Source of the DNA: Alphaproteobacteria bacterium
Lineage (GTDB): Bacteria > Pseudomonadota > Alphaproteobacteria > Bin95
Assembly: GCA_963665325.3 (NCBI GenBank)
Contig: CAXXWS020000003.1
Location: 928,001 to 992,000 of the forward strand
Length of the DNA stretch: 64,000 nucleotides
Reading direction: 5' to 3'
Shown here: positions 1 to 64,000 of the stretch, one piece after another
Position numbering within the stretch: the stretch's first letter is position 1
Layout of the letters: each line of letters begins with the position of its first letter
Notes under the pieces: model-generated
Database searches by the model: none
What the model saw: the letters and a program-made list of their open reading frames with translations, nothing else
Told to the model about the DNA's origin: nothing
Program-made: the position numbers and the translations under genes

Positions 1-2587
1 CCTGAGGGACTTCGCCCTGCGTTTCAGGCCGACGTCGCAACCCGGCGGTTTGGGGAGCAACTGGGTGCAACTCTCCGAGTCCTCCGACGGGTGTGACGGC
101 GGCCGCGGCGTTGGCACACGAGTGACGGCAATCGTTCCGAACGCGGAATTCGCCCTTCAGTTCCGCGCCAGATACGGCAACCAATGGATCGTGTCGGACG
201 TCGCCCGGGCGATATCGCTCGATCCGACCCGAGACCTCCGCACCGAGGTGGCGGCGGGCATCAGCGACCTGTCGGTCGACACGCTCGTGCCGGACACCGT
301 GTGTCCGGCCTACGACGACCCGGCGACGCCAGGGGACGAGGCAGGCTCGTTCTTCGTCAACATCGGTTTCACCACCGTGGACCCGGTCCACGTCAACTAC
401 GAGAAGGTGGCCGGTTTCGTGGTGGCCGATGACGTGACGGTAGCGAACGGAACGGCGGAACTCGTCGCCGATTCGTTCCACACTCAATTCGGATACCGGG
501 TGAAGATCACTCCCACGATCTGGGGTGAGGACGTGGTGGTGAGTGTGCCGGCCGGGGCCGTGACTCACCTGGAGACCTCGATGCCCAACCTGGCCTCGAA
601 CGAGTTCAGGCGGAAGACCTCAAACGGCGAAGACTGCGCTCCCGAAGCGGCGGTGCCGATAGTCGCATTCGTGAAGATCTACGACGGCACCCCCTCGGAC
701 GGCTCATGGCCGGCGGGCGACGTGATCCAGGCAAGTCTGCGCTTCACCGAACCAATGGCGGTTTCGACAGCGGGCGGCATCCCGACCCTGACCTTGCGCC
801 TCGGAGACGGAGACGATGCCGCCGAAGTGCAGGCCACCTATACCCGCCTCGATACCCAAAACGACGCCTATTTCGAATATGCCGTGACGCCCGGTCAGGG
901 ATTGGTGCGCCAGGTCAAACTGGTGGAGAACAGTCTCACGCTGAACGGCGGACAGATCGCAGCCGCTTTCGGAGAAATCGCAGCGGAGCTCGACCATCCC
1001 GGTGCCAGCAAACACCAGCTGCCCCGCGCCCTGACCGCAAGGTGGCAGAAGTTGCCCAAGGTGCACCCGGGGAAGGACAAGAAATTCGTGGTGCGCTTGA
1101 AGTTCAACCGTTACACGACGATCGGCCCACGCGACCTCCGCGAGCATGCCGTTTCGGTGACCGGAGGCGCTATCGACAACGCGTGGAGGGTCAAGGATTC
1201 CAACGGCAACCCATCCAGCAAGCTGTTCGCCGTCAGGGTGGTGGCTGACTCCGACGATCGGCCGGTGACCCTGTCGCTGACCGCCGACGGCGAATGCAGT
1301 GAGCAGGGGGCGATCTGTACGGCGGACGGGGCACGTCTCTCCAACGCGCCATCCGTCACGATTTCCAATGCTGGCACCATGATTTCGGCAGCGGACGCCG
1401 AAGCTCACGAGGCGCCCGGTGCTGAGCTGGTGTTCGACGTGACGCTCGACAGGGCCGTCGATTACAAGGTCAAGGTCAACTACCAGACGGTCGATGGCAC
1501 CGCCGTGGCGGGCGAGGACTACACGGCGGTGAACGGCACCCTCGTCTTCAAGAGGGGCGAAACCTTGCAGACGGTGTCGGTGCCGGTGCTGGAGGACGCT
1601 CATGAGGACGACGGCGAGACGCTGACGCTCGTGCTGTCCGACCCGTTCCACGGGCGTATTGCCGACGGCGAGGCTGTGGGCACGATCCGGAATACCGACC
1701 CGATGCCGCAGGCCTGGCTGGCGCGGTTCGGTCGCACGGTTGCGGACCAGATACTCGATGCCGTGGATGGACGCATGACGGCGTCGCCGGTTCCGGGAAT
1801 GGAACTGAGCGTCGCCGGCAGGCGGATCGGCGCCGGGGCGGTGGGGAACGGGTTGGTTGCGCTCGACGCAGAGGCGCGCTTCGGTGCGCTCAGGAACTGG
1901 CTGCGTGGCGAAGCCGAGGAGCAACGGCGATCCGGGGAAACGCGGGCGCTGACGGGCCGGGACCTTCTGACGGGCTCGTCCTTTGCGCTGACTGAGGGGA
2001 GCCCGGAGGGCAGCATCGGGACGCTTTGGGGCCGGGGCGCAGTCTCGCGCTTCGACGGGCGCCAGGGGAAGGTGACGCTCGACGGCGAGGTCGAGAGTGC
2101 GATGCTGGGCGCGGACTTCACGCGCGGTCGCGGGACAGCGGGGCTCGTGCTGTCGCGCTCGCGCGGCGAGGGGGAGTACCGTTCCGGTGAGGCCGACGGC
2201 GAGATCGAGGCGACGCTCACGGGCATTTATCCCTGGGGCCGCTATGCGGTGGACGAGCACCTGTCTCTCTGGGGCGTGCTGGGCTATGGCGAGGGCAGGT
2301 TGACGCTGACCCCCGGGACCGGGTCTCCGATGGGGACGGACATGGACCTTGCGATGGCGGCGGCGGGCTTGCGCAGTGTGCTGATGCAGGCGCCTGCGGA
2401 GGGCGGCCTGGAGCTTTCGACGGTCTCGGACATGCTGTTTGTGACCACGGGCTCGGAGGCGGTGGGCGACAATCTTGGGGCTTCGGACGCACAGGTCACG
2501 CGTCTCCGGGTCGTGAGTGTGCTCTCGGTATCTGATGGCGGGATGGTCACGTTGTTCGATGGTTTTCAGGCGTCGGGCCGGGCGTGA
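1..2587 (+). pseudogene. Large surface/autotransporter-like protein with a Calx-beta domain; 5' part outside the window, C-terminal beta-barrel cut at about 2510 by a transposon
   Basis: Frame is open from position 2. Calx-beta motif (LVFDVTLDR...VNYQTVDGTAVAGEDYTAVNGTLVF...EDDGETLTLVLS) is followed by a barrel-like segment (WLARFGRTVA...LWGRGAVSRFDG...LGAD) that stops abruptly after VTRLR. Confidence 0.75.
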
Positions 2588-2759
2588 CGGCGGGGGTGTC
2601 GGACGGCCGTCGGCGCGTCAAGCCGCTTCGCGGCTCCTGCGCTGCGCTCCGGCCCTTCGGGTGACCCGCCGCCGTCCCTCCGACGGAGTGCATCCATGGC
2701 CGTAAGCAAGCTTCCGGCCACGGGCCGGCCGCTTTACGCAGTGTGACAATGGGAGCGGT

Positions 2760-2820
2760 GTTACCCGTTACCGTTACCCTCTCTCCCTAGGGGTTCGAGG
2801 CGGTAACGGTTTTCGGTAAC
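2760..2820. repeat. Convergent iteron-like array: 3x GTTACC, CCCTAGGG palindrome, 2x GGTAAC
   Basis: GTTACC at 2760, 2767, 2773; CCCTAGGG at 2785-2792; GGTAAC at 2802 and 2815. Confidence 0.75.
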
Positions 2821-3785
2821 GTGTCCCTGCGGTCGTTGCCGTTGAGGGCGGCGAGGCGGTATCCGCCTTCGGATGCGCGCTCGACGCGTCCTTCGCGGAC
2901 GAGCCTGTGCAGCGCCTCGGCGACGGTTGCGGGCCGGGTTGCCGCGCGCTCGCGGATCCGGCGCTGGGAGAGCGGCGCGTCGGCGTCGGCGAGGGCCTGC
3001 AGGATGCGCCGTTCGGGGGTATCCGGCTCCGGCGCCTGGTCTTCCGGCGTCTCGCGCAACCGCAGGGCGGGGCGCTCGTCGTCGTCGGCGAGTTCGATCT
3101 CGAGGTCTTCGAGGCCAGGGGCGTCGCGATGCTCGACGGTCATGAGGATCTGGCGGTCTCGCCGGCGCAGGTACAGATTCGAATCGCCCCAGGCGTGAAG
3201 TTCGCTGCTGCCGCGCAGCGCCTGCCCGGGCCGGGAGCCGCCGCTCTTTCGTGCGTGATGGACGAGGAGGACGGCGGTTTCGAAGCGGCGCTGTATGTCG
3301 CGCAGGAAGCCCAGCATGGGGGCGACCTCGGCGACGGTATTTTCGTCGACGCCGTGCAGGCGCACGAGGGGGTCGAGGACGACGAGGCGGGGTGAGACGC
3401 GCTCCACCGTCTCGACCAGGCGCTGGCGATCGGCGCGATGGTCGAGACGCAGCGTGGGCACGTCGATGACGGCGATGTCGAGGGTCTCGAACGCGGTGCC
3501 TGCCGCCTTTGCGATGCCCTGGAGGCGTGCGCGCACGATATGGCCGGCGTCCTCGGCGGCGAACAGCAGCACGGGGCCGCTTGCGGCGGGACGGAAGTGG
3601 CGCAGGCAGGGGACGCCGGCGGCGACCGCGACGGCGATGTCGAGTGCGAGGAAGGATTTGCCGCACTTGGGCTCGCCGCCGACGATGCCGACGCCCTGCT
3701 CGGACCACAACGCCTCGACCATCCAGCGGCGCGCCTGGGGGCGCTCTTCGAGCTCCGCCGGCGCCCGTGTCGGGAAGCCCTTCAC
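2787..3785 (-). CDS. AAA_25/RepA-like (SF4-type) helicase/ATPase with C-terminal wHTH
   Basis: GTG start overlaps the ExeA stop. Walker A GEPKCGKS, LVVLDPLVRLHGVDEN, LLVHHARK, LRGSS; C-terminal LSQRRIRERAATRPATVAEALHRLVREG. Confidence 0.8.
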   Translation of the reverse strand: MKGFPTRAPAELEERPQARRWMVEALWSEQGVGIVGGEPKCGKSFLALDIAVAVAAGVPCLRHFRPAASGPVLLFAAEDAGHIVRARLQGIAKAAGTAFETLDIAVIDVPTLRLDHRADRQRLVETVERVSPRLVVLDPLVRLHGVDENTVAEVAPMLGFLRDIQRRFETAVLLVHHARKSGGSRPGQALRGSSELHAWGDSNLYLRRRDRQILMTVEHRDAPGLEDLEIELADDDERPALRLRETPEDQAPEPDTPERRILQALADADAPLSQRRIRERAATRPATVAEALHRLVREGRVERASEGGYRLAALNGNDRRDTLPKTVTASNP

Positions 3786-4615
3786 CGCCGCGCCCTCCTC
3801 GGCTTGGCGGGTTCGCCCAGGGTCTCGATGAAGAGCTTCTCGTCGAGGACCTCGCGCTCCTTCTCGGCGGCGGCGGCGAGCAGGGCGTCGGCCATGACGG
3901 TGAGCGCCCGCGGGTTGCCGTCGGCATGGGCGACCAGGGTGTCCTTGAGGCCCGCGGTCATGAGGCCGGGATTGCCGGCCTGCTCGATCAGATGGTCGAG
4001 CAGGGCCGCGAGGTCGCCGGCCTCGGCCTTGGTCATGACCAGGCGCTGGCGGATGCGCGAGGCGATGGGCTGCAGATCGGGCTGGCGGAGCTTGTCGAGC
4101 AGGCGCGTGTCGCCGGCGAGGACGACCGAGAGGATGGCGCGCGAGTCGAAGTCGGTCGAAGCCAGCAGGCGGATCTCGGAGAACACCGAGGGCAGCAGCT
4201 CCTGGGCCTCGTCGACGAGCACGACGGGGCGCATGCGGGTATCGTCGACATGGGCGAGCCAGCGCTCGCGCAGGCTTTTGAAGCTGGCCCAGCGGTTGTT
4301 GTACATCAGGTCGACGCCGAACATCTCGCCGATCTCGCGGTAGAAGTCGGACAGCCGGGAGGAGGGATGGGTGATGGCGGCGATGCTGAGCCCCTCGCAG
4401 CGGCCGAGACGGTCGGCGAGCAGGCGCAACGCCACACTCTTTCCGGCGCCGGGCTCGCCGGCGATCAAGGCGAAGCCGCCCTGGCGCACCAGGTGGCGCT
4501 CGATCCTGAGGCAGAAGCTGTCGACGGCAGGCGTCGCCATGAGACTGTCGACCGGCAGGTCGGTGGCGAAGGGGTTCCACTTGAGCCCGTAGAAGGTGAG
4601 CAGTTCCCGGTTCAT
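3782..4615 (-). CDS. ExeA-family AAA+ ATPase (TnsC/MuB/IstB-like transposition helper)
   Basis: YGLKWNPF, Walker A GEPGAGKS, Walker B VLVDEAQ, VVLAG, GNPR. Confidence 0.85.
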   Translation of the reverse strand: MNRELLTFYGLKWNPFATDLPVDSLMATPAVDSFCLRIERHLVRQGGFALIAGEPGAGKSVALRLLADRLGRCEGLSIAAITHPSSRLSDFYREIGEMFGVDLMYNNRWASFKSLRERWLAHVDDTRMRPVVLVDEAQELLPSVFSEIRLLASTDFDSRAILSVVLAGDTRLLDKLRQPDLQPIASRIRQRLVMTKAEAGDLAALLDHLIEQAGNPGLMTAGLKDTLVAHADGNPRALTVMADALLAAAAEKEREVLDEKLFIETLGEPAKPRRARR

Positions 4616-6087
4616 GGCGCATCTCCCCGATCTTCGTCCTCGCCCGGACCGGGCGTCTTGTCATGGGGCAGCCAGGCCGGCGGCAGGCCGGTTGCGGCCT
4701 GGGCGTCGAGCATGCCCTTGAGCAGCGGCGGAAGTTCCCCCGTCCCCGCGCCGCCATTGCCATCGTTGCCGCCGGGGCCGGCGGGACGGCGCACGCCATC
4801 GGCGTTGCCGCGCTTGTCGAGGGGGTACAGCGTGCACAGGCGCTCGCCGCCTCGACCGTCGATCAGATCGACGCTGGCGAGGTTCCAGCGCGCGTAACGG
4901 ATCCAGGCCTCGCGCAGGTGGCGCCACGGCTGTGGCACCTGGTAGCGGATGCCCTCGACCGAGACGGTGCCGTCCGAGCGCCTGAGCGTGCGCTTCCTGG
5001 TGATGCGGAAGGCCGCCTTGAGCTCGGCCGAGCCGGGGCAGGATCTCGACGCGTCGACGCTCCCGGCCAGGCGTTGATGCGGCGTCATGCCGAGCTCGCG
5101 GTGCTTGCGGCGGTGATAGTCCTGCTCCAGCCAGGCGATGGTGGCGTCGTTGAGCATCTTCAAGGTAAGCGCGTCGACGCCTTCGAGCTGAGCCATCAGG
5201 CGCGATTCGACCGTGCCCCAGAACGACTCGATCTTGCCGTTCTGATGGGGGCTGTAAGCGAGCGTCGTGACCCCCGCGATGCCGAGCCGGTGCAACCCCT
5301 CCTCGACCTCGCCCGCGGTCATCGCCGCGCCGTTGTCGGTCAGCAGGGACCTCGGCAGACCGCGCTTCATGAAGGCCTGGCAAAGGCCGTGGACGAACAC
5401 CTCGGCGGTCTCGGCGAGGTACCACTGAAGGTGGCAGCCGAGGCGCGAGTGGTCGTCGAGGAAGCCGAGCAGGATCGGCGTCTTCCACTCGCCCGAGGCG
5501 GTCAGCACGCGACGCTTGGCGCTGTGCATGTCGGCGTGCCACAGGGCGTGAGAGCGCGAGACCTCGTAGCTCAATACCTCGCGGGCTTCGACCGCCGGCC
5601 TGGCCTCGCTCTCATGCCACTTGCGCCGGCGCTTGCGTACCAGCCCGCGAGCCCGCATCGCCCGGGTCAGCGTCGCGTAGGACGGTATCGGGCCGAGCTC
5701 GGGATCGGCCTCGACCCGCGCGGCCAGATTCTCGTGATGAAGCTGCGCCGACCACGACGGATGCGCCCGGTACTGCTCGTGCAGCGCCTCGATCAGCGTC
5801 GGCGACATCGCGCGCGGGCGCCCGGCATCGGCGCGCGGGCGCCGCTTGAGCGCCCCCACCGGATCGTTGTCCGCCGCCCGCGCCTGGTAGTACCAGCGCT
5901 CGATCGTGGACACCGCGAAGCGCACCCGGCCCTTGCCGGACGGGTGATCCCACTCGCGTTCGGCAAGCCGCTCAAGCTCGGCGTGCAGCCGCCCCGCCGG
6001 CGGCGGCGAGGCCAGAAGCGGCCCGACCACCGCGAAGCGCAACCGCGCCCACCGGTCGCGACGCTCGCTCCCGTCGTTGCTGTTCAT
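4612..6087 (-). CDS. DDE transposase (rve core, Mu/IS481-like) with N-terminal HTH and Mu-C-like tail
   Basis: LWHADM, FLDDHSR, LLTDNGAAM, NGKIESFW, DGTVSVEGIRYQVP. Confidence 0.9.
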   Translation of the reverse strand: MNSNDGSERRDRWARLRFAVVGPLLASPPPAGRLHAELERLAEREWDHPSGKGRVRFAVSTIERWYYQARAADNDPVGALKRRPRADAGRPRAMSPTLIEALHEQYRAHPSWSAQLHHENLAARVEADPELGPIPSYATLTRAMRARGLVRKRRRKWHESEARPAVEAREVLSYEVSRSHALWHADMHSAKRRVLTASGEWKTPILLGFLDDHSRLGCHLQWYLAETAEVFVHGLCQAFMKRGLPRSLLTDNGAAMTAGEVEEGLHRLGIAGVTTLAYSPHQNGKIESFWGTVESRLMAQLEGVDALTLKMLNDATIAWLEQDYHRRKHRELGMTPHQRLAGSVDASRSCPGSAELKAAFRITRKRTLRRSDGTVSVEGIRYQVPQPWRHLREAWIRYARWNLASVDLIDGRGGERLCTLYPLDKRGNADGVRRPAGPGGNDGNGGAGTGELPPLLKGMLDAQAATGLPPAWLPHDKTPGPGEDEDRGDAP

Positions 6088-6135
6088 TCCGGCATCCCCC
6101 TCGCTGCTTCGTGGAGGTGCCGATGATGCGGTGCC

Positions 6136-6750
6136 CTATCCGTGCATCATAGAAACGCTTTCTGCGGGCGAAGCCGGACCTGCGCCGAGCGCGCAAAAGC
6201 CGGTCCACGGCATCAGCCAGACCAGGCTCCGCAGCAGCCGCGAGCGGAAGCCACGGCCCCGCATGATGCGCAGCAGCCGGCGCAGCGGCGCCTCTTCGGG
6301 CGGCGCCGCCAGCTCGCCCCGTCTCGCCTGCCACTCCCGGGTCAGCGGGAAGGCTTCCAGCCACCAGCGCCGCCAGCGCTTCAGCGTCGAGGCCGGAACC
6401 CCGCACCGCCGCGCGATCGTCTGCAACCGCGCGCCGCCGGCCACAGCCAGCGCACTCACCACAAGGAACAGCGCCCCGACGTAAAAGCGCCTGCCGAAGA
6501 AACGCACCGACGGCGGCTTCACGCGGCGTCGGCACACCGAACAGCACAGGCTGAAGCGCCGAACGTCGTTCCGAAGATTCGCCGCCAGACCGTGCGGCTT
6601 GCGCGGGTAGCTCGCGCTGTGAAGCGCGCCGCCGCAGCGCGGGCAACCCGCCGCCCGGCACGCCTCCGCCTCGGCCGCGTCGACCTGCTTCAGAAAATCC
6701 CAAACCCGGGCGTTGGAGAGATTGGAGTGCCGGAACAGCTTGTGCGACAT
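6136..6750 (-). CDS. Transposon-associated Zn-ribbon/HTH protein (DUF6431-like)
   Basis: CPRCGG...CCSVCRRR and ASTLKRWRRWW; directly upstream of the transposase. Confidence 0.6.
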   Translation of the reverse strand: MSHKLFRHSNLSNARVWDFLKQVDAAEAEACRAAGCPRCGGALHSASYPRKPHGLAANLRNDVRRFSLCCSVCRRRVKPPSVRFFGRRFYVGALFLVVSALAVAGGARLQTIARRCGVPASTLKRWRRWWLEAFPLTREWQARRGELAAPPEEAPLRRLLRIMRGRGFRSRLLRSLVWLMPWTGFCALGAGPASPAESVSMMHG

Positions 6751-7258
6751 TGGGGCCGTCTCAGGTTGATGTCACTGTCACCGAGACAAGCCCTCCGGCG
6801 GCCTTCTTGCAAGATCGCCGGGGGGCACCCAATCCAAAACCTCGATTAATCCGAGCCGATCAGCCCCTGATCGCCGCTGAAAGCCTGCGCCCGCTCACCG
6901 TCGCGGACGCTCCGCCCGAGCGCGAGCGCCAGAGAGGACAGGAAGGCCCGGACGAGCGCCGCCAGCCAGGCCGCGGCGACGGTCTCCAGGTCGAGGCCGA
7001 GCGCCGGCGCAACGGGGGTGCAGAGCGCCGCAAGGGCGATGCCGCTGAGCACGATGGCGCGTTCGCTCCCTGTGGGCGGGCGCGATCCCGGGGCGGTGTC
7101 CGGCTCCCGGTCCGGCGCGGTCGATCTGCGGGTCATGGTAACGGTCTCCCATTCTACGGGGCGGAGCGTCTTCCTCCGCCCCGGCCATCCTCGTCCCGCC
7201 CCGGGCCGGTCTCCGCCTCCTGGCGGCGATTCACCCACGCTGAGCCAGGGAGACCGTA

Positions 7259-9352
7259 ATGCGCGGCATCGGCGGCAGCACGCTGCGGGGCGGCCAGACC
7301 GTCTTCCACGGCATCCGCATGTGGGGCCAGCTGTTCCAGGCCGCCCTGCTGTTCGCCGCCTTCATGACCGTCGCGGTGCCGGCCTGGAACCTCTGGCGCT
7401 CGACCTCAGGCGCGGAATGGTATGCCGCGGGCATGGTGACACTGGCCGAGACCAAGCTCGCGCTCGGCTACGAGCGGGACTCGGGCCAGGAAATCCGCTT
7501 TCCCGACGGCACCCGCCGGGTACTCGCCATCCGCGACATCGCCGTCTCGGTGCCGGCTCTCGAGGCGCGCGAGAAGCTCCTGGACGAACTACTGGCCAGC
7601 GCCTGGCTGGGCCTCAAGACGGGCGGCGGGCTGATCGCGGTCTTTCTCGTGGCGTTCTGGTACCGCGGCGCGCGGCTCGGGCGCCAGCGCCGCCTGCGGG
7701 GCGCCGAGCTGGTGAGCGCGGCCGAGCTGCGCCGCCGGGTGCGCCCGGCGCACCTGCGCCTGCTCGACCGCGCGCCCGGCTCAGGCAGCGTGCGGCCCTG
7801 GCGCATCGCCGGCATCCCGTATCCCGAGAGGACCGAGACCCAGCACACGATCGTCTCGGGCACCACCGGCTCGGGCAAGACGGTGCTGATCTCGGACCTG
7901 GTGGCCCAGATCCGCGCCCGCGGCGAGCGCTGCGTGATCTACGACAAGATGGGCTCCTACACCGCGGCCTTCTTCGATCCCGCCCGCGACGTGCTGATGA
8001 ACCCGCTCGATGCCCGGGCGCCCTGCTGGTCGCCCTTCCTCGAAGCCAGGAACCCCCGCGACTTCGACATGATGGCCGCCGCGCTGATCCCGCAGCAGAA
8101 GGACACCGTGGACCCCTTCTGGGTGACGGCGGCACGCCAGCTCTTCGCCAACGGCGCGGGCGTGCTGCGCGAGAAGGGCGTCACGCAGAACCGGGTGCTG
8201 GTCGACCACCTGCTGAAGACCGACCTCACCGCGCTCGCCCAGGCGATGGAGGGCACGGTCGCGCAGTCGATCGTCGATCCCGAGAACCCCAAGACCGCGC
8301 TCTCGGTGCGCGCCATGCTGACCGCCAATCTCGCCGCCTTCGAGTTCCTGCCCGACGAGGGCACGCCCTTCTCGATCCGGGAGTGGATCTCCCGGGAGCG
8401 GCAGGACGGATTCCTGTTCCTGACCTCGCGCGGCGACCAGCATGCCAGTCTCAGGGGGCTGATCTCGACCTGGCTGGAAATCGCGGTCAACGCCATGCTG
8501 TCGCTCGCCCAGGACGATGGCAGGCGCATCTGGGTGATCCTCGACGAGCTGCCGACCTTGCACCAGGTGCCCTCGCTCCAGCCCGGCCTCGCCGAGTCCC
8601 GCCAGTTCGGCGGCTGCTTCGTGCTCGGGGTCCAGGTCGCCTCGGCGCTGCGCGACCTCTACGGCAGGAACGGCGCGGAGACCATCTCGGGCTTGTGCGG
8701 CACGCGGGTGGTGCTGGCCGCCCCGGACCGGGATACCGCGCAGTGGTCCGCCGACAGCCTGGGCCGCAGCGAGGTCGAGGAGATCGCCGAGGGCTACTCC
8801 TACGGCGCCAACACCATCCGCGACGGCGTCTCGCTCACCCCGCGGCGCGAGCTGCGCGCGCTGGCCCTGCCGTCGGAGATCATGCGGCTTGAGAACCTGG
8901 AGGGCTATCTCAAGTTCCCCGGCCCCTTCCCGGTCGCCTCGATCCGGCTCCGGTATGTGAAACGCCCCGCCGCCGCCGAGCGCTTCGTGCCGCGCGAGGA
9001 GGGCGCGGAGCTGTCCGCACGGCCGGAAGACGCGGCCGCTGCCGGGGACGCGCCCGTCGAAGTGCTTGCGGAAGACGGGGAATCGGGGACTCCGGAGTCC
9101 GCGTTCCGGCGGGGCGAGCCGAACCTGCCGCCGCTTCCGGAAGAGACGGACATCGCACCGTCCCGCCGCAATGGCGTTGCGGATGCGGCTGCCGGCGACG
9201 GGACCGGCCCCGGCAAGGCCGGCAACCGGCCGGACGCGCCGGCGCCGGCGGCCGGGGCGCGAGGCGACGGGGAGCCCGATGCCGGCCCCGGACCGGCGGC
9301 GAAGCCCTCCGCCGGCACGGAGGAGCCCGCCGCGCGCCCCGACTGGGTCTGA
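7259..9352 (+). CDS. traD: Type IV coupling protein, TraD/TrwB family
   Basis: Two N-terminal TM segments, LRGAEL, Walker A GTTGSGKT, DPFWVTAAR, ILDELPTL, ESRQFGG; low-complexity tail. Confidence 0.92.
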   Translation: MRGIGGSTLRGGQTVFHGIRMWGQLFQAALLFAAFMTVAVPAWNLWRSTSGAEWYAAGMVTLAETKLALGYERDSGQEIRFPDGTRRVLAIRDIAVSVPALEAREKLLDELLASAWLGLKTGGGLIAVFLVAFWYRGARLGRQRRLRGAELVSAAELRRRVRPAHLRLLDRAPGSGSVRPWRIAGIPYPERTETQHTIVSGTTGSGKTVLISDLVAQIRARGERCVIYDKMGSYTAAFFDPARDVLMNPLDARAPCWSPFLEARNPRDFDMMAAALIPQQKDTVDPFWVTAARQLFANGAGVLREKGVTQNRVLVDHLLKTDLTALAQAMEGTVAQSIVDPENPKTALSVRAMLTANLAAFEFLPDEGTPFSIREWISRERQDGFLFLTSRGDQHASLRGLISTWLEIAVNAMLSLAQDDGRRIWVILDELPTLHQVPSLQPGLAESRQFGGCFVLGVQVASALRDLYGRNGAETISGLCGTRVVLAAPDRDTAQWSADSLGRSEVEEIAEGYSYGANTIRDGVSLTPRRELRALALPSEIMRLENLEGYLKFPGPFPVASIRLRYVKRPAAAERFVPREEGAELSARPEDAAAAGDAPVEVLAEDGESGTPESAFRRGEPNLPPLPEETDIAPSRRNGVADAAAGDGTGPGKAGNRPDAPAPAAGARGDGEPDAGPGPAAKPSAGTEEPAARPDWV

Positions 9353-9353
9353 C

Positions 9354-12344
9354 ATGCTGTCGATCGGCGCGCTCGCCTCGGCGTCGCAGGGCGCGTCCTA
9401 TTACGAACGCGACGGCTACTACTCGAAGGACGATCCGGAGCACCGCGCCGCCAGCGCCTGGGCGGGCAAGGGGGCCGAAGCGCTCGGCCTGAAGGGGCCG
9501 GTCGATCCCGACACCTTCCGCGCCGTGCTCGAGGGCCGGGTGCCCGACGGTTCCGGACGGCAGCTCGGCCGGCGCGGGAGGGACGGGGAGATCCTCCACC
9601 GTCCCGGCCGCGACCTGACCTTCAGCGCCCCCAAGTCCGTCTCCCTCGCGGCGCTGGCCGGCGGCGACGAACGCATCGTGGACGCGCATGACCGCGCCGT
9701 CGCGGCCACCCTCGCCTGGGTCGAGGGGAACGCCGCCGAGACCCGCATGAAGGATGCCGACACGGGCAAGATGGCGCGGGTCGGCAACCAGAAGATCGTC
9801 GCCGCCCGCTTCAGGCACGATACGTCCCGCAACCTCGATCCCCAGCTCCACACCCATGCCGTCCTCGCCAACATGGTGCAGGCGGAAGACGGCAAGTGGC
9901 GCAGCATGGCCAACGAGCGGCTCTACGGATCGAAGATGCTGCTCGGCGCGCTCTACCGCGGCGAGCTGGCCGCCTCGCTGGCGCGGCTCGGCTACGGGGT
10001 AGAGAAGACCCATGCCGACGGGCGCTTCGAGATCGCGGGCGTGCCGCGCGGGGTCGTCGAGGCCTTCTCGACGCGGCGCGCCGAGATCGAGGCGGCGATG
10101 AGCGAACGCGGGCTCGGCGGCTCCGCCGGCAATCCGCGCCTTGCCGAGCGTGCCGCGCTGATGACCCGGGCGGGCAAGCGCGACATCGACCGCGGGGAGC
10201 TGCGGGACGTGTGGGCGAAACAGGCCGCGGATCTCGGCTTCGACGCGCAGGCGCTGGTGGCCGGCGCCCTCGCCCGCTCCGCCTCGGCGCAGCGCGAGGC
10301 CCCGGAGGCGGGCAGGGAGCGGGACCCGGCGGGTCCGGCGCCGGGCGAGGCCCGCACGGCGCCGGCGGCAGACACAGCGCAGCGCGAGGCGGCGGCGCAA
10401 GGGCCGTGTGCGGCGTCGCGGGCCGTCGCCTGGGCGCTGGCGCATCTCTCGGAGCGCGAGGCGGTGTTCGCGCGCACCGACCTGCTCGCCGCCGCGCTCG
10501 CCCATGCGCCCGGCAAGTCGACGATCGGCGAGGTCGAGCGCGAGGTGGCCGCCCTGGAGAAGGCCGGCGCGCTGCACGCCGTCGACATCCCCGGCGCGGA
10601 GGAGTCGCTGGCGACCGCGAAGACCGTCGCCGAGGAGCGCGAGACGATCGCGTCGATGCGGGCGGGCGCGGGCCGGGGACAGGCCGCGATGCGGAGCTGG
10701 ATGGTCCAGGGGCACCTCAACAAGGGACCGCTCACGGCCGGCCAGAAGGAGGCCGTGAAGCTGATCCTGTCGGCGAAGGACCGCACGGTCGGCGTCCAGG
10801 GCTATGCCGGCACCGGCAAGACCACGATGCTGAACCGCGCGCGGGTGCTGGCGGCGAAGAAGGGATACCGCATGGCGGGCCTCGCGCCCTCGGCCTCGGC
10901 GGTGCGGACGCTCGCCGCGGAAGCCGGCATCGAGTCCGAGACCCTGCAGCGCTTCCTCGCCCGCAACGCGGGCGTCGCCGAGGGCCGTCTCACGAGGAAG
11001 GGCGCGAGGGAGATGCGCGCCGCGTTCGCGAAGACGATCCTGGTGGTCGACGAGGGCTCGCTTGCCTCCACCGTGCAGGCCCGCGACCTCTTGAGGATCG
11101 CCAACGCGCTGCGCATCCCCCGCGTGGTGCTGGTCGGCGACGCGAAGCAGCTCGACGCCGTCGATGCCGGCAAGCCCTTCGCCCAGCTCCAGGCCGCCGG
11201 TATGCGGACCGCGGTGATGGACGAGATCATGCGCCAGCGCGATCCCGACCTGAAGGAAGCCGTCGAGGCGAGCCTGAAAGGCGATGTCGAGAAGGCGTTC
11301 GAGAAGCTCGGAAGCAATGTCGCCGAGGTGAAGCCCGACAATATCGCGGGCGCGGTGGCCGCGCGGTGGCTCAGGCTCTCGCCGGAGCAACGCGAGAATA
11401 CCGGCGTCATGGCGCCGTCGCACGAGCTCAGGCAGGCGGTCAATGGGCATATCCGGGAGCGCCTCGCCCGCGAGGGGCGCATCCGCGGGCCCTCGATGCA
11501 GGGCGAACGCCTGGTGTCGAAGGGCTACACCGGTGCCGAGAAAGCGCTCGCGGACAATTACAGTCCCGGAGACATGGTCGCGTTCCACCGCCCCTACAGG
11601 CGGATCGGCGTCGAAAAGGGTGACGAGCGGCGCGTCGCGGGGGTCGACCGCAAGGCCCGCGCGGTGCTGCTCGACGACGGCAGGGGCGGGACGGCCGCCT
11701 GGAAACCCGGAGAGATCGGCGGGCGCCGGGGCGGCAGCGAGGTCTACCGCGTCGAGGAAATCGAGCTCCGGGCGGGCGACCGCATCCGCTGGACCCGCAA
11801 CGATGCCGGCCTCGGGCTGGTCAACAGCCGCACCGCCGAGGTGGTCGCGATGAAGGACGGCCGGGTGACCTTCCGCCTGGAGGACGGGAAGACGCTGGAA
11901 CTCGGGTCGAACGATCCGCAGCTGCGCCATCTCGACCATGCCTGGGCGTCGACCGTGCACGCCTTCCAGGGGCGCACGGTCGACAATGTCATCGCCGCCA
12001 TGGAGGCAAGGCACAAGCATCTGACGACGCAGAAGAGCTTCTATGTCGAGATATCCCGCGCCCGCGACCGGGCCGAGCTGGTCACCGACGACGCGGCCGA
12101 ACTCAGGGCGCAGCTCCAGGCGGTCACCGGCGAGCGCATCGCGGCGCTCGAAGGGATCGGCGAGGCGGCGCGCGAGGCGAAGGAAAGGGCCGCCGGGGCC
12201 GCGCCGGCGGGCCGGATGCAGCCGGATCGGGGAGCCGGACCGGATGCCGGGAAGACACCGGACGGGCCGGCCTCGCCCTCGAAGGAGAGGGAGACGCCCG
12301 CGCCGTCGCGCGGCCGGGGCGCCGAGAGGGACCTCGGACTGTAG
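9354..12344 (+). CDS. traI: MOBF relaxase-helicase (TrwC/TraI)
   Basis: ASYYERDGYY, DLTFSAPKSVS, HDTSRNLDPQLHTH, FSTRR, QGYAGTGKT, VVDEGS, HAFQG, YVEISRAR. Confidence 0.95.
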   Translation: MLSIGALASASQGASYYERDGYYSKDDPEHRAASAWAGKGAEALGLKGPVDPDTFRAVLEGRVPDGSGRQLGRRGRDGEILHRPGRDLTFSAPKSVSLAALAGGDERIVDAHDRAVAATLAWVEGNAAETRMKDADTGKMARVGNQKIVAARFRHDTSRNLDPQLHTHAVLANMVQAEDGKWRSMANERLYGSKMLLGALYRGELAASLARLGYGVEKTHADGRFEIAGVPRGVVEAFSTRRAEIEAAMSERGLGGSAGNPRLAERAALMTRAGKRDIDRGELRDVWAKQAADLGFDAQALVAGALARSASAQREAPEAGRERDPAGPAPGEARTAPAADTAQREAAAQGPCAASRAVAWALAHLSEREAVFARTDLLAAALAHAPGKSTIGEVEREVAALEKAGALHAVDIPGAEESLATAKTVAEERETIASMRAGAGRGQAAMRSWMVQGHLNKGPLTAGQKEAVKLILSAKDRTVGVQGYAGTGKTTMLNRARVLAAKKGYRMAGLAPSASAVRTLAAEAGIESETLQRFLARNAGVAEGRLTRKGAREMRAAFAKTILVVDEGSLASTVQARDLLRIANALRIPRVVLVGDAKQLDAVDAGKPFAQLQAAGMRTAVMDEIMRQRDPDLKEAVEASLKGDVEKAFEKLGSNVAEVKPDNIAGAVAARWLRLSPEQRENTGVMAPSHELRQAVNGHIRERLAREGRIRGPSMQGERLVSKGYTGAEKALADNYSPGDMVAFHRPYRRIGVEKGDERRVAGVDRKARAVLLDDGRGGTAAWKPGEIGGRRGGSEVYRVEEIELRAGDRIRWTRNDAGLGLVNSRTAEVVAMKDGRVTFRLEDGKTLELGSNDPQLRHLDHAWASTVHAFQGRTVDNVIAAMEARHKHLTTQKSFYVEISRARDRAELVTDDAAELRAQLQAVTGERIAALEGIGEAAREAKERAAGAAPAGRMQPDRGAGPDAGKTPDGPASPSKERETPAPSRGRGAERDLGL

Positions 12345-12425
12345 CGGTCCGGTGCGCAGGACTCGTGCGCGAGGGCAGGGAAGACGCCGCTCCCGGCCTG
12401 AAACCGCCCGTTCAGGAGGCATGGA

Positions 12426-12794
12426 ATGGACAGCAAGCGACCCGATACGGCGCCGGACGAGGCCGGCAGGACGGCGAAGCGCACGCCGCGCACGATCAGG
12501 TTCCTCGACCCCGAGTGGCGGCGCATCGAGGCCTTCGCGGACCGTCGCGGCCTGACCGGGCCCGAGTTCGTGCGTTTCGCCGCGCTCGCGGCGATGGAGG
12601 AGGCGCCTGCGGCGCCCGGTTCGTGCGACCGGCTGGCCCCGCTGATCGAGCGGACCTTCCGCTACGCCCATGTGCTCGCGAGCGCCATGCGCGGCAGGAT
12701 GCTCGACGGGGGCCGCGAGAAGGAGCTCGAAGAGCTGGTCGCCGCCGCCCGCGCGTTGCAGGATGAACTGCTGGGCGACGGCCAAGCCGAGTGA
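12426..12794 (+). CDS. Small RHH-like relaxosome accessory/DNA-binding protein
   Basis: RTIRFLDPEWRRIEAFADRRGLTGPEFVRFAAL resembles a ribbon-helix-helix; lies between traI and the candidate oriT. Confidence 0.6.
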   Translation: MDSKRPDTAPDEAGRTAKRTPRTIRFLDPEWRRIEAFADRRGLTGPEFVRFAALAAMEEAPAAPGSCDRLAPLIERTFRYAHVLASAMRGRMLDGGREKELEELVAAARALQDELLGDGQAE

Positions 12795-12915
12795 ACGCGG
12801 CCGCGGCGCAGCCCCAGGTGGACTTCTCCATCCGGATCGGGGGCTCTCCCGGGCACATCGACGGCCCTGGCGAGGGCGACGGAATCCCCCCGGGACCGCC
12901 GATGCCGCGAAGACA

Positions 12916-13195
12916 GGGGCGGTTCCCCGGAGAACCGCGGCCCTATGGAGGCGATGCTCTGGAGCATCGCGGGCCGAAATCGGCGATGCTCCAGAGCATC
13001 GGGGCCGGTTCTCCAGAGAATCGCGCCACACAAACCTCAATGATATCAGCGCCTTGTCCGCGCATCTCCAGAGCATCGACTCGGTCCAACATGCACAGGA
13101 CGCCGCCAGGCGGTGTTTGGCGGCAAATGGCGGGCTCCGGCGGGGCAGGTGCACACCTGGCACGACAGCATCGTCGATGCGTCGGGTGTGAGAAC
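12916..13195 (+). promoter_or_regulatory. Candidate oriT with palindromic CTCYRGAG repeats and F-like nic
   Basis: IR GCATCGTCGATGC (13168-13180) overlaps TGCGTCGGGTGT^G (13178-13190), 12/13 identical to F nic TGCGTGGGGTGT^G as recalled; several CTCCAGAG/CTCTGGAG-centred palindromes upstream. Confidence 0.6.
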
Positions 13196-14113
13196 CGAGC
13201 CGCCTCCGGCGTCGAAAGCAGCACCGACAGGCGGCATTCATGATGGGGGAATCGTCGCCGGGGAACCCGGCGGAGAGGAGCCGCCACGGCGATTTGAGTG
13301 GCGGGCGATGCGGCCGGAGCCGCGGGCAGTCGTGCGCAGCACGCTGCCGGAGGCGAAGCCGGTGCTGTCCGCACCGGTGCGGACAGTCGTGCACGGCGCA
13401 GTGCGGAGGCCGGTGTCCGGCGAAGCCGGCATCGGCGACGCACGGAGTGCTGCGGCGACGAGCACGGCGCGCAGCGCCGGCGCGAGGATGACGAGGCCAG
13501 AGTTCGGCATCGTGTCCGGGAGGAATGCACGGCGCGGCGGGCTCTTTGCCAAGCGGAGCGCGGAGTGAGCGCGAGCGAACGGAGGCGACAGGGATTGCAG
13601 TGGAAATCGCCCGCAGGGCGATTGGAGCGGAAAGCCCGGCCGCGAAGCGGGTCGCCCGGAATCATCGCAGGCTCGCGCGCATGGGTACTCCTGGCCAGCA
13701 GCATCGGCGCGAGCACCATCCGCAACATCTGGATCATCGTCGTGATCGTCACCCGCACCATGATGGTCGCCTTCATCGCCGCCGTCACCGTGCTGCGGCG
13801 AGCATCGCCGTCGGTCGCACCGACAGCACGAACAGGGATGCCGATATGGACGACGGCATCGTGACCGACGCTACCGGAACGTTGATGGGAGGGACAACAC
13901 TGCGCGTACCGGTGCTGATGAATGGAACGCTGCTGATGTTGGTGCCGACGACAAGCGGCGGAGCCGCCGCGGAGCGTGCCGCGCGCAGCGCGGCGCGCGA
14001 CGCGAAGGCGAGCGCCGGTGGCGGCGGCGGGGTCCGAGCAAAACGAGAGAGCCGCGCCGCCCGCCCCGGTTTGCGGTCCGGGGGAGCGGCGCGGCCCGTG
14101 TTGGCGTTGCACG

Positions 14114-15034
14114 TCAGCCGATGAGAACGGGAATGCCGAGCGCCTTCGCCTTGTCGACGAGGTTGGCCGTGATGCCGTTGCCCTCGAAGGCGATGAGGCC
14201 CTTGGGCATGAGGTTGAGCATTTCGTCGTTGCGCCGGAACGGGGCGGCGCGTCCGTGGCGTGTCCAGTTGGGCTTGCACACGACCTGGTCGACGCCGTTG
14301 CTCTCGGCCCACCGGGCGGCGAGCCGGTCGGTGCCGGGGCCGCCGCCGTGGACGATGACGAGGTCGTCGTACTTGGCGCGGGTCTGGTCGAGGCGTCGGG
14401 CGATGGCGTCCGGGTCGCGCACGTCCTTGCCGCCGGCGATGGCGACCAGTGTGCCGCTCGGCAGGTGCGCCTTCGTCTCGCGGTCCTTCCGTGCGCGGAT
14501 GAAGTCGCGCGCATCGATGGCGGCGGAGGTCAGCGCGCCGGTCTGCGAGACGTGGCTGCCGCGCCTCGGACGCCAGACGTCTCCGGTCGCGGCGCGGTAC
14601 TGGTCGGCCGCCGCATCGCGCATCTGCTCGAAGGCGTCGCGGCGGTCGCCGAGGTTCTGCGCCCGCTCGGTCGTCAGCTCGAGCTCGCGGGCCTTGACCT
14701 CGGTGCCGTCCTGGGCGGCTTGCAGGTCGCGCAGCTCGGGGGTGAGCCGGTCGACGGAGCGGTCGAGGCGGCGGACCTGTGCGTCGAAGGCGTTGACGAT
14801 GCCCCACAGCAGGTGCTCTCGCTCGTCGGCGAGCTGGAAGCCGTCGGGTGCGACGCTCTCGGCGAGGATGCGGAACGCTTCGCCCACCGCGCCGACGGCC
14901 TCGTCTCGGTCCCAGATGTCGCGGGGGTCGAACTCGCCGCGCTCTGGGGTTGCGCCGTAGAGCTGCGCGTTCTCGCAGACTGTCGCGGTCATGGACTGGT
15001 CTTGGCTCTCGAAGGTGTCGATATCGAAGGTCAT
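14114..15034 (-). CDS. DUF2493/YspA-like SLOG-domain protein
   Basis: N-terminal coiled coil, then LVAIAGGKD...VIVHGGGPGTDRLAARWA...HGRAAPFRRNDEML...ANLVDKAKALGIPV. Confidence 0.8.
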   Translation of the reverse strand: MTFDIDTFESQDQSMTATVCENAQLYGATPERGEFDPRDIWDRDEAVGAVGEAFRILAESVAPDGFQLADEREHLLWGIVNAFDAQVRRLDRSVDRLTPELRDLQAAQDGTEVKARELELTTERAQNLGDRRDAFEQMRDAAADQYRAATGDVWRPRRGSHVSQTGALTSAAIDARDFIRARKDRETKAHLPSGTLVAIAGGKDVRDPDAIARRLDQTRAKYDDLVIVHGGGPGTDRLAARWAESNGVDQVVCKPNWTRHGRAAPFRRNDEMLNLMPKGLIAFEGNGITANLVDKAKALGIPVLIG

Positions 15035-15075
15035 GATGGATGCTCCCTTGAGCTTGCGGTTGATGCCTGCGAGGC

Positions 15076-15350
15076 GGGGGTGCCTTGCTGTGCCTGATTG
15101 TTGGGACACGCGCGCGCAGGGGAGCCACCGGGACCGGAATGAATGGCCCGATGTGGTGCGCGAGTGGTGCGGGCGCAGGGAGCGAAGCGACTGAGCCACG
15201 GTCGCGCGCCGCATCGGGACTAGGCGCGCAGCGCCGTTTCATTCCGAGTCCCGGCCGCAACGGAGCGAAGCGGAGTGGAGGACCCGCTTTAGCGGGTTGG
15301 CGCACTGAGCACGTGTGGCACGATAATCAGGCACAGCGAGGAACCACCCT
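15076..15350 (+). promoter_or_regulatory. Long imperfect hairpin, Frpo/ssi-like ssDNA promoter candidate
   Basis: GCTGTGCCTGATT (about 15088-15100) pairs with AATCAGGCACAGC (15325-15337) within a roughly 40-bp imperfect stem; distal arm carries TTGGCG...GATAAT. Confidence 0.55.
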
Positions 15351-15470
15351 TTCCCCTGGCACGGTCCCCTTGGGCGGAACGGTCAGGCACGGTGTCCGGG
15401 ATTGACGCGCGGACCTGGCGGCGGCGATTCCGACCTTCGCGGTGGCGACGGACTCCAAGTCGACAGCACG

Positions 15471-15501
15471 AAAAAGGGGCCGGCACCGAAGTACCGACCC
15501 C
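15471..15501 (-). terminator. Rho-independent terminator after ssb
   Basis: Minus strand GGGGTCGGTAC-TTCG-GTGCCGGCCCC-TTTTT. Confidence 0.8.
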
Positions 15502-15528
15502 AGTGGGAGATGGGAGACGATGAGCCGC

Positions 15529-15999
15529 CTAGAACGGAATCAAATCGTCGGATTCCTGGGCGGTGCCGTTCGCACTCGACGCGGCGGCCTCGGCCGGCAC
15601 GGACTCCGCGCCCGCCGCCTGCGCCGCGGGCTTCGCGCCGTTGCCGTTGGGCTTGTCCAAGAACTGGAGCCGGTGGCCCGGCACGACCAGAATCTCGGTC
15701 GAGAAGCGGTCGGAGTCCTCGCCGTCCTTCGTCCAGCGACGCGTCTGGAGTTTGCCCTCGGCGTGGACCAGGCGGCCCTTCTTCGCGTGCTTCTCCAGCA
15801 TCGAGATGAGCCCGTCCTGGAAGGTCACCACGCGGTGCCATTCCACCCGGTCCACCTTTTCGCCGGTCTGCCGGCTGAGGAAGCTCTCGTCGGTCGCGAT
15901 GCTCAAGTTCGCCACGCGCCCCCCGCTCGCGAGATGGTTGACGACGACGTCGGCGCCGAGGCGCCCGATGAGCTCGACCCTGTTGATTCCGAATGCCAT
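15529..15999 (-). CDS. ssb: Single-stranded DNA-binding protein
   Basis: INRVELIGRLGAD, VEWHRVV, EGKLQTRRW, acidic tail DDLIPF. Confidence 0.95.
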   Translation of the reverse strand: MAFGINRVELIGRLGADVVVNHLASGGRVANLSIATDESFLSRQTGEKVDRVEWHRVVTFQDGLISMLEKHAKKGRLVHAEGKLQTRRWTKDGEDSDRFSTEILVVPGHRLQFLDKPNGNGAKPAAQAAGAESVPAEAAASSANGTAQESDDLIPF

Positions 16000-16100
16000 T
16001 GCGGTTCTCCTCACGTGTTCGATATTGACGATGGTCGAGCGGGCGGGACCGGGAACCTCTCGCTCCCCATCCCTTCCGCTCATTCTTCTCCCGCTTCCCT

Positions 16101-16256
16101 CTACCTCGCGTCCGCCGGAACCTCGCGGTCGGGACAGCGACGGGCGAGGTCGTCGGCGAGCGCGTCCCGCACCGCGCCGACATCGAGCCCGAGCTCGGCC
16201 AGCAGCTCGTTGCCGCCCGCGGCGATGGGGTCGTAGTCCGAGTACGTGTCGAACAT
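16101..16256 (-). CDS. Small acidic hypothetical protein (51 aa)
   Basis: MFDTYSDYDPIAAGG... preceded by a GGAGG RBS; co-oriented with ssb. Confidence 0.5.
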   Translation of the reverse strand: MFDTYSDYDPIAAGGNELLAELGLDVGAVRDALADDLARRCPDREVPADAR

Positions 16257-16374
16257 GGCAGGTCCTCCCGGATGCCGCGCCCGGCGGCGGGGAAGCCCAC
16301 CTTCCTCCATCCCGCCGGGCGCTTGCCCGGCACGCGCTTCCCTCTTCCTCCCGACCGCCCTCGCGGGACGCGGG

Positions 16375-17523
16375 TCACGCCCAGGCGGCCCAGCGCATGA
16401 CCGGGTTGAAGTCCGAGACGACCTCGACCTGGTCGAAGCCGAGCTTGGCGAAGACCAGCGCCGCGGCCGCCTCGGCCTCGCTGTCGAAGGTGCCGAGCGT
16501 CTCGCCCGAGGCGAGCTCGATGACGGTGAAGCTCGGGTCCCAGGCCGGCATGCCCCGGAAGTAGCTGGAGCCGTGGTAGGACTTCTCGGCGCACGGGGCG
16601 CATTGCGCGGCTCCCTGCGAGGGCGCTCCGCAGCTCGTGCATTCGGAGCGGGCGCGCCTCTGCCAATAGAGCTCCCGGCTGCGGGCATTGCGGCGCTCCC
16701 GGTCCCGGCGCTCGCTCTCGAGCACGGCGCAGGGCGCGCACCGCGAGCCGCCGTCGTTCACCGCACCCGCGCACCTGACGCACACCCCGGCGGCGCGCCT
16801 GGCGGCGTAGGCCTGTCGCTCCGACCCGCGCCGCGCAATCCGGCACGGCTCGCACGTCGAGCCCCCCTCGATGGCGGGACGCGTGCCGCATGACGTGCAC
16901 AGGCCGGCGGTGCGCCGGGCCTCGTCGCGCCTGCGGCTGCGCTCGCGGCCGATGCGTCGGCGGGTCTCCACCGGGCGCCCACCATAGAGCTTGCCCTGCG
17001 ACATTGCCTTGGCGTAGCGCGCCCGCTCGCGGGCCCGGCGCTTCTCGTTGCATTGCTCGCACAGGGTGAGTCCCTCCGCGGCCGGGGCCTTCCCGCAGTG
17101 CAAACACAACCCGGCTTCGCGGCGCGCCTCGGCCTGCCGGCGGGAGCGCTCGCGTTCATAGGCGCGGGCGTGCTTGGCGTCGCGCCGGGGCAGGCCGGCG
17201 GCACGGAGCCGCGCGTCCCGTGCCCGGCTCGCCCGGTTCGTCTTCTCGGCGCAGGACTCGCAGATGGACCGCTCGGGCGCGGGCGGACGCTTGCCGCACT
17301 TCGGGCACATCCCGGCCGCGACCCGGGCGGCGGCCCGGCGATGATGCCGTGCCCGGTCGGCGGGCCGCTTCTTCGCCGCGCACGGCTCGCACTGGCTGCG
17401 ATGGGGCGCCGGCGGGCGCTTGCCGCATTTCAGGCAAAGGCCAGCAGCGCGGCGTTCAGCGGTCCGCTTGTGATAGCGCTCCAGGTCCCGCGAGCGCCTG
17501 GCCTCGATGTCGAGTTCGCACAT
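16375..17523 (-). CDS. Protein with six tandem C4 zinc-finger repeats and an AP2-like C-terminus
   Basis: Six CxxC-x9-11-CxxC units joined by Arg-rich helices; C-terminal LGTFDSEAEAAAA; AAGGAG RBS. Confidence 0.75.
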   Translation of the reverse strand: MCELDIEARRSRDLERYHKRTAERRAAGLCLKCGKRPPAPHRSQCEPCAAKKRPADRARHHRRAAARVAAGMCPKCGKRPPAPERSICESCAEKTNRASRARDARLRAAGLPRRDAKHARAYERERSRRQAEARREAGLCLHCGKAPAAEGLTLCEQCNEKRRARERARYAKAMSQGKLYGGRPVETRRRIGRERSRRRDEARRTAGLCTSCGTRPAIEGGSTCEPCRIARRGSERQAYAARRAAGVCVRCAGAVNDGGSRCAPCAVLESERRDRERRNARSRELYWQRRARSECTSCGAPSQGAAQCAPCAEKSYHGSSYFRGMPAWDPSFTVIELASGETLGTFDSEAEAAAALVFAKLGFDQVEVVSDFNPVMRWAAWA

Positions 17524-17608
17524 GGGTCGTTCTCCTTGCCGGGGTTGGGAACCAGACGAAGGACGCCCGACCGGCGCGGGCCGGCCGGACGTCCCCGGAG
17601 AGCGCCGC

Positions 17609-17941
17609 TCAGCCGCGCTGCTTGCGGTCGCACAGGATGCCCGCGGCGTGAGACCCCCAGAGCTGCTGGCCGCCGCGGGTGGTGAGCCCGGTGCAGATGA
17701 TGATCTCGGTGCGGGCGGGGCGCATTTCCTTGACCGCCTTCAGCGTGGCGGTGACGCGCTTCGCCCCGCGGCCGCCCTTCTTCGCGGTCGCCGCCCTCTC
17801 GCGGGGCCAGGGGCGGATGTCGCCATCGGCGTACGCCTTGAACCGCTCGACCGCGTATCGCTGGTCGACAAGGCCGCCGCCGAAGAAATGGACCAGGAAC
17901 GTGTCCGCCGTGTTGCCGGGAATCGCCATTGCCGTCGTCAT
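17609..17941 (-). CDS. Hypothetical protein (110 aa)
   Basis: ATG with GGAG RBS, co-oriented upstream of the zinc-finger gene; no family recognised. Confidence 0.5.
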   Translation of the reverse strand: MTTAMAIPGNTADTFLVHFFGGGLVDQRYAVERFKAYADGDIRPWPRERAATAKKGGRGAKRVTATLKAVKEMRPARTEIIICTGLTTRGGQQLWGSHAAGILCDRKQRG

Positions 17942-18241
17942 GGTGCCGTCTCCATTTGCCGCTGATGGGAAACGGCGGAGACGCCTCCCTCCGGGACGTC
18001 GTCCGCCGCCCCGCTTCCGGCCAAACTCTCCTCTCGCCGGTGCGAACCCGCATGGCGGCGACCGTGCGCTGATGGGGTATCGCGGCAAGGCGGAGAACGA
18101 CGGGTGCGAAGATTCCCGGTCCGCTGACGGCCCCATGTTCGAGTGGGGCACCGCGGAAAGGACCGCTGCGCATACCGGCGCACGGTCGATGCCTCTGCCC
18201 AGGCGGTTGCGCGCAAAATTGTTCGCGTCTATCGTCGGGCG

Positions 18242-18454
18242 ATGACCGGACGGCAGTTCATCGCGCGGGTCCGCCGGTGGGCGAGGGTCCGGGGCGTGGA
18301 GGTGCGCTTCGTCGCATCCGAGGGATCCGGCTCGCACGGGACGCTCCATGCGGGCGGGCGAAAGACCACCGTCAAGGACCGCAGGAAGGAGATCGGCCGG
18401 GGGCTGCTCGGCAAGATGCTGGCCGACCTCGGAATCGACCCGAACGACCTGTAG
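18242..18454 (+). CDS. hicA: HicA-family toxin
   Basis: GSGSHGTL...TTVKDRRKEIGRGLLGKMLADLGI. Confidence 0.8.
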   Translation: MTGRQFIARVRRWARVRGVEVRFVASEGSGSHGTLHAGGRKTTVKDRRKEIGRGLLGKMLADLGIDPNDL

Positions 18455-18462
18455 GAGGACCG

Positions 18463-18900
18463 ATGCCCGACAGCTACGACTATCCCGCCACCATCGAATG
18501 CGACGAGGACGGGCGCCACGTCGTCTCGTTCCCCGACTTCGGCTGGGGCGCGACCGACGGTGCGACCCGCGACGAGGCGCTGGCCGAGGCGCGGGACCTG
18601 CTGCGCGAGCTCATCGCGGCGACGATGCGCGAGGGCGGCGCGCTGCCCAAGCCCTCGCCCGCCGGCAGGCGTCGGCCCCTGGTGGTTCCGCCGGTGCAGA
18701 CCGCGCTCAAGGCGGCACTCTACGAGGCGTGGCGCGAGGCCGGGATATCGCAGCGCCGGTTCGCCCGCGACCTCGATGTCGCGGAGAGCGAGGTCCGGCG
18801 CATGCTGAACCCCGATCACGCCACCAAGGCGGCGACCATCGACCGGGCGTTGCGCCGGCTGGGCAAGCGGCTCACCGTGACCGTCGGCGAGGCGGCCTGA
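18463..18900 (+). CDS. hicB: HicB-family antitoxin with HTH
   Basis: YPATIECDEDGRHVVSFPDF...TDGATRDEALAEARD...LPKPS plus C-terminal HTH. Confidence 0.85.
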   Translation: MPDSYDYPATIECDEDGRHVVSFPDFGWGATDGATRDEALAEARDLLRELIAATMREGGALPKPSPAGRRRPLVVPPVQTALKAALYEAWREAGISQRRFARDLDVAESEVRRMLNPDHATKAATIDRALRRLGKRLTVTVGEAA

Positions 18901-19005
18901 GCGGACAGTCCGGCCCACCGGCTCCGCCGTCGGCGGGACGGCGGTACGTACCCCGGCCGGGCCGGCGATGGCGATGGACGAGCCCGCGACTCCATCGCGA
19001 CGAGG

Positions 19006-19266
19006 TTGCGCGCCCGGCTGGTGCGGCTGCTGGAGACGGTGGAGAGCGTCGGTCTCGATGCGCTTCGCGCGCCACATGTCCGACATCTTGACGGCAAGCT
19101 CTGGGAGCTGCGGGTCAGGGCCGAGGGAGGGATCGCCAGGGGGATCTACATGACGGCGGCCGGATGGCGGGTGGTGGTGCTGCACGTCTTCGCGAAGAAC
19201 TCGCGCAAGACGCCACGCCGGACGCTCGCGACCGCCCGGGAACGGATGAGGCAGGTGACGCCATGA
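19006..19266 (+). CDS. RelE/HigB (Gp49-like) toxin, probably N-terminally truncated
   Basis: PHVRHLDGKLWELRV...RVVVLHVFAKNSRKTP; the usual N-terminal roughly 20 aa are absent. Confidence 0.7.
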   Translation: MRARLVRLLETVESVGLDALRAPHVRHLDGKLWELRVRAEGGIARGIYMTAAGWRVVVLHVFAKNSRKTPRRTLATARERMRQVTP

Positions 19267-19548
19267 CGAAGCTGAAGGAACTGAAAGCGCGCTTCATGGA
19301 GGACCCGGAGTTCCAGGAGGAATATGCGCGCATCGACGGGGGGGTATGCGTTGATCGAGGCGCTGGTGCGTGCCCGCAGGGCGGCGAAGCTGACGCAGGC
19401 GGAGCTTGCAAGCCGGCTCGGCACGACGCAGTCGGCCGTTGCGCGGCTGGAGGGCGGGCGGGTGTCGCCGTCCTTCGCCACGCTGCGCCGCTACGCCGAA
19501 GCGACCGGCACGCGGCTGACCGTGGATCTGGTGCCGGCCGGTGGCTGA
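19263..19548 (+). pseudogene. HigA-like Xre-HTH antitoxin with +1 frameshift in a G7 run
   Basis: MTKLKELKARFMEDPEFQEEYARID, then G7 (19338-19344), continuing in another frame as YALIEALVRARRAAKLTQAELASRLGTTQSAVARLE. Confidence 0.8.
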
Positions 19549-19589
19549 GCGCCCGGGATGTCGGCTGGCCGGCGTTGCGGGTTCCCGGG

Positions 19590-19720
19590 GGCAGCTCCGG
19601 CCCCACCGAAGTGGAAATCGTCGATCACCACCGATGGGAGGCGCGTCATGCGCGAGCCCGCCCATTCCGGCGAGACGCTGCGCGACGACCTCGACGCGCT
19701 CGCCATGAGCCCGGCTGCCG
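19590..19720 (+). pseudogene. Relic of a proteic-killer HigB C-terminus and HigA N-terminus
   Basis: GPTEVEIVDHH (compare ...VEIVDYH*) followed by MREPAHSGETLRDDLDALAMS (compare HPGExL). Confidence 0.55.
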
Positions 19721-19846
19721 ACGCTCGACGCCGGCACGGGACTGCCTGCGGCGGGCTGAGGGAGCCGCGCCCGCAGGCCGGCCATACGTATGGCGGACAG
19801 CGGCGCGGCGGCCCCGTCCCCGGAGGCCGCACGCGAACCGGGGCGC

Positions 19847-20098
19847 TCAGTCCCCGGCCTCGAACAGCCGGCGGTAGGCCGCCTCGGCGCGGACGAGACC
19901 GGTGTCGGTCAGGTTCACCGATCTGGCCTTGCCGACCGGATCGGAGATCAGGTCCTTGTCGTGAAGCCGGTCCATCGCCGACCAGTCGAACGACTTCCAG
20001 GTCCGGGCGCCGCCCGTCGGGTAGCGCTCGACGATGCCGAGCCAGAGCAGCGCCAGCACGGCCTCGTCGATCCTGTCCTTCACCCGCTCGTCGCTCAT
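19847..20098 (-). CDS. DUF6429-like wHTH protein
   Basis: IDEAVLALLWL...RTWKSFDWSAMDRLHDKDLISDPVGKARSVNLTDTG. Confidence 0.7.
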   Translation of the reverse strand: MSDERVKDRIDEAVLALLWLGIVERYPTGGARTWKSFDWSAMDRLHDKDLISDPVGKARSVNLTDTGLVRAEAAYRRLFEAGD

Positions 20099-20538
20099 CG
20101 CGCCCGCCCGTCCGGCTCTCCGTCGAGGTTGCTGTCGTCGCCGTCGGACCCCATGACACGCTCCACCAGGTGATCGGTGACGTCCACGAAATAGCTCTCC
20201 AGCTCGGACTGGAGCCGGCTGTACTCCGGCCATACCGCGCGGTCGAAGAACCGTTCCCGCGCCCGCACCATCACCGTCGTGCGCCGCTGGCGCGCGTAAC
20301 GGAAGGTACGCACGCCGTGCTTGCGACAGACCGCCACGAACAGCCGGACCGACCACGTATCGGGGAGCGAGAACTGGAGCTCGACTTCCGGCTCGGGCCG
20401 CTTGCCCGAACCGCCGAGGCGGCCGTGCAGCCGGCCCATCGCGGCCTCCGCGGCGGTGCGCTCCCCCGGACTGCCGGCGTGGCGGAACAGCGCTTCCACC
20501 TTGGCAAGCTTCGCCCTCAGTGCGTCGTCGTCGATCAT
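20095..20538 (-). CDS. Conserved-looking hypothetical protein (DUF2786-like N-terminus)
   Basis: KLAKVEALF...SPGERTAAEAA; ATGA overlap with the downstream gene. Confidence 0.6.
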   Translation of the reverse strand: MIDDDALRAKLAKVEALFRHAGSPGERTAAEAAMGRLHGRLGGSGKRPEPEVELQFSLPDTWSVRLFVAVCRKHGVRTFRYARQRRTTVMVRARERFFDRAVWPEYSRLQSELESYFVDVTDHLVERVMGSDGDDSNLDGEPDGRAR

Positions 20539-20805
20539 CGCGCGCCGTCCGGCTGGATCGGAATAACGACAGCATGATCGAACCCCCGCCGCGCTGTCCA
20601 TGCCGGGCAATACCGCATGGCCCGACGGACGGCGATACGCATACCGCAGGCTGGCGCGGCGCCTGACGGATCGAGCGGGCTCGGCCTCGCGTGGCCGGGG
20701 CCGGGGCCGGGGCCGGTCGAGGATACCGGCGGCGCGGGACGCACCGTCTCGACATAGCCGTGGTCCGACCGGGCGGAGCCCGCTATGATATGACCAGTTT
20801 CATGA

Positions 20806-21060
<255 letters not shown>

Positions 21061-21078
21061 GATAGGCAGTCGGCCCGG

Positions 21079-21528
21079 ATGCGCTATTTCGACACCAGCT
21101 TCCTGGTCCCCCTCATCCTTCCGGAGGCCACCAGCGAACCGGTCGCGGGATTTTTCGAGACCCTGCCGGCGGACGATCTGGCGGTGAGCCATTGGACCCG
21201 GGTCGAGTTCGCCTCGCTGCTTGCCCGCGAGGTTCGCATGGGCAATTTGGAAGCCGCGGCGGCGCACGAGGCGGGCTCACGTTTCGAGCGGATGGTCGAA
21301 GAGTCCTTTGTCGTCCTGTTGCCGAACCGCGACGACTTCGACCAGGCCAGGGACTGGCTCAACCGTTTCGACACCGGTCTGAGAGCCGGCGACGCGCTGC
21401 ACCTCGCCATTGCGGGGAACCACGGGGCGGAGGCGATCTACAGCCTGGACAAAGTGATGATTGCGGCGGGAAAGACGCTGGGTTTGCCGGCAGGCGTGGG
21501 GATCCTCCTTCCGGGCTATGACCAGTGA
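21079..21528 (+). CDS. vapC: VapC PIN-domain toxin
   Basis: YFDTSFLV, E.ASLL, LRAGDALHLA, YSLD. Confidence 0.9.
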   Translation: MRYFDTSFLVPLILPEATSEPVAGFFETLPADDLAVSHWTRVEFASLLAREVRMGNLEAAAAHEAGSRFERMVEESFVVLLPNRDDFDQARDWLNRFDTGLRAGDALHLAIAGNHGAEAIYSLDKVMIAAGKTLGLPAGVGILLPGYDQ

Positions 21529-21649
21529 TGCACCCATGAGTGGGTTGCGGCCGGTTGTCCGTATTGCGAAACGGCGGGGCGAGACTTGAATGCTGTTACA
21601 CGGAGTGCTATATCACCCAGCATGATGGAAGCCGCCCGCGGGGTGAGGA

Positions 21650-22024
21650 TTGCGCACGTTCAAGACCAAGCCCTTCGCGCGCTTCGCCAGGCGCGCGGGA
21701 GTGCCGGATGCAGCCCTGTGCGATGCGGTTTTGCGCGCCGGACGAGGCCAGGTCGATGCCGACCTCGGCGGTGGCGTCCTCAAGCAGCGCGTTGCCCGAC
21801 AGGGACAGGGCCGCTCCGGAGGGTTCCGCGTCATCGTGCTGATTCGCCGGAGCGACCGCTCGTTCTTCGTCCATGGGTTCGCGAAGAGCGATCGGGAGAA
21901 CCTTCGGCGCGGCGAGATCGGGGCGCTGCGCGAACTGGCAAGAGAGTTGTTCGGGATGGACGAACCCGGTCTTGAGGCGATGCTGGCGAACGGGACGATC
22001 AGCGAGGTGAATTGCGATGGCTAA
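21650..22024 (+). CDS. RelE/HigB-2-like toxin
   Basis: DADLGGGVLKQRVARQGQGRSGGFRVI...HGFAKSDRENL. Confidence 0.85.
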   Translation: MRTFKTKPFARFARRAGVPDAALCDAVLRAGRGQVDADLGGGVLKQRVARQGQGRSGGFRVIVLIRRSDRSFFVHGFAKSDRENLRRGEIGALRELARELFGMDEPGLEAMLANGTISEVNCDG

Positions 22025-22334
22025 GCAGTACCGGAGCGAAGTGCTGGCGTCGGTGCATGAGACCGCGCTCGGCATGATGGAGGCGGGCGTGATGGAGAAG
22101 AAGACGATGAAGGTCTTCGACGAGATGTGCCTCACCCCGGTCGAGGAGCTCGCGCCGGAGCGGATCCGGGAGATTCGGCTGGGGGAGAATGCGAGCCAGG
22201 CGGTGTTTGCCCGCTACCTCAACGTGACGACAGGCCTGGTGAGTCAGTGGGAGCGTGGCGAGAAGCGCCCGCGTGGCGCTTCGTTGAAGCTCCTGACGCT
22301 GGTGGCGAAGAACGGACTTGGGACGGTCGCGTGA
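22017..22334 (+). CDS. HigA-2-like HTH antitoxin
   Basis: IREIRLGENASQAVFARYLNVTTGLVSQWERGEKRPRGASLKLL. Confidence 0.85.
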   Translation: MAKQYRSEVLASVHETALGMMEAGVMEKKTMKVFDEMCLTPVEELAPERIREIRLGENASQAVFARYLNVTTGLVSQWERGEKRPRGASLKLLTLVAKNGLGTVA

Positions 22335-22340
22335 CGTTTT

Positions 22341-22475
22341 GTCGGCACCTGTCGGGACCTGTCCTGTCAGGATTGTGTTTCAATCCGGTGACTATTTGTT
22401 GACGGGCTTAGAATGAAGAAGAAAAACATCAATAATAACGGTGGTTTAGTGGAAATAGATGCACAAGTATGGCGC
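22341..22475. other. Putative att end of the conjugative element (arm-type repeats, AT-rich spacer, core)
   Basis: GTCGGCACCT/GTCGGGACCT tandem at 22341-22360, AT-rich 22381-22460, core GCAC-N6-GGCGC at 22461-22475 where integrase homology breaks. Confidence 0.55.
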
Positions 22476-23431
22476 AGGTCGTGAAGATGCACATCCTCCA
22501 GGTCGGCCTCGGATCGGACCCTGATCCAGAACCGGTCCAACCAATTGTCGCTCATGGGCCGGTCGCTCCGAAATGCGGGGAACACCCAGCGGCCTTTCCG
22601 TTCAAGGCCGTCGAGAACAGCACGGGCCGGCTCCGAGAGCCACACGGTTCGGGGGCCCGTCTTGCTGTCGCGGAGGAACAGATGGCCCTCGCGGTAATCC
22701 GGCCATTGCAGAGTGAGAATTTCGCTCTTGCGGCAGCCGGTCAGGAGAAGCAGCCGGATGGCGGCGACCTGCTGCGGTTGTTCCACTTCATGCGCCTTGA
22801 GCCTTGCGGACAGGCGGCGGATTTCCTCGTCGGAGAGGAACCGCTCGCGGCCCTTGCGGCGGTATCGCCGGATGCCCCGGCAGGGGTTGGAACCCTCCGG
22901 GCGCAGGCCCATGGTCTCCGCTTCCTTCATGATGACGGACAGCACCGGCATGGACCGGTCCGCCGCCACTGGCGTCGCGCGCAGACGGGCGAACCAGTGC
23001 CGCACCTCCTGCCGGTCGATGTCGGCAATCGGCCGCCCGGCGAAATGCGGCAGAAGCTGATTGCGGAGATAGTACCGGTTCACTTTGAGCGTCCTGGCCT
23101 TCCAAAGCCGCGCATGGCGCTCGAACACGGTCTCGGCGACGGCTTCGAAGACGGTCACTTCGGGACGGTGCGGCGCTTCCTTGCCCCGCCGGATGGCGGC
23201 AAGCATTTCGGTCGCCGAAGCCCGCGCCTCGACGATGCTCATGTCTTCGGCATTGCCGACGATCTTCCAGACCCGCTCGCCGCGATGCTGGCACTGGATG
23301 AAGAACCGCTTCCTGCCGGTGGGCATCACCCGGACGCCGAAGCCCTTGAGTCTGGCGTCCCGGATGTCGAAGGGTGACTTGCGAGGCTTGAGGGCCTCAA
23401 TGCGGGCTGCGGTAAGGGTAACACTGGGCAT
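22367..23431 (-). pseudogene. Tyrosine integrase with Arm-DNA-binding domain, interrupted just after HDLRHT
   Basis: GFGVRV...RFF arm domain; LLLLTGCRKSE, SKTG, HDLRHT, then unrelated residues. No LLGH box or catalytic Tyr. Confidence 0.85.
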
Positions 23432-23540
23432 GTAGCTCTCCCGGTTCCGGTTGCAGCCGGGGAACAAGCAATGGCAGATTACTTCCCCGGCCGCAGTTTT
23501 TCGGGAGAAACAACAACGCAATATCAGATAGTTAGCACCG

Positions 23541-23912
23541 CTAAGGTGCGTTGTCGGTGTAGTCCTCTCCGGTCCCGAAAACGGTCGTGGGATCGGAGGC
23601 TTCCTGGCCGAAATAGGAAAGATCGATCCGCCAACGGTTCGGCAATTGCGTCCCGGCGGTGACCTGGAAGTTCGCGATATAGCCTGTATCGGTGTTGTCG
23701 TTGCCTTCCGCATCGACGGTCCATCGCCCATCCACCAGACCGGTGAGCACGAAGGTCACGTCGCCGATTTCGACCGCGATCGGCTCCTCCATGGACGACA
23801 GGCTCTCATAGTTCAGGGGGACGGTCTGCGCCCCGGCAAGGCCGCCCGCGGCCACGCCGGCGGCGGCAATTGCAGCGGGAAGCAAGGCCCGCAGAACCCG
23901 GTGTGCGGCCAT
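23541..23912 (-). pseudogene. Secreted porin-like protein, 3'-truncated
   Basis: Signal peptide followed by alternating beta-strand segments; ends abruptly at a GCACC-GCTAA-GGTGC palindrome (23535-23549). Confidence 0.5.
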
Positions 23913-23916
23913 GACT

Positions 23917-25308
23917 TCAGGCCTTCGCCGGGAAGGTGGAATGGAAGGCGTGCCTCGCCAGCTCGCGCCCGGATTTCAGTCCCTGCGTATTGTCGATCGC
24001 CCAATGGACGCCGCCATAGAGACGGCTCAGGCCGTTTTCCTCCGCCATGTGTGTCAAGCCGGTCCAGTGCCGATTGACGCCTTGCAGTTGCGGCCACAGC
24101 ACTTCGTCCGGCGAACGCCCGGAAAATGCGACATCGTCCCGGCCGAGGATCAGGGCAATCATCTCGGCCGCGGCGGCACCGAAAGTGGAATGGCCGGAGG
24201 TATAGGCCGGGAATTCCGGCGTGGGGATGTAGCTGCGCCAGCCGGAGTGGACGGCCACGCGCCGGTCCCGACTGCCGAATGCGGGCGCACGCACGCGAAT
24301 GGCGCTTTCGGGCCGGACAACGTCGTAGTGGTATTTGTTGTCCCAGGCGCAGATGGATGCATCGCACTGGGTCATGCCGATTAGCGCGAAGGCCCGGGCG
24401 AGCTCGATGAAGGAGAGGTCCCGATCCTGCAACAGCTGCATGGCGATATAGAGCATGTGCCCCGGCGGGGTGATGCCCCACGGGCCGTCTTCCCAGAAGA
24501 GCGCGATCTCCGACTGGTCGGCGGTCCTGACACTGCTGTCCATTCCCCCGAGGCGGCGGATCGTGTCGAACTCTTCGGCGAACTCGGGGCTCGCCGGATC
24601 GTAAAATCCGCTTACCTGGAACTGCGAACCGCTCTTCATCGTCCAGGGCTTGATCTTGCCGTGGCCCGGGTAGAGGCAACGGTCGAAGGAGGAGAACGCA
24701 GGCCCCGGCGAGGCACCGTAGAACGGCCCCGTCGGGCTCCATCGCAAGGAGTCGGCGCGCCGTCGGTAGCGTCCGAGATAGTAGTTCACCTCGCTGGGCT
24801 CCGAGCCGTCATCCGTGCGCAGGTCGAGCACCCGGCGGCCCACCTCGCGGCCCCATTCGACGCCCAGCGACTTCGCCTCGCCGTCGGGGAAGCGGCTCAG
24901 GAAGGCGATGCGCTCGAACAGGAACGGTTGCTGGAATGCTTCCGCCGCCGCCGCCGCGAAGGCGACGCCATAGGCGACTTCGGGGTCGGCGCCGCGCGGT
25001 CCCGGGCCGATCCCGAACGGCTCTTCATAGGCCCCGACGATTCCGTTTGCGGCCAGGAATCCGGCGGCGGTGCCAAGCCCGTAATTGTAGGCGGCGCGCG
25101 GTGTCAGAACCCTCTGGTCCCGCACCTGCTGCAGGGCGGTATCCACCCAAAGGAAAACGGTGTTCCCGTTCTTCGGTTTCAGTATCTGGCTCGTGTAGGA
25201 AGACCGGCTTCCCTGGGAGGCTACGTGCGGGCCGGCGCAGCCGGCCATGGACAGGGCGGAGGCCGCAGCAGCGGCGGCAGCGAGGAACTGCCGTCTGGTG
25301 TGGCTCAT
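23917..25308 (-). CDS. Vanadium-dependent haloperoxidase (PAP2 superfamily), Tat lipoprotein
   Basis: TRRQFL...MAGC signal; WDNKY, RPESAIR, PAYTSGHS, SRLYGGVHW vanadate-site motifs. Confidence 0.85.
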   Translation of the reverse strand: MSHTRRQFLAAAAAAASALSMAGCAGPHVASQGSRSSYTSQILKPKNGNTVFLWVDTALQQVRDQRVLTPRAAYNYGLGTAAGFLAANGIVGAYEEPFGIGPGPRGADPEVAYGVAFAAAAAEAFQQPFLFERIAFLSRFPDGEAKSLGVEWGREVGRRVLDLRTDDGSEPSEVNYYLGRYRRRADSLRWSPTGPFYGASPGPAFSSFDRCLYPGHGKIKPWTMKSGSQFQVSGFYDPASPEFAEEFDTIRRLGGMDSSVRTADQSEIALFWEDGPWGITPPGHMLYIAMQLLQDRDLSFIELARAFALIGMTQCDASICAWDNKYHYDVVRPESAIRVRAPAFGSRDRRVAVHSGWRSYIPTPEFPAYTSGHSTFGAAAAEMIALILGRDDVAFSGRSPDEVLWPQLQGVNRHWTGLTHMAEENGLSRLYGGVHWAIDNTQGLKSGRELARHAFHSTFPAKA

Positions 25309-25559
25309 TGGATTCCTTTCGGTTCAGGTGTCCATGGATGCGTCAGGAGGTGCAGCAGGGCGCTCGCCCGACTGCCGGAACGGAATGAGGAATCGGTGCC
25401 GGACCGCCGGTTCGGGCAGCCATCGGCGCCGGAGGAACAGGTGCTATGCGGGATGCGGCCGCGGAACCTGCGGCGTTCCCGAGTGGGAAGACGGGCGACC
25501 GGGTCCGGTCAGGCCGTCAAAAAAACGCAGTCAGGCGCGAGGGGGACGATCGGAACGCC

Positions 25560-25578
25560 GTGAACAAAAAATGTTCAC
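25560..25578. promoter_or_regulatory. Perfect inverted repeat in the AT-rich region upstream of the haloperoxidase
   Basis: GTGAACA-AAAAA-TGTTCAC. Confidence 0.5.
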
Positions 25579-25962
25579 ACTCGTAGAAACAAAATTCGTA
25601 ATTGCCGAATTATTGTTCATTGAGTTAATTGTTTTGCAACGTGGCCTGAAATGCAACATTCTACAGCATTCAGCCGGTATTTCCGTTATCACAACTTCCC
25701 CCAGTCTTCCATCGTCGAGTGCATCGAATAGACTTCGAAGACGGCGAATAACCCTCCATAAACCTAAAGGCAAGTGATAAATTAAATAGTTATGGGCGAC
25801 ATTTTGGCGCCCGGTCGATTTCCCGCTGCCTTCCCGACGGCCAGTCCGAAGCGCGGCAACAGCGGTGGATGGGGGAACCCGGCCGGGACCGCAGCGCCGA
25901 TGCGACAATCGGCACAGCCCGACCCGCTTGAAGGGCGGCGGGAGAGCCTCTATATCCGGTGC

Positions 25963-26010
25963 GTACTAAGCTTCCGTGCCCGATGAGTACTAAGCTTCCG
26001 TGCCCGATGA
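25963..26010. repeat. Perfect 24-bp tandem duplication
   Basis: GTACTAAGCTTCCGTGCCCGATGA twice. Confidence 0.9.
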
Positions 26011-26109
26011 TCGCACAGTCCCGGCGCCTTTTCCGGCGTAGCGGGAGCGGCTTCGTGCAGGCGCGGATCGACGAATGGACCGAGAGATTGTAGGAAGGAG
26101 ACCTGCCCC

Positions 26110-26685
26110 ATGTCCGACCAGAAGCGCCTTTCCGGCATGACCGTCGCCGTGCTCGTTGCCAATGGCTTCGAGGAAATCGTCATGACCGACACGCAGAAGG
26201 CGCTTGCCGCCGAAGGTGCCGCGATTCGCATCGTCAGCCATGAGGTCGGGCTGGCCAACGGCTGGCATGAAGGGACCTGGGGCCACAATTTCTACATCGA
26301 CACCCGCGTTTCGGACGCACTGCCGAGCGATTTCGACGGTCTGCTGGTGCCGGGCGGGGAGCGCAGCATCGCCGCGCTCAAGGAGAACGCGCATGCCCGC
26401 CGCGTAATCAAGGGCATGATGGACGCGGGCAAGCCGCTGGCCGTCGTCGGCGATGCGATCGAAATGCTGGTGGCAGCGGAGGCCCTGAGAGGCCGCAAGG
26501 TGACAGGCGTCGAGACGTCCCGCGCCCGGGTCGAGGCAATGGGCGCCGTCTGGTCCGAAGCCCCGCTCACCGTCGATGGCAGTTTGGTCACCGCCTCGGG
26601 TTCGGAAGATCTCGAGAGCCTGATCGGCGCCGTGATCGACAGCCTCGTCGCCGCTCCCGAAGGCGAACGCCAGCAGGCCGCCTGA
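26110..26685 (+). CDS. DJ-1/PfpI-family protein lacking the catalytic Cys
   Basis: VAVLVANGFEE, FDGLLVPGG; KPLAVVGDA in place of KPxAAICHG. Confidence 0.8.
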   Translation: MSDQKRLSGMTVAVLVANGFEEIVMTDTQKALAAEGAAIRIVSHEVGLANGWHEGTWGHNFYIDTRVSDALPSDFDGLLVPGGERSIAALKENAHARRVIKGMMDAGKPLAVVGDAIEMLVAAEALRGRKVTGVETSRARVEAMGAVWSEAPLTVDGSLVTASGSEDLESLIGAVIDSLVAAPEGERQQAA

Positions 26686-26764
26686 CCTCAAAACACAGGA
26701 AACGAGTTGCTGCCGGCGCCGGGGCTTTCCCGGCGCCGGTTGTCGTTTCAGACGCCGGCGGCGC

Positions 26765-27232
26765 TCAGAACACGCCCGCTTCGAGGCCGGCGGCGAGCGT
26801 CATGCCGAGTTCCTCGCAGTCGGCGGCGAACGCCTCCTGCCATTCTCCGCGGCAAAGCACCGGCTCGGCCACCGCGCGCCAGCGCAGGCCGGTCGTAATA
26901 GTCTCGATCGCGCGCCTTGTGCCGGTGCCGTCATGGCCTGCGCGGATATAGAAGCCGAAGGGGCGGCCCTGGGTCTCCTCCAGGCAGGGATAGTAGATGC
27001 GATCGAAAAAGTCCTTCAGCGCGCCGCTCATATAGCCGAGGTTCTCGGTCGTCCCGAGCAGTAGCGCGTCCGCCGCGAGCACATGGGCCGGCGTTGCGTC
27101 GAAGGGGCTCAGCACCTCCGTCTCGACGCCCTCGATGTCCGGATGGCGGGCCCCCTCCGCGGCCGCATCGCGCAGCCTGAGCGTGTTGGGCGACGGCGCG
27201 TGGGCGACGATCAGCAGGCGGCGGCCGGACAT
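26765..27232 (-). CDS. Flavodoxin/NAD(P)H-dependent FMN-binding protein
   Basis: HAPSPNT, GTTENLGYMSGALKDFFDR, GHDGTG. Confidence 0.8.
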   Translation of the reverse strand: MSGRRLLIVAHAPSPNTLRLRDAAAEGARHPDIEGVETEVLSPFDATPAHVLAADALLLGTTENLGYMSGALKDFFDRIYYPCLEETQGRPFGFYIRAGHDGTGTRRAIETITTGLRWRAVAEPVLCRGEWQEAFAADCEELGMTLAAGLEAGVF

Positions 27233-28302
27233 GCCTGCTCCAGAAGGAAGGGCGCGCCCGACCCGGCGGCGACGGCGCGGATCTCCTCGAACAGAGTTTC
27301 CGTCATCGGGATTCCGGTCCTGAGCCGTTCGCGCCGGGCGGCATGTTCCGGATCGCCGGGCACGAGCACCGGTCGGGCCGGGTCGGTCGGCGGCACCGCC
27401 CGCACCTCCGCCATCAGGCTCCCGAGGTCGGCGGCGAAACCGGCATTGAAGAAGGCCGGGTCGAGCGCCATGAAGAAATGCCCGACCTCAATGAAGGGGC
27501 CGGGCTTGTCCGTGGCGAGGTCGATGCCGCCGACATTCGCGCCGCCGAGCACGCTCGCCAGGATTTCCACCATCATCGCCAGGCCATAGCCCTTGTGGCT
27601 GCCGAGCGTGCGGTTGCCGCCGAGCGGGGTCAGGCGCTTCGGTTTTGCATGGAAGGCGGCGGCCGCATCGGTCTCGGGCAGGCCGTCCGGGCGCACGGCC
27701 CAACCGTTCGGCAGCGGTTTACCCGCCCGGCGCGCGATGTTGACCTTGCCGACGGCGACGGTGCTGGTCGCCATGTCGAGCGAGAACGGCTCACCCGCTG
27801 CCGGGCTCGCGGCGAAGGCAATCGGATTGGTGGAGAAGCGCGGCTCGCGCGCGCCCGTCGGAACCACGGAGCGCTGCGTCGTGCCGGTGCAGGCGAAGCC
27901 GACAAGGCCGCGCTCCGCAGCAATGGTGGAATAGACGCCTGCTGCGCCGAAATGGTTGGAATGGACGGTGACCGACACGCCCAGCCCCACTGCCGCCGCC
28001 TTGTCGCAGGCGCGCTCCATGGCGAATCGGGCGGCAGGGTGGCCGATGCCGTGGCCCGCATCCACCAGGGTCAACACCGGCCCTTCGCTGAGCGTGCGGA
28101 CCTCCGCCAGCGGGTCGATCTTTCCGTCCCGCCTGCGCTGGTCGTAGGTCGGCAGCATGCCGACGCCGTGGCTGTCTATGCCCCGCAGGTCGGCCTCGAC
28201 CATGAGGTCCACGGCGGTCTCGACGGGCTGGGAACGCATGCCCCAGGCGAGGAACACCACCCGGATCTGCGCCGCCAGCAGGCTATGCGGGACGGTAATC
28301 AT
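27211..28302 (-). CDS. Ldh_2 family oxidoreductase (copy 2)
   Basis: ADLRGIDSHG, SNHFGAAG, TNPIAF, LDMATS, HKGYGL. Confidence 0.9.
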   Translation of the reverse strand: MITVPHSLLAAQIRVVFLAWGMRSQPVETAVDLMVEADLRGIDSHGVGMLPTYDQRRRDGKIDPLAEVRTLSEGPVLTLVDAGHGIGHPAARFAMERACDKAAAVGLGVSVTVHSNHFGAAGVYSTIAAERGLVGFACTGTTQRSVVPTGAREPRFSTNPIAFAASPAAGEPFSLDMATSTVAVGKVNIARRAGKPLPNGWAVRPDGLPETDAAAAFHAKPKRLTPLGGNRTLGSHKGYGLAMMVEILASVLGGANVGGIDLATDKPGPFIEVGHFFMALDPAFFNAGFAADLGSLMAEVRAVPPTDPARPVLVPGDPEHAARRERLRTGIPMTETLFEEIRAVAAGSGAPFLLEQACPAAAC

Positions 28303-29333
28303 GCATGCTCCAGCAGGAAGGGCGCGCCGGAGCGCCCGCAGACGTCGCGCAGCTCCTCGAACAGCGTGTCGGTCATCGGGATGCCGTTCGCCTTGCGCTC
28401 GGCGTAAGCGGCGTATTCCGGGTCGCCGGCGACCATCACAGGGTTTGCCGGATCGGCGGGCGGCGTCGCCCGGAGCATGTCGAGCAGCCGGTCCATGTCG
28501 GTCTCGAATTCTCCCTCCCCGCGCAGCTGCGAGGGGTCGATGGCGAAGAAGAAATGCCCGGTCTCGTGGCCGAGGCAGCCGGAGAGCGTCGCGCACAGGA
28601 TTTCCACCATGGCGCCCAGGCCGTAGCCCTTGTGGCCGCCGAGCTCGCGCGTGCCGCCAAGCGGCGTCAGGCGCCCGGTCTCCACTGCGACCTGCGCATC
28701 CGTTATCGGCGCGCCGGACCGGTCCACCATCCAGCCTTCCGGAATCGGCTTGCCGGCCCGCCTCGCGATCGACACCTTGCCGAACGCGACCGTGCTGGTC
28801 GCCATGTCGAGCGCGAAAGGCCGGTTCTCCCCGGCCGGGGCCGCGAAGCCGATGGGGTTGGTACCGAGCGCGGAATCGGCGCCGAACATCGGGGCGACCT
28901 GTTTGGTTGGCGCGTTGGTGAGCGAAAGGCCGACCAGACCCTCCTCCGCCGCCATCTTCGAATAATAGCCGGCCGCGCCGTAGTGGTTGGAGTTGCGCAC
29001 CGCGACGGCAGCCGCACCGACTTGCCCCGCCTTGACCATCGCCGTCCGCATGGCGAGCGCAGCGGGCGGATGGCCGAGGCTGCGCCCGGCGTCGATCAGC
29101 GCCAGCGCCCCCGTCTCGCGCTCGATGCGGATATCGGGCTTCGGCTCGATGCGGCCCTCCTCCTTCGCCTTCTGGTAAAAGGGCAGCATGCCGACGCCGT
29201 GGCTGTCGATGCCGGCAAGGTCGGTTTCGACCATGACCCGGACGGTCGTCTCGATATGGTCCGGCGCCATGCCCCAGGTCTCGAAGACCGCGGCGACCTG
29301 GCGGCGAAGCACGGCGTCGTCGATGGTATGCAT
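28299..29333 (-). CDS. Ldh_2 family oxidoreductase (copy 1)
   Basis: DLAGIDSHG, SNHYGAAG, GTNPIGF, LDMATS, HKGYGL. Confidence 0.9.
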   Translation of the reverse strand: MHTIDDAVLRRQVAAVFETWGMAPDHIETTVRVMVETDLAGIDSHGVGMLPFYQKAKEEGRIEPKPDIRIERETGALALIDAGRSLGHPPAALAMRTAMVKAGQVGAAAVAVRNSNHYGAAGYYSKMAAEEGLVGLSLTNAPTKQVAPMFGADSALGTNPIGFAAPAGENRPFALDMATSTVAFGKVSIARRAGKPIPEGWMVDRSGAPITDAQVAVETGRLTPLGGTRELGGHKGYGLGAMVEILCATLSGCLGHETGHFFFAIDPSQLRGEGEFETDMDRLLDMLRATPPADPANPVMVAGDPEYAAYAERKANGIPMTDTLFEELRDVCGRSGAPFLLEHA

Positions 29334-29385
29334 GGCCTCTCCCCCCGCTTCGCCGCATGATAAGCGCGCCAGGGGAGGAAGCGCG

Positions 29386-29835
29386 ATGGCCGATTTCGAC
29401 ATGCCCGCCGAAGATGTGGAGGCAATCCGGGCCTGGTTCGACGAATGGGGCGCGGAGGTGGCGCGGCGGGACTTTGCAAGTGCGCGGCAGCGCTTCGACC
29501 CGGACGTGCTCGGCTTCGGCACCTGGATGGACCATGTGGAGGGGCTGGATGCGCTGGAAGCGCAGCAATGGCGGCGCATCTGGCCCAGCATCGAGGGTTT
29601 CGAGCACCGGACGGAGGGCCTGCGCTGCATGGTCTCGCCCGACCGGTCGATGGCGTTCGGGATGACGGTCTGGACCTCCACCGGCTTCCACGAGGACGGC
29701 ACCGCCTATGAACGGCCGGGCCGGACGACGGCGGTGTTCGCGCGGGACAAGCCCGGCGACCCGTGGCGCTGCGTGCACACCCATGTTTCGCTGTTCAGGG
29801 ATGTGCCGCAGCATTCCGCAGGCCGCCGGGGCTGA
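29386..29835 (+). CDS. SnoaL/NTF2-like protein
   Basis: VLGFGT...RPGRTTAVF...WRCVHTHVSL. Confidence 0.75.
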   Translation: MADFDMPAEDVEAIRAWFDEWGAEVARRDFASARQRFDPDVLGFGTWMDHVEGLDALEAQQWRRIWPSIEGFEHRTEGLRCMVSPDRSMAFGMTVWTSTGFHEDGTAYERPGRTTAVFARDKPGDPWRCVHTHVSLFRDVPQHSAGRRG

Positions 29836-29843
29836 GTCGGGGC

Positions 29844-30017
29844 TCAGGCAGGCCGGCCGCGCCAGGCGGTGTCCGGCTGCAGCCGGGCGAAGCCTGCCCT
29901 GACGAGGCCTGCGAGCCGGGCGAAAGCGGCGGTGAAAGCCTGGGCGCGCAACTGCCGGGCCCGGGCGATACCCCGGTCGATTTCCGCCTGGGTGGGGAGG
30001 TCGTGTCTCTGGATCAT
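29844..30017 (-). CDS. Small RSP_7527-like protein divergent from LysR
   Basis: IARARQLRAQAF motif; divergent from lysR across an AT-rich operator region. Confidence 0.55.
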   Translation of the reverse strand: MIQRHDLPTQAEIDRGIARARQLRAQAFTAAFARLAGLVRAGFARLQPDTAWRGRPA

Positions 30018-30133
30018 CTGTCCTGTCTCCGGGTTCGGATTTCCGTTGACGCAGCATTTATTATCTCTCAAATCATTTACAATGATGCCAGATACGATAT
30101 GATATTTGCATACAATGCAAAGATGAGTACGCC

Positions 30134-31078
30134 ATGAATTCCCTGAACGCCATCCGCCTGTTCACCGCCGCCGTCGATGCCGGCAGTTTCTCCGAGGTCG
30201 GGCGCCGGCTCGGCATGGCGCCCTCCTCGGTGTCGCGGCAGGTCGCGGCGCTGGAGGACAGCGTCGGCGCCCAGCTCATCCACCGCACCACGAGGAAGCT
30301 CGGCCTGACCGAGGCCGGCCGGCTCTATTTCGAGCGCGTCTCGCGCATCCTGGCCGAGCTCGACGAGGCGTCCGCCGCCGTCTCGCATCTGGAGGGGTCG
30401 CCGCGTGGCGCGCTGCATGTCAACGGGCCGGCGGCCTTCGGGGTCCGCCATATCGCCCCGGCGCTGCCGGATTTCCTCGACCGCTTTCCCGAAGTGCGGA
30501 TCGAGCTGACGCTTACCGACAATTTCGTGGACCTGCTGGAAGTCGGCGCGGATATCGCCGTGCGGGTGGGCGAGCTTGAGGATTCGAGCCTGATCGCCCG
30601 CCGGCTCGCGCCCAACCGGCGCATCCTCTGCGCCAGCCCCGGCTATCTCGCCCGCGCCGGCATGCCGGAATGCCCCGAGGACCTGGGGGCCCATAACTGC
30701 CTGATCTACACCCGCCACCACGGCAATGTGAACTGGAACCTCGGCGGGCCGGACGGGGTCGCGGAAGTGCGGGTCGGCGGCAATCTGCGCACCAACAACA
30801 CTGAGGCCGTCCACGCCGCGGCGCTCGGCGGACTCGGCATCGCGCTGCTGCCCTCGTGGCTGGTCGGGCAGGAGGTGCAAGCCGGGCGGCTGGTTGCGGT
30901 CCTTTCCGGCTACCGTGCCTCGCCGGGCGCGCTCGACACCGGCATCCACGCCCTCTACCCCGCCAACCGCCACCTCTCCACCAAGGTCCGCGCCTTCGTC
31001 GATTTCCTCGTCGAACGCTACGGCCCCCGCCCCTACTGGGAAGACCCGCCGGGGGACGGGACTCCCCGGGCCCCTTGA
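30134..31078 (+). CDS. LysR-family transcriptional regulator
   Basis: GSFSEVGRRLGMAPSSVSRQVAALE...RTTRKLGLTEAG. Confidence 0.95.
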   Translation: MNSLNAIRLFTAAVDAGSFSEVGRRLGMAPSSVSRQVAALEDSVGAQLIHRTTRKLGLTEAGRLYFERVSRILAELDEASAAVSHLEGSPRGALHVNGPAAFGVRHIAPALPDFLDRFPEVRIELTLTDNFVDLLEVGADIAVRVGELEDSSLIARRLAPNRRILCASPGYLARAGMPECPEDLGAHNCLIYTRHHGNVNWNLGGPDGVAEVRVGGNLRTNNTEAVHAAALGGLGIALLPSWLVGQEVQAGRLVAVLSGYRASPGALDTGIHALYPANRHLSTKVRAFVDFLVERYGPRPYWEDPPGDGTPRAP

Positions 31079-31647
31079 AAATCGCCCGCCTGCATCTCGA
31101 ATCTCAGCACCTCCAGCCCGAAGGCGCGAACGAGCCCGGCGCGGCGCCTCATGCCGAGGCGCGTCAGCACGGCGATGGACGGGGCGTTCTGCGGCAGGAC
31201 GAAGGCTGCGATCTCCGGCAGCGCCAGCCTTTCGAACCCGTAAGCCAGCGCGGCGCGCCCGCCCTCGGTCGCATAGCCCCGCCCCTGCCTATCGGGGTCG
31301 ATCAGGAACAGGAGTTCGGTTTCGCCGGATTCGGACAGCCGCCGGAGCCCCAGATGCCCGACAAGGCGGCCCGAGGCGCGTTCGACGACCGCCCAGGGAC
31401 CGTAGCCGCCCCGCTCCCACGCCCCCCGAAACGCTGCGATAGTTGCATCGGATCCCTGCGCGGCCTCGGCCGGGTCCTCCGTGTGGCTCGGCAGGAAGCG
31501 CGTCACGCCGGGCTTCCGGCGTATCGCCCGGTAGGCCGGCCCGTCAGCGGCCTCGAAGGGGCGCAGCAGCAGGCGGTCGGTCTCTATCGCGGTCAAGGCG
31601 CCGCCCCACGCCCGTTCACGACCGCCGTTTCGTCTTGCCGTGGACAT
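31033..31647 (-). CDS. RimJ/RimL-type GNAT acetyltransferase (real start probably TTG at 31596)
   Basis: IETDRLLLRP, QGRGYATE, NAPSIAVLTRLGM. Confidence 0.85.
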   Translation of the reverse strand: MSTARRNGGRERAWGGALTAIETDRLLLRPFEAADGPAYRAIRRKPGVTRFLPSHTEDPAEAAQGSDATIAAFRGAWERGGYGPWAVVERASGRLVGHLGLRRLSESGETELLFLIDPDRQGRGYATEGGRAALAYGFERLALPEIAAFVLPQNAPSIAVLTRLGMRRRAGLVRAFGLEVLRFEMQAGDFQGARGVPSPGGSSQ

Positions 31648-32143
31648 GCGGCGGGAGCAGGTCGGCGGGGCCGCCGGGGCGGAGCGGGCGGGGGGGGTAG
31701 CGGCCGAGCGTTATTGTCCGGTCGTACATCACGATGGCGCCGGCCATGGCGACATTGACGCAGAAGGACGTCGGGATGCGGACCACATGGGCGCAGCGCT
31801 CCAGCACCGGCCCCGACAACGAGTCGCGCTCGGGGCCCAGTATGTAGGCGGCGCGCGCCGGGTGGCGGAAGCTCGGCAGGTCCACCGCCTCGTCGATCAG
31901 CTCCACGCCCACCAGCGCACAGCCGCGCGGCAGCACCATGGCGCCCGCGTCCGGGAAGGCGTAGAGCGGCACTCGGCCGGGCGCGTGCGATGTGTCGCCG
32001 CCTCCCCGCCCGGTCCGCTCGGCATAGCTTGCGCCCACCGTAAAGAGGAAACTCGCACCGAACGCCTGTGCCGAGCGGAACAGGTTTCCGGCGTTGAGCG
32101 GCTTGCTCAGCCCCTCGACGCCGATGCCGAAATAGCCTTTCAT
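31616..32143 (-). CDS. SpoU/TrmH-family RNA methyltransferase
   Basis: NAGNLFRSA, YILGPE, CVNVAMAGAIVMYDR. Confidence 0.9.
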   Translation of the reverse strand: MKGYFGIGVEGLSKPLNAGNLFRSAQAFGASFLFTVGASYAERTGRGGGDTSHAPGRVPLYAFPDAGAMVLPRGCALVGVELIDEAVDLPSFRHPARAAYILGPERDSLSGPVLERCAHVVRIPTSFCVNVAMAGAIVMYDRTITLGRYPPRPLRPGGPADLLPPHVHGKTKRRS

Positions 32144-32181
32144 GACAGGACCGATTCTGGACCCGGGAGGCAGGGCTGTCC

Positions 32182-33192
32182 ATGCGCGCCGTAGTGGTGG
32201 ACGACTGGAAACCGTTCGACGAACTCGAACTCCGCGAGACGCCGCCGGCGGCGCTCGGGCCCCGCCATGTGCGCATAAGCGGGCGGGCCTGCGGCATTTC
32301 CTTCGCCGCCTCGCTGGTGGTGCAGGGCCGCTACCAGCGCCGCCCGCCGCTGCCCTTCACCCCCGGCACCGAATATGCAGGCGTGGTAACCGAGGTGGGC
32401 GCGGAAGTCACCCGCTTCCGGCCGGGCGACCGGGTGCTGGCGGTGCTCGACTGGGGCGGGCTGGCGGAAGAAGCCGTCGCGCTCGAGGTCAACACCTTCG
32501 CGATCCCCGACAGTATGGAATTCCACCGCGCCATCCCCTTCACCAACTCCTACCACACCTCCTACGCCGCGCTCTGCTGGCCGAACATGCTGCGCCTGGC
32601 GGCCGGCGAGACGCTGCTGGTGCACGGCGCGGCCGGCGGCGTCGGCATCGCCGCCGTCGAGATCGGCAAGATCCTGGGCGCGCAGGTAGTCGCGACGGCC
32701 GGCTCGGCGGAGAAGCTGGCGGCCGCACGCGAGCACGGCGCGGACCATCTCATCAACTACCGCGAAGCCGATTTCCGTGAGGAGGTGCTGGCGATCACGG
32801 ACGGACGCGGGGCGGACGTCATCTACGACCCCGTCGGCGGCGAAGTATTCGAGCAGTCGCTGCGCTGCATCGCCTTCGAGGGGCGCATCATGCCGGTTGG
32901 CTTCGCCGGCGGCACGATCCAGCAGATCCCGGCCAATATCCTGCTGGTCAAGACCGTGACCGTGGTGGGCATGAATTTCGGCACCTATGTCGGCTGGAGC
33001 CCGAAGGATATCCGCTATGAGGTCGAGGACCGGATGCGGGCCGGCATGGACCGGCTCTTCGCCTGGTTCGAGGAAGGCCGCCTCAGGCCGAGGGTGGACC
33101 TGACCTTCCCGCTGGAGGGCTTCAAGGACGCGATGGCGGCGGTGCTCTCGCGCCGCGCCATAGGGCGGGTCGCCGTGGTGATGGAGCCGTAG
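32182..33192 (+). CDS. NADPH:quinone oxidoreductase (MDR family)
   Basis: PFTPGTEYAG, LVHGAAGGVG, YDPVGG. Confidence 0.9.
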   Translation: MRAVVVDDWKPFDELELRETPPAALGPRHVRISGRACGISFAASLVVQGRYQRRPPLPFTPGTEYAGVVTEVGAEVTRFRPGDRVLAVLDWGGLAEEAVALEVNTFAIPDSMEFHRAIPFTNSYHTSYAALCWPNMLRLAAGETLLVHGAAGGVGIAAVEIGKILGAQVVATAGSAEKLAAAREHGADHLINYREADFREEVLAITDGRGADVIYDPVGGEVFEQSLRCIAFEGRIMPVGFAGGTIQQIPANILLVKTVTVVGMNFGTYVGWSPKDIRYEVEDRMRAGMDRLFAWFEEGRLRPRVDLTFPLEGFKDAMAAVLSRRAIGRVAVVMEP

Positions 33193-33194
33193 CA

Positions 33195-34268
33195 ATGGCG
33201 TGGCCGAGGGCCCTTCCCGCAGCCTTGCTGGCGCTCGCCCTTGCCGCCTGCTCCGGGGTGGACCGACCCGGCGTGCCGGCAACCGGCGCGGAGCGCCAGG
33301 AGGCGCGCCGGCTGTTGCAGGCGAGCGCCATTCCGCAGCAGAGGCAGCTCGGCGAGGCGGACCAGCATGCCTCGCTGGCGCGGGTCGTCCGCCATATCCG
33401 CCCGGCGGCCCACCGGGTCTGCCAGCGCATGAGGGGCGCGAATTGCGGCGCGATCCTCTCGCGCAGCCCCGTCCGCTCGAGAGACCGGAAAATCAACGCC
33501 CATGTCGATGGCAGCCATCGGGTGACGATGAATGCCGGCCTGCTGCGCGCCTCCGGCTCGGACGAGGAAATCGCCGCCGTGCTGGCGCACGAATACGGCC
33601 ATGTGATCGCCGACCATGTGGACAAGCGCATGAAGGATGCCAGCGCCGGCGCGCTGGGCGGGCTGCTCGCCGGCGCGCTGGTCGGGGCCGTCATCTGCGA
33701 CAGCTCCAAGAACGACTGCATGGGGCACATGGTGCGCACGGGCGGGTCGATGGGCCTCGGAATGGGCGCTCTCGCCTATTCCCAGCAGCATGAACTGGAA
33801 GCGGACTACTATTCGGCGCTCATTCTGGCGGAGGCCGGCGTGCCCCTGGAGGCGGGCGAAAAGATGCTGATGCGCCTCGCGCGCACCAAGGAGGGCCGGG
33901 AGGGCGGCTTCGGGCGGCTCGGGATGGCGATGGCCAGCACCCATCCGGCGAACGACGAGCGCATCGCCCGCTGGATCGCGAACCGCCGCGCGCTCCAGCA
34001 CGCCCTCGCCACCGGGCTCGGCACCGATGCCCAGCTGGCCTCAGAGGCGCGGCGCCGCGCGCTGGAGACCGGCGCCACCGAGACGCACTGGGCGAACCCC
34101 CGCACCGGGCACAGCGGGGCCATATCGGTGAAGAAACGGTGGCGCGCCGCCGCCGGCGAGGCATGCGTGCGGTACGGTTGGAAAAGCTGGCAGGCCGCAG
34201 GCCGTGCCGAGAGGCAAGGCGAGGAAACGGCTTGCAGACAAGCCGGCGGACCGTGGCAGGTCCGGTAG
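33195..34268 (+). CDS. M48 metallopeptidase lipoprotein with C-terminal 17-kDa-antigen-like domain
   Basis: LAAC lipobox, AHEYGH, ELEAD, STHP; tail WANPRTGHSG...TACRQAGGPW. Confidence 0.85.
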   Translation: MAWPRALPAALLALALAACSGVDRPGVPATGAERQEARRLLQASAIPQQRQLGEADQHASLARVVRHIRPAAHRVCQRMRGANCGAILSRSPVRSRDRKINAHVDGSHRVTMNAGLLRASGSDEEIAAVLAHEYGHVIADHVDKRMKDASAGALGGLLAGALVGAVICDSSKNDCMGHMVRTGGSMGLGMGALAYSQQHELEADYYSALILAEAGVPLEAGEKMLMRLARTKEGREGGFGRLGMAMASTHPANDERIARWIANRRALQHALATGLGTDAQLASEARRRALETGATETHWANPRTGHSGAISVKKRWRAAAGEACVRYGWKSWQAAGRAERQGEETACRQAGGPWQVR

Positions 34269-37180
34269 CGGCAGAACGCGGGTTCGACAGCCGGGTGGGC
34301 GATTCCCGGCTGGCGGCGCGGCTCGGCGCAGAGATCGAAGGCGAGGTGCTGTTCGACCCGTTCGAGCGCGGGCGCTATTCCACCGACGCCTCGATCTACC
34401 AGATCGAGCCTATAGGCGTGGTGCGGCCGCGCTCAGTTGCCGACGTCCAGGCGGCCATGGCGATCGCACGCGAGGAGGGCGTGCCGGTGCTGCCCCGCGG
34501 CGGCGGCACCTCGCAGGCGGGCCAGACAATCGGCGAGGCGCTGGTGCTCGACTGCTCGGCGCATCTGGACCGCATCCTGGAGATCGATGCCGCGAACCGG
34601 CGGGCGCGCGTCGAGCCGGGCGTCGTGCTGGGCCGGCTGAATGCGCGGCTCCGCCGGGACGGGCTCATGTTCCCGGTCGATATCTCCACCGCGAGCCGGG
34701 CCACGCTCGGCGGCATGGCGGCGAACAATTCCTGCGGCTCGCGCTCGATCCGCTACGGCAACATGGTCCACAACACCCACGCCATCGAGGCGATCCTGGC
34801 CGACGGCAGCCGCCACCGCTTCGCGCGCATGCCCGGCAATCTCGGCTCCGGAGGCGGCACGCCCGGCTATATCGACCTCGTGCGCAGGCTCCGCGCCATC
34901 GCCGAGCGCGAGCGCGACGCCATCGCGCGCGGCTTCCCGGACGTGCTGCGCAAGGTCGGCGGCTACAATCTCGAAAGCATCGATGCCGCCGGGCACAATA
35001 TGGCCCACCTGCTGGTCGGCTCGGAGGGCACGCTCGGCTTCTTCACCGCGATCGAGGTCGATCTCCAGCCGGTCCCGCCGCACAAGGTGCTGGGCGTGTG
35101 CCACTTCCCGCGCTTTCGCGACGCGATGGACGCCGTGCCCCGGCTTGTGGCGCTGGGTCCCGATGCGGTCGAGCTGGTGGACCGCACGATCATCGAGCTC
35201 GGGCGCGATATCCAGATGTTCCGGGAGACCGTCAGCGAGGTCGTGCAGGGGCGGCCGGACGCGCTGCTGCTGGTCGAATTCGCCGGCGAGGACCGGGCCG
35301 CGCTGCTCGCCCGGCTGGAGGCGCTCGACGATGCGATGAGCGATCTGGGCCATCCGGGCGCCGTCGTCCGCGCCGTCGATCCGGCGCTCCAGGCGCGTAT
35401 CTGGGGCGTGCGCGAGGCGGGGCTCAATATCGTCATGTCGATGAAGACCGAGGGCAAGCCGGTCTCCTTCATCGAGGATTGCGCCGTGCCGCTGGAGGAT
35501 CTGGGAGACTTCACCGACCGGCTGACAGGCGTGTTCGAGAAGCACGGCACGACGGGCACCTGGTATGCCCATGCCTCGGTCGGCCTGCTGCATGTGCGCC
35601 CGGTGCTGAACCTGAAACAGCCCAGGGGGGCGGCCGCGATGCGCGCCATCGCGGAGGAAGCCTTCGCCATGGTGCGCGAATACAAGGGCAGCCATTCCGG
35701 CGAGCATGGCGACGGCATCGTCCGCTCGGAGTTCCACGAGCGCATGTTCGGGCCGGCGCTGGCACGCGCTTTCGAGGAGGTGAAGGACACCTTCGACCCC
35801 GGGGGCCTCTTCAATCCCGGCAAGATCGTCCGCGCGCCGCGCATGGACGACCGCGCGCTCTTCCGCTTCAAGCCGGGCTATGCGGCGGCCCCGCTCGCGC
35901 CGGCGCTCGACTGGTCGGACTGGCCCGGCGGCTTCCTCGGCGCGGCCGAGATGTGCAACAACAACGGCGCCTGCCGGAAGGCCGATCCCGGCGTGATGTG
36001 CCCCTCCTTCCGGGCAACCGGGCGGGAGCGTGACCTAACGCGCGGGCGCGCCAACACGCTGCGCCTCGCGCTCTCCGGACAGCTCGGCCCGGACGCGCTC
36101 GTCTCGGACGACATGGCCCGCACCATGGAGCTCTGCGTCGGCTGCAAGGGCTGCCGGCGCGAATGCCCGACCGGGGTCGATATGGCGCGGATGAAGGTTG
36201 AGTTCCTGCATCAATACAAGGCCCGGCGCGGCCTGACGCTCCGCGACCGGCTGGTCTCCTCCCTGCCGCATTACGCGCCGATGTTCGCGCCCTTCGCCCC
36301 GCTGCTGAACGCAGCCGAGGGGGTCGCGCCGCTCCGGGCGTTGCGCGAGCGCGCAACCGGCTTCTCGCGCCGCCGCCGGCTGCCGGCCTGGCGGCGCGAC
36401 CGCTTCCGGCCGGTGGAAACCGGGGATACCTCCGGCGGCGAGCGGGAGGCCGTGCTGTTCGCCGACTGCTTCAACACCGCTTTCGAGCCGGAAAACGCGC
36501 GCGCGGCCGCGGCCGTGCTAGAGGCAGCCGGCTTCCGTGTGCGCCATCCACGCGGGTCCGATGGCGCGCGCCCACCCTGTTGCGGCCGGAGCTGGCTGGC
36601 GGCGGGCCGCATCGACCGGGCGCGGGCCGAGATGCAGCGCACCGTCGCCATGCTGCTGCCCTATGCAGAGGCCGGCACGCCCATTGTCGGCCTGGAGCCC
36701 TCCTGCCTGTTCACCTTCCGCGACGAGCTGCAGGCCGTGCTGCCGGGGCCGGAGAGTGCCCGCGTCGGCGAAAGCGCCATGATGCTGGAAAGCCTTGTTT
36801 CCGAAGGCGAAGCGGCGGAGCGGCTGGCGGAACGGCTCGGGCCGCTGCCGGAAGGGCGCGCGGTCGTCCACGCCCATTGCCACCGCAAGAGCTTTGACGG
36901 CCCGGCGGCGCTGATGGCCGCGCTCTCGCTGGTGCCGGGCCTCGAGCCCGAGCTGGTCGAGAGCTCCTGCTGCGGCATGGCCGGCAGCTTCGGCTATGAG
37001 GCCGAGCATTACGAGGTTTCGATGAAGATGGCCGAAGCCTCCCTGCTGCCGGCCGTGCGCGCGGCCGGCAAAGACGCGATCATCGCCGCGGACGGCACCA
37101 GTTGCCGCCACCAGATCGCTGACGGCGCCGGCAGACAGGCGCAACATCCCGCACGTATTCTGGAAAGGGCGCTTGCATGA
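34253..37180 (+). CDS. FAD-binding/Fe-S oxidoreductase (GlcD/GlcF fusion, YdiJ-like)
   Basis: YSTDASIYQ, PRGGGTS, HSGEHGDG, CVGCKGCRRECP, CCG motifs; start approximate. Confidence 0.9.
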   Translation: MAGPVAAERGFDSRVGDSRLAARLGAEIEGEVLFDPFERGRYSTDASIYQIEPIGVVRPRSVADVQAAMAIAREEGVPVLPRGGGTSQAGQTIGEALVLDCSAHLDRILEIDAANRRARVEPGVVLGRLNARLRRDGLMFPVDISTASRATLGGMAANNSCGSRSIRYGNMVHNTHAIEAILADGSRHRFARMPGNLGSGGGTPGYIDLVRRLRAIAERERDAIARGFPDVLRKVGGYNLESIDAAGHNMAHLLVGSEGTLGFFTAIEVDLQPVPPHKVLGVCHFPRFRDAMDAVPRLVALGPDAVELVDRTIIELGRDIQMFRETVSEVVQGRPDALLLVEFAGEDRAALLARLEALDDAMSDLGHPGAVVRAVDPALQARIWGVREAGLNIVMSMKTEGKPVSFIEDCAVPLEDLGDFTDRLTGVFEKHGTTGTWYAHASVGLLHVRPVLNLKQPRGAAAMRAIAEEAFAMVREYKGSHSGEHGDGIVRSEFHERMFGPALARAFEEVKDTFDPGGLFNPGKIVRAPRMDDRALFRFKPGYAAAPLAPALDWSDWPGGFLGAAEMCNNNGACRKADPGVMCPSFRATGRERDLTRGRANTLRLALSGQLGPDALVSDDMARTMELCVGCKGCRRECPTGVDMARMKVEFLHQYKARRGLTLRDRLVSSLPHYAPMFAPFAPLLNAAEGVAPLRALRERATGFSRRRRLPAWRRDRFRPVETGDTSGGEREAVLFADCFNTAFEPENARAAAAVLEAAGFRVRHPRGSDGARPPCCGRSWLAAGRIDRARAEMQRTVAMLLPYAEAGTPIVGLEPSCLFTFRDELQAVLPGPESARVGESAMMLESLVSEGEAAERLAERLGPLPEGRAVVHAHCHRKSFDGPAALMAALSLVPGLEPELVESSCCGMAGSFGYEAEHYEVSMKMAEASLLPAVRAAGKDAIIAADGTSCRHQIADGAGRQAQHPARILERALA

Positions 37181-37821
37181 CCGCCATCCATGTCTGGGGC
37201 ATCGTCTCCACCCGCGCGCTCCGCGTCCACTGGACCCTGCAGGAACTTGGCCTGACATACGGGACGACACCGCTCCGCACGCGCACGCCGGAGCAGACGG
37301 CCCCGGCCTACCGCGCCGTCAACCTGCTGCACAAGATCCCGACGATGGAGATCGACGGCGTGCGCTACACCGAGTCCGGCGCCATCGCCCTGGAGCTGGC
37401 GTCGCGCTTCCGCGACCGGGTCGATCTCTGGCCGGAAGCCGAGCGGGCCCGCGTGCTCGAATGGTGCTTCTATGTGGCGATGGAGCTCGACGCGACCTCG
37501 CTCTACGTCATCCGCCGCCACGGAGACCTTTCGGAAATATATGGCGAGGCGCCGGTCGCGGTGTCCGGCGCGCGCGAATACTGGCTGAAACAGGCGGCGA
37601 AGGCCGAAGCGGCGCTCGCCGACGGCCGCCCCTGGCTGCTGGGCGAGACCTTCTCGGTCGCCGATATCATGCTTGGCTCGTGCCTCGGCTGGGCCGGCCG
37701 CCGCGACGTCGCCGTGCCGCAGATCCTCCAGGACTACGACGCCCGCCTCCACACCCGCCCCGGCCGCCAGCGCGCCGAGGAAGCCAACGAAGGCCGGATG
37801 GATACGACGGCGGGCGGATAG
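37177..37821 (+). CDS. Glutathione S-transferase
   Basis: RALRVHWTLQELG, KIP, ESGAI, FSVADI. Confidence 0.85.
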   Translation: MTAIHVWGIVSTRALRVHWTLQELGLTYGTTPLRTRTPEQTAPAYRAVNLLHKIPTMEIDGVRYTESGAIALELASRFRDRVDLWPEAERARVLEWCFYVAMELDATSLYVIRRHGDLSEIYGEAPVAVSGAREYWLKQAAKAEAALADGRPWLLGETFSVADIMLGSCLGWAGRRDVAVPQILQDYDARLHTRPGRQRAEEANEGRMDTTAGG

Positions 37822-37840
37822 CGCGGGACTGCCTGCGGGC

Positions 37841-38980
37841 TTACTCCGTCAGGTCGTCCCAGAGTTCGCGGACGCGGGAGAAGAAGCCCTCGGTTTCGGG
37901 GGTGCGGTTCTGGCCGCCGCCTTCCTTCTCGAACTCGCGCAGCAGCTCCGCCTGGCGGCGCGAGAGGTTGACCGGGGTCTCGACCCTGACCGTCACCAGC
38001 ATGTCGCCGCGCTGGCGGGTATTCAGCACCGTCATGCCCTTGCCGCGCAGCCTGAAGCGATTGCCGGACTGGGTGCCGGGCGGCAGGTCGATGCGCGCGC
38101 GCCTGCCCTCGACGGTCGGCACCTCAGCCGTCCCGCCCAGCGCCGCCGCCGTCATCGACACAGGGACCTCGCAATGGATATGCGGCCCGTCCCGGTCGAA
38201 CATCGGATGATCCTCGACATCGAGGAAGATATAGAGGTCGCCCGGCGGGCCGCCGCGTTCGCCGGCATCCCCCTCGCCGGCAAGGCGGATACGGTTGCCC
38301 GCCTCGACGCCTGCCGGGATGGTGACCGTGAGCGTACGGCTCCGCTGCACCCGGCCCCGGCCGGAACAGGTCCGGCAGGGGTCGCGCACCGTCTCTCCCG
38401 ACCCCTGGCAGGCCGCGCATGCGCGCTCCACGGTGAAGAAGCCCTGGCTCGCCCTTATCCGGCCGGCGCCATTGCAGGTCGAACAGGTAACGGGCGGCGC
38501 ACCGCCGGCGGAACCGGTGCCGGAACAGGAGTCGCAGGACGCCGTGCCCGGCACCTCGATCGTCGCCTGCTTGCCCTTGAAGGCTTCCTCCAGCGAGATG
38601 CGCATGTTGTAGCGCATGTCGGCGCCCTGGCGCCGGCCGCCGCGTCCGCGACGCCGGCCGGCCAGATCGCCGAACATCTCGTCGAAAATGTCGCCGAAGC
38701 TGGAGCCGAAGCCGAAATCGAACCCGGGGCTGGCGCCGCCGCCCTGGGTGCGCTGCGTGAAGGCCTCATGGCCCAGCCGGTCGTAAACCTGGCGCTGCTC
38801 CGGGTCCTTCAGGATGTCGTAGGCTTCGTTGACTTCCTTGAAGCGTGCCTCGGCGGTGGCGTCTCCCGGATTGCGGTCCGGGTGGTACTCCTTTGCGAGC
38901 CTGCGATAGGAGCGCTTCAGGTCGTCCGCACTCGCCGTCCGGGGTGCGTCCAGAACCTCGTAGAAGTCGCGTCCGGCCAT
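37841..38980 (-). CDS. dnaJ: Chaperone DnaJ
   Basis: HPD J-domain and four CxxCxGxG repeats. Confidence 0.97.
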   Translation of the reverse strand: MAGRDFYEVLDAPRTASADDLKRSYRRLAKEYHPDRNPGDATAEARFKEVNEAYDILKDPEQRQVYDRLGHEAFTQRTQGGGASPGFDFGFGSSFGDIFDEMFGDLAGRRRGRGGRRQGADMRYNMRISLEEAFKGKQATIEVPGTASCDSCSGTGSAGGAPPVTCSTCNGAGRIRASQGFFTVERACAACQGSGETVRDPCRTCSGRGRVQRSRTLTVTIPAGVEAGNRIRLAGEGDAGERGGPPGDLYIFLDVEDHPMFDRDGPHIHCEVPVSMTAAALGGTAEVPTVEGRRARIDLPPGTQSGNRFRLRGKGMTVLNTRQRGDMLVTVRVETPVNLSRRQAELLREFEKEGGGQNRTPETEGFFSRVRELWDDLTE

Positions 38981-39001
38981 CGGAGCCGCTGCCGGGCCGG
39001 A

Positions 39002-40924
<1,923 letters not shown>

Positions 40925-41123
40925 TCGGTTCACCCCTACCCCGTGCGGCAAGCCCGGACCGCCCGCAAGCGCAGCGCCTGTCCCGGCTCCCTTTCATGAC
41001 ACTGAAAAAATCGGGCGCGCGCCCGACCTCCGTTGCGCGGGTATATATGAACGCGCTGTTGGCGCTACAAGACCCGGCGGCCCCTCGCGAGGTGCGGCAA
41101 AAGAAACCCATTCGGGCGGAAAG

Positions 41124-41948
41124 ATGACCGGCACCGTCGTTTCTGCAAGCTACCGCACGGACATCCCGGCCTTTTACGGCGACTGGTTCGCCCGCCGCCT
41201 CGCCGCCGGCTATGCACTGGTGCGCAACCCATGGTCCGGCGCGACCTACCGGGTGGACCTCACGCCGGAAGCCGTCGCCGGCTATGTCTTCTGGACCCGC
41301 AATCCCTCGCCCTTCATGCCTGTGTTGGCAGGGCTCGAGCGGCCTTTCGCCGTCCAGTTGACGATTACCGGCTACGGACGCCGGCTCGAACCTTCGGTGC
41401 CTCCGCCCGAACGCGCCGTCGAAGCCGCGCATGCCCTCGCCGCGCGCTTCGGCCCCCGATGCGTGGTCTGGCGTTACGACCCGATCCTGTCGCCGACGCA
41501 GGGCCATGTGGAGGCCGCCGGACGGCTGGCGGAATCGCTGCGGGACGCGACTGACGAATGCGTCATCTCCTTCGCTTCCTTCTACCGCAAGACGCGGCGC
41601 AACCTGGCGGCGGCCGGCTTCGCCTGGGAGGACCCGGAGCCGGATCGTCGCGTCCGGCTGGTCGAAGCGCTGGCGGATGCCGTTTCGCCCCTCCGCCTCA
41701 CCGTCTGCGCACAGCCGGAGCTGACCGCCGGCGCAGCCGAACCGGCGCGCTGCATCGATCCGGACCGCCTCGGCCTCGGCGCCCGTCCGGAGCGGGGCAA
41801 CCGGCCCGGCTGCGCTTGCGCCGCCAGCCGGGACATCGGCGCCTACGACACCTGCCCGCACGGCTGCCTCTACTGCTACGCCAACGCCTCTCCCAAAGCC
41901 GCCCGGCGCCGCTTCAAGGCGCACGACCCCGAAGCCGAGATGCTTTAG
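41124..41948 (+). CDS. DUF1848 protein (SPL/radical-SAM-like fold)
   Basis: SASYRTDIPAFY, VFWTRN, WRYDPI, DIGAYDTCPHGCLYCYA. Confidence 0.85.
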   Translation: MTGTVVSASYRTDIPAFYGDWFARRLAAGYALVRNPWSGATYRVDLTPEAVAGYVFWTRNPSPFMPVLAGLERPFAVQLTITGYGRRLEPSVPPPERAVEAAHALAARFGPRCVVWRYDPILSPTQGHVEAAGRLAESLRDATDECVISFASFYRKTRRNLAAAGFAWEDPEPDRRVRLVEALADAVSPLRLTVCAQPELTAGAAEPARCIDPDRLGLGARPERGNRPGCACAASRDIGAYDTCPHGCLYCYANASPKAARRRFKAHDPEAEML

Positions 41949-42571
41949 CCGACCGCTTCCAGCATGCCCCCGACGGCGGCCTCGAACATGGCCGGGGTCA
42001 GCCGCCCGGTATTGGTGTTGTAGCGCGAGCAATGGTAGCTGTCGGCGAGCAGGCGGCCGCAGCCGAGCCGGTGCAGCGTGCCGTGGCCGAACGGCCGGGC
42101 AGCGCGCCTCTCGCCGAGCGCGGCAAGCACGGCATCGTGGGCGACGCGCCCGAGCGCCAGCACCGCGCCGCTTTCCGGCAGGTTTTCAAGTTCGCCCGCA
42201 AGGAAGGGGCGGCAGGCTGCCACTTCCGCGCCGACGGGCTTATTTTGCGGCGGGACACAGCGGACCGCATTGACGATGCGGCAGCCGGTAAGCGTGAAGC
42301 CGTCTTCGGCATGGCCGCCATAGTTTCCCTGCGCCAGGCCAAACTTCAGCAGAGTCGCGAACAGGAGGTCGCCGGCATAGTCGCCGGTGAAGGGTCTACC
42401 GGTGCGATTGGCGCCGCGCAGACCGGGCGCAAGGCCGACGATCAGCACCTTCGCGCCGCACGGCCCGAAGGCCGGCACAGGGGCATTGAACCAGCCGGGC
42501 TCCGCTTCACGCCAATGATGGCGGAATGCCCGGAGGCGGGGACAGAAGGGACAGTCCGGATCAGGCTCCAT
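41945..42571 (-). CDS. Uracil-DNA glycosylase (family 5-like, Fe-S)
   Basis: CPFCPRL, GLAPGLRGANRTGRPFTGD, YHCSRYNTNT. Confidence 0.9.
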   Translation of the reverse strand: MEPDPDCPFCPRLRAFRHHWREAEPGWFNAPVPAFGPCGAKVLIVGLAPGLRGANRTGRPFTGDYAGDLLFATLLKFGLAQGNYGGHAEDGFTLTGCRIVNAVRCVPPQNKPVGAEVAACRPFLAGELENLPESGAVLALGRVAHDAVLAALGERRAARPFGHGTLHRLGCGRLLADSYHCSRYNTNTGRLTPAMFEAAVGGMLEAVG

Positions 42572-43184
42572 ACTGCTCTTCGACGCCGTCCTGAGCCTCC
42601 TCGAAGCGCAGGTTTTCCCGCTGCGCGCGGCGCGCCTGGGCGGCTTCCCGCTCGTCCTGGTCGCGCATAATCGACGGCGCCAGATCGAGCAGGTCCATGA
42701 AGAAATCCGCTTGCCGGCGCAGGTCGTCGGACACCATGGGCGGCTGGCTCTTCATCGTGCTGACGACGGTGACGCGCACACCGCGGCGCTGCAGCGCCTC
42801 CACGAGACGGCGGAAGTCGCCATCGCCCGAGAACAGCACGATATGCTCCAGATTGTCGGCCATCTCCATGGCATCGACAGCGAGCTCTATATCCATGTTT
42901 CCTTTGATTTTACGGCGGCCCATGGCGTCGGTGAACTCGCGTGCCGGCTTGGTGACCATGGTGAAGCCGTTATAGTCGAGCCAGTCCACCAGCGGGCGGA
43001 TCGGCGAATACTCCTGATCCTCGATCAACGCCGTGTAATAGAAGGCGCGGATAAGCCGCCCGCGCTTCGAGAAATAGTCGAGCATCCGCTTGTAGTCGAT
43101 ATTGATGTTCAGGCCGCGCGCGGCGGCATAAAGATTGGCACCGTCGATGAACAGCGCAGTACGTTCTTCCATATATGTGCGCAT
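42561..43184 (-). CDS. NYN/LabA (DUF88) protein
   Basis: FIDGANL, KGNMDIELAVD, SGDGDF. Confidence 0.9.
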   Translation of the reverse strand: MRTYMEERTALFIDGANLYAAARGLNINIDYKRMLDYFSKRGRLIRAFYYTALIEDQEYSPIRPLVDWLDYNGFTMVTKPAREFTDAMGRRKIKGNMDIELAVDAMEMADNLEHIVLFSGDGDFRRLVEALQRRGVRVTVVSTMKSQPPMVSDDLRRQADFFMDLLDLAPSIMRDQDEREAAQARRAQRENLRFEEAQDGVEEQYGA

Positions 43185-43274
43185 GGTGTGGGAAACTCCG
43201 AAAATCGCGGCAATCCGCTAAACTGATATGGCAACCTAGGCGAGAGGTCGCCGGGCGACAAGGGGCCGCCGGGG

Positions 43275-43769
43275 ATGATTCTGATCGGATTGGGGGCGAA
43301 CCTGCCGTCGCCGGAGCACGGGCCGCCGCAGGCGACGCTCGAGGCGGCGCTGGACGCGCTGGGAGCGCAGGGCGCAAATGTGCTCAGGCGCTCGCCCTGG
43401 TACGAGAGCGCGCCGGTGCCGCCGAGCGGGCAGCCCTGGTATGTCAACGCCGTGGCGCAGGTGGAGAGCGCCCTCTCCCCGCAGGCGCTGCTGGCGGCGC
43501 TGCTCGATGTCGAGGCGGGTTTGGGCCGGGTCCGCAGCATCCGCAATGCCTCCCGGACGGTCGATCTCGACCTCCTCGACTATCGCGGCCTGGTCACCGG
43601 ACCCGGCGAGAAGCCCGAACTGCCGCATCCCCGTCTCCATGAGCGCGCCTTCGTGCTGCTGCCGCTCCGCGACCTGGCGCCCAGCTGGCGCCATCCCACC
43701 TCCGGCCGGACGGTGGGTGCGCTAATCGAGGCGCTCGGCCGGCCAGGCCCGGTCCGGTGGCTGCCATAG
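43275..43769 (+). CDS. folK: 2-amino-4-hydroxy-6-hydroxymethyldihydropteridine pyrophosphokinase
   Basis: IGLGANL, RTVDLDLL, PHPRLHERAFVL. Confidence 0.95.
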   Translation: MILIGLGANLPSPEHGPPQATLEAALDALGAQGANVLRRSPWYESAPVPPSGQPWYVNAVAQVESALSPQALLAALLDVEAGLGRVRSIRNASRTVDLDLLDYRGLVTGPGEKPELPHPRLHERAFVLLPLRDLAPSWRHPTSGRTVGALIEALGRPGPVRWLP

Positions 43770-43950
43770 GATTCGTTTGCAATACTGCCGACAAGGCATT
43801 GCCGCACACGCCGCACTGGGTTAAACTGCGCACTTCTTGAGCCCTCGTCCGCCGCCCGGCGGGATTTTCGGCCCCTTCCCCTTGCGTTCGAATTTTCCGC
43901 TTTTGCGGGCGAGTTGGCTTTCAACAGCAACCGATGGACGGTCCGAGGTC

Positions 43951-45252
<1,302 letters not shown>

Positions 45253-45271
45253 CGCCGGGAGGCGCGCTGCC

Positions 45272-45610
45272 ATGTCCGACGCCGCTTCGCCGGTGGCGGG
45301 CGGAGACACCACCCGGCCCGTCCTGCTGCAAATGGCGGAACGCTATATCTGGTGGAAGACGCCGGAGGACGCCGCCCGCTATCCCGACCGGGTGCTGGCG
45401 CAGGTCATGGATATCGGCACTTTCGAGGACTGCCGGGACATGAGGGCGGCGTTCGGCGACGAGCGCCTCTGCGCGGTCATGCGCCGCGCAGAGCCCGGCT
45501 GGTTCCGCGCCCGGAGCTGGGCCTTCTGGCAGACGGCGCTCGGCATCGACGCCGGCCCCCGCCCCGTTCGCCGCAAGCTGCCGCCCGCCCCTTGGGAGCG
45601 CGGCGCATGA
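45272..45610 (+). CDS. Putative type IV antitoxin partner of an AbiEii-like NTase
   Basis: RYIWWK...VLAQVMDIGT...SWAFW; ATGA overlap with the NTase gene. Confidence 0.6.
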   Translation: MSDAASPVAGGDTTRPVLLQMAERYIWWKTPEDAARYPDRVLAQVMDIGTFEDCRDMRAAFGDERLCAVMRRAEPGWFRARSWAFWQTALGIDAGPRPVRRKLPPAPWERGA

Positions 45611-46254
45611 CCGGCTTCATGCCGCGCACGGACATTCTGCCCTCGGCGCAGGCCGCGCTCTGGCCTGCGCTTGCGCCGGTTGCAAGCCTCGGCTTCACGC
45701 TTTACGGCGGAACGGCCATCGCGCTCAGGCTCGGGCACCGGGTATCGGAGGATTTCGACCTCTTCAGCGCCACGCCGCTCGACAGCGATGCGCTGCGCCA
45801 GGCCTGCCCCTTCATCGCCGGCAGGCCGGCGCTGCGCGAGGATGACGACAGCTTCATCGTCAGGACGGCGGGAGGCGTGTTGCTGTCCTTCTTCGGCGGC
45901 ATCGACAACGGAAGGGTCCGATTGCCCGACACGGCGCCGGAGAACGACCTGCCGATCGCCTCCGCTCTGGACCTGCTGGCGACGAAGCTCAAGACCATCC
46001 TGCAGCGGGCGGCCGCCAGGGTCTATGCGGACATCGCGGAGCTGCTCCGGTCGGGCCTCGGGCTCGAACGAGGCCTCGGCGCGGCCCGAGCGCTATACGG
46101 GCCCGGCTACCCGCCGATGGAATCGGTGCGCGCGCTCTGCTGGTTCGGGGACGGCGACCTCGACACGCTCGTCGAAGAGGACCGCAGATTGCTTGCAGAC
46201 GCGGCCGCCGTGGCCGCAGGCCGCGCCATCCCCGCCGTGCCGCTGCTTCGGTAG
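45607..46254 (+). CDS. AbiEii/AbiGii (DUF1814)-like nucleotidyltransferase
   Basis: LYGGTAIALRLGHRVSEDFDLF, LATKL. Confidence 0.85.
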   Translation: MTGFMPRTDILPSAQAALWPALAPVASLGFTLYGGTAIALRLGHRVSEDFDLFSATPLDSDALRQACPFIAGRPALREDDDSFIVRTAGGVLLSFFGGIDNGRVRLPDTAPENDLPIASALDLLATKLKTILQRAAARVYADIAELLRSGLGLERGLGAARALYGPGYPPMESVRALCWFGDGDLDTLVEEDRRLLADAAAVAAGRAIPAVPLLR

Positions 46255-46407
46255 TGTCCGGGCGCGGGGTATGGCGCTGCGCCGGGGACGGCGGCTTGCC
46301 TCGCCCCCCGGCTTTCCTTTCCCCCGTGCGGGTGCAAAACTGCGAACAGCTGGGCAGTGCGCCTGTTTCTGCGTCTCCGCCTCGGCAAGCCTCGAAGGGA
46401 ACGGGAT

Positions 46408-48126
46408 ATGGCATTCGATCTGGTTATCGCCGACGGCACGGTGGTGGACGGCTCGGGCATGGCGCGCTACCGCGCCGATGTCGGCGTCAAGGACGGCCGC
46501 ATCGCGGAGATCGGCAGGATACGGGCACCGGCGGAGCGGAAGATCGACGCCGAGGGCCGGATCGTCTCTCCCGGCTTCATCGACGGGCACACCCACATGG
46601 ACGCGCAGGTGGCCTGGGATTCGCTCGGCAGCTGCTCCTGCTGGCACGGCGTCACCAGCGTCGTCATGGGGAATTGCGGCTTCGCGCTCGCCCCCTGCAA
46701 GCCCGAGGAGCGGGAGTGGTACGCCGAGTGCCTGGAAGCGGTCGAGGACATTCCCAAGGACGCCATGATGGCCGGCATCGACTGGACCTGGGAGACCTTC
46801 CCGGAATATCTGGCGACGGTGGACGCACTGCCGAAAGCCATCAACTACGCCTCCTATATCGGCCATTCGGCGCTGCGCATGTATGCGATGGGCGAACGCG
46901 CGCTCGACGAGCTCGCGACCGACGACGACCTTGAGGCCATGGCCGGGATCGTCGAGGAGGCGATGCGGGCCGGCGCGGTCGGGCTCTCGACCTCGCGGTC
47001 GGTCACCCACACCCGCCCCGGTGGCGGGCCAGTGGCGAGCCGGGTTGCGGACTGGCGCGAGCTCGCGCACCTCGCGGCCGTCATGGGGCGGCTGAATACG
47101 GGCATCCTCCAGCTCGGCCCCGATGTCGCCAGCGGCGCTGCCCAACGGGCCTTCCTCGAGGAGTTGGGCCGGGTTTCGATGGACACGGGCCGGCCCGTCA
47201 TGTTCGGCGCCGTCGCGTTGAAGCAGGGCGACCGGCCCAACCACTGGCAATACCAGATGGACTGGATGGACCGGGTCTCGGAGGGCGGCGGCCGAGCCTA
47301 CGGCCAGGGGACGACGCGCTCGATCAACGCCATCTTCACGCTCAAGGCCTATCTGCCCTTCGACGGACTGCCGAGCTGGAAGACCCTTCGCCAGCGCTCC
47401 ATCGAGGAGCAGAAGGCCGGCTTCCGCGACCCCGAGCTGCGCGCCCGGCTGGTCTCTGAAGAAGCCTCCATGAAGCCCAGGGGCACCGAGCTCCAGGGCG
47501 GCGGCGCGGCCACCACCGATCCGCGCAAGCCGGACTACGCCAACCTCTTTCCGATGTTCGACGTCAACTGGGACGAACCGAGCATCGAGGAGATCGCGCG
47601 CGAGCGGTCCTGCAACCCGGTCGAGGCGATGATGGACCTCATGCTGGAGAACGAGGACCTGGTCTTCGTGCAGCCGCTGTTGAACAACGAGCCCGACGAC
47701 GTGCTGGGCCTGCTCCGCCATCCCCGCACCTTGGCGACCTTCTCCGATTCCGGCGCCCATGTCGCCCAGGAAATGGGCTCCTCGCTGCAGACCCATATGC
47801 TGAGCTACTGGGTCCGTAACAGGCAGGCCTTCACCCTGGAAGAGGCGGTCCGCAAGCTCACTTTCGAGAATGCGTCCGCCTGGAACATCGCCGACCGCGG
47901 CCTGTTGCGGACCGGCATGGCAGCCGACATCGTGGTGTTCGACGAGGCGGCGGTCAAACCGCGCCTGCCGACGGTGGAATACGACCTGCCCGGCGGCGCC
48001 CGCAGGCTGGTGCAGAAGGCCGAGGGCATCGACGCCACCATCGTCAATGGCGCGGTCACGCTGGAGAACGGCGAGAGCACCGGCGCCATCCCGGGCGCCC
48101 TCATCCGGGGGCGGCTGGCGGCTTAG
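46408..48126 (+). CDS. N-acyl-D-amino-acid deacylase family amidohydrolase
   Basis: PGFIDGHTHMD, HGVTSVVMGNCG, SDSGAH. Confidence 0.88.
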   Translation: MAFDLVIADGTVVDGSGMARYRADVGVKDGRIAEIGRIRAPAERKIDAEGRIVSPGFIDGHTHMDAQVAWDSLGSCSCWHGVTSVVMGNCGFALAPCKPEEREWYAECLEAVEDIPKDAMMAGIDWTWETFPEYLATVDALPKAINYASYIGHSALRMYAMGERALDELATDDDLEAMAGIVEEAMRAGAVGLSTSRSVTHTRPGGGPVASRVADWRELAHLAAVMGRLNTGILQLGPDVASGAAQRAFLEELGRVSMDTGRPVMFGAVALKQGDRPNHWQYQMDWMDRVSEGGGRAYGQGTTRSINAIFTLKAYLPFDGLPSWKTLRQRSIEEQKAGFRDPELRARLVSEEASMKPRGTELQGGGAATTDPRKPDYANLFPMFDVNWDEPSIEEIARERSCNPVEAMMDLMLENEDLVFVQPLLNNEPDDVLGLLRHPRTLATFSDSGAHVAQEMGSSLQTHMLSYWVRNRQAFTLEEAVRKLTFENASAWNIADRGLLRTGMAADIVVFDEAAVKPRLPTVEYDLPGGARRLVQKAEGIDATIVNGAVTLENGESTGAIPGALIRGRLAA

Positions 48127-48391
48127 CCCGCATTTCTCACCAAGGTCACGGCCTGCGTCGCTGTCCAGGCGTTCGCTCCGCAAGGAGCGGGCCGAAAAGC
48201 GTAGCACAGCCTACGGTTGAGGCCCGCGACGCCGCGGGCGGACGCCTGGGCGCGACCCGAAGGGCGGCGCTGTCGGGTCGGCAGGGTGCGTCGATCCGCT
48301 TGCCCGATGCCCCGCATCGCGCTGCGCGTCTCTCCTACCCTGCCGACCCGACAGCGCCGCGCAGACCATGACCCTGGTGAGAAATGCGGGC
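48126..48391. mobile_element. MITE copy 1
   Basis: TIRs GCCCGCATTTCTCACCA.GGTCA.GG / CC.TGACC.TGGTGAGAAATGCGGGC flanked by TA; second copy at 53849. Confidence 0.85.
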
Positions 48392-48633
48392 TAGGAGCGC
48401 GACTCGCTCCTGCCGGACCGGCTGCCTTTCGCCGGGCTGCCGCCGGCCGCGGCCCCCTCGTCGCCCCGGACTTCGATCCGGGGCCCATCCCCGGCCGGTT
48501 CGGCCTATGCCGACGCGTCATGCCAGTTTCCGAAATTGGCATTTTCGCTCGCGGCCTTCCGCCAGTAATCGCTCCGGAGCGTGGCGTTCGCAAGTCTTCC
48601 CGATCATCCGGAACGCCACCGATGGGGAAGGCC

Positions 48634-49323
48634 ATGACAATCCGGTTCCGCCTGCTGGACGCCATGGACGAAATCCCGGCTGGGCTCTGGCAGGACATCA
48701 TGCGCGAACTCGAGGCAGCCGGGCGGCGGGTCGCACAACTTATCCCGCTGGACCGCCTCGATATCGTCGCAGCGCCCGAAGCATGGGTACTTCGGGAGTG
48801 GGGGCTCTGCGGCTACGCGAACAGTCCCGGCCGAATCACGATTACCTTCGAACCCGGTTCGCCACGCTTGTACGATCCTGAGCGCTCCGAGAGGATTCTC
48901 GGCACGCTCGCCCATGAGCTGCACCATGTGGCGCGGCTTCGAACCGGCGTCGAGACCTACACTCTGGGCGGGCGTTTCGTCAGCGAGGGTCTTGCCCAGT
49001 GCTTCGAGGAAGAAGCCGGCGCGCCGACGCCCTTCTACGCCGTGTCTCTCGACCGCGAGACCATGAAGAAAATGGCGGAGCGCGCCCGCCCGCTATTGTC
49101 AGCGCCGGATTACCCGGATTACGACCACGACGCCTGGATGTTCGGCAGAAGGGGCGATCCCGACTGGCCTCGCAGCGCGGGATATTCCCTCGGCTATGCG
49201 CTGGTGAAGGCGTGGCTCCAGAGGAAAAGGATGTCGGCGGCCGACGCGGCGGGCGTTCCGGCCGACGACATCACCGACGACTGGCTCGCCGGCAGAATCT
49301 CCCTGCGGCTCCCGCCGGGGTGA
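48634..49323 (+). CDS. DUF2268 predicted Zn-dependent protease
   Basis: LAHELHHVAR, VSEGLA, AGYSLGYALV. Confidence 0.8.
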   Translation: MTIRFRLLDAMDEIPAGLWQDIMRELEAAGRRVAQLIPLDRLDIVAAPEAWVLREWGLCGYANSPGRITITFEPGSPRLYDPERSERILGTLAHELHHVARLRTGVETYTLGGRFVSEGLAQCFEEEAGAPTPFYAVSLDRETMKKMAERARPLLSAPDYPDYDHDAWMFGRRGDPDWPRSAGYSLGYALVKAWLQRKRMSAADAAGVPADDITDDWLAGRISLRLPPG

Positions 49324-49345
49324 CCGCCGTTTCGAAAGCCCTGAC

Positions 49346-50056
49346 CTACCAGGTTTCGCCGAAGGGGCGGAGTTCCACACGGAAGGACCAGGCCGAGCGG
49401 TCCTGATGCGCGACGCGGTACAGCTCCTCCGCTATCGCCGGGGGTTTTGCGAAGAAGTCGTCCGGCTTTCCGGGGGCCAGCTCCTCGCGGGTGCGCGGCG
49501 TGTCGATGGCGGCATCGATGATGAAATAGGCGACGTGGATGCCTTGAGGCCCAAACTCGCGCGCGATGGACTCCGCCAGGATGCGCTGCGCCGTCTTGGT
49601 CGAGGCGAAAAAGCCGAAATTCCTGCCCCCGCGGGTGGCCGAGGTGTTGCCGGTCACCATGATCGCGCCCTCGCCAGCCTCCAGCATAGCCGGGATCGTC
49701 TCGCGGGCGAGATAGAGCAGCGCCGTCGTGTTGACGCGGAAGTTCCTTTCCAGGTCGTCCGGGTCCAGCTCCAGGATGCCGCCCCGGGTGGAGCGGAGCG
49801 CGTTGTGGACCACGACCCGGGGCGCGCCCATCTCCGCCTTCACGCGGGCGACGGTCCCGACCAGCGCGTCGAGGTCGGCCACGTCGCAGCTATAGGCGTG
49901 CGTGTCCTCATACTTGTCGGCGAGCGCAGCCAGATTGTCCGCATTGCGGGCCAGCATGGCGACCCGGTAGCCGCCTTCGCTGAAGCGTTTGGCGGTCTCG
50001 GCGCCGGTGCCGCCTTCGGGCCCGACGCCGGTGACGAGGCAGACAGGCTTGCTCAT
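49346..50056 (-). CDS. Short-chain dehydrogenase/reductase
   Basis: LVTGVGPEGGTG, HNA, FASTKTAQR, ELRPFGETW. Confidence 0.85.
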   Translation of the reverse strand: MSKPVCLVTGVGPEGGTGAETAKRFSEGGYRVAMLARNADNLAALADKYEDTHAYSCDVADLDALVGTVARVKAEMGAPRVVVHNALRSTRGGILELDPDDLERNFRVNTTALLYLARETIPAMLEAGEGAIMVTGNTSATRGGRNFGFFASTKTAQRILAESIAREFGPQGIHVAYFIIDAAIDTPRTREELAPGKPDDFFAKPPAIAEELYRVAHQDRSAWSFRVELRPFGETW

Positions 50057-50066
50057 GCCCGACGGC

Positions 50067-50699
50067 CTAGAGCTGGAAGGCCGGGCGCGCCGACACCTTC
50101 TGGAACCAGGCGTGGGTGGCGGGCCAGGACGCGCCGATATCCATTTCCAGCGCATAGGCCATGCGGAGCGTGAAGAACGCGGTGATGTCGGCCACGCTGA
50201 AGCCCGGCCCGGCGACGAATTCGTTCTGCGCCATATGCGGCTCAGCGCGGTCGAAGAGCACTCCGGCCATCTCCTTGCCGCGGCTGACCATGGCCTCAGA
50301 CTGCGGCAGGTCCGAGCGTGTGCCCGGCACGACCCTGCCGGCGAAGTTCGGCAGATGGTTGCGCAGCGCGTGCAGGAGCGGGATGAAGGCGTCCAGCTCG
50401 AAGCGGCGCATCCACATGTCGATGACGGCGCGCTCGGCCGGCGTGCGTCCGAACAGCGGCGGCTCCGGGTGCAGCTCTTCCAGATAGCTGCAGATCGACA
50501 TCGATTCCGCGATCACCGTGCCGTCATCGAGCGTCATGAACGGCACGCAGTGGAAGGGGTTCATGGACATGAACGGCTCGGCGAACAGCGCGCCCTCGCG
50601 CACGTTCACCTGTTCGGTCGGGACCTCCAGCCCCTTCTCGGCCAGATAGACGCGGACGCGCTGGGAACTGGGCGCCAGCTCAAAATCGTAGAACTTCAT
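50067..50699 (-). CDS. Glutathione S-transferase
   Basis: RVRVYLAEKG, NPFHCVP, AESMSI, FSVADIT. Confidence 0.88.
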   Translation of the reverse strand: MKFYDFELAPSSQRVRVYLAEKGLEVPTEQVNVREGALFAEPFMSMNPFHCVPFMTLDDGTVIAESMSICSYLEELHPEPPLFGRTPAERAVIDMWMRRFELDAFIPLLHALRNHLPNFAGRVVPGTRSDLPQSEAMVSRGKEMAGVLFDRAEPHMAQNEFVAGPGFSVADITAFFTLRMAYALEMDIGASWPATHAWFQKVSARPAFQL

Positions 50700-50761
50700 C
50701 TTCGTTTCCTCTCGCGCCGGCAGGGTCCGGCGCGTTCTTCGTTGTGTTTCGTCGGGTTATC

Positions 50762-51574
50762 TCAGTCGAACATGTCGGGCTGGGTGCGCACCAGATGGTC
50801 GTAGTCCGTCTGGAAGCAGAGCCATGCGGTGTAGTCGCTGCCGACATGCTCGCGGCTGTAGCGGGCCTTGTCGGCCGGAATCTCGATCGGCTCGCGGCCC
50901 GAGGCCTCGATCATGAGCTGCTGCTGACAGCAGCGCTCCAGCGCCATGAACATGAAGGCGGCGGCGTCGATGCTGTGGCGGCTTACGGTGAAGAGGCCGT
51001 GGTTCTGGTGGATCGCGGCGCGCACGCCCTTGAAGGCCGGCGCGATGCTGGCGCCCGCGCCGCGCTCGACCGCTACCTGGCCCGACTCCTCCCGGATCAC
51101 CGCATGGTCCTCGAAGAACTGGCAGGCATCCTGGGTGATCGGCGCGAGCGGACGGCCCTGCGCGGAATAGGCCGAGCCGTAGAGCGTGTGGGCATGGCAC
51201 ATCGCAAGGATGTCCGGATGCTCGGCATGGACGGCCGCGTGCAGCACGAAGCCCGCCCGGTTGACCGCATAGTCCCCCTCGACGACCCGGCCGTCATGGT
51301 CCACCAGGATGAGGTTGGACAGCTTCACCTCGGCGAAATGCACCGCCATCGGGTTGGTCCAGTAAAGCTCCGGATGCTCCGGATCGCGGATCGTCAGATG
51401 GCCGGCGAAGCCGTAATCCAGCCCCCAGCGCGCAAAGGCCCGGCAGGCGCCGACCAGATGGCGCTTGCGGTGCTCGCGCAGCTCCACCGGGTCGTTGGTG
51501 TTCAGCTCCTGGGGGAATTTCAGGCCCGCCTGCTCGGGCTGGTAAACGGATATGCGGTCTCCAAGGTCGAGCAT
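50762..51574 (-). CDS. Class II aldolase/adducin family protein
   Basis: AGHLTIRDP, HAAVH, CHAHT, QNHGL. Confidence 0.88.
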   Translation of the reverse strand: MLDLGDRISVYQPEQAGLKFPQELNTNDPVELREHRKRHLVGACRAFARWGLDYGFAGHLTIRDPEHPELYWTNPMAVHFAEVKLSNLILVDHDGRVVEGDYAVNRAGFVLHAAVHAEHPDILAMCHAHTLYGSAYSAQGRPLAPITQDACQFFEDHAVIREESGQVAVERGAGASIAPAFKGVRAAIHQNHGLFTVSRHSIDAAAFMFMALERCCQQQLMIEASGREPIEIPADKARYSREHVGSDYTAWLCFQTDYDHLVRTQPDMFD

Positions 51575-52099
51575 TGCGAGCCCCCAGCGATGTTGCCAAC
51601 CGGAATGCGCGCCGGAACCATAAACGAGCGGGTTCTCCGCTCCAACCCATGGGGCCCACTCCATGTGCGTGTCATGAAATGTCATGTTTTGTCATGCTCC
51701 GCCATTGCGGAGGCCTTTCCTCCATCGCGTTTCGTTCCGTCCGCGCACCCCCCGTCCTCCAGGCCGGGGCGCGGACCCTGTTTCGCGCGTATCGCCTGCC
51801 CGCGCCCGCCCGTGTCAGCGCCGGCGCGGTTCGCGCGCCTGATTGCGCCCGCGCGAGGCAGACGCGGGGCGCACCTTTCCCGTGCGTTTCTTCGGGGTTT
51901 TTCCGCGCCGGCGCGAAAGGGAAGGAACCGGCCCCGCGGATGCCGCTTCTTCCTGCCCCATCATAGCACATTTTCTCAGTAGTCAAGTCTCAATCGGGAA
52001 TTATTTCTCTATTTCCGAATGAATCGTGTCTTCCGGCCGGAAACCGGACGCCGCCGAGGTGGATGGGTTCATCCGGCAGCCCCTGGCTCCGACGCGCCC

Positions 52100-52486
52100 T
52101 CAGGGCTCCTCCACCCTGACAGGCGCATCCCCCGCCGCCTCGATGAAGTGCCGGTCGAAAGTCAGCATGGCCTCGCAGCCGGCGGCAGCGCCGAGATGCA
52201 GCGCATCGGCGAAGTCCATGCCCTCTTCCGCCCGGGCGAGGGCTTCAGCCAGCAGGGAGGGGTTTTCCACCGAGACCCCCGGCAATCCCGCAAAGCTCCG
52301 GAGGGCTACCGCCACCTCCTTTCCGGTAAAGCCGTAAACGCTGCGCAGTACCCATTCACTTTCGAGCAGGACGGTCGTGCCCGCGAAAATACCCCCTGCG
52401 TCCACTGCCGCCCGCGCCCTTGCGGCCTGCCCCGGATCGTCGCCGATCAGGTAGCGGACCACGATATTGGTATCAACCGCCCGCAT
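52100..52486 (-). CDS. vapC: VapC PIN toxin
   Basis: AVDTNIVVRYL, LESEWVL, DFADALH, TFD. Confidence 0.9.
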   Translation of the reverse strand: MRAVDTNIVVRYLIGDDPGQAARARAAVDAGGIFAGTTVLLESEWVLRSVYGFTGKEVAVALRSFAGLPGVSVENPSLLAEALARAEEGMDFADALHLGAAAGCEAMLTFDRHFIEAAGDAPVRVEEP

Positions 52487-52748
52487 GGCGCCGCTTCGCT
52501 TCCGCGAGCACCCCCGCTTCCATCTCCTCCAGAGACCTGGGCGGACCGTCGTAGGCAAGACAACCGAACACATCCTCGGGCCGGGTTTCGGCGAATGCCG
52601 GCGCGGGCCTCAGCACCACGCCGCCGGGCGTGTCCTCCACGACCAGCTGCGTACCGGCCTCCCACCCCAGCTTCCTGCGAATCGCGCTCGGCAGAACCAC
52701 CTGGCCCTTTGTCGAGACGGTAGCGGTGAGCCGTTCCTGCACCGGCAT
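52473..52748 (-). CDS. AbrB/MazE-type antitoxin
   Basis: VSTKGQVVLPSAIRRKLGW. Confidence 0.9.
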   Translation of the reverse strand: MPVQERLTATVSTKGQVVLPSAIRRKLGWEAGTQLVVEDTPGGVVLRPAPAFAETRPEDVFGCLAYDGPPRSLEEMEAGVLAEAKRRHAGG

Positions 52749-52875
52749 CGATGTCCCTCCTACAGCAGCTTGAGGTAAGACAAAAGTAAGATACTCACAT
52801 TGGGCTCCGGGGCCAAGAGCAAAACCCGAAGCATCCCCAAGACTTCAGTGAAAGGTCGGCGCGACGGCCGTACTG

Positions 52876-53823
52876 CTACTCCGCCGCCAGATCCTTCTGG
52901 TCGTCCGCGTTGTAGTTGGCGTCGTACCACCAGGCGAGGTGGTCCTCGTAGATGACGGGGGGCCATCGGGGCGGGTTGTCGGGGCCGATGCAGGTGGGGG
53001 CGCAACAGATTTCGGCGTCGAGATTGGGGCCGAAGAAGTAGGGGATGGCGTAGCGGTGGCGGTCCAGCGGCGGCTGGGCGCGGTGCGGGGTGGACTGGTA
53101 GCGCCCGTTGGTCCAGCGGTGCAGCATGTCGCCCGTGTTGACGACGAAGCTGTCCTCGACGAAGGGCACATCTTCCCAGTCCCCGCCTTCCGGGCGGATC
53201 TGCAGGCCCGGCACGTCGGACTGGGCGAGGAAGGTCAGGAAATTAGTGTCGGTATGCGGCGCGATGCCGTAGCGGCCGGGTTCGCGCTCCGCCGGCGGGT
53301 AGTGCGAGAGCCGGAACGAGAACTGGCTGCGGGTGAAATGGGGGTCGAACCAGTCCTCCGGCAGGCCGAGAGAGAGCGAGAGCGCCGGCAGCACGCTCAG
53401 CGCCAGCCGGTCCACCGTCTCGCAATAGTCGAGCACCGTCTCGCGGAAGCCCGGCAGGGTCTCCGGCCAGCGGTTGGGCCCGGCGAAGCGCCGCCCCGCC
53501 AGCGGGTCGTCGGCCCCGCGCTCGCGCTTGATGAAGAAGGCCTCGTTCATGTCGGGCTTGGCTTCGGCCTCGCTTACGCGCGAGGTGCGCACATTGTAGC
53601 GGGCCATCGCCATGTAGCCGTTATTGTGCTCGTTCATCAGCACGGCATGCTTGGCAGTCTCGGGCTGGGCGTGGAAGCGCTCGGCCTCCGCGAACATGGC
53701 CCCTATCTTCTCCTGCGGCACGCCGTGGTTCACGACGATGAAGAAGCCGACATGCTCCAGCGTGGCGGCGAGAGCTTCCGCCACGTCTTCCCGGCTCCGG
53801 GAAAGGTCGATCAACGGGATCAT
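52876..53823 (-). CDS. 2OG-Fe(II) dioxygenase, isopenicillin N synthase family
   Basis: IPLIDLS, GFFIVVNHGV, PHTD, STPHR, RYAIPYF. Confidence 0.9.
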   Translation of the reverse strand: MIPLIDLSRSREDVAEALAATLEHVGFFIVVNHGVPQEKIGAMFAEAERFHAQPETAKHAVLMNEHNNGYMAMARYNVRTSRVSEAEAKPDMNEAFFIKRERGADDPLAGRRFAGPNRWPETLPGFRETVLDYCETVDRLALSVLPALSLSLGLPEDWFDPHFTRSQFSFRLSHYPPAEREPGRYGIAPHTDTNFLTFLAQSDVPGLQIRPEGGDWEDVPFVEDSFVVNTGDMLHRWTNGRYQSTPHRAQPPLDRHRYAIPYFFGPNLDAEICCAPTCIGPDNPPRWPPVIYEDHLAWWYDANYNADDQKDLAAE

Positions 53824-53848
53824 GGGCCTGTCTCCTTCCGTCGTCCTA

Positions 53849-54187
53849 GCCCGCATTTCTCACCAGGGTCACGGCCATCGTCGCTGTCCAGGCGTTCGCC
53901 CCGCAAGGAGTTGGGCCGAAAAGCGTAGCACAGCCTACGGTTGAGGCCCACGACGCCGCGCGCAACGCGGCAGTTTGTTTGGAGGGCGGCGTTTACGCCG
54001 CCGCGGGCGGGCGCCTGGGCGCGACCCGAAGGGCGGCGCTGTCGGGCCGGCAGGGTGCGTCCAGCCGCTTGCCCGATGCCCCGCTCCGTGCGCCCGCGCG
54101 CGTCAACGCACGATGCGCTGCGCGTCTCTCCTACCCTGCCGGCCCGACAGCGCCGCGCAGACCATGACCCTGGTGAGAAATGCGGGC
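53849..54187. mobile_element. MITE copy 2 (longer variant)
   Basis: Same TIRs and internal sequence as 48126-48391 plus internal insertions; flanked by TA. Confidence 0.85.
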
Positions 54188-55578
54188 TAGCCGGCGACCA
54201 CCGGCTCTACCGCCTCCAGCAGCCAGCGGGCGAAGCCGGTCATGCGAGCATCCGCGCCCTGCCCGCCCATCACCTGCGCCCCGACCGGCAGTCCGCCGAC
54301 CGCCATCAGCGGCATGGAGACCGCCGGCGCGAACAGGATCGAGGCGGGCGTGTTGAACACCGCATTGCCCGTCGGCCGCGCCAGGGGCGGCTCGCCCGGC
54401 CGGTCGCCCGACCAGACATGCGCCGGGCCGGGACAGCTTAGCATGAGCGCGCCATCCACGGTTTCGAGCGCGCGGGCCCACGCCGCCTGCGCCGCCTCGC
54501 GCCCGGCCAGCGCCGCGTGGTAGTCGGCGACGGTCATGGCCTCGGCGCGTTCCAGCGTGTCGCGGGCGCGGAAGCTGATCGCGTCCGGCCCCTGGTCCGC
54601 CAGCGAACGGTAAAGCCAACGGCCCTCCCAGCCGATGACGGCGTAACAGATCGCGGAGGCCCCCATGAGCTCGGCGTCGAGCGCCGCCAGCGTCGGGTCG
54701 TCCGCCGGACGCAGCACCGTCACGCCCGCCGCTTCCACGGCTTCCAGCAGGCGCCCGAACGCCTCCTTCGTGGCGTCGTCGATCATGGACCAGCCCGCGC
54801 CCTCGATGGCGAGGAGGCGGCGCGGTTTCTCCGGCGGCGGCGGGTCCGCCGGGCCGGCGAGGCCGCGATGGCCGGGGTCGCCACCGGCGCGCTTCGCGAT
54901 CTCGGCCGCCATCCGCCACATGTCCTCGACGGCGTTGGCGTGGATGCCGTTGACGCTCTGGCTGCTGGCCTGGCGCTCGCCCCGGTTGATCGCGCCCTTG
55001 CTGGGCTTCAGGGCGATATTGCCGCAATAGCCCGCCGGGCGGACGATGGAGCCGCCGACCTGGCTGCCGATGGCCGCCGGCAGCATCCCCGCCGCCACAG
55101 CCGCCGCCGAGCCGGAGGAGGAGCCGCCGGGCGTGCGCGCCGGGTCGAACGGGTTGGTGGTCGGGCCTGGATGCGCCCCGCCGAGCTCCGAGGTCACGGT
55201 CTTGGCGAGCACGACCGCGCCGGCCTCGCGGAGTGCTGCGACCGCCGCATTGTCGCGCTTCGGGAAATTGCCCCGAAAGGCTTCGCAGCCCATCTCCGTC
55301 GGCATGGTCCGCGTTTCCAGCAGGTCCTTGATGCCGACCGGCATCCCGTCGATGGGCGAGAGCGGCCGGCCCGCCCGCCAACGGTCGGCGCTGGCGTCCG
55401 CCGCCTGCCGCGAACCCTCGATATCGGTCGCAACGAGCGCCCGCAAGACCGGCTCCCGCGCCTCGATAACCTCGAGGCAACGCTCCAGGTAAGCGCGCGG
55501 CGTGTCGCTGCCCTCACGGAAGGCTGGCAGCGCATCGTGGAAGGTGAGGCTCCGGAAAGTCCTGGGATCGTATCGCAT
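54187..55578 (-). CDS. Amidase signature family protein
   Basis: GIKD, GGSSSGSAAAV, GSQVGGSIVRPAGYCG. Confidence 0.9.
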   Translation of the reverse strand: MRYDPRTFRSLTFHDALPAFREGSDTPRAYLERCLEVIEAREPVLRALVATDIEGSRQAADASADRWRAGRPLSPIDGMPVGIKDLLETRTMPTEMGCEAFRGNFPKRDNAAVAALREAGAVVLAKTVTSELGGAHPGPTTNPFDPARTPGGSSSGSAAAVAAGMLPAAIGSQVGGSIVRPAGYCGNIALKPSKGAINRGERQASSQSVNGIHANAVEDMWRMAAEIAKRAGGDPGHRGLAGPADPPPPEKPRRLLAIEGAGWSMIDDATKEAFGRLLEAVEAAGVTVLRPADDPTLAALDAELMGASAICYAVIGWEGRWLYRSLADQGPDAISFRARDTLERAEAMTVADYHAALAGREAAQAAWARALETVDGALMLSCPGPAHVWSGDRPGEPPLARPTGNAVFNTPASILFAPAVSMPLMAVGGLPVGAQVMGGQGADARMTGFARWLLEAVEPVVAG

Positions 55579-55728
55579 GGCGCGAGCCTAGCCCGGTTGT
55601 CTCTCCGTTGTCATGTCTTGCGCCTTCGGCATGCCGCATGTAGCCGCAGTATATTCTTTACCACTTGGCCTAAAGTAAAGAATCGAATAAAGTCCTCCCG
55701 GAGCAGCCATGAGAGGAAACTCAACGCC

Positions 55729-55956
55729 ATGCCCCGCGTGAGCGCGAAACGCCAGATTACGCTACCTGTCGATCAATGCAGGGAAGTCGGGATCGGGCCG
55801 GGTGACGAGTACCGCAGCTATGTCGCCGACGGACGCATCACCATCGTGCGGAAATCCTCCGGCGCGGCCAGAGGAATCCTGCGGCATATAGCCGGCGATC
55901 CCACCGTCAGCGACGAGGAGTCCCTGGAGGACGCGCTTGACGAGTCGGTGTCTTGA
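55729..55956 (+). CDS. AbrB/MazE-type antitoxin
   Basis: VSAKRQITLP...GIGPGD; overlaps vapC. Confidence 0.85.
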   Translation: MPRVSAKRQITLPVDQCREVGIGPGDEYRSYVADGRITIVRKSSGAARGILRHIAGDPTVSDEESLEDALDESVS

Positions 55957-56387
55957 TTGCGGTCGATACCAACGTCCTGCTCCGCTATCTGCTGTATGAC
56001 GACGAGGCTCAGGCGGCGCGCGCAGACGCCCTCTTCGACGATGGCGAGGCAGTCCTGATTACGGATGTCGTGCTCGCAGAAACCGTGTGGACGCTCTCCG
56101 GCCCCAAATACCGGCTGGGCAGGGCTGAGTTAGCGGTCGTCCTCGAACGGCTGTTCGGCGAGCCGAATATCCGCTTCGAGGACGACCAAGTCGTGTGGCG
56201 CGCCCTGCAAGCCTGGAAAAACGCACCGCCGACGGCCGAAGCCGGGCGATCGAAGCGCGCCGGGTTCGCCGATGCCCTGATCGTGTTCAAGGCGGTGCAG
56301 GCTGCCTCGGACGCCAGCGAGGCGATGAAAGGCGTCTACACCTTCGACGAGGCCATGCAAAACCTGCCCCACACCGCGCCGCCCTGA
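55953..56387 (+). CDS. vapC: VapC PIN toxin
   Basis: IAVDTNVLLRYL, AETVW, GFADALI, YTFD. Confidence 0.9.
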   Translation: MIAVDTNVLLRYLLYDDEAQAARADALFDDGEAVLITDVVLAETVWTLSGPKYRLGRAELAVVLERLFGEPNIRFEDDQVVWRALQAWKNAPPTAEAGRSKRAGFADALIVFKAVQAASDASEAMKGVYTFDEAMQNLPHTAPP

Positions 56388-56535
56388 CGGCAGCCGGACG
56401 AAGGACGTCGTCCGGGGCGAGCGTCTTCGTCTTCCCGCTGCCGCATGGCGCGCCGACCCCTTTATCGCGGATACCCATGCCGCTAGGGTTCCGCCTCATT
56501 CGGCGCGTCGCACCCTTCCGGATGGAGGACACGCC

Positions 56536-57702
56536 ATGCCGCGTTTCTGGACGGCCTGCCTTGCGCTCCTTCTGGCCCCGCTCGCTGCGGCCGACGCAAA
56601 GGAGCTGAAGCCGAAGCTCGGCGATATCGGCGGGGCCTTCTATGCCGAGGTGTCGGAGAGCCGCGACGTCTGCCGGAGCGCAGTCGAGGGCAGGGTCGTC
56701 CTCTGCGGCCTGAACACGAAATTCGAAGACGATGCGGAAAACCGCGAACATGCCCGCTGCCTGCCGGTCTTCGAATGGCAGGCCGAGAGTTGCGCCGCGC
56801 ACTTCCGCCGTGAGGCCCGCAAGTGCGACGGCACCGGCCCGGCGCGCATCGAGGGCTTCACCCGCTTCGGCTGCACGGTGGCGGCGGAGGCCGGGGAGGA
56901 AAGCGGCGAGCCTGCCGTGGCGCCGGTCGACCGGGCGATGCAGGCGCGAATGCGGACCGGTATCCGCAGCGGGCCCGGACCCGGCCATGCCAGGATCGGG
57001 GTGCTGGAAGCGGGCCGGGAGGTGCGGGTCACGGGCGAAGCCGGGGCGTGGCTCAGGATCGAGGCGCCGGACGGCGGCGCGGCCTTCGTTCACGCCTCGC
57101 GGCTCGTCCCGCCCGCTCCCCGGGACCCGGCCGCCGACCTCGCGCCGAAATGTGTGGCCATGAGCCCGGGCGCCGCTTGCTGGCAGGAACTGGCCGACCG
57201 GAAGAGCTGCCGCTTCTGGTACGACTACTACAATCCCGGGGTAAGCTGGACCTGGTCGGGCCTGTGCCGGGCCGGCGTTACCGACGGGCGGGGCGTGCTG
57301 GCGGCAACCTGGGCCGGCGGGTCCGCAGAGCTCTTCGGCGCGTTCGACGGCGGCAGGATGCAGGGCCTGTGGATCGCCCGCTACGCCGGCGGCAGGCTCG
57401 AACAGGGCCATTACGTGAACGGCAGCAGGCACGGCCGATGGGTGGACCGCTATGCAAGCGGCAGGGTCGGCAAAGGCTCCTATGCGAACGGAAGGAAGCA
57501 CGGCCGGTGGGTGGACCGCTACGCCAGCGGCAACAGCCTCGAATACGAGTACCGGGACGGCTCGTTGGACGGGCAGCCGGGGGTCTATATCACCGGGGAC
57601 GGAGAACGCCACCCGGGGCGCTGGTCCGGCAATTGCTTCCTGGACGGCCAGGGCCGGCTGCTGATTTGGCGCGGCGACAGGGAGACATGCCCGCCCGGAT
57701 AG
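56536..57702 (+). CDS. Secreted Cys-rich protein with SH3-like domain and MORN-like repeats
   Basis: Signal peptide; IRSGPG...WLRI...AFVH (SH3b); repeated HGRWVDRYASG. Confidence 0.7.
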   Translation: MPRFWTACLALLLAPLAAADAKELKPKLGDIGGAFYAEVSESRDVCRSAVEGRVVLCGLNTKFEDDAENREHARCLPVFEWQAESCAAHFRREARKCDGTGPARIEGFTRFGCTVAAEAGEESGEPAVAPVDRAMQARMRTGIRSGPGPGHARIGVLEAGREVRVTGEAGAWLRIEAPDGGAAFVHASRLVPPAPRDPAADLAPKCVAMSPGAACWQELADRKSCRFWYDYYNPGVSWTWSGLCRAGVTDGRGVLAATWAGGSAELFGAFDGGRMQGLWIARYAGGRLEQGHYVNGSRHGRWVDRYASGRVGKGSYANGRKHGRWVDRYASGNSLEYEYRDGSLDGQPGVYITGDGERHPGRWSGNCFLDGQGRLLIWRGDRETCPPG

Positions 57703-57808
57703 TGGAGGACAACAAACCTTGCCCCCGCTTGCGAGCCCGGAGGCCACGCCTTGATTGGCAGGGACGGAAATGCCATGCCTTGCGGCAGTGCAAGCAGCGG
57801 GTGGCGGG

Positions 57809-59116
57809 ATGGCGGAATATCTGAAACGGGGCCGCACGGCGGCCGAGCGCGCGGAGGCGGATGCGAAGGTGCGCGCGGCCGTCGAGGGGATACTCGACGA
57901 CATCGGCGCCCGCGGCGACGAGGCGGTCCGCGCGCTCTCGGAGAAGTTCGACAACTGGTCGCCGGAAAGCTTCAGGCTGTCGGAGCAGGAGATCGAGCGG
58001 GCGCTCTCGCAGGTGGCGAAGCGCGACCTCGACGATATCCGCTTCGCTCAAGCCCAGGTGCGCGGCTTCGCGGAGCACCAGCGCGCCGCGCTCCGGGACA
58101 TAGAGGTCGAGACCTTGCCAGGCGTCGTGCTCGGGCACAGGAACATCCCGGTGAACTCGGTCGGCTGCTATGCGCCCGGCGGCAAATATCCCATCGTCGC
58201 CTCCGTGCATATGAGCGTCGTCACCGCCAAGGCCGCGGGCGTGCCGCGCATCGTGGCGGCGGCCCCGCCAGCAGCGGACGGGCCGCACGCGGCCATGGTC
58301 GCCGCAATGCATATGGGCGGGGCGGACGAAATCCTGGTGCTGGGCGGCGTGCAGGCGGTAGGCGCGATGGCGCTCGGCACGGAGACAATCTCGCCGGTGG
58401 ACATGCTGGTCGGCCCCGGCAACGCTTTCGTCGCCGAGGCCAAGCGCCAGCTCTTCGGGCGCGTCGGCATCGACCTGCTGGCAGGCCCGACGGAGACGCT
58501 GCTGATCGTCGACGAGACGGTGGACGCCGAACTCTGCGCCACTGACCTGCTGGGCCAGGCCGAACACGGGCCCGACAGCCCGGCCATTCTGGTGACGAAC
58601 TCGCGCGCGCTGGCCGAAGCCACCATGGCCGAGGTCGAGCGGCTGCTGACGATCCTGCCGACCGCTGCCAATGCGGGCGCCGCATGGCGCGACTATGGCG
58701 AAGTGATCCTCTGCGCCGGCCATGACGAGATGCTGGCCGAGGCGGAGCGCATCGCGTCGGAGCATGTGCAGGTGATGACCGACCGGGACGAGTGGTATCT
58801 GGAGAACATGACCAGCTACGGCGCGCTGTTCCTCGGGTTCCGCACCAATGTCTCCTATGGCGACAAGGTCATCGGGACCAACCACACGCTGCCGACCCGC
58901 CGCGCAGCGCGCTACACGGGCGGCCTCTGGGTCGGCAAGTTCATCAAGACGCACACCTACCAGCGCATCCTGACGGACGAGGCTTCCGCCCGGCTCGGCG
59001 AGGTCTGCTCGCGGCTCTGCATGCTGGAGGGCTTCGTCGGCCATGCCGAGCAGGCCAATATCCGCGTGCGCCGCCTCGGCGGCCGCAACATCCCCTACGG
59101 CGCGGCGGCGGAATGA
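57809..59116 (+). CDS. HisD-family dehydrogenase paralog (HpsN-like)
   Basis: [39 protein letters not shown]; not in a his operon. Confidence 0.85.
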
Positions 59117-60177
59117 CGGCCCTGCCCGCCGGCGCGATCGATTGCGACCTGCATCCGGCGCCGCCCTCTGTCTCGGCGCTAATGCCCTATCTGGAGCCGC
59201 ACTGGGCGGATGCGGCAGGGCATCGGGGGCTGCACGAGCTGGAGACCATCGCCTGGCCGCCCAATGCGCCGCTCTCCTGCCGGCCGGACTGGCGGGACGG
59301 GGAGGCGAAGCCCGGCAGCAATCCTGCACGCCTTGTTCGGGACGCGGTGGACGGCTTCGGTACCCGCTTCGCCATCCTCAACTGCCTCTACGGCGCGCCG
59401 ATGCTCTATTCCGAGGACATGGCTGCCGGCTTCTGCCGCGCGCTGAACGACTGGCTGAAGGCGGAATGGCTGGACCGCGACCCGCGCCTGCGCGCCTCCA
59501 TCCTCGTGCCGCCCCACGCGCCGGACCTTGCGGCAGAGGAAATCGAGCGCATGGCGGAAGACCGGCGCTTCGTGCAGGTGCTGCTGCCCGTCATGGGCGA
59601 GACGCCGCCCGGCCGGCGGGTCAACTGGCCGGTCTATGCCGCGGCCGAGCGGGCGGGCCTGCCGGTCGCCTTCCATGCCGGCTCCGCCTACCGCCACCCG
59701 CCGACGCCGGTCGGCTGGCCCTCCTATCTCGCCGAGGACTACGCCTCGCAGGCGACCGCCTTCCAGTCCGCGCTCACCAGCCTCATAACCGAGGGCGTGT
59801 TCCGGAAGTTCCCGGAGCTGACCGTCGTGTTCGCGGAATCGGGCGTCGCCTGGCTGCCGGCGCATCTCTGGCGGCTCACCAAATACTGGCGGGGCCTGCG
59901 CATGGAGATTCCGTGGGTGGACCGGAGCCCGGAGGAGATCGTGCGCGAGCGCGTGCGCCTGACCGTCCAGCCTTTCGACGCGCCGGAGGAGGCGGTGGCC
60001 CGCCTGCTCGAGCATCTGGGTTCCGACGACATGCTCCTGTTCGCCACCGACTACCCGCACTGGCAGTTCGACGGCATGGGCGCCCTGCCCGAAGGCTTGC
60101 CAGCCGAGCTGGTTCAGCGTATCGCAGTGGATAATCCGCTCGCTGTCTATACGCGCCTTGGGGAGGGAGAACCATGA
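59113..60177 (+). CDS. Amidohydrolase_2-fold protein (subunit 1 of a putative dinuclear oxygenase)
   Basis: [26 protein letters not shown]. Confidence 0.8.
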
Positions 60178-61292
60178 CGGCAAAGGTCCTGGAACGCCCG
60201 TCGGGGGAGGCGCCGGCCGAAGCCGCGCTCCGGATCGCCGACTGCGACATCCATCCGAGCCCGAAATCGCTCGAGCGCGAGATCTACCCCTTCCTGGAGA
60301 AGCGCTGGCAGCGCCATCTGGAGCGCTACGGCGCGCGGCCCCGCCAGCCTTTCCTCAACGGCCCGGCCTATCCGAAGGGCCAGCCCGACGCCGCCCGGCG
60401 CGACGCCTATCCGCCCGCCGGCGGCCGCCCCGGCAGCGACCTTGCTTTCATGCGCGAGCAGCATCTCGACCCGCACGATATCGGCTTCGGCGTGCTGAAC
60501 CCGCTCAAGTCCGGCCAGGGCCTGCAGAACCTCGATTTCGCCGATGCCTATTGCCGCGCGATCAACGACTGGCAGATCGCGTTGTGGACCCGGGAGGAAC
60601 CCCGGCTCAAGGCCTCCATCGTGGTCCCCTACGAGGATGCGGCCGCGTCGGTCAGCGAGATCGAACGCTGCGCCGGCGAGGAGGACTATGTCCAGGTCTT
60701 CATGTTGAACCGCACGGCCGAGCCGATGGGCCAGCGCCGCTACTGGCCGATCTACGACGCCACGGCCGCGGCCGGGCTCCCCCTGGCAGTCCATGCCTTC
60801 GGCTTCGGCGGCGCGCCGATCAGCGGCAGCGGCTGGCCCTCCTACTATATCGAGGACATGACCGGCCACGCCCAGTCCAGCCAGGCGGTGCTGACCAGCA
60901 TGATCTTCGAGGGCGTGTTCGACCGGCTGCCAGACCTCAGGATGGTGCTGATCGAGAGCGGCTTCGCCTGGCTGCCGGCGCTTTGCTGGCGGCTCGACCG
61001 GGTGTGGATGCGGATGCGGGACGAGCTCCACCGCTGCAAGCGCCGGCCGAGCGAGATCGTGCGCGAGCAGGTGTTCCTCACCACCCAGCCGATGGAGGAG
61101 CCGCGCAACCCCCGCCAGCTCGTCGAGTGCATCGATTGGATCGGCTGGGACAGGCTCCTGTTCGCGACCGACTACCCGCACTGGGACTTCGACCGGCCGG
61201 ACCGGGTGCTGCCGTCCTGGGTGGACGCGGAAAAGCGCCGGGCTTTCTTCACGGACAACGCGCTCAGGGTGTACGGCCGGCAGATGCCGTGA
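60174..61292 (+). CDS. Amidohydrolase_2-fold protein (subunit 2 of a putative dinuclear oxygenase)
   Basis: ADCDIHP, AVHAFG, IESG, ATDYPHWDFD. Confidence 0.8.
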   Translation: MTAKVLERPSGEAPAEAALRIADCDIHPSPKSLEREIYPFLEKRWQRHLERYGARPRQPFLNGPAYPKGQPDAARRDAYPPAGGRPGSDLAFMREQHLDPHDIGFGVLNPLKSGQGLQNLDFADAYCRAINDWQIALWTREEPRLKASIVVPYEDAAASVSEIERCAGEEDYVQVFMLNRTAEPMGQRRYWPIYDATAAAGLPLAVHAFGFGGAPISGSGWPSYYIEDMTGHAQSSQAVLTSMIFEGVFDRLPDLRMVLIESGFAWLPALCWRLDRVWMRMRDELHRCKRRPSEIVREQVFLTTQPMEEPRNPRQLVECIDWIGWDRLLFATDYPHWDFDRPDRVLPSWVDAEKRRAFFTDNALRVYGRQMP

Positions 61293-61687
61293 CCCGCCAT
61301 GTTGTCGGTCCCGTCGCCGGGTTCCCGCCGGGCACGCGCCGCTGCGTCGTGCTGGAGGGGCGGCGGATCGCGCTGTTCAATGTCGGCGGGCGCTATTTCG
61401 GCCTGCTGGACCGCTGCCCGCACCAGGGCGGCCCGCTCTCCGAAGGGGTGCTGACCGGCCTCGTCGAGGCGGGCGCGCCCGGCGACTACAGCTTCTCGCG
61501 ACCGGGCGAAATCCTGCGCTGCCCCTGGCACGGTTGGGAGTTCGACCTCGCCACCGGCGAAAGCCGCTTCGACCCCCGCCGCCACCGAACCCGCGCCTAC
61601 CGCGTCACCGCCGCCCCGGGCGAGGAGCTCAAGGCCGAAACCGTGCCGGTCCGCATCGAGGAGGACTACGTGGTCGTGGAGACGTGA
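61289..61687 (+). CDS. Rieske [2Fe-2S] ferredoxin
   Basis: DRCPHQGGPL...RCPWHGWEFDL; GTG start overlaps the upstream stop. Confidence 0.9.
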   Translation: MTRHVVGPVAGFPPGTRRCVVLEGRRIALFNVGGRYFGLLDRCPHQGGPLSEGVLTGLVEAGAPGDYSFSRPGEILRCPWHGWEFDLATGESRFDPRRHRTRAYRVTAAPGEELKAETVPVRIEEDYVVVET

Positions 61688-61724
61688 GGCGGGGCGGCCG
61701 TAATCCTCGAACCTGCCGACTGCC

Positions 61725-63092
61725 TCACGCTTGTCCACGGATGGCGTTTGCCACCCGGACGATGGCGGCGAGGCTTCGCTCCACGTCTTCGTCAGTCGTG
61801 GCCCATGACGAGACGCTGATGCGCATTGCGGCGCGGCCGTTCCACCGGGTGCCCCCGCACCAGCAGGTCCCTTCGCGCTGCACGCCGCGGATGACCTCCC
61901 CGGTCGTCCGGTCGTCGCCGAAAGCGACGAGCACCTGGTTCAGCACCACGTCGTTGAGGATTTCGAAGCCGGCGTCCCCCAGCCCGGCCGCGAAGCGCCG
62001 CGCCTGCCGGCAATTGCGCTCGACCAGCTCCGCCAGGCCGTCGCGGCCGAGCGACGCCAGCGCCGCCCAGACCTCGACGCCGCGCATGCGCCGGCTGGTC
62101 TCCGGCGTGAACTCGAACGGCTCCCGGTTCTCCGGATCGGGGAGATAGTCGGCCTGCACCGACATCGCGCCGCGCAACGCGCTGGCGTCGCGCACGATGG
62201 CGAGGCCGCTGTCATACGGCACGTTCAGCCACTTGTGCGCATCGGCCGCCCAGGAGTCGGCCTGCTCGATGCCCTGCGCCAGCGCCGCGAACCCCGGTGA
62301 AACCCTCGCCCAGAGGCCGAAGGCGCCGTCCACATGGACCCGGACGTCATCGGCGCGGACCGCCTCGCATATCGCGCCCACCGGATCGAACGCGCCGGTG
62401 TTCACATTCCCCGCCTGCGTGCAGACGATGGCCGGACCGTCCGGAGCGGGCAGCGCATCCACGCGCATGCGGCCCTGACCGTCTGCCGGCACCCGGACCA
62501 CCCGGTCCCGCCCGAGCCCGAGCATGCCCAGCGCCTTGAACAGCGTAGCGTGCGCCTGTTCGCCCACCACAACGGTGATTTCGGGAGCCGCATGGAGCCC
62601 GTCCCGGTCCACGTCATGGCCGTGCGCAAGCAGGACGGCGCGGCGGTCGGCGGCGAGTGCGGCGAAGTTCGCCATCGTCGCGCCGGTGACGAACGCGGTC
62701 CCGGCATCCGCCGGCAGGTCGAGCGCGTCGAGCACCCACCGCGCTGCGACCCGCTCGACCGCGGCGCCGACCGGCGAGCTGACCTCGCTGAAGGCGTTCT
62801 GGTCCCACGCGGCCGCCAGCCAGTTCGCGGCCAGCGGCGCCGGCAGGACGCCGCCGGTCACGAAGCCGAAATAGCGCGGGCCCGCGCTCGCAACCACGCC
62901 CTGATCGCCGATCTCGTCGAGGCGGGAGAGAATCTCAGAGGCCGGCAGCCCCGCTTTCGGCAGCGCCCCGCCCAGCGCCGCCACCAGTTCGCCCGCCCCG
63001 CGCGCCGCAACCACAGGGCGCTCCGGAAGCGAGTCCAGAAACCGGGCCGCGCGCCGGACCGTCTCGTCCAGCAACTCCCGCATGCCGTTCAT
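61725..63092 (-). CDS. Group II PLP-dependent decarboxylase
   Basis: RYFGFV, GATMANF, HVDGAFG, DAHKWLNVPY. Confidence 0.9.
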   Translation of the reverse strand: MNGMRELLDETVRRAARFLDSLPERPVVAARGAGELVAALGGALPKAGLPASEILSRLDEIGDQGVVASAGPRYFGFVTGGVLPAPLAANWLAAAWDQNAFSEVSSPVGAAVERVAARWVLDALDLPADAGTAFVTGATMANFAALAADRRAVLLAHGHDVDRDGLHAAPEITVVVGEQAHATLFKALGMLGLGRDRVVRVPADGQGRMRVDALPAPDGPAIVCTQAGNVNTGAFDPVGAICEAVRADDVRVHVDGAFGLWARVSPGFAALAQGIEQADSWAADAHKWLNVPYDSGLAIVRDASALRGAMSVQADYLPDPENREPFEFTPETSRRMRGVEVWAALASLGRDGLAELVERNCRQARRFAAGLGDAGFEILNDVVLNQVLVAFGDDRTTGEVIRGVQREGTCWCGGTRWNGRAAMRISVSSWATTDEDVERSLAAIVRVANAIRGQA

Positions 63093-63207
63093 GCCGCATC
63101 CGCTCCCGGTGCGCCTACGAATCGTGCGCCCTTGCGCGCGTGAGGCGCCGCAAAACAGCCTGCCCATCATATCCGCAGGCGAGTCGCCGCGACAGCTCTC
63201 AACCGGG

Positions 63208-64000
63208 TCAGGAAACTGCGAACTCCAGGCTCACCCTGAGGCCGGGTGGGCTCCCGCCGGGCGCCGCGTCGGCCAGCACCAGCCGGGCGTTGTGCCGGCG
63301 GGCGGCGGCGGCGGCGAGCGCCAGGCCGAGCCCGTTGCCGGGCAGGTGGCGGCTCGGGTCGAGGCGCACGAAGCGCTCGAGCACGCGCTCCCGGTCTTCC
63401 GGCGCGATACCGGGGCCGCTGTCGGCCACGGTCACGCCGGACGGGCCGACGGTCACCGAGACCTGGCCGCCTTCCGGCGTGTATTTGACCGCATTGTCGA
63501 TGAGGTTGGAGAGCGCCTGGGCCAGCAGTTCCGGCTGACCCTGGATTTCCGGCGGGGCTCCGTCCTGCGCGAATTCGAGTTCGATGCCTCGTTCCGCCGC
63601 CGAGGGTTGATGGAGCTCCGTCAGGTCTTCCCCGAGTCCGGCCAGATCGACAGGGAGGGTCGGGGCGGGGCCGGAGTCCGCCCGCGCGATGGCAAGCAGG
63701 GTGTTGAAGGTGTCCATGAGTTCCCGCACCTCGGCGACCGTGCGCTCCAGCGCGTCCCGGTAGGCGCCGGCCTCGGCGGGCCCCCGCAGCACGTCCTCCA
63801 GCCGCGCATGCAGGCGCGCCAGCGGCCGGCGGAGGTCGTGGGCGACATTGTCCGTCACTTCGCGCAGCTCGTTCATCAGCAGCTCGATGCGCGCCAGCAT
63901 CCGGTTCACGCTCGTCGCGAGGTCGTCGAACTCATCGCCGCGCCCCGTCACCTGCACCCGGCGCGACAGGTCCCCGTCCTGCATGATCCGCCGCCCGGTT
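63208..64000 (-). CDS. HAMP sensor histidine kinase (5' end outside the window)
   Basis: HAMP (DEFDDLA), AHDLRRPL, NLIDNAVKY, DSGPGI, GLGLA. Confidence 0.9.
   Translation of the reverse strand, partial: TGRRIMQDGDLSRRVQVTGRGDEFDDLATSVNRMLARIELLMNELREVTDNVAHDLRRPLARLHARLEDVLRGPAEAGAYRDALERTVAEVRELMDTFNTLLAIARADSGPAPTLPVDLAGLGEDLTELHQPSAAERGIELEFAQDGAPPEIQGQPELLAQALSNLIDNAVKYTPEGGQVSVTVGPSGVTVADSGPGIAPEDRERVLERFVRLDPSRHLPGNGLGLALAAAAARRHNARLVLADAAPGGSPPGLRVSLEFAVS

Follow-up and report, generated by a model that had tools for sequence, protein, structure and literature searches.

The window, by which we mean the whole 64,000-nucleotide stretch of alphaproteobacterial DNA that was analyzed, contains a transposon with four genes and an iteron-like repeat array at the 3′ end of the last of them (Table 1). 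All four genes lie on the minus strand, in line with the shared orientation given in an earlier note on this DNA, and the translational coupling that it described for the last three holds as well, each junction being a 4-nt overlap (ATGA at 4612-4615 and GTGA at 3782-3785).

Table 1. Features of the transposon in the window
Feature	Position	Strand	Description
Whole transposon	2514..6897	- (genes)	4,384 bp; ends common to 24 genomic copies
AAA_25-side end	2514..2562		Terminal TGAGTG; subterminal CTGATGG (2532-2538) and TCGATGG (2556-2562)
Iteron-like array	2760..2820		On + strand: 3 x GTTACC, spacer with CCCTAGGG, 2 x GGTAAC
AAA_25 (RSF1010 RepA-like, RecA-fold) ATPase with C-terminal wHTH	3785-2787	-	GTG start codon, 332 aa; Pfam AAA_25 E=4.6e-36
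AAA_22 (ExeA/GspA-like) AAA+ ATPase	4615-3782	-	277 aa; Pfam AAA_22 E=5e-20
DDE transposase (HTH_32 + rve)	6087-4612	-	491 aa; PHROG transposase E=2.4e-40
Zn-ribbon (CxxC...CxxC) + HTH_23 protein	6750-6136	-	204 aa; Pfam HTH_23 E=3.4e-6
Zn/HTH-side end	6840..6897		Inward reading TGAGCGGGCGCAGGCTTTCAGCGG...AATCGAGG

The element had previously been placed at 2511 to 6845. These boundaries are wrong and were replaced by those in Table 1, because 24 copies in the organism's own genome have exactly the same ends; contig breaks in other runs fall at the same two positions. Of these 24 copies, 21 are identical (0 nt differences) with four intact genes each, and direct repeats of 4 to 6 bp flank 20 (5 bp in 10 copies, 4 bp in 8, and 6 bp in 2), with a typical target duplication of 4 to 5 bp. 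The termini are TG..CA. Terminal inverted repeats are not obvious in one copy alone, as had been remarked, but imperfect ones emerge when relatives are compared (TGAGTG... versus TGAGCG..., each end also having a pair of T(C/T)GATGG-like repeats in subterminal position), and nine multicopy groups of relatives have ends that read TGAGCG... with a pair of T(T/C)GATGG-like repeats spaced about 23 bp. The subterminal repeats are presumed to be transposase binding sites. The element is a DDE transposon, as first proposed, and a discrete, active one; both the AAA_25 gene and the array lie within its true ends.

The Zn-ribbon/HTH_23 gene is found in relatives both with and without AAA_25. The transposase has IS481 as its top NCBIfam match, with a score of 124 bits (cutoff, 224), and residues D186, D251, and E287, invariant among 14 relatives, form a putative DD(35)E triad on the basis of their spacing. 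The AAA_22 ATPase matches a PHROG "DNA transposition protein" (E=1.4e-23) and is probably a MuB/TniB-type partner of the transposase. A Pfam search found no TnsA, TniQ, or resolvase in the element.

The predicted AlphaFold2 (AF2) structure of the AAA_25 protein has a RecA-like core (residues 32 to 243) and a winged helix-turn-helix (wHTH; residues 257 to 311), the latter region (residues 258 to 309) also having IclR/GntR/MarR-type HTH matches in Pfam. Residues K43 (Walker A) and D138 (Walker B) and the motif H176-H177-x-x-K180 are invariant among 14 relatives. The sole solved structure with a sequence match is RSF1010 RepA (1g8y; E=2.4e-8, residues 35 to 196), and a PHROG search showed similarity to phage primase-helicase modules. 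Foldseek matches of the model include RAD51, RadA, DnaB, and RepA; RAD51 paralogues rank at the top, and RepA ranks only 31st by E value but has the highest target TM-score (0.68). The modeled protein appears helicase-like, within a fold whose ATPases also include nonhelicases.

Convergent GTTACC and GGTAAC repeats on either side of a palindrome over the AAA_25 stop had been noted from one copy, and they are indeed present. GTTACC occurs at 2760, 2767, and 2773 and GGTAAC at 2802 and 2815, and CCCTAGGG (2785-2792) contains the stop codon (2787-2789). Read on the gene strand, the array consists of 2 + 3 convergent GTAAC pentamers. Of the 10 GGTAAC/GTTACC hexamers that the window contains, 5 lie within its 61 bp, and the triple repeat was recovered in 0 of 100 shuffles. 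Arrays of relatives have 2 to 3 + 3 convergent pentamer units and a spacer of about 20 bp, always 3′ of the AAA_25 gene. Relative to the end of the stop codon, they begin anywhere from 71 nt upstream to 101 nt downstream (median, 19 nt downstream). A strict detector found no array in the Tn6049 loci L009 and L010 or in the AAA_25-less loci L066 and L071. Spacer GC content is 0.62 compared with 0.64 in the surroundings, and the spacer is lower in only 29 of 53 arrays; it carries a conserved motif, C(C/T)CTA(C/T)AG.

Within one array every unit is the same pentamer, and between lineages the pentamer is GGAAC, GTAAC, GAAAC, or GGAAG. Among proteins with GGAAC arrays, 29 of 34 have N, K, or H at residue 285, with which the predicted recognition helix of the winged helix begins in the AF2 model, versus 4 of the 43 with other arrays. 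Among five pairs that are independent on the tree, an average of 4.3 show the array trait differing in the same direction and 0.1 in the opposite direction (sign test on independent pairs, median P value of ~0.125). The covariation between pentamer and residue 285 is underpowered but suggestive, and comparison of the sequences supports the view that the array behaves as a set of iterons that match the winged helix of the AAA_25 protein.

The four-gene order is conserved in a large lineage of relatives spanning several phyla, and the combination of this order with 3′ iterons extends across that deep lineage. Far from being missing in most homologs, an AAA_25 match lies 3′ of the ExeA-like gene in 63 of 80 loci found via the transposase; the remaining 17 comprise 4 truncated copies, 10 that end too early, and 3 with room yet no AAA_25. 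When metagenome loci were instead found via AAA_25, the ExeA-like gene was directly upstream in 69 of 72 assessable loci, and the transposase was present in all 49 with sufficient upstream DNA. The cassette of AAA_25 gene and array is portable between transposon families: the AAA_25 gene follows an IS21-type IstA-IstB pair in L100, L110, and L114, with an array visible after it in L100 and L110. In L145 the cassette stands behind a transposase/ATPase pair just ~25% identical. A fifth gene, encoding a 289-aa Toprim_2+DUF3991 protein, is located 3′ of the array and inside the ends in 28 of 161 loci, representing at least eight lineages, all within the clade closest to the window. Its E201 and D251-x-D253 are invariant. 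The product may be primase-like, according to a low-confidence model (pLDDT, 59.6) whose Foldseek matches include DnaG-type primases, T7 gp4, and Twinkle at TM-scores of only 0.3 to 0.4. The Toprim gene has been gained or lost between close lineages and is absent from the window's element and from the rest of its genome.

Transposition does not depend on the helicase-like gene. The Tn6049 lineage lacks AAA_25 and falls in a separate AAA_25-less clade on the transposase tree. In genome G001, 0 of 20 AAA_25 matches are intact, and three identical composites whose AAA_25 gene has both a frameshift and an inserted IS are flanked by separate 5-bp target duplications. Because copies with a dead AAA_25 have transposed, and because Tn6049 exists without the gene, the AAA_25 cassette is accessory and dispensable for transposition chemistry.

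By analogy, the combination of a SaPI-like Rep/origin layout with an RSF1010 RepA-type ATPase makes a replication-initiation cassette the best reading. The element may then be a Tn6049-type (Mu-like) DDE transposon that has acquired a putative replication-initiation cassette, an interpretation to which we give about an even chance, and this suggests a transposon able to start copying its own DNA. Judging from homology, the transposase and its AAA+ partner would cut the TG..CA ends and join them to the target, an outcome evident in the 4- to 5-bp duplications. The winged helix would recognize the pentamers (GTAAC in this case) that lie 3′ of the gene encoding it, and the AAA_25 protein could assemble at the array as one ring or two opposed rings and open the DNA, as the self-loading Rep helicases of SaPIs do at their origins. 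Priming might be provided by the element's own Toprim primase-like protein in five-gene relatives and by the host primase in four-gene forms such as that in the window. The likely purpose would be to copy the element, in place or as a circle that is excised or copied out, so that more DNA is available to integrate and the donor copy is not lost.

Counting for a replication cassette are the discrete active element with its conserved AAA_25 gene and gene-linked array, the iteron behavior, the Toprim gene, the portability of the cassette, the SaPI-like layout, and the affinity of the ATPase to RSF1010 RepA and phage primase-helicases. Counting against it are a spacer that is not AT rich and has its own conserved motif, for which the replication model gives no account; transposition without the AAA_25 protein; a missing Toprim gene in the window's genome; the underpowered covariation; RAD51 paralogues at the top of the Foldseek matches; and the weak Toprim model. 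The idea of a self-replicating transposon put forward in the earlier note survives in part: the DDE element, the conserved order and array, the match between array and winged helix, and the Toprim gene fit a replication module, but the helicase is not needed for transposition.

A possible, although rather unlikely, alternative is that the AAA_25 protein is a site-specific DNA-binding ATPase, oligomeric on the array, with a controlling or assisting role in transposition but none in starting replication. Such a protein might organize the nearby end, remodel the transpososome, mark "self" for immunity or copy number control, or drive branch migration of the strand transfer intermediate. This would suit a cassette found only behind transposase and AAA+ pairs (Tn6049-like, IS21-like, and the divergent pair of L145), an array that abuts the subterminal putative transposase sites in many relatives (L074, L081, L136, and L161), and a fold equally near RAD51/RadA and replicative helicases. 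The fixed length, ordinary base composition, and conserved motif of the spacer also favor it, as do the different pentamer specificities of close relatives, which self/nonself discrimination predicts. However, the distance from array to element end is 0, ~190, or ~1,000 bp, yet the array stays by the AAA_25 stop; there would be no obvious role for the Toprim primase-like gene that directly follows the array in many relatives; the layout is that of a known helicase-origin pair; and the sequence resembles RSF1010 RepA and phage primase-helicases.

We consider it doubtful that the AAA_25 gene and array are cargo unrelated to the element's movement, such as a small-plasmid replicon remnant or a defense or maintenance function. 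Movement without the AAA_25 protein, variability of the Toprim gene among close lineages, and the ability of the cassette to switch transposon families would all be expected of cargo. In contrast, AAA_25 presence/absence requires only one change on the transposase tree, its divergence resembles that of the transposition genes (identities to the window in the closer clade of 61 to 79% for AAA_25 and 63 to 92% for the transposase), its catalytic motifs are invariant, and it is translationally coupled to the ATPase gene both here (the GTGA overlap) and in the IS21 context. Moreover, a search of 72,556 plasmids found no close AAA_25 relative (four matches, all ≤31% identical), and none occurred among the matches listed from a search of 50,697 phages (all ≤32% identical).

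It is very improbable that the array is mainly a nucleic acid hairpin (a 3′ end stabilizer, a terminator, or a single-stranded DNA structure) with a symmetry independent of the winged helix: its arms are complementary (up to 18 bp perfect in L039) and it lies at the operon 3′ end, but its DNA fold in the window's element is weak (minimum free energy, -15.9 kcal/mol; z = -1.9; 10 of 200 shuffles fold equally well), scans at the array found no T-run, terminator-like site, or Rfam match, the middle left unit has decayed in the window's element, L032, L034, and L035 with the outer units still 13 bp apart, and the units change together between lineages, tracking the recognition helix residue.

The closest known element is Tn6049 of Cupriavidus metallidurans CH34, which is 3.5 kb long and present in 12 copies (PMC2864759, PMC4739549), with a reported 4-bp target duplication (PMC4739549). 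The first three genes are common to both elements in the same order, at identities of 40% for the Zn-ribbon/HTH_23 protein (annotated "transposase" in Tn6049), ~50% for the IS481-like transposase, and 52% for the "gspA" ATPase. TG..CA termini, short imperfect inverted repeats, short target duplications, and many copies per genome are also shared. Tn6049 differs in having a 71-aa open reading frame in place of the 332-aa AAA_25-wHTH gene and no convergent pentamer array by our detector.

SaPI Rep is described as a self-loading helicase that ends in a winged helix and reads penta- or hexanucleotide iterons just 3′ of rep, with halves opposed about a center, and is classed with AAA+ helicases near superfamily III and MCM (PMC9371898). 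On that account, the window's element resembles it in joining an ATPase motor to a C-terminal winged helix, in having convergent iteron halves 3′ of the gene, and, in five-gene relatives only, in including a primase gene or domain within that module. The likeness is one of analogy rather than homology, because the SaPI motor is AAA+ whereas ours is a RecA-fold, RepA/DnaB-like one; the described SaPI origin also has an AT-rich center, compared with a ~20-bp spacer of ordinary GC content and with a conserved motif here, and its carrier is a phage-inducible island with an integrase rather than a DDE transposon.

The replicative helicase RSF1010 RepA (1g8y, 1nlf) shares with the AAA_25 protein an aligned Walker A and HHA.K motif. 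Its 279-residue solved chain aligns to the ATPase core only, with no counterpart of the winged helix. In RSF1010, iteron binding falls to a separate initiator (RepC), and the primase (RepB′) is not of the Toprim type. The order of a DDE transposase followed by an AAA+ ATPase gene recalls IS21 (IstA/IstB), Mu (MuA/MuB), and Tn5053/Tn7, and the PHROG matches of both proteins extend this likeness to transposable phages; Mu makes a 5-bp target duplication, like the window's element. No IS21, Mu, or Tn5053/Tn7-type system is known to encode a RecA-fold helicase, iterons, or a primase, and our literature search found none, nor any published description of this type of element. The self-synthesizing transposons (Polintons/Mavericks and casposons) are similar in concept only, as integrase or transposase elements with replication genes; their polymerase is a protein-primed family B enzyme, and their integrating enzyme is either a retroviral-type integrase or Cas1. 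The family of the window's element has no polymerase and instead carries a helicase-like gene and an origin-like array, to which some relatives add a Toprim primase-like protein.

The genome to which the window belongs (5.58 Mb in five contigs) contains 24 copies of a transposon, here called the element, all with exactly the same ends, which in the window lie at positions 2514 and 6897. The element is 4,384 bp long and its termini read TGAGTG...CGCTCA. Because these ends recur in all 24 copies, the helicase-like gene and the repeat array next to it lie inside the true ends of the element, where the earlier note had placed them. Direct repeats flank 20 of the copies, with lengths of 5 bp (n = 10), 4 bp (n = 8), or 6 bp (n = 2). 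Twenty-one copies show no nucleotide differences and have all four genes intact, and two lack one base, with the caveat that polishing of a repeat-rich assembly could overstate the identity among copies. One copy (L174; C1:2290596-2297053) is split by a 2.07-kb insertion sequence encoding a DDE_Tnp_1 transposase, and element bases 2787 to 2790, the stop codon of the helicase-like gene in the middle of the array, are present on both sides of this insertion. When copies were compared within nine genomes, the ends of the wider family were found to start with TGAGCG... and to carry a pair of subterminal T(T/C)GATGG-like repeats spaced by about 23 bp, and the relatives in these genomes measured about 4.35 to 5.3 kb.

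The same note had described four co-oriented genes, the last three translationally coupled, with convergent repeats and a palindrome over the helicase stop codon. Gene calls, a 4-base overlap at each junction among the last three genes, and the positions of the repeats all agree with that description (see the table).

Genes and repeats of the element in window coordinates
Feature	Position	Strand	Remark
Zn-ribbon/HTH_23 protein	6750-6136	-	first gene
DDE (rve) transposase	6087-4612	-	best NCBIfam match IS481, under curated cut-off
AAA_22/ExeA-like ATPase	4615-3782	-	third gene
AAA_25 ATPase with C-terminal winged helix	3785-2787	-	332 aa, GTG start
Array	2760-2820		convergent units, 3 + 2
GTTACC	2760, 2767, 2773		array units
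GGTAAC	2802, 2815		array units
CCCTAGGG	2785-2792		covers AAA_25 stop codon

Half of the ten GTTACC/GGTAAC hexamers of the 64-kb window cluster within the 61 bp of the array, and the triple GTTACC repeat was matched in 0 of 100 shuffles. The transposase scores 123.9 bits against the NCBIfam IS481 model (NF033577), for which the cut-off is 224, and thus does not qualify as IS481; against Pfam rve it scores 27.4, compared with 32.6. Residues D186, D251, and E287 are invariant among 14 sequences down to 49% identity and are assigned as the DDE triad by their spacing, E287 following D251 after about 35 residues.

No target duplication surrounds the window copy. It shares its flanks with the copy at C2:25283-29666 in exchanged positions: GGTCG stands to the left of the window copy and to the right of the C2 copy, and CCGT to the right of the window copy and to the left of the C2 copy. 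An autotransporter-like gene with a Calx-beta domain (window 50-2513) is cut at 2513 and resumes in frame past the C2 copy (from C2:29667). The swapped flanks and the split gene therefore point to the two copies being reciprocal products of recombination between copies, of an unresolved cointegrate, or of an assembly mis-join. On its other side the window copy directly adjoins a type IV secretion coupling protein gene (TrwB_AAD_bind, E = 6e-142; 7259-9352, plus strand), and it therefore sits in or beside a conjugative region. Elsewhere, seven copies, six of them in the same orientation, lie within about 120 kb (C1:1982775-2101890), and two further copies at 2.29 and 2.33 Mb; local hopping or preference for a target region may account for this. 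At C4:66268-66391, a stretch 94% identical to window 6875-7000 takes in the final 23 bp of the element end and 103 bp of the adjoining flank; the element itself is missing there, and the stretch may be a solo end or a duplicated flank.

The product of the fourth gene, the AAA_25 protein, matches its Pfam family at E = 4.6e-36. The RSF1010 RepA helicase (1g8y; E = 2.4e-8) is the one solved structure that it matches by sequence, with the Walker A and HHA.K motifs aligned, and relatives as distant as 49% identity all retain Walker A K43, Walker B D138, and H176-H177-K180. Its PHROG matches are the helicase parts of phage primase-helicases. By these sequence criteria the protein belongs with the RepA/DnaB-like (SF4, RecA-fold) hexameric helicases. 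Helicase activity is likely but not certain, because a Foldseek search with the predicted model returned RecA-fold proteins in general, including RAD51 paralogues (which are not helicases), RadA, DnaB, and RepA. A complex prediction for the ExeA-like ATPase and the AAA_25 protein gave no answer (score 0.00, mark 0.32) and is evidence neither way on binding.

Homologues of two element proteins are numerous, with more than 7,800 scored for each, and the record titles name hosts in several phyla, including Alphaproteobacteria, Gammaproteobacteria, Chloroflexota, Gemmatimonadota, Actinomycetota, Acidobacteriota, and others; these assignments are somewhat doubtful because short repeat contigs can be mis-binned. 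Many of the relatives' genomes hold several identical copies. A transposase alignment scan with one genome per species yielded 80 loci, of which 63 had an AAA_25 match past the ATPase gene; the other 17 comprise four truncated copies, ten loci that end too early to tell, and three that lack the gene despite having room for it (L066, L071, and L083). In the transposase tree the elements without AAA_25, including Tn6049 of Cupriavidus metallidurans, form one clade, such that a single change of state explains the distribution. A metagenome scan that started from the AAA_25 protein gave another 80 loci, with an ExeA-like gene directly upstream in 69 of the 72 that could be assessed and a transposase in all 49 that had enough upstream DNA. 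Gene order and 3' repeats, for which the earlier note had asked whether homologues share them, are thus conserved, with an array of at least 2 + 2 convergent units detected in 77 of 104 distinct AAA_25 3' regions. Close relatives of the AAA_25-winged-helix protein were absent from 72,556 plasmids (four matches, all at or below 31% identity), 50,697 phages gave distant matches (at or below 32% identity among the matches listed), and IMG/VR gave two loci at 32 to 34% identity.

Among the 3' regions below the detection limit, 27 in all, degenerate arrays could be seen by eye in several. In almost all elements that have the AAA_25 gene, the array lies directly 3' of its stop codon, starting anywhere between 71 nt upstream and 101 nt downstream of the end of that codon and ending from no distance at all to about 1 kb from the element end. 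The commonest form has 3 + 3 units around a spacer with a median length of 20 bp (exactly 20 bp in 24 of 53 arrays). With a strict detector, the Tn6049 loci gave no array, and neither did L066 and L071, which lack AAA_25. L083 carries a different convergent array (CTTTGCG units; L083:5521-5590) past a partial ExeA-like gene, and no AAA_25 gene was found in that element. About ten of the 27 regions have a different conserved sequence past the AAA_25 stop codon. Two such sequences (L098, L109, L118, and L126, and L130, L145, L153, L156, L166, and L167) replace the array or stand beside it; they are common to unrelated samples and may be further inserted elements. In the window element, the noncoding stretch between array and end includes a variable segment (2593-2707) at which contigs from other sequencing runs break or diverge.

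Any one array uses a single pentamer throughout, and this pentamer differs by lineage: GGAAC, GTAAC (the window, L034, and L035), GAAAC, or GGAAG. Residue 285 of the AAA_25 protein, with which the third helix of the winged helix begins in the AlphaFold model (residues 285 to 297; pLDDT 72.5), is N, K, or H in 29 of 34 cases with GGAAC arrays versus 4 of 43 others. A tree built from the ATPase part alone gave five independent pairs on well-supported branches; on average, the array trait shifted in the same direction in 4.3 of them and in the opposite direction in 0.1, an underpowered comparison (median sign-test p = 0.125).

In 28 of 161 loci, a fifth gene lies about 50 to 100 nt past the array, inside the element ends. 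Eight or more lineages are represented among these loci, all within the clade to which the window is closest (L014-L034, L045, L052, L053, and others; e.g., L014:8405-9271). The 289-aa product matches Pfam Toprim_2 (E = 4.8e-10) and DUF3991 (E = 8.2e-9), has no NCBIfam match, and retains an invariant Toprim glutamate (E201) and D251-x-D253. DnaG, T7 gp4, or Twinkle made up nearly all of the best 25 Foldseek matches listed, with TM-scores of 0.3 to 0.4 for a low-confidence model (pLDDT 59.6). The window element has about 190 bp of noncoding DNA at this place, in common with the four-gene relatives L012 and L013, and a search of its own genome found no Toprim homologue.

The AAA_25 gene and its array, which we call the cassette (with the Toprim gene where present), also occur outside Tn6049-like transposons, in elements of the IS21 type. 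In the metagenome contigs L100, L110, and L114 the AAA_25-winged-helix gene follows an IstB gene, to which it is translationally coupled in L110 and L114 (IstB_IS21, E = 3.6e-60 and 1.6e-56); in these two the C-terminal end of a transposase (IstA) lies just upstream, matching Pfam Mu-transpos_C_2 in L110. A GAAAC-type array follows the AAA_25 stop codon in L100 and L110, and the stop codon of L114 could not be placed. The L100 and L110 proteins nest among those from Tn6049-like elements in the AAA_25 tree, from which L114, having no array call, was left out. The IstB context and this nesting therefore indicate that the cassette moved between transposon families. At L145, an AAA_25 protein 51% identical to that of the window is preceded by a transposase and an ATPase that share only about 25% identity with those of the window, and this may be a third lineage of host transposon.

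The actual observations on transposition and the cassette are insertion with 4-5-bp duplications and the conserved linkage of gene and array. By analogy with known origins, we give an even chance to the proposal that the cassette serves replication initiation, with replication itself as the inferred step. From homology, the transposase and its MuB/TniB-like ATPase would carry out cleavage, target capture, and strand transfer. The architecture further suggests that the AAA_25 protein would bind the pentamers by its winged helix, assemble at the dyad, and open the DNA, and that synthesis would then be primed by the Toprim protein or, where its gene is absent, by a host primase. A helicase loaded inside the element could serve a copy-out step or amplify a circle, and any choice of the form replicated would be a guess. 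The spacer between the two sets of units is not AT rich (GC content of 0.62 versus 0.64 in the surrounding DNA) and has a conserved C(C/T)CTA(C/T)AG-like motif at its center, which the replication reading leaves unexplained.

The main rival, to which we assign a rather low probability, is that the AAA_25 protein is a site-specific ATPase that controls or assists transposition and that the array does not act as an origin. The cassette is not needed for transposition, because Tn6049 lacks it and because composites have moved with a broken gene in G001, a genome in which none of the 20 AAA_25 matches is intact. Three identical composites there, each with a frameshift and a nested insertion in the AAA_25 gene, have their own target duplications, with the caveat that an intact copy could have existed earlier or be missing from the assembly. 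The copies at L047-L056 look like deletion derivatives without the C-terminal half of AAA_25 and the array but are not: a nested insertion splits the gene, and beyond it follow the C-terminal half and an array in degenerate form. The array is poorly explained as a plain hairpin because the fold is weak in the window element (z = -1.9), the middle left unit has decayed in several lineages that preserve the spacing of the outer units, all units switch together between lineages, and there is no T-run, no terminator-like site at the array, and no Rfam match at E values up to 1.

For replication forms of the element, the assembled contigs of four public runs (of 24 found) were compared with it. Contigs from these runs break at 2514 and 6897, and in the four sets, which as assembled contigs drop rare forms, none links 6897 back to 2514. 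In run X1 depth was about 580 to 670 on element contigs versus 23.6 in the left flank bin, roughly what the chromosomal copy number gives, with contig depths not being copy numbers. The contig data therefore say nothing on circles, since such depths are not copy numbers and rare forms are dropped. The contigs also contain short-sided joints with sides of 19 to 41 letters. A regular-expression search of the genome and every fetched locus found no abutted ends, in assemblies that would not show transient circles.

Elements in which a DDE transposase works together with an AAA+ ATPase (Mu, IS21, Tn7, Tn5053, and Tn6049) are generally taken to depend on the host for all DNA synthesis, and a cassette of this sort is not known to us from a DDE transposon or an IS21-type element. 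No description of a helicase-array(-primase) cassette in either was found among the titles and abstracts listed from open-access papers and preprints. Extending the replication reading, we propose more tentatively that the transposons of a widespread DDE lineage may carry a small replicon of their own, made up of a self-loading helicase of the RepA type, an iteron origin matched to it, and, in the fuller form, a Toprim primase. Before transposing or in the course of it, these elements would copy themselves, either in circular form or at their site, by means of a modular cassette that has moved between Tn6049-like and IS21-like transposons. They might thus be a bacterial counterpart of self-synthesizing transposons and a missing link to small replicons such as SaPI islands, P4, and RSF1010.

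The lineage is abundant in environmental genomes, and selection maintains in it a helicase-like ATPase, an array apparently matched to that protein, and, in many cases, a gene for a primase-like protein. If the cassette is an origin module, element-encoded parts would make it possible to test how strand transfer or copy-out leads on to replication, a step that has long been a black box; the occurrence of 21 identical copies in one genome, and similar bursts, would be explained; and transposons and small replicons would be directly linked in evolution. If the module controls transposition instead, it would still be an undescribed third ATPase layer in such elements. In addition, the pentamers and the recognition helices that appear to change with them would provide a naturally occurring collection of orthogonal protein-DNA pairs.

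The core of the element is of a known kind, and its nearest named relative in the plasmid collection is Tn6049. Tn6049 has homologues of the first three genes in this very order, the identities to its pMOL30 copy being 40% (Zn/HTH), about 50% (transposase), and 52% (GspA/ExeA-like ATPase), and both transposons have TG..CA ends, short imperfect inverted repeats, a short target duplication, and several copies per genome. For Tn6049, inverted repeats and 4-bp target repeats have been reported (PMC4739549). In contrast to the 4,384-bp element with its 332-aa AAA_25-winged-helix gene and array, Tn6049 is about 3.5 kb long, has only a small ORF past the ATPase gene (71 aa, at the place of the AAA_25 gene), and falls in a separate clade of the transposase tree. 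IS21 is listed in a preprint among families with circular intermediates that presumably use copy-out-paste-in (10.1101/2023.06.07.543989).

The layout of the cassette itself matches that of the replication module of SaPI islands, as described in PMC9371898: SaPI Rep is a helicase with a C-terminal winged helix, the origin consists of penta- or hexanucleotide iterons just downstream of rep, half on each side of the center and in opposite directions, and a primase is encoded in the island and is fused to Rep in SaPI5. The Rep motor belongs to another ATPase class than AAA_25, and the center of the SaPI origin is AT rich, whereas the spacer of our family has an ordinary GC content. The likeness lies in the layout, with short repeats directly 3' of a helicase gene in two sets that run in opposite directions (3 + 2 in the window).

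Follow-up and report, generated by a model that had tools for sequence, protein, structure and literature searches.

A conserved, uncharacterised array of six predicted Cys4 zinc ribbons encoded beside ssb in the putative leading region of an ICE family

The leading region of a conjugative element is now regarded as a reservoir for functions in establishment and anti-defence, but most genes of such regions are unnamed. In Agrobacterium, VirE2 is a large nucleic-acid-binding protein of the DNA transferred by the T4SS, and VirE1 is a small acidic chaperone of roughly 50–60 amino acids. As described in passages of PMC11541004, genes for SSB, toxin–antitoxin and anti-defence proteins in plasmid leading regions are arranged such that the transferred strand (T-strand) serves as their template. 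The oriT substrate of R1/F is given in passages of PMC5422253 as an inverted repeat, GTGGGGTGT, the nick and GGTGC, with 27 nt 5' and 22 nt 3' of nic, and passages of PMC3074121 contain the same core, with TraI linked to the 5' phosphate. The locus compared here with these systems lies in a window of 64,000 nucleotides, the whole stretch of DNA that was analysed, from an alphaproteobacterial genome of 5 contigs and 5.58 Mb. The gene of interest (ZnF; Table 1) starts with ATG, preceded 6 nt upstream by AAGGAGAA as the ribosome-binding site, and its GC3 is 0.91 in a window with a GC content of 69%.

Table 1. Positions, strands and descriptions of the features discussed (window coordinates; residues refer to the ZnF protein)
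Feature	Position	Strand	Description
TrwB/TraD-type coupling protein	7259..9352	+	Gene call
TrwC-type (MOBF) relaxase-helicase	9066..12344	+	ORF overlaps trwB
Non-coding block	13158..13408	.	Conserved between ICE copies; contains the oriT core
Predicted oriT core	13168..13190	+	Hairpin GCATC-GTC-GATGC (5-bp, 13168-13180), then GTCGGGTGT, predicted nick, G
YAcAr/SLOG-domain gene	14114..15214	-	Between oriT and ssb
Terminator-like hairpin	15476..15501	-	11 pairs then TTTTT, just 3' of ssb
ssb	15529..16083	-	Pfam SSB, E 4.8e-22; tail ...DDLIPF; last gene of the operon
orf51	16101..16256	-	Encodes a small acidic protein (pI 4.05); flanked by ZnF and ssb; in 11/23 loci
ZnF gene	16375..17523	-	382 aa: six predicted Cys4 zinc-ribbon + basic-helix modules, acidic C-terminal domain
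Acidic C-terminal domain	16378..16548	-	Residues 326-382; predicted beta-beta-alpha-beta; contains LGTFDSEAEAAAA motif; not supported as AP2
Zinc ribbon 6	16591..16641	-	Residues 295-311, CTSC...CAPC
Zinc ribbon 5	16729..16782	-	Residues 248-265, CVRC...CAPC
Zinc ribbon 4	16843..16899	-	Residues 209-227, CTSC...CEPC
Zinc ribbon 3	17050..17106	-	Residues 140-158, CLHC...CEQC
Zinc ribbon 2	17251..17307	-	Residues 73-91, CPKC...CESC
Zinc ribbon 1	17380..17436	-	Residues 30-48, CLKC...CEPC
orf110	17609..17941	-	Conserved basic 110-aa protein, directly upstream of ZnF in 17/23 related loci

By analogy with the R1/F oriT, the nick is predicted to lie between positions 13189 and 13190. The motif recurs in the copies of the element as a hairpin followed by GT[C/G][C/G]GGTGT, the predicted nick and G, with a hairpin-to-nick spacing of 9 nt as in R1/F; the 9-mer of the window matches that of R1/F at 8/9 positions, and the 9-mers of four other copies are identical to the R1/F sequence GTGGGGTGT. 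Across seven distinct copies the hairpin is paired in 35/35 cells and contains one covarying pair (UA in four, GC in two and CG in one), and its score was reached in 6 of 500 shuffles. The motif occurs six times genome-wide, against about 1.9 occurrences expected from composition, and in all six cases it is preceded by the hairpin and located between trwC/orf122 and the YAcAr gene; the 1.3-kb gap from orf122 to YAcAr is without coding signal and contains the conserved non-coding block. In 9/9 instances, counting the related loci and the genome, the motif strand is complementary to the coding strand of the operon; the two are plus and minus, respectively, in the window, and the mirror arrangement is seen in L001, L005, L013 and L016. 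The transferred strand is therefore predicted to be the operon template. The order of the genes is likewise the same in 9/9 instances. In the window ZnF is located 3.2–4.3 kb to the 3' side of the predicted nick, and the genes would enter the recipient in the order YAcAr, ssb, orf51, ZnF and orf110. The first-pass annotation had placed the gene in a conjugative leading region, and this placement held, with an F/R1-like oriT 3.2 kb away and the genes in the correct orientation; the position 3' of the predicted nic and the template strand make ZnF a well-supported leading-region gene.

On the minus strand the order of transcription is orf110, ZnF, orf51, ssb, the strong terminator-like hairpin and the YAcAr/SLOG gene, and synteny was assessed in 23 related ZnF loci from other genomes. 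Wherever orf110 lies directly upstream of ZnF in these loci it is on the same strand; among the six loci without it, L002, L006 and L023 lack the upstream flank and L004, L019 and L022 have the flank with no match. An ssb is found downstream of ZnF in 15/23 loci, and five of the remainder end within approximately 1.3 kb; YAcAr is present in 11/23, and TrwC falls inside the 10-kb flank in 2/23. The divergent ZnF paralogs of the genome itself (L032) still flank an orf110 and still precede an ssb, orf110 having been co-duplicated with ZnF. Judged by this gene order, orf110–ZnF–orf51–ssb is a conserved operon of F-type/TrwC ICEs. The orf110 family comprises 540 unnamed homologs, with no lead from Pfam, NCBIfam, the PDB or the Atlas and no match in PLSDB plasmids, and a complex prediction for ZnF with orf110 scored 0.15 against a mark of 0.32, a value that speaks neither for nor against a complex. 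The ZnF operon showed no sigma-70-like promoter. The DNA fold upstream of orf110 gave a z of −2.17 and the ssb–YAcAr spacer a z of −0.65, no convincing ssDNA-promoter hairpin was seen upstream of the operon, and an Rfam scan returned only sub-threshold chance matches.

The genome contains eight YAcAr–ssb modules, six of them with a ZnF gene; two modules lack it, and ZnF is therefore accessory to the module. The statistics do not differ within two pairs of these modules, which may represent repeats or duplicates at contig ends. An entire sister copy of the element lies on the same contig (C4, at roughly 37–80 kb) and comprises two tyrosine integrases, a Gp49/HTH pair, an adhesin and an F-type T4SS (TraE, K, V, C, U, N, H and G), followed by TrwB, TrwC, orf122, the minus-strand module and then housekeeping genes. 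In the copy in the window an IS21 and one or more adhesin genes replace the T4SS at its expected place, so that it may have lost the ability to transfer on its own; its first trwC start codon is probably placed too far upstream, because the ORF overlaps trwB. From these gene complements, ZnF belongs to an ICE family that combines an F-type T4SS with a coupling protein of the TrwB type and a relaxase of the TrwC type. Homologs unconnected with mobile elements had been named as a finding that would speak against the first-pass annotation; what was found instead is a gene situated in ICEs, patchy and multicopy in its distribution.

The six paired-cysteine units read from the sequence at first pass are all present exactly as listed. 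They follow the pattern CxxC-x(9–11)-CxxC, and none of the 24 finger cysteines varies across the 95 rows of an alignment of six-finger homologs, so the six-unit pattern is not due to chance. An AlphaFold2 model from the same alignment has a mean pLDDT of 88.4 and a pTM of 0.45, the latter being as would be expected for an extended multi-module chain. In the model, a helix follows each finger unit, as had been claimed, and the six short cysteine knuckles join Arg-rich helices of about 20–24 residues (6–27, 46–69, 89–109, 116–137, 156–175, 185–206, 225–244 and 263–291); two conserved linkers, GLPRRD and GKLYGG, interrupt the array. Residues 1–312 contain 66 Arg and carry a net charge of +44, which together with the invariant cysteines supports the proposal of a modular, very basic zinc-finger array that plausibly binds nucleic acid. 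The last 60 residues have a pI of 4.05 and a net charge of −6, with GETLGTFDSEAEAAAA at residues 340–355. Conservation is fairly even across the array and highest in ribbons 1, 2 and 6 and in the linkers, the profile along the array contains no hypervariable 'recognition' positions, and orthologous fingers are more conserved than paralogous fingers. Comparison with the genome's sister copy points to purifying selection on the gene, with a dN/dS of 0.29 and, in the tail, a dN of 0 without any amino-acid change.

A profile built from 36 single finger units gave weak matches to generic Cys4 zinc ribbons, all below curated cut-offs, the best being to eL37 and PHF5A at a non-significant E of 0.024. 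DZR_2 matched 10/36 units weakly, the DksA/TraR C4 zinc finger (PF01258) matched 6/36 with a best E of 0.003 and no significant match to the whole ZnF protein, and zf_C2H2_13 matched 1/36 at an E of 0.13, with no other family of C2H2 type in the 25 Pfam families listed. Because all six units are of the form CxxC...CxxC and the unit profile matches only generic Cys4 ribbons, the fingers are taken to be Cys4 zinc ribbons, not C2H2 fingers, and the 'eukaryote-like' design first attributed to them is an analogy at most. The protein scored 19.9 bits against the double zinc ribbon Pfam model, whose cut-off is 27, and 3/150 divergent relatives exceed the cut-off of DZR or DZR_2.

Searches with the whole protein returned nothing above cut-offs in Pfam, NCBIfam and PDB sequences and no match in PHROGs or PADLOC; the full model gave nothing significant against the PDB in Foldseek (best E 0.56) or VIA-align (best Z 3.9), and the ESM Atlas yielded only hypothetical or viral double-zinc-ribbon clusters. 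The BFVD contains seven matches at E<=1e-3 (best 3.6e-5, 22–36% identity), all of them predicted phage proteins from metagenomic viruses with tandem zinc ribbons and either no name or a machine-given one. No description of the family was found in the literature covered, which included PMC11541004 and PMC5512222. The nearest item in that literature is a 'Cysteine-rich VLP' family. The initial statement that no characterised family could be recognised was borne out: ZnF is a real, conserved and uncharacterised family, without a Pfam, NCBIfam, PHROG or PADLOC model or a solved relative.

Scoring of 8000 candidates gave 990 ZnF homologs (90%-identity clusters) at E<=1e-3, and at 50% identity there are 2287 representatives at E<=1e-3 and 84 at 1e-30; the only source name seen for these homologs is 'hypothetical protein'. 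A survey of finger number, as proposed at first pass, revealed that the count varies: in the best 120 matches it is six in 103, five in 10, eight in 5, four in 1 and three in 1. In complete genomes, forms of about 343 aa with five units begin at query residue ~52 and forms of 289–298 aa with four units at query residue ~106, so that the N-terminal fingers have been lost and the C-terminal fingers and tail kept; the eight-finger forms have an internal two-unit insertion. A Pfam scan of 150 divergent representatives found sporadic, unrelated extra domains in six (DruA + DDE, integrase pieces in two, REase-ARP, LolA-like and GT2), which we read as chimeric gene calls, uninformative as fusions, and a search for longer fused forms (670–2000 aa) returned none at E<=1e-10, a result of little weight. 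In the class survey, which scored four candidates per genome, 8/401 genomes (6/307 genera) had one to six matches each. Going by their record titles, the related loci are mostly on alphaproteobacterial MAG chromosomes, with others in Gammaproteobacteria, a Bryobacterales, a Gemmatimonadetes and an unclassified bacterium, and tblastn found no match in 72,556 PLSDB plasmids or in phage genomes. Tandem paralogs occur in L001 (three), L004 (two) and L006 (two).

The C-terminal tail had been likened to the AP2/ERF domain. AP2 is a three-stranded sheet followed by one helix (beta-beta-beta-alpha), and the sheet surface that contacts DNA is basic and aromatic. A model of the last 70 residues, made with 25 sequences from the window and related loci (mean pLDDT 77.5, ~90 in the core), has the order strand 20–24, strand 30–34, helix 37–47 and strand 54–58, and the acidity of the tail is the opposite of a basic surface. 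Pfam AP2 (PF00847) matched 0/25 tails even at E<=10, a six-frame AP2 search of the genome itself, which holds at least six tail copies, gave 0 matches at E<=1e-3, and the tail profile had no match in PDB sequences. Aligned by hhalign with four sub-threshold bacterial AP2 segments, the only ones found in 301 genomes, the tails gave a probability of 0.4% over 12 columns (LGTFDSEAEAAA versus LGNFKTINEAAA). With the tail model, Foldseek against the PDB (best E 0.42) and VIA (best Z 3.8 in a wide search and 3.7 in a second look) had no AP2 or integrase arm domain among the rows listed, though a family missing from such rows is not thereby excluded. The AP2 reading of the tail fails on the profile searches, the hhalign probability, the strand order and the acidity; what the tail shares with AP2/ERF is a 12-residue junction motif, LGTF-D/T-x-E-E-A-A, and in the profile and model comparisons the echo appears to be confined to a strand–helix junction within an acidic domain that is not of the AP2 DNA-binding type.

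Taking the architecture and the position together, we infer that ZnF binds zinc and nucleic acid, is made early and acts with SSB on the incoming strand as an establishment factor, a reading that we favour tentatively and rate as somewhat short of an even chance. The six Cys4 knuckles would serve as rigid joints between about ten Arg-rich helices, forming an extended modular binding surface, and the acidic beta-beta-alpha-beta tail may be a module for partner binding (docking) or self-masking and not a reader of DNA. Lying 3.2–4.3 kb 3' of the predicted nick with the T-strand as its template would position the gene for early production in the recipient, where ZnF, made from the leading region, may join the SSB of the element on the incoming single strand in coating, in protection or in aiding conversion to double-stranded DNA.

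A possible but unlikely alternative is that ZnF, alone or with orf110, neutralises a restriction, CRISPR, SOS/RecA or abortive system of the recipient; the tail, being acidic, would then serve as an inhibitor head or decoy that the basic array tethers to the incoming DNA. A leading region with ssb and toxin–antitoxin genes resembles the anti-defence islands described in passages of PMC11541004, and the tandem paralogs, the range of four to eight fingers and the co-duplication of orf110 would suit an anti-defence effector. However, PADLOC and PHROG returned nothing for ZnF, no defence target can be named, and the even conservation along the array and the purifying rather than diversifying selection speak against such a role. 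The tail did match two small acidic DNA-mimic inhibitors, p56 (Z 2.6–2.9) and AcrIIC5 (Z 2.8), but these values are far below the noise level of the tool.

Binding to iterated sites of the element, as a regulator, a relaxosome accessory protein or a partition-like protein, is a distinctly unlikely reading. Iterated sites would suit a multi-module DNA binder, and three to four copies of a 19-nt palindrome do lie at 12951–13080, 100–240 bp 5' of the predicted nick; the better conservation of orthologous than of paralogous fingers is also consistent with site recognition. Yet the palindromes are not conserved between ICE copies, although the fingers are, and the array lacks the variable positions at which recognition might be expected to reside. 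Known relaxosome accessory proteins and ICE regulators are, moreover, small RHH or HTH proteins, and the sharing of an operon with ssb points to single-stranded DNA.

That ZnF is instead an RNA-binding or ribosome-associated factor, raising the translation or stability of early ICE transcripts, we regard as highly improbable: Arg-rich helices with Cys4 ribbons resemble ribosomal proteins, and eL37 heads the weak finger-unit matches, but E-values of this kind are not significant and the context (ssb, oriT and relaxase) is one of DNA processing. An AP2/ERF-type sequence-specific tail added to a eukaryote-like finger array, for which the local motif TLGTFDSEAEAAAA against bacterial AP2 LGNFKTINEAAA would speak, is scarcely credible in view of the failed profile searches, the different strand order, the acidic tail and the Cys4 type of the fingers.

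The reading of ZnF as an establishment factor acting with SSB can be set against the known systems. Pfam DZR (PF12773), DZR_2 (PF18912) and the phage zinc-ribbon proteins of the BFVD share with it the tandem paired CxxC knuckles; the phage proteins are shorter (93–287 aa), an acidic tail or an ICE context is not known in them, and none has a known function. The likeness to VirE2/VirE1 is by analogy only, in that a nucleic-acid binder is likewise encoded beside a small acidic protein, here orf51; no homology was detected, and translocation and chaperoning in the ICE are speculation. Extending this analogy, orf110, ZnF and orf51 might together make up an establishment system of F-type/TrwC ICEs with three parts that has not been recognised before. 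The array would wrap the T-strand as VirE2 does, orf51 would keep ZnF soluble and off the DNA in the donor in the manner of VirE1, and the acidic tail would dock to SSB, to the relaxase or to the coupling protein, by which ZnF itself might be able to pass through the T4SS; this is improbable, and we offer it as a long shot.

In conclusion, this analysis defines an F-like predicted oriT for a poorly studied ICE family and, beside it, a large protein family with members in several phyla and tight linkage both to an ssb of plasmid type and to orf110. Compared with the TraI-type oriT of R1/F, the predicted site shares the order of inverted repeat, 9-nt GT(G/C)GGGTGT and nick; the R1/F hairpin is 8 bp, whereas that of the ICE is 5 bp with a 3-nt loop, the relaxase of the ICE is annotated as TrwC-type, and its nick is a predicted one. 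The plasmid leading-region proteins SSB, PsiB and ArdA/ArdC have no sequence or fold similarity to ZnF, and in contrast to plasmid establishment proteins ZnF occurs in chromosomal ICEs, is absent from the PLSDB searches and has a role that is proposed here from sequence and context. It nevertheless shares with them the position just 3' of nic, here a predicted one, the T-strand template and neighbours of the ssb and toxin–antitoxin kind. We therefore rate ZnF as belonging with the leading-region accessory proteins, here built from zinc ribbons, and as a concrete candidate for the handling of incoming ssDNA by the ICEs of environmental Alphaproteobacteria.

The two copies of the ICE on the contig that bears the window, the window's own copy and a complete sister copy, are mosaic in their identity to each other. 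Across trwB, trwC, orf122 (the gene that follows trwC) and the oriT gap they are 100% identical, whereas the proteins encoded by YAcAr, ssb, orf51, the six-zinc-ribbon protein gene ZnF and orf110 share only 88–96% identity (window 12000–14120 versus 14120–20744, set against C4:71391–79610 of the window's own genome). This change in identity along the aligned sequences suggests a breakpoint of recombination or gene conversion between the copies near the 3' end of YAcAr. Compared with the sister copy, the window's copy has the HicA/HicB pair as an insertion, and this stretch shows 89% identity to part of contig C2.

Features of the window discussed in the text
Feature	Position	Strand	Remarks
IS21 (transposase and IstB) and Calx-beta adhesin genes	3782–6750 and 50–2587		Immediately 5' of trwB in the window's ICE copy
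trwB	7259–9352		Longest-ORF call
trwC	9066–12344		Longest-ORF call
19-nt palindrome, GCGATGCTCYRGAGCATCGC-like	12951–13080		3–4 copies, between orf122 and the oriT core
F/R1-like oriT core	13168–13190	+	5-bp hairpin, 9 nt GTCGGGTGT, then predicted nick
YAcAr/SLOG gene	14114–15214	-	366 aa; YAcAr/SLOG domain only at residues 257–320
HicA/HicB pair	18143–18900
Repeat of ~1.1 kb	22467–23563

The N-terminal 250 residues of the YAcAr/SLOG protein gave no family match. The calls for trwB and trwC share 287 nt, and since the TrwC Pfam domain begins at residue 106 of its call, the real start of trwC is probably near 9350.

Each of the genome's copies of this ICE family has the F/R1-like oriT core, as do four related loci. 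A regulator or a relaxosome accessory protein may bind the adjoining palindromes, whose sequence is not kept in other copies of the ICE.

At locus L032 (C3:467000–472100 of the same genome), two divergent ZnF paralogs (~30% identity) lie on either side of an orf110 homolog and are followed by an ssb; the trio is kept even in this distant version of the module. Mirror-image copies of one ICE module with identical match statistics stand at the starts of contigs C3 (297–6840) and C5 (2678–9221), and this module is probably a repeat at which the assembly broke. The ~1.1-kb repeat, for which the genome holds at least a dozen sites with 70–83% identity, lies close to what is probably the element's right end.

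Immediately to the left of the window, an adhesin ORF of 5538 codons was observed (locus L026). The sister copy carries an F-type T4SS at the site where the window's ICE copy has the IS21 and Calx-beta adhesin genes, and the latter copy is probably unable to transfer on its own.

Follow-up and report, generated by a model that had tools for sequence, protein, structure and literature searches.

A conjugative element at the catalytic-motif codons of a resident integrase gene, with recurrent junctions of the same type in related genomes

ICEs usually integrate into tRNA or housekeeping genes, and the P4-like integrases of genomic islands target tRNA genes. Mx8 carries attP within its own int gene, and Tn5053/Tn402, known as "res hunters," are transposons of the DDE type with res or par sites as their targets. 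Other relations among mobile elements have also been described. Streptococcal ICEs with serine-integrase triplets integrate into traG of another ICE (PMC4701971), and a Tn1806-like ICE integrates into snf2 of ICEs of the ICESa2603 family (PMC12942858). For archaeal integrases of the SSV1 type, attP is reported to lie inside the int gene (PMC8371274). The tripartite ICEs of Mesorhizobium use several integrases and ordered recombination steps to reassemble and free the element (PMC5882170), and elements with tandem recombinases include RIT (recombinase in trio) elements, GInts, and strand-biased circularizing elements (PMC10214605; bioRxiv 10.1101/2024.06.12.598671). Nested integration of ICEs is known; in the main texts of the openly accessible papers searched, we found no description of an ICE that targets the catalytic-motif codons of other elements' integrases, and this class of target is apparently undescribed.

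Here, we investigated a window, by which we mean the whole stretch of 64,000 nucleotides at positions 928001–992000 of contig C4 of the source genome (G000). Its features are collected in table 1. We consider it probable that the window holds three nested layers. An island with two abutting P4-like integrase genes, A and then B, would have entered a putative outer-membrane gene across a 13-bp core, leaving the 5′ part of that gene in the window and the 3′ part at the island's far end. An F-type conjugative element of about 44 kb, here called ICE-T, with its own tandem integrases at its far end, would then have entered integrase A site-specifically, and a multicopy 4.4-kb IS would finally have entered ICE-T.

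Table 1. Positions of the nested elements and of their ends in the window.
Feature	Position	Strand	Evidence
IS/transposon-like element, 4.4 kb (rve transposase, AAA_22 ATPase, HTH), cutting ICE-T copy B	2513..6897	-	Pfam
ICE-T copy B, right-hand ~15.6 kb, left side cut by the 4.4-kb IS-like element	6898..22466		97.7% identity to copy A
Type IV coupling protein, TrwB/TraD type	7259..9352	+	Pfam TrwB_AAD_bind, E 6.4e-142
TrwC-type relaxase-helicase, start uncertain	9066..12344	+	Pfam TrwC E 1.9e-87, AAA_30 E 2.1e-46
Phd/YefM antitoxin and PIN toxin pair	20821..21528	+	Pfam
RelE (PF06296) toxin and HTH antitoxin pair, terminal cargo	21650..22334	+	Pfam
Tandem 10-nt repeats (TGTCGG.ACC-like), candidate arm-type sites	22340..22372		Repeat search; function inferred
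Subterminal motif ATAGTCACCGGATT, ~85 nt inside the ICE-T end	22382..22395	-	Common to several junctions
ICE-T terminal heptamer, TTGTGCA on the integrase strand	22460..22466	-	Identical at all 10 junctions
A-type tyrosine integrase 5′ fragment, 965 nt (codons 1-321 plus 2 nt)	22467..23431	-	Ends in the HDLRH codons
A-B island leader and end region, including terminal palindrome at 23535-23549	23432..23547	-	14-copy alignment
Putative outer-membrane beta-barrel gene 5′ fragment, ~121 native codons	23541..23912	-	Last codons and stop from the island
att core, 13 bp, ACACCGACAACGC on the minus strand	23548..23560	-	Direct repeat at C5 332835-332847

The minus-strand ORF from 23431 encoded a P4-like tyrosine integrase (Pfam: Arm-DNA-bind_3, Phage_int_M/SAM_3, and Phage_integrase). 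Its Phage_integrase match ended at profile position 138 of 172; the protein ran to ...EDVHLHDLRHTCAS, which holds the HDLRHTCAS stretch, and then passed into an unrelated tail of 29 residues without the Tyr region. The catalytic set R..K..HxxR..(H/W)..Y was incomplete and the LLGH...Y region absent, which leaves the fragment unable to code for a functional recombinase. Dozens of integrase paralogs were present in the source genome (tblastn), among which 15 A-type loci were inspected. Ten were full length (372–375 aa, two of the ten being one sequence at overlapping contig ends) and ran on into ...LLGH...TTLKY.... Three others were broken elsewhere, and the remaining two, the window copy and a locus at C4 82064, ended directly after the motif. 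DNA homology between the window and the paralogs stopped at 22467, the junction with ICE-T being 22466|22467, and GC content was 0.44 over the 140 nt beyond this junction versus 0.64 before it. Two tandem 10-nt copies occupied 22340–22359, with a related pair at 22348/22363. The original prediction, which placed the end of integrase homology after HDLRH(T), with the Tyr region missing, beside an AT-rich end with tandem repeats, was thus borne out. The 3′ end with LLGH...Y that it expected for the window copy did not appear: in tblastn with five C-terminal queries and blastn with the left end of ICE-T copy A (described below), the sole orphan 3′ fragment of an A or B gene in the draft assembly was the one belonging to copy A. 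Besides the ten full-length A genes, the source genome contained 11 full-length B paralogs, and both groups could act in trans for the interrupted island.

The resident island was delimited by comparison with its paralogs. In 14 copies, whose outer flanks were unrelated to one another, the 130 nt upstream of integrase A were conserved, and the end region in the window shared 76–86% nucleotide identity with the matching paralog copies. All 14 copies had the same boundary, the motif ACACC... followed by the palindrome GCACC-N4-6-GGTGC, one of them as a compensatory variant. At the other side, conservation stopped at the end of B (12 aligned copies). Since the leader end is conserved and nothing conserved follows B, the A-B pair is the module for integration that marks one terminus of larger islands; in such islands, relaxase-like genes were found 15–25 kb from the module. 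We also considered membership in the RIT elements and rejected it, the module having two recombinases only and no conserved end after B.

At the island boundary, the ORF that contains the att core matched residues 1–122 of a protein of about 343 aa, which was intact in 6 of 16 genomes of the same genus. The 3′ part of the split gene was located at C5 332847–332170, with 75–86% identity to the relatives. The 13-bp direct repeat flanks the A-B island, and the sequence obtained by joining the 5′ and 3′ parts matched the uninterrupted gene of the relatives. The missing 3′ end of the outer-membrane gene, sought at the far side of the island, was thus recovered with a matching core. The description of this gene as porin-like fared less well. 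The gene is indeed split here and intact in relatives, but the only sign of a porin is a sub-threshold match: no Pfam domain was found in the 5′ fragment, and the full-length relative matched OMP_b-brl with E 0.0074 and 16.9 bits (cut-off 28.7 bits). This relative has a hydrophobic leader at its start and ends in ...SLRYSF. It had also been proposed that the two junctions share similar cores. In fact, GCAC-N6-GGYGC occurred 10 times in the window versus 6.0 ± 2.6 expected, and at least 10 times in 9 of 100 shuffles; at this chance level, the resemblance carries no weight. Moreover, the site at 23535 is the conserved terminal palindrome of the island, and that at 22461 consists half of integrase codons and half of element end.

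Several properties of ICE-T are those of an ICE. A relaxase and a coupling protein were encoded in the window, and mating-pair formation genes were found in copy A, a second copy in the same genome, whose full F-type T4SS comprised TraE, TrbI, TraC, TraU, TraN, TraH, and TraG_N, plus an S26 peptidase. The element has its own site-specific recombinases, Int1 and Int2 of copy A, and defined ends in a specific target with a repeated att sequence. An SSB was also encoded in the window part, beside several toxin–antitoxin pairs. The left part of the window copy (copy B), including its T4SS portion, lay on contig C2, whose start already falls within ICE-T; the copy's left junction was absent from the assembly, and its integrase-bearing end was unassembled. 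The IS-like element had 29 further full-length copies in the genome (99.8–100% identity), plus one split copy. The flanks of its copy in the window continue on C2, and the IS joins two unrelated halves. Two tracers for the end of ICE-T were discarded: the terminal HTH antitoxin gene occurred in relatives in many contexts without the AT-rich end and was uninformative, and a genome scan with the 14-mer subterminal motif gave 120 loci over unrelated phyla, a random-level result.

Copy A occupied about C4 37,340–81,099 (~44 kb). Copy B was 97.7% identical to it over 11,179 nt (C4 66276–77449) and 94–95% identical over a further 1.75 kb (C4 77615–79610). The terminal ~1.7 kb differed between the copies, with only 72 nt at 79% and the heptamer in common, and so did the terminal cargo, Phd/PIN and RelE/HTH in the window copy versus an Xre/ParS–RES pair in copy A. 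At its far end, copy A carried the two tandem integrases Int1 and Int2, which share the P4-like architecture (Arm-DNA-bind_3 and catalytic domain), have complete catalytic domains (profile positions 169–170 of 172), and are oriented opposite to the integrase fragments flanking the element. The integrases interrupted by the two copies were only 75.5% identical over 1,107 nt; both copies entered at the same nucleotide, after the HDLRH codons and followed by TTGTGCA.

The far junction of copy A was formed by the 3′ end of a B-type integrase, starting at B's own motif codons. This 3′ end showed 77–81% nucleotide identity to seven B 3′ ends and 72–74% to three more distant ones, and the left end of copy A was unique in the genome (blastn). 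In intact modules the A and B genes adjoin, and copy A replaces ~1.1 kb, namely the 3′ part of A and the 5′ part of B. With A at one flank and B at the other, an extra ~1.1-kb deletion or two target sites must be assumed. The loss is likely to have come from recombination between the occupied site and an equally good site in B. Because both junctions of copy A stand in the same codon phase, precise excision would give an in-frame A::B gene.

The left junctions allowed a reconstruction of the attachment site. They hold motif codons of their own, which differ at synonymous or other positions from those of the 5′ fragment; on the element side, copy A has HDICHT, and the relative in genome G042 has HDLRHS. 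It follows from this difference that attP holds a sequence mimicking the motif, with the TTGTGCA heptamer directly after it. Judged from these sequences, the crossover probably falls in or beside the second His codon, and the exact base can be given only approximately. As the element-side sequence resembles part of an integrase gene, attP may plausibly have arisen from such a gene.

The original prediction had proposed a survey for integrases broken at the same codon. When the 37 genomes of the family were searched at the DNA level, the AT-rich end with the junction was detected in G000 and G016 only. We then used a pattern consisting of the HD..H(T/S) codons and TTGTGCA, with the reversed pattern as the control. 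Of the 37 genomes of the order, two contained matches, G000 at two sites and G016 at three; of the 401 in a class-wide sample, three did, G000 at two sites, G042 at three, and G226 at two. This gives 10 sites in 4 of ~435 distinct genomes from two families, although the pattern was derived from the junctions that it then finds. G042 and G226 belong to another family than G000. The reversed pattern had no match in any of the ~435 genomes. At all 10 sites, an integrase-like frame continued up to the motif and met a stop within about 2–37 codons, and GC fell from 0.54–0.69 to 0.35–0.48 across the junction. The open frame upstream of the junction was just 41–147 aa at five of the sites (L163, 62 aa; L165, 70; L167, 147; L170, 41; L171, 55). 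The interrupted targets were diverse: besides A-type integrases, they included one of the ICE-T type, at 53% to Int1, and further ones at 37–52%. Identity to the window integrase ranged from 37% to 100%. These sites, two of which lie in diverged integrases of the source genome, support the proposal of nested integration at conserved HxLRH(T/S) codons.

The ends beside these junctions carried further information. One of two conserved subterminal end types, both absent from the search pattern, was present at 8 of the 10 sites; copy A matched the first type weakly, and L169 matched neither. One type showed no difference between G016 and G042 over 140 nt. The subterminal motif of the window was exact at the ends of L165, L166, and L167 and had a near form in copy A and at L171, and the ends of the elements in G016, G226, and G042 also carried a motif related to the 10-nt repeats of the window. 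A complete relative (~85.5 kb, 547,540–633,060) lay in G042 between integrase 5′ and 3′ fragments. Its 5′ junction is at 547523, it has an internal T4CP of 77% identity, its two integrases stand at the far end in the relative orientation seen in copy A, and its far flank is an integrase 3′ fragment starting at HDLRHS. G226 contained a decayed version of ~92 kb. In copy A, G042, and G226, the left ends adjoin integrase 3′ fragments and repeat the motif codons. The 80 kb to the left of the G016 junctions L028 and L029 were not ICE-T-like, the matches being a TrwC-like helicase at 45% and two small ORFs, and so these sites may be other elements or remnants. Since the reconstructed attP itself fits the survey pattern, some matches may also be element–element junctions or remnants.

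The junction could in principle have arisen without a targeting element. A chimera assembled at a repeat is suggested by the draft state of the assembly, in which contig ends overlap other contigs, and by the unrelated halves that the IS joins. This explanation is extremely improbable, as no other locus of the genome is more than 83% similar to the sequence on either side of 22466|22467 and the same junction type occurs in three other genomes, two of which are single-contig. Contigs from public runs also agree with the assembly. One with 0 differences covered 22438–22750 across the ICE-T junction, though only 29 nt of it belong to the element, short of the 31-nt rule for junction support, and others with 0 differences bridged the island/gene junction at 23548–23560 (X19 record 24, X18 record 12). 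These contigs are short unitigs, and the assembly may itself have been built from these runs, which would then not be independent of it. Candidate excision joints among them were short-sided and paralog-derived, and none was credible. Ordinary decay, by homologous or illegitimate recombination between paralogs or by deletion at their most conserved stretch, with no target specificity, is the other explanation of this kind. The genome offers dozens of paralogous integrases and many rearrangements, including a putative C4/C2 exchange at the IS, and the A 5′ and B 3′ flanks of copy A require recombination between two genes. Decay of this kind would hardly break 10 sites in four genomes at exactly the same base, each time next to one and the same heptamer foreign to integrases, in targets of such different identity and mostly beside shared subterminal motifs, and we regard it as unlikely.

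Two other readings accept site-specific recombination and assign it differently. According to the first, as in Mx8 and SSV1, attP would lie in the element's own int gene, and the fragment would be int(N) reading out into target DNA. The element side of the left junctions does resemble an integrase gene. The fragment, though, reads into ICE-T and not outward, the att junction of the island with the chromosomal gene stands just ~130 nt upstream of the fragment's start, and ten full-length A genes persist in integrated islands. ICE-T, for its part, has two intact integrases elsewhere, its copies are far more alike than the integrases flanking them (97.7% versus 75.5%), and on its far side copy A borders the 3′ end of a B-type gene instead of an A-type gene. 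Orientation, the island's own att site, and the A/B flanks therefore contradict this switch, which the original prediction had named as an alternative, and it is very unlikely. The last reading holds that a short mobile end-cassette or remnant targets the motif and that ICE-T merely adjoins it. The divergent terminal ~1.7 kb of the two copies speaks for such a cassette, as do L028 and L029 with no ICE-T-like DNA beside them; yet copy A and the G042 element each lie between integrase halves, which stand 44 kb apart for the former and 85 kb apart for the latter, and both elements have internal conjugation genes and far-end tandem integrases in the same orientation. A cassette is therefore an improbable general explanation, and it possibly accounts for some remnant junctions.

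Returning to ICE-T as the targeting element, its target would be the box II motif codons, H-D-L-R-H-(T/S), and its attP a degenerate copy of these codons followed by TTGTGCA. Int1 and Int2 are the putative catalysts of integration, and the interruption may affect the mobility of the resident island. Silencing of the resident until ICE-T leaves, and an ordered excision of the two elements, both put forward in the original prediction, would be hypothetical consequences. If attP mimics box II, every tyrosine-recombinase gene in which the motif is preserved can be used as attB, and as the motif is fixed by catalysis, the target would be conserved as a tRNA gene is. On balance, we lean slightly toward the broader hypothesis that the ICE-T lineage consists of "integrase hunters," which would naturally use as attB the box II codons in tyrosine-recombinase genes of other mobile elements, recognized through the attP mimic, and that a second ICE family in the same genome, ICE-K, apparently does likewise at the D-x-K-(T/S)-G hairpin codons. 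Such elements would possess a conserved and harmless landing site wherever integrative elements already reside, and the resident would be disabled or ridden upon; if the reading of ICE-K also holds, integrase genes would be a general battleground and docking site for mobile elements. A target in the integrase motif would explain how a conserved site is found across bacterial families, and it would provide a mechanism by which nested, immobilized islands accumulate in multi-replicon genomes. Because the resident's recombinase gene is cut, the relation between the two elements would be one of direct conflict or hitch-hiking. For annotation, a caution follows: "integrase pseudogenes" that end at box II can be att junctions.

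The comparison with the described systems indicates what is shared and what differs. The nested streptococcal ICEs resemble ICE-T in that site-specific entry into a conserved gene of a resident element gives composite elements. The traG case, however, involves serine integrases and ICE-T tyrosine integrases, and the streptococcal targets are coupling-protein or snf2 genes, whereas that of ICE-T is the catalytic-motif codons of the resident's integrase. In the tripartite Mesorhizobium ICEs, recombinases of the element itself divide it into three parts, whereas the present locus holds two distinct elements. The A-B module and Int1–Int2 share with the tandem-recombinase elements at least two tyrosine recombinase genes in tandem at one end, and the module departs from RIT in the two respects given above. 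With the Mx8/SSV1 type, the present locus has in common an integrase gene split at an att site and an attP resembling integrase coding sequence. Those elements split their own gene, whereas here the gene of the resident is split and ICE-T keeps two intact integrases. Tn5053/Tn402 likewise home on the recombination apparatus of other mobile elements, but they are DDE transposons at res or par sites, and ICE-T is a tyrosine-recombinase ICE at a coding motif. Finally, the tRNA-targeting P4-like integrases have the same architecture and an attB held constant by selection; their islands enter a tRNA gene, whereas the apparent target of ICE-T is a coding motif in mobile DNA, and the target gene is not regenerated.

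A second ICE family in G000 (the Alphaproteobacteria bacterium assembly), here called ICE-K, also appears to use integrase genes as its insertion site, at the codons of the D-x-K-(T/S)-G hairpin. This motif is conserved and differs from that occupied by ICE-T, the F-type conjugative element of the window. On contig C3, residues 1-278 of an A-type (P4-like) integrase were found at one end of ICE-K and residues 253-374 at the other, with a 16-bp duplication. Separately, one integrase fragment in G016, a genome of the same order, spans KTG to RHT only.

Element ends were also compared at L163 and L170, two loci where integrase-motif codons and a heptamer adjoin an element end. The 140 nt of element end past the junction were identical between L163 (G016 C1:693265 onward) and L170 (G042 C1:4354582 onward), and these host genomes belong to different families, which, judging from sequence, points to recent horizontal transfer of the element.

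Contig ends of G000 duplicate stretches of other contigs at 100% or nearly 100% identity; therefore, the five-contig assembly is unfinished and certain loci are counted twice. The first base of C2 is equivalent to the position just past an 8-bp-period tandem array found in ICE relatives, suggesting that the assembler broke at this array.

The 4.4-kb IS/transposon-like element of the window has 29 additional full-length copies (99.8-100% identity) and one split copy, spread over all five contigs. In the window its 4-bp target duplications were CCGT in ICE-T and GGTC in the autotransporter gene, whose break falls within the beta-barrel domain, the remaining barrel lying on C2. The window copy bridges two unrelated halves, and their partners flank another copy on C2; either an exchange between IS copies or an assembly mis-join produced this arrangement. 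At C1 about 2301150-2302100, a paralog of the split outer-membrane gene contributes its first ~25 codons to a fusion with a paralogous barrel fragment. The PAP2/vanadium-haloperoxidase-like gene has a DNA paralog (80%) at C1 2299684-2301167.

Features of the window and of G000 contigs C1-C5
Feature	Location	Strand	Remarks
Autotransporter-like gene, large, Calx-beta-containing	window 50-2512; resumes at C2 29667		interrupted by 4.4-kb IS
IS/transposon-like element, 4.4 kb	window 2513-6897		rve transposase, AAA_22 ATPase, HTH
PAP2/vanadium-haloperoxidase-like gene	window 23917-25308	-	adjoins split outer-membrane gene
Short dispersed repeats, two families	window 48109-48405, 53842-54207, 51650-52023		
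ICE-K locus	C3 1011596-1065419		A-type integrase gene split by element
ICE-K end	C1 574980-575420		same element end as C3, adjoining motif of another integrase
8-bp-period tandem array in ICE relatives	C4 41791-41901; C3 ~1020440-1020750; C5 ~41860-42110; C1 ~576870-576985		
Contig-end duplicate	C3 start		= C5 start, inverted
Contig-end duplicate	C4 start		= C1 ~788-791 kb
Contig-end duplicate	C4 end		= C2 ~107-110 kb
Contig-end duplicate	C5 end		= C2 ~185-188 kb
Contig-end duplicate	C3 end		= C1 ~804-807 kb

Both short-repeat families (about 270-370 nt) occur in dozens of copies genome-wide, at 70-97% identity, and look REP- or MITE-like.
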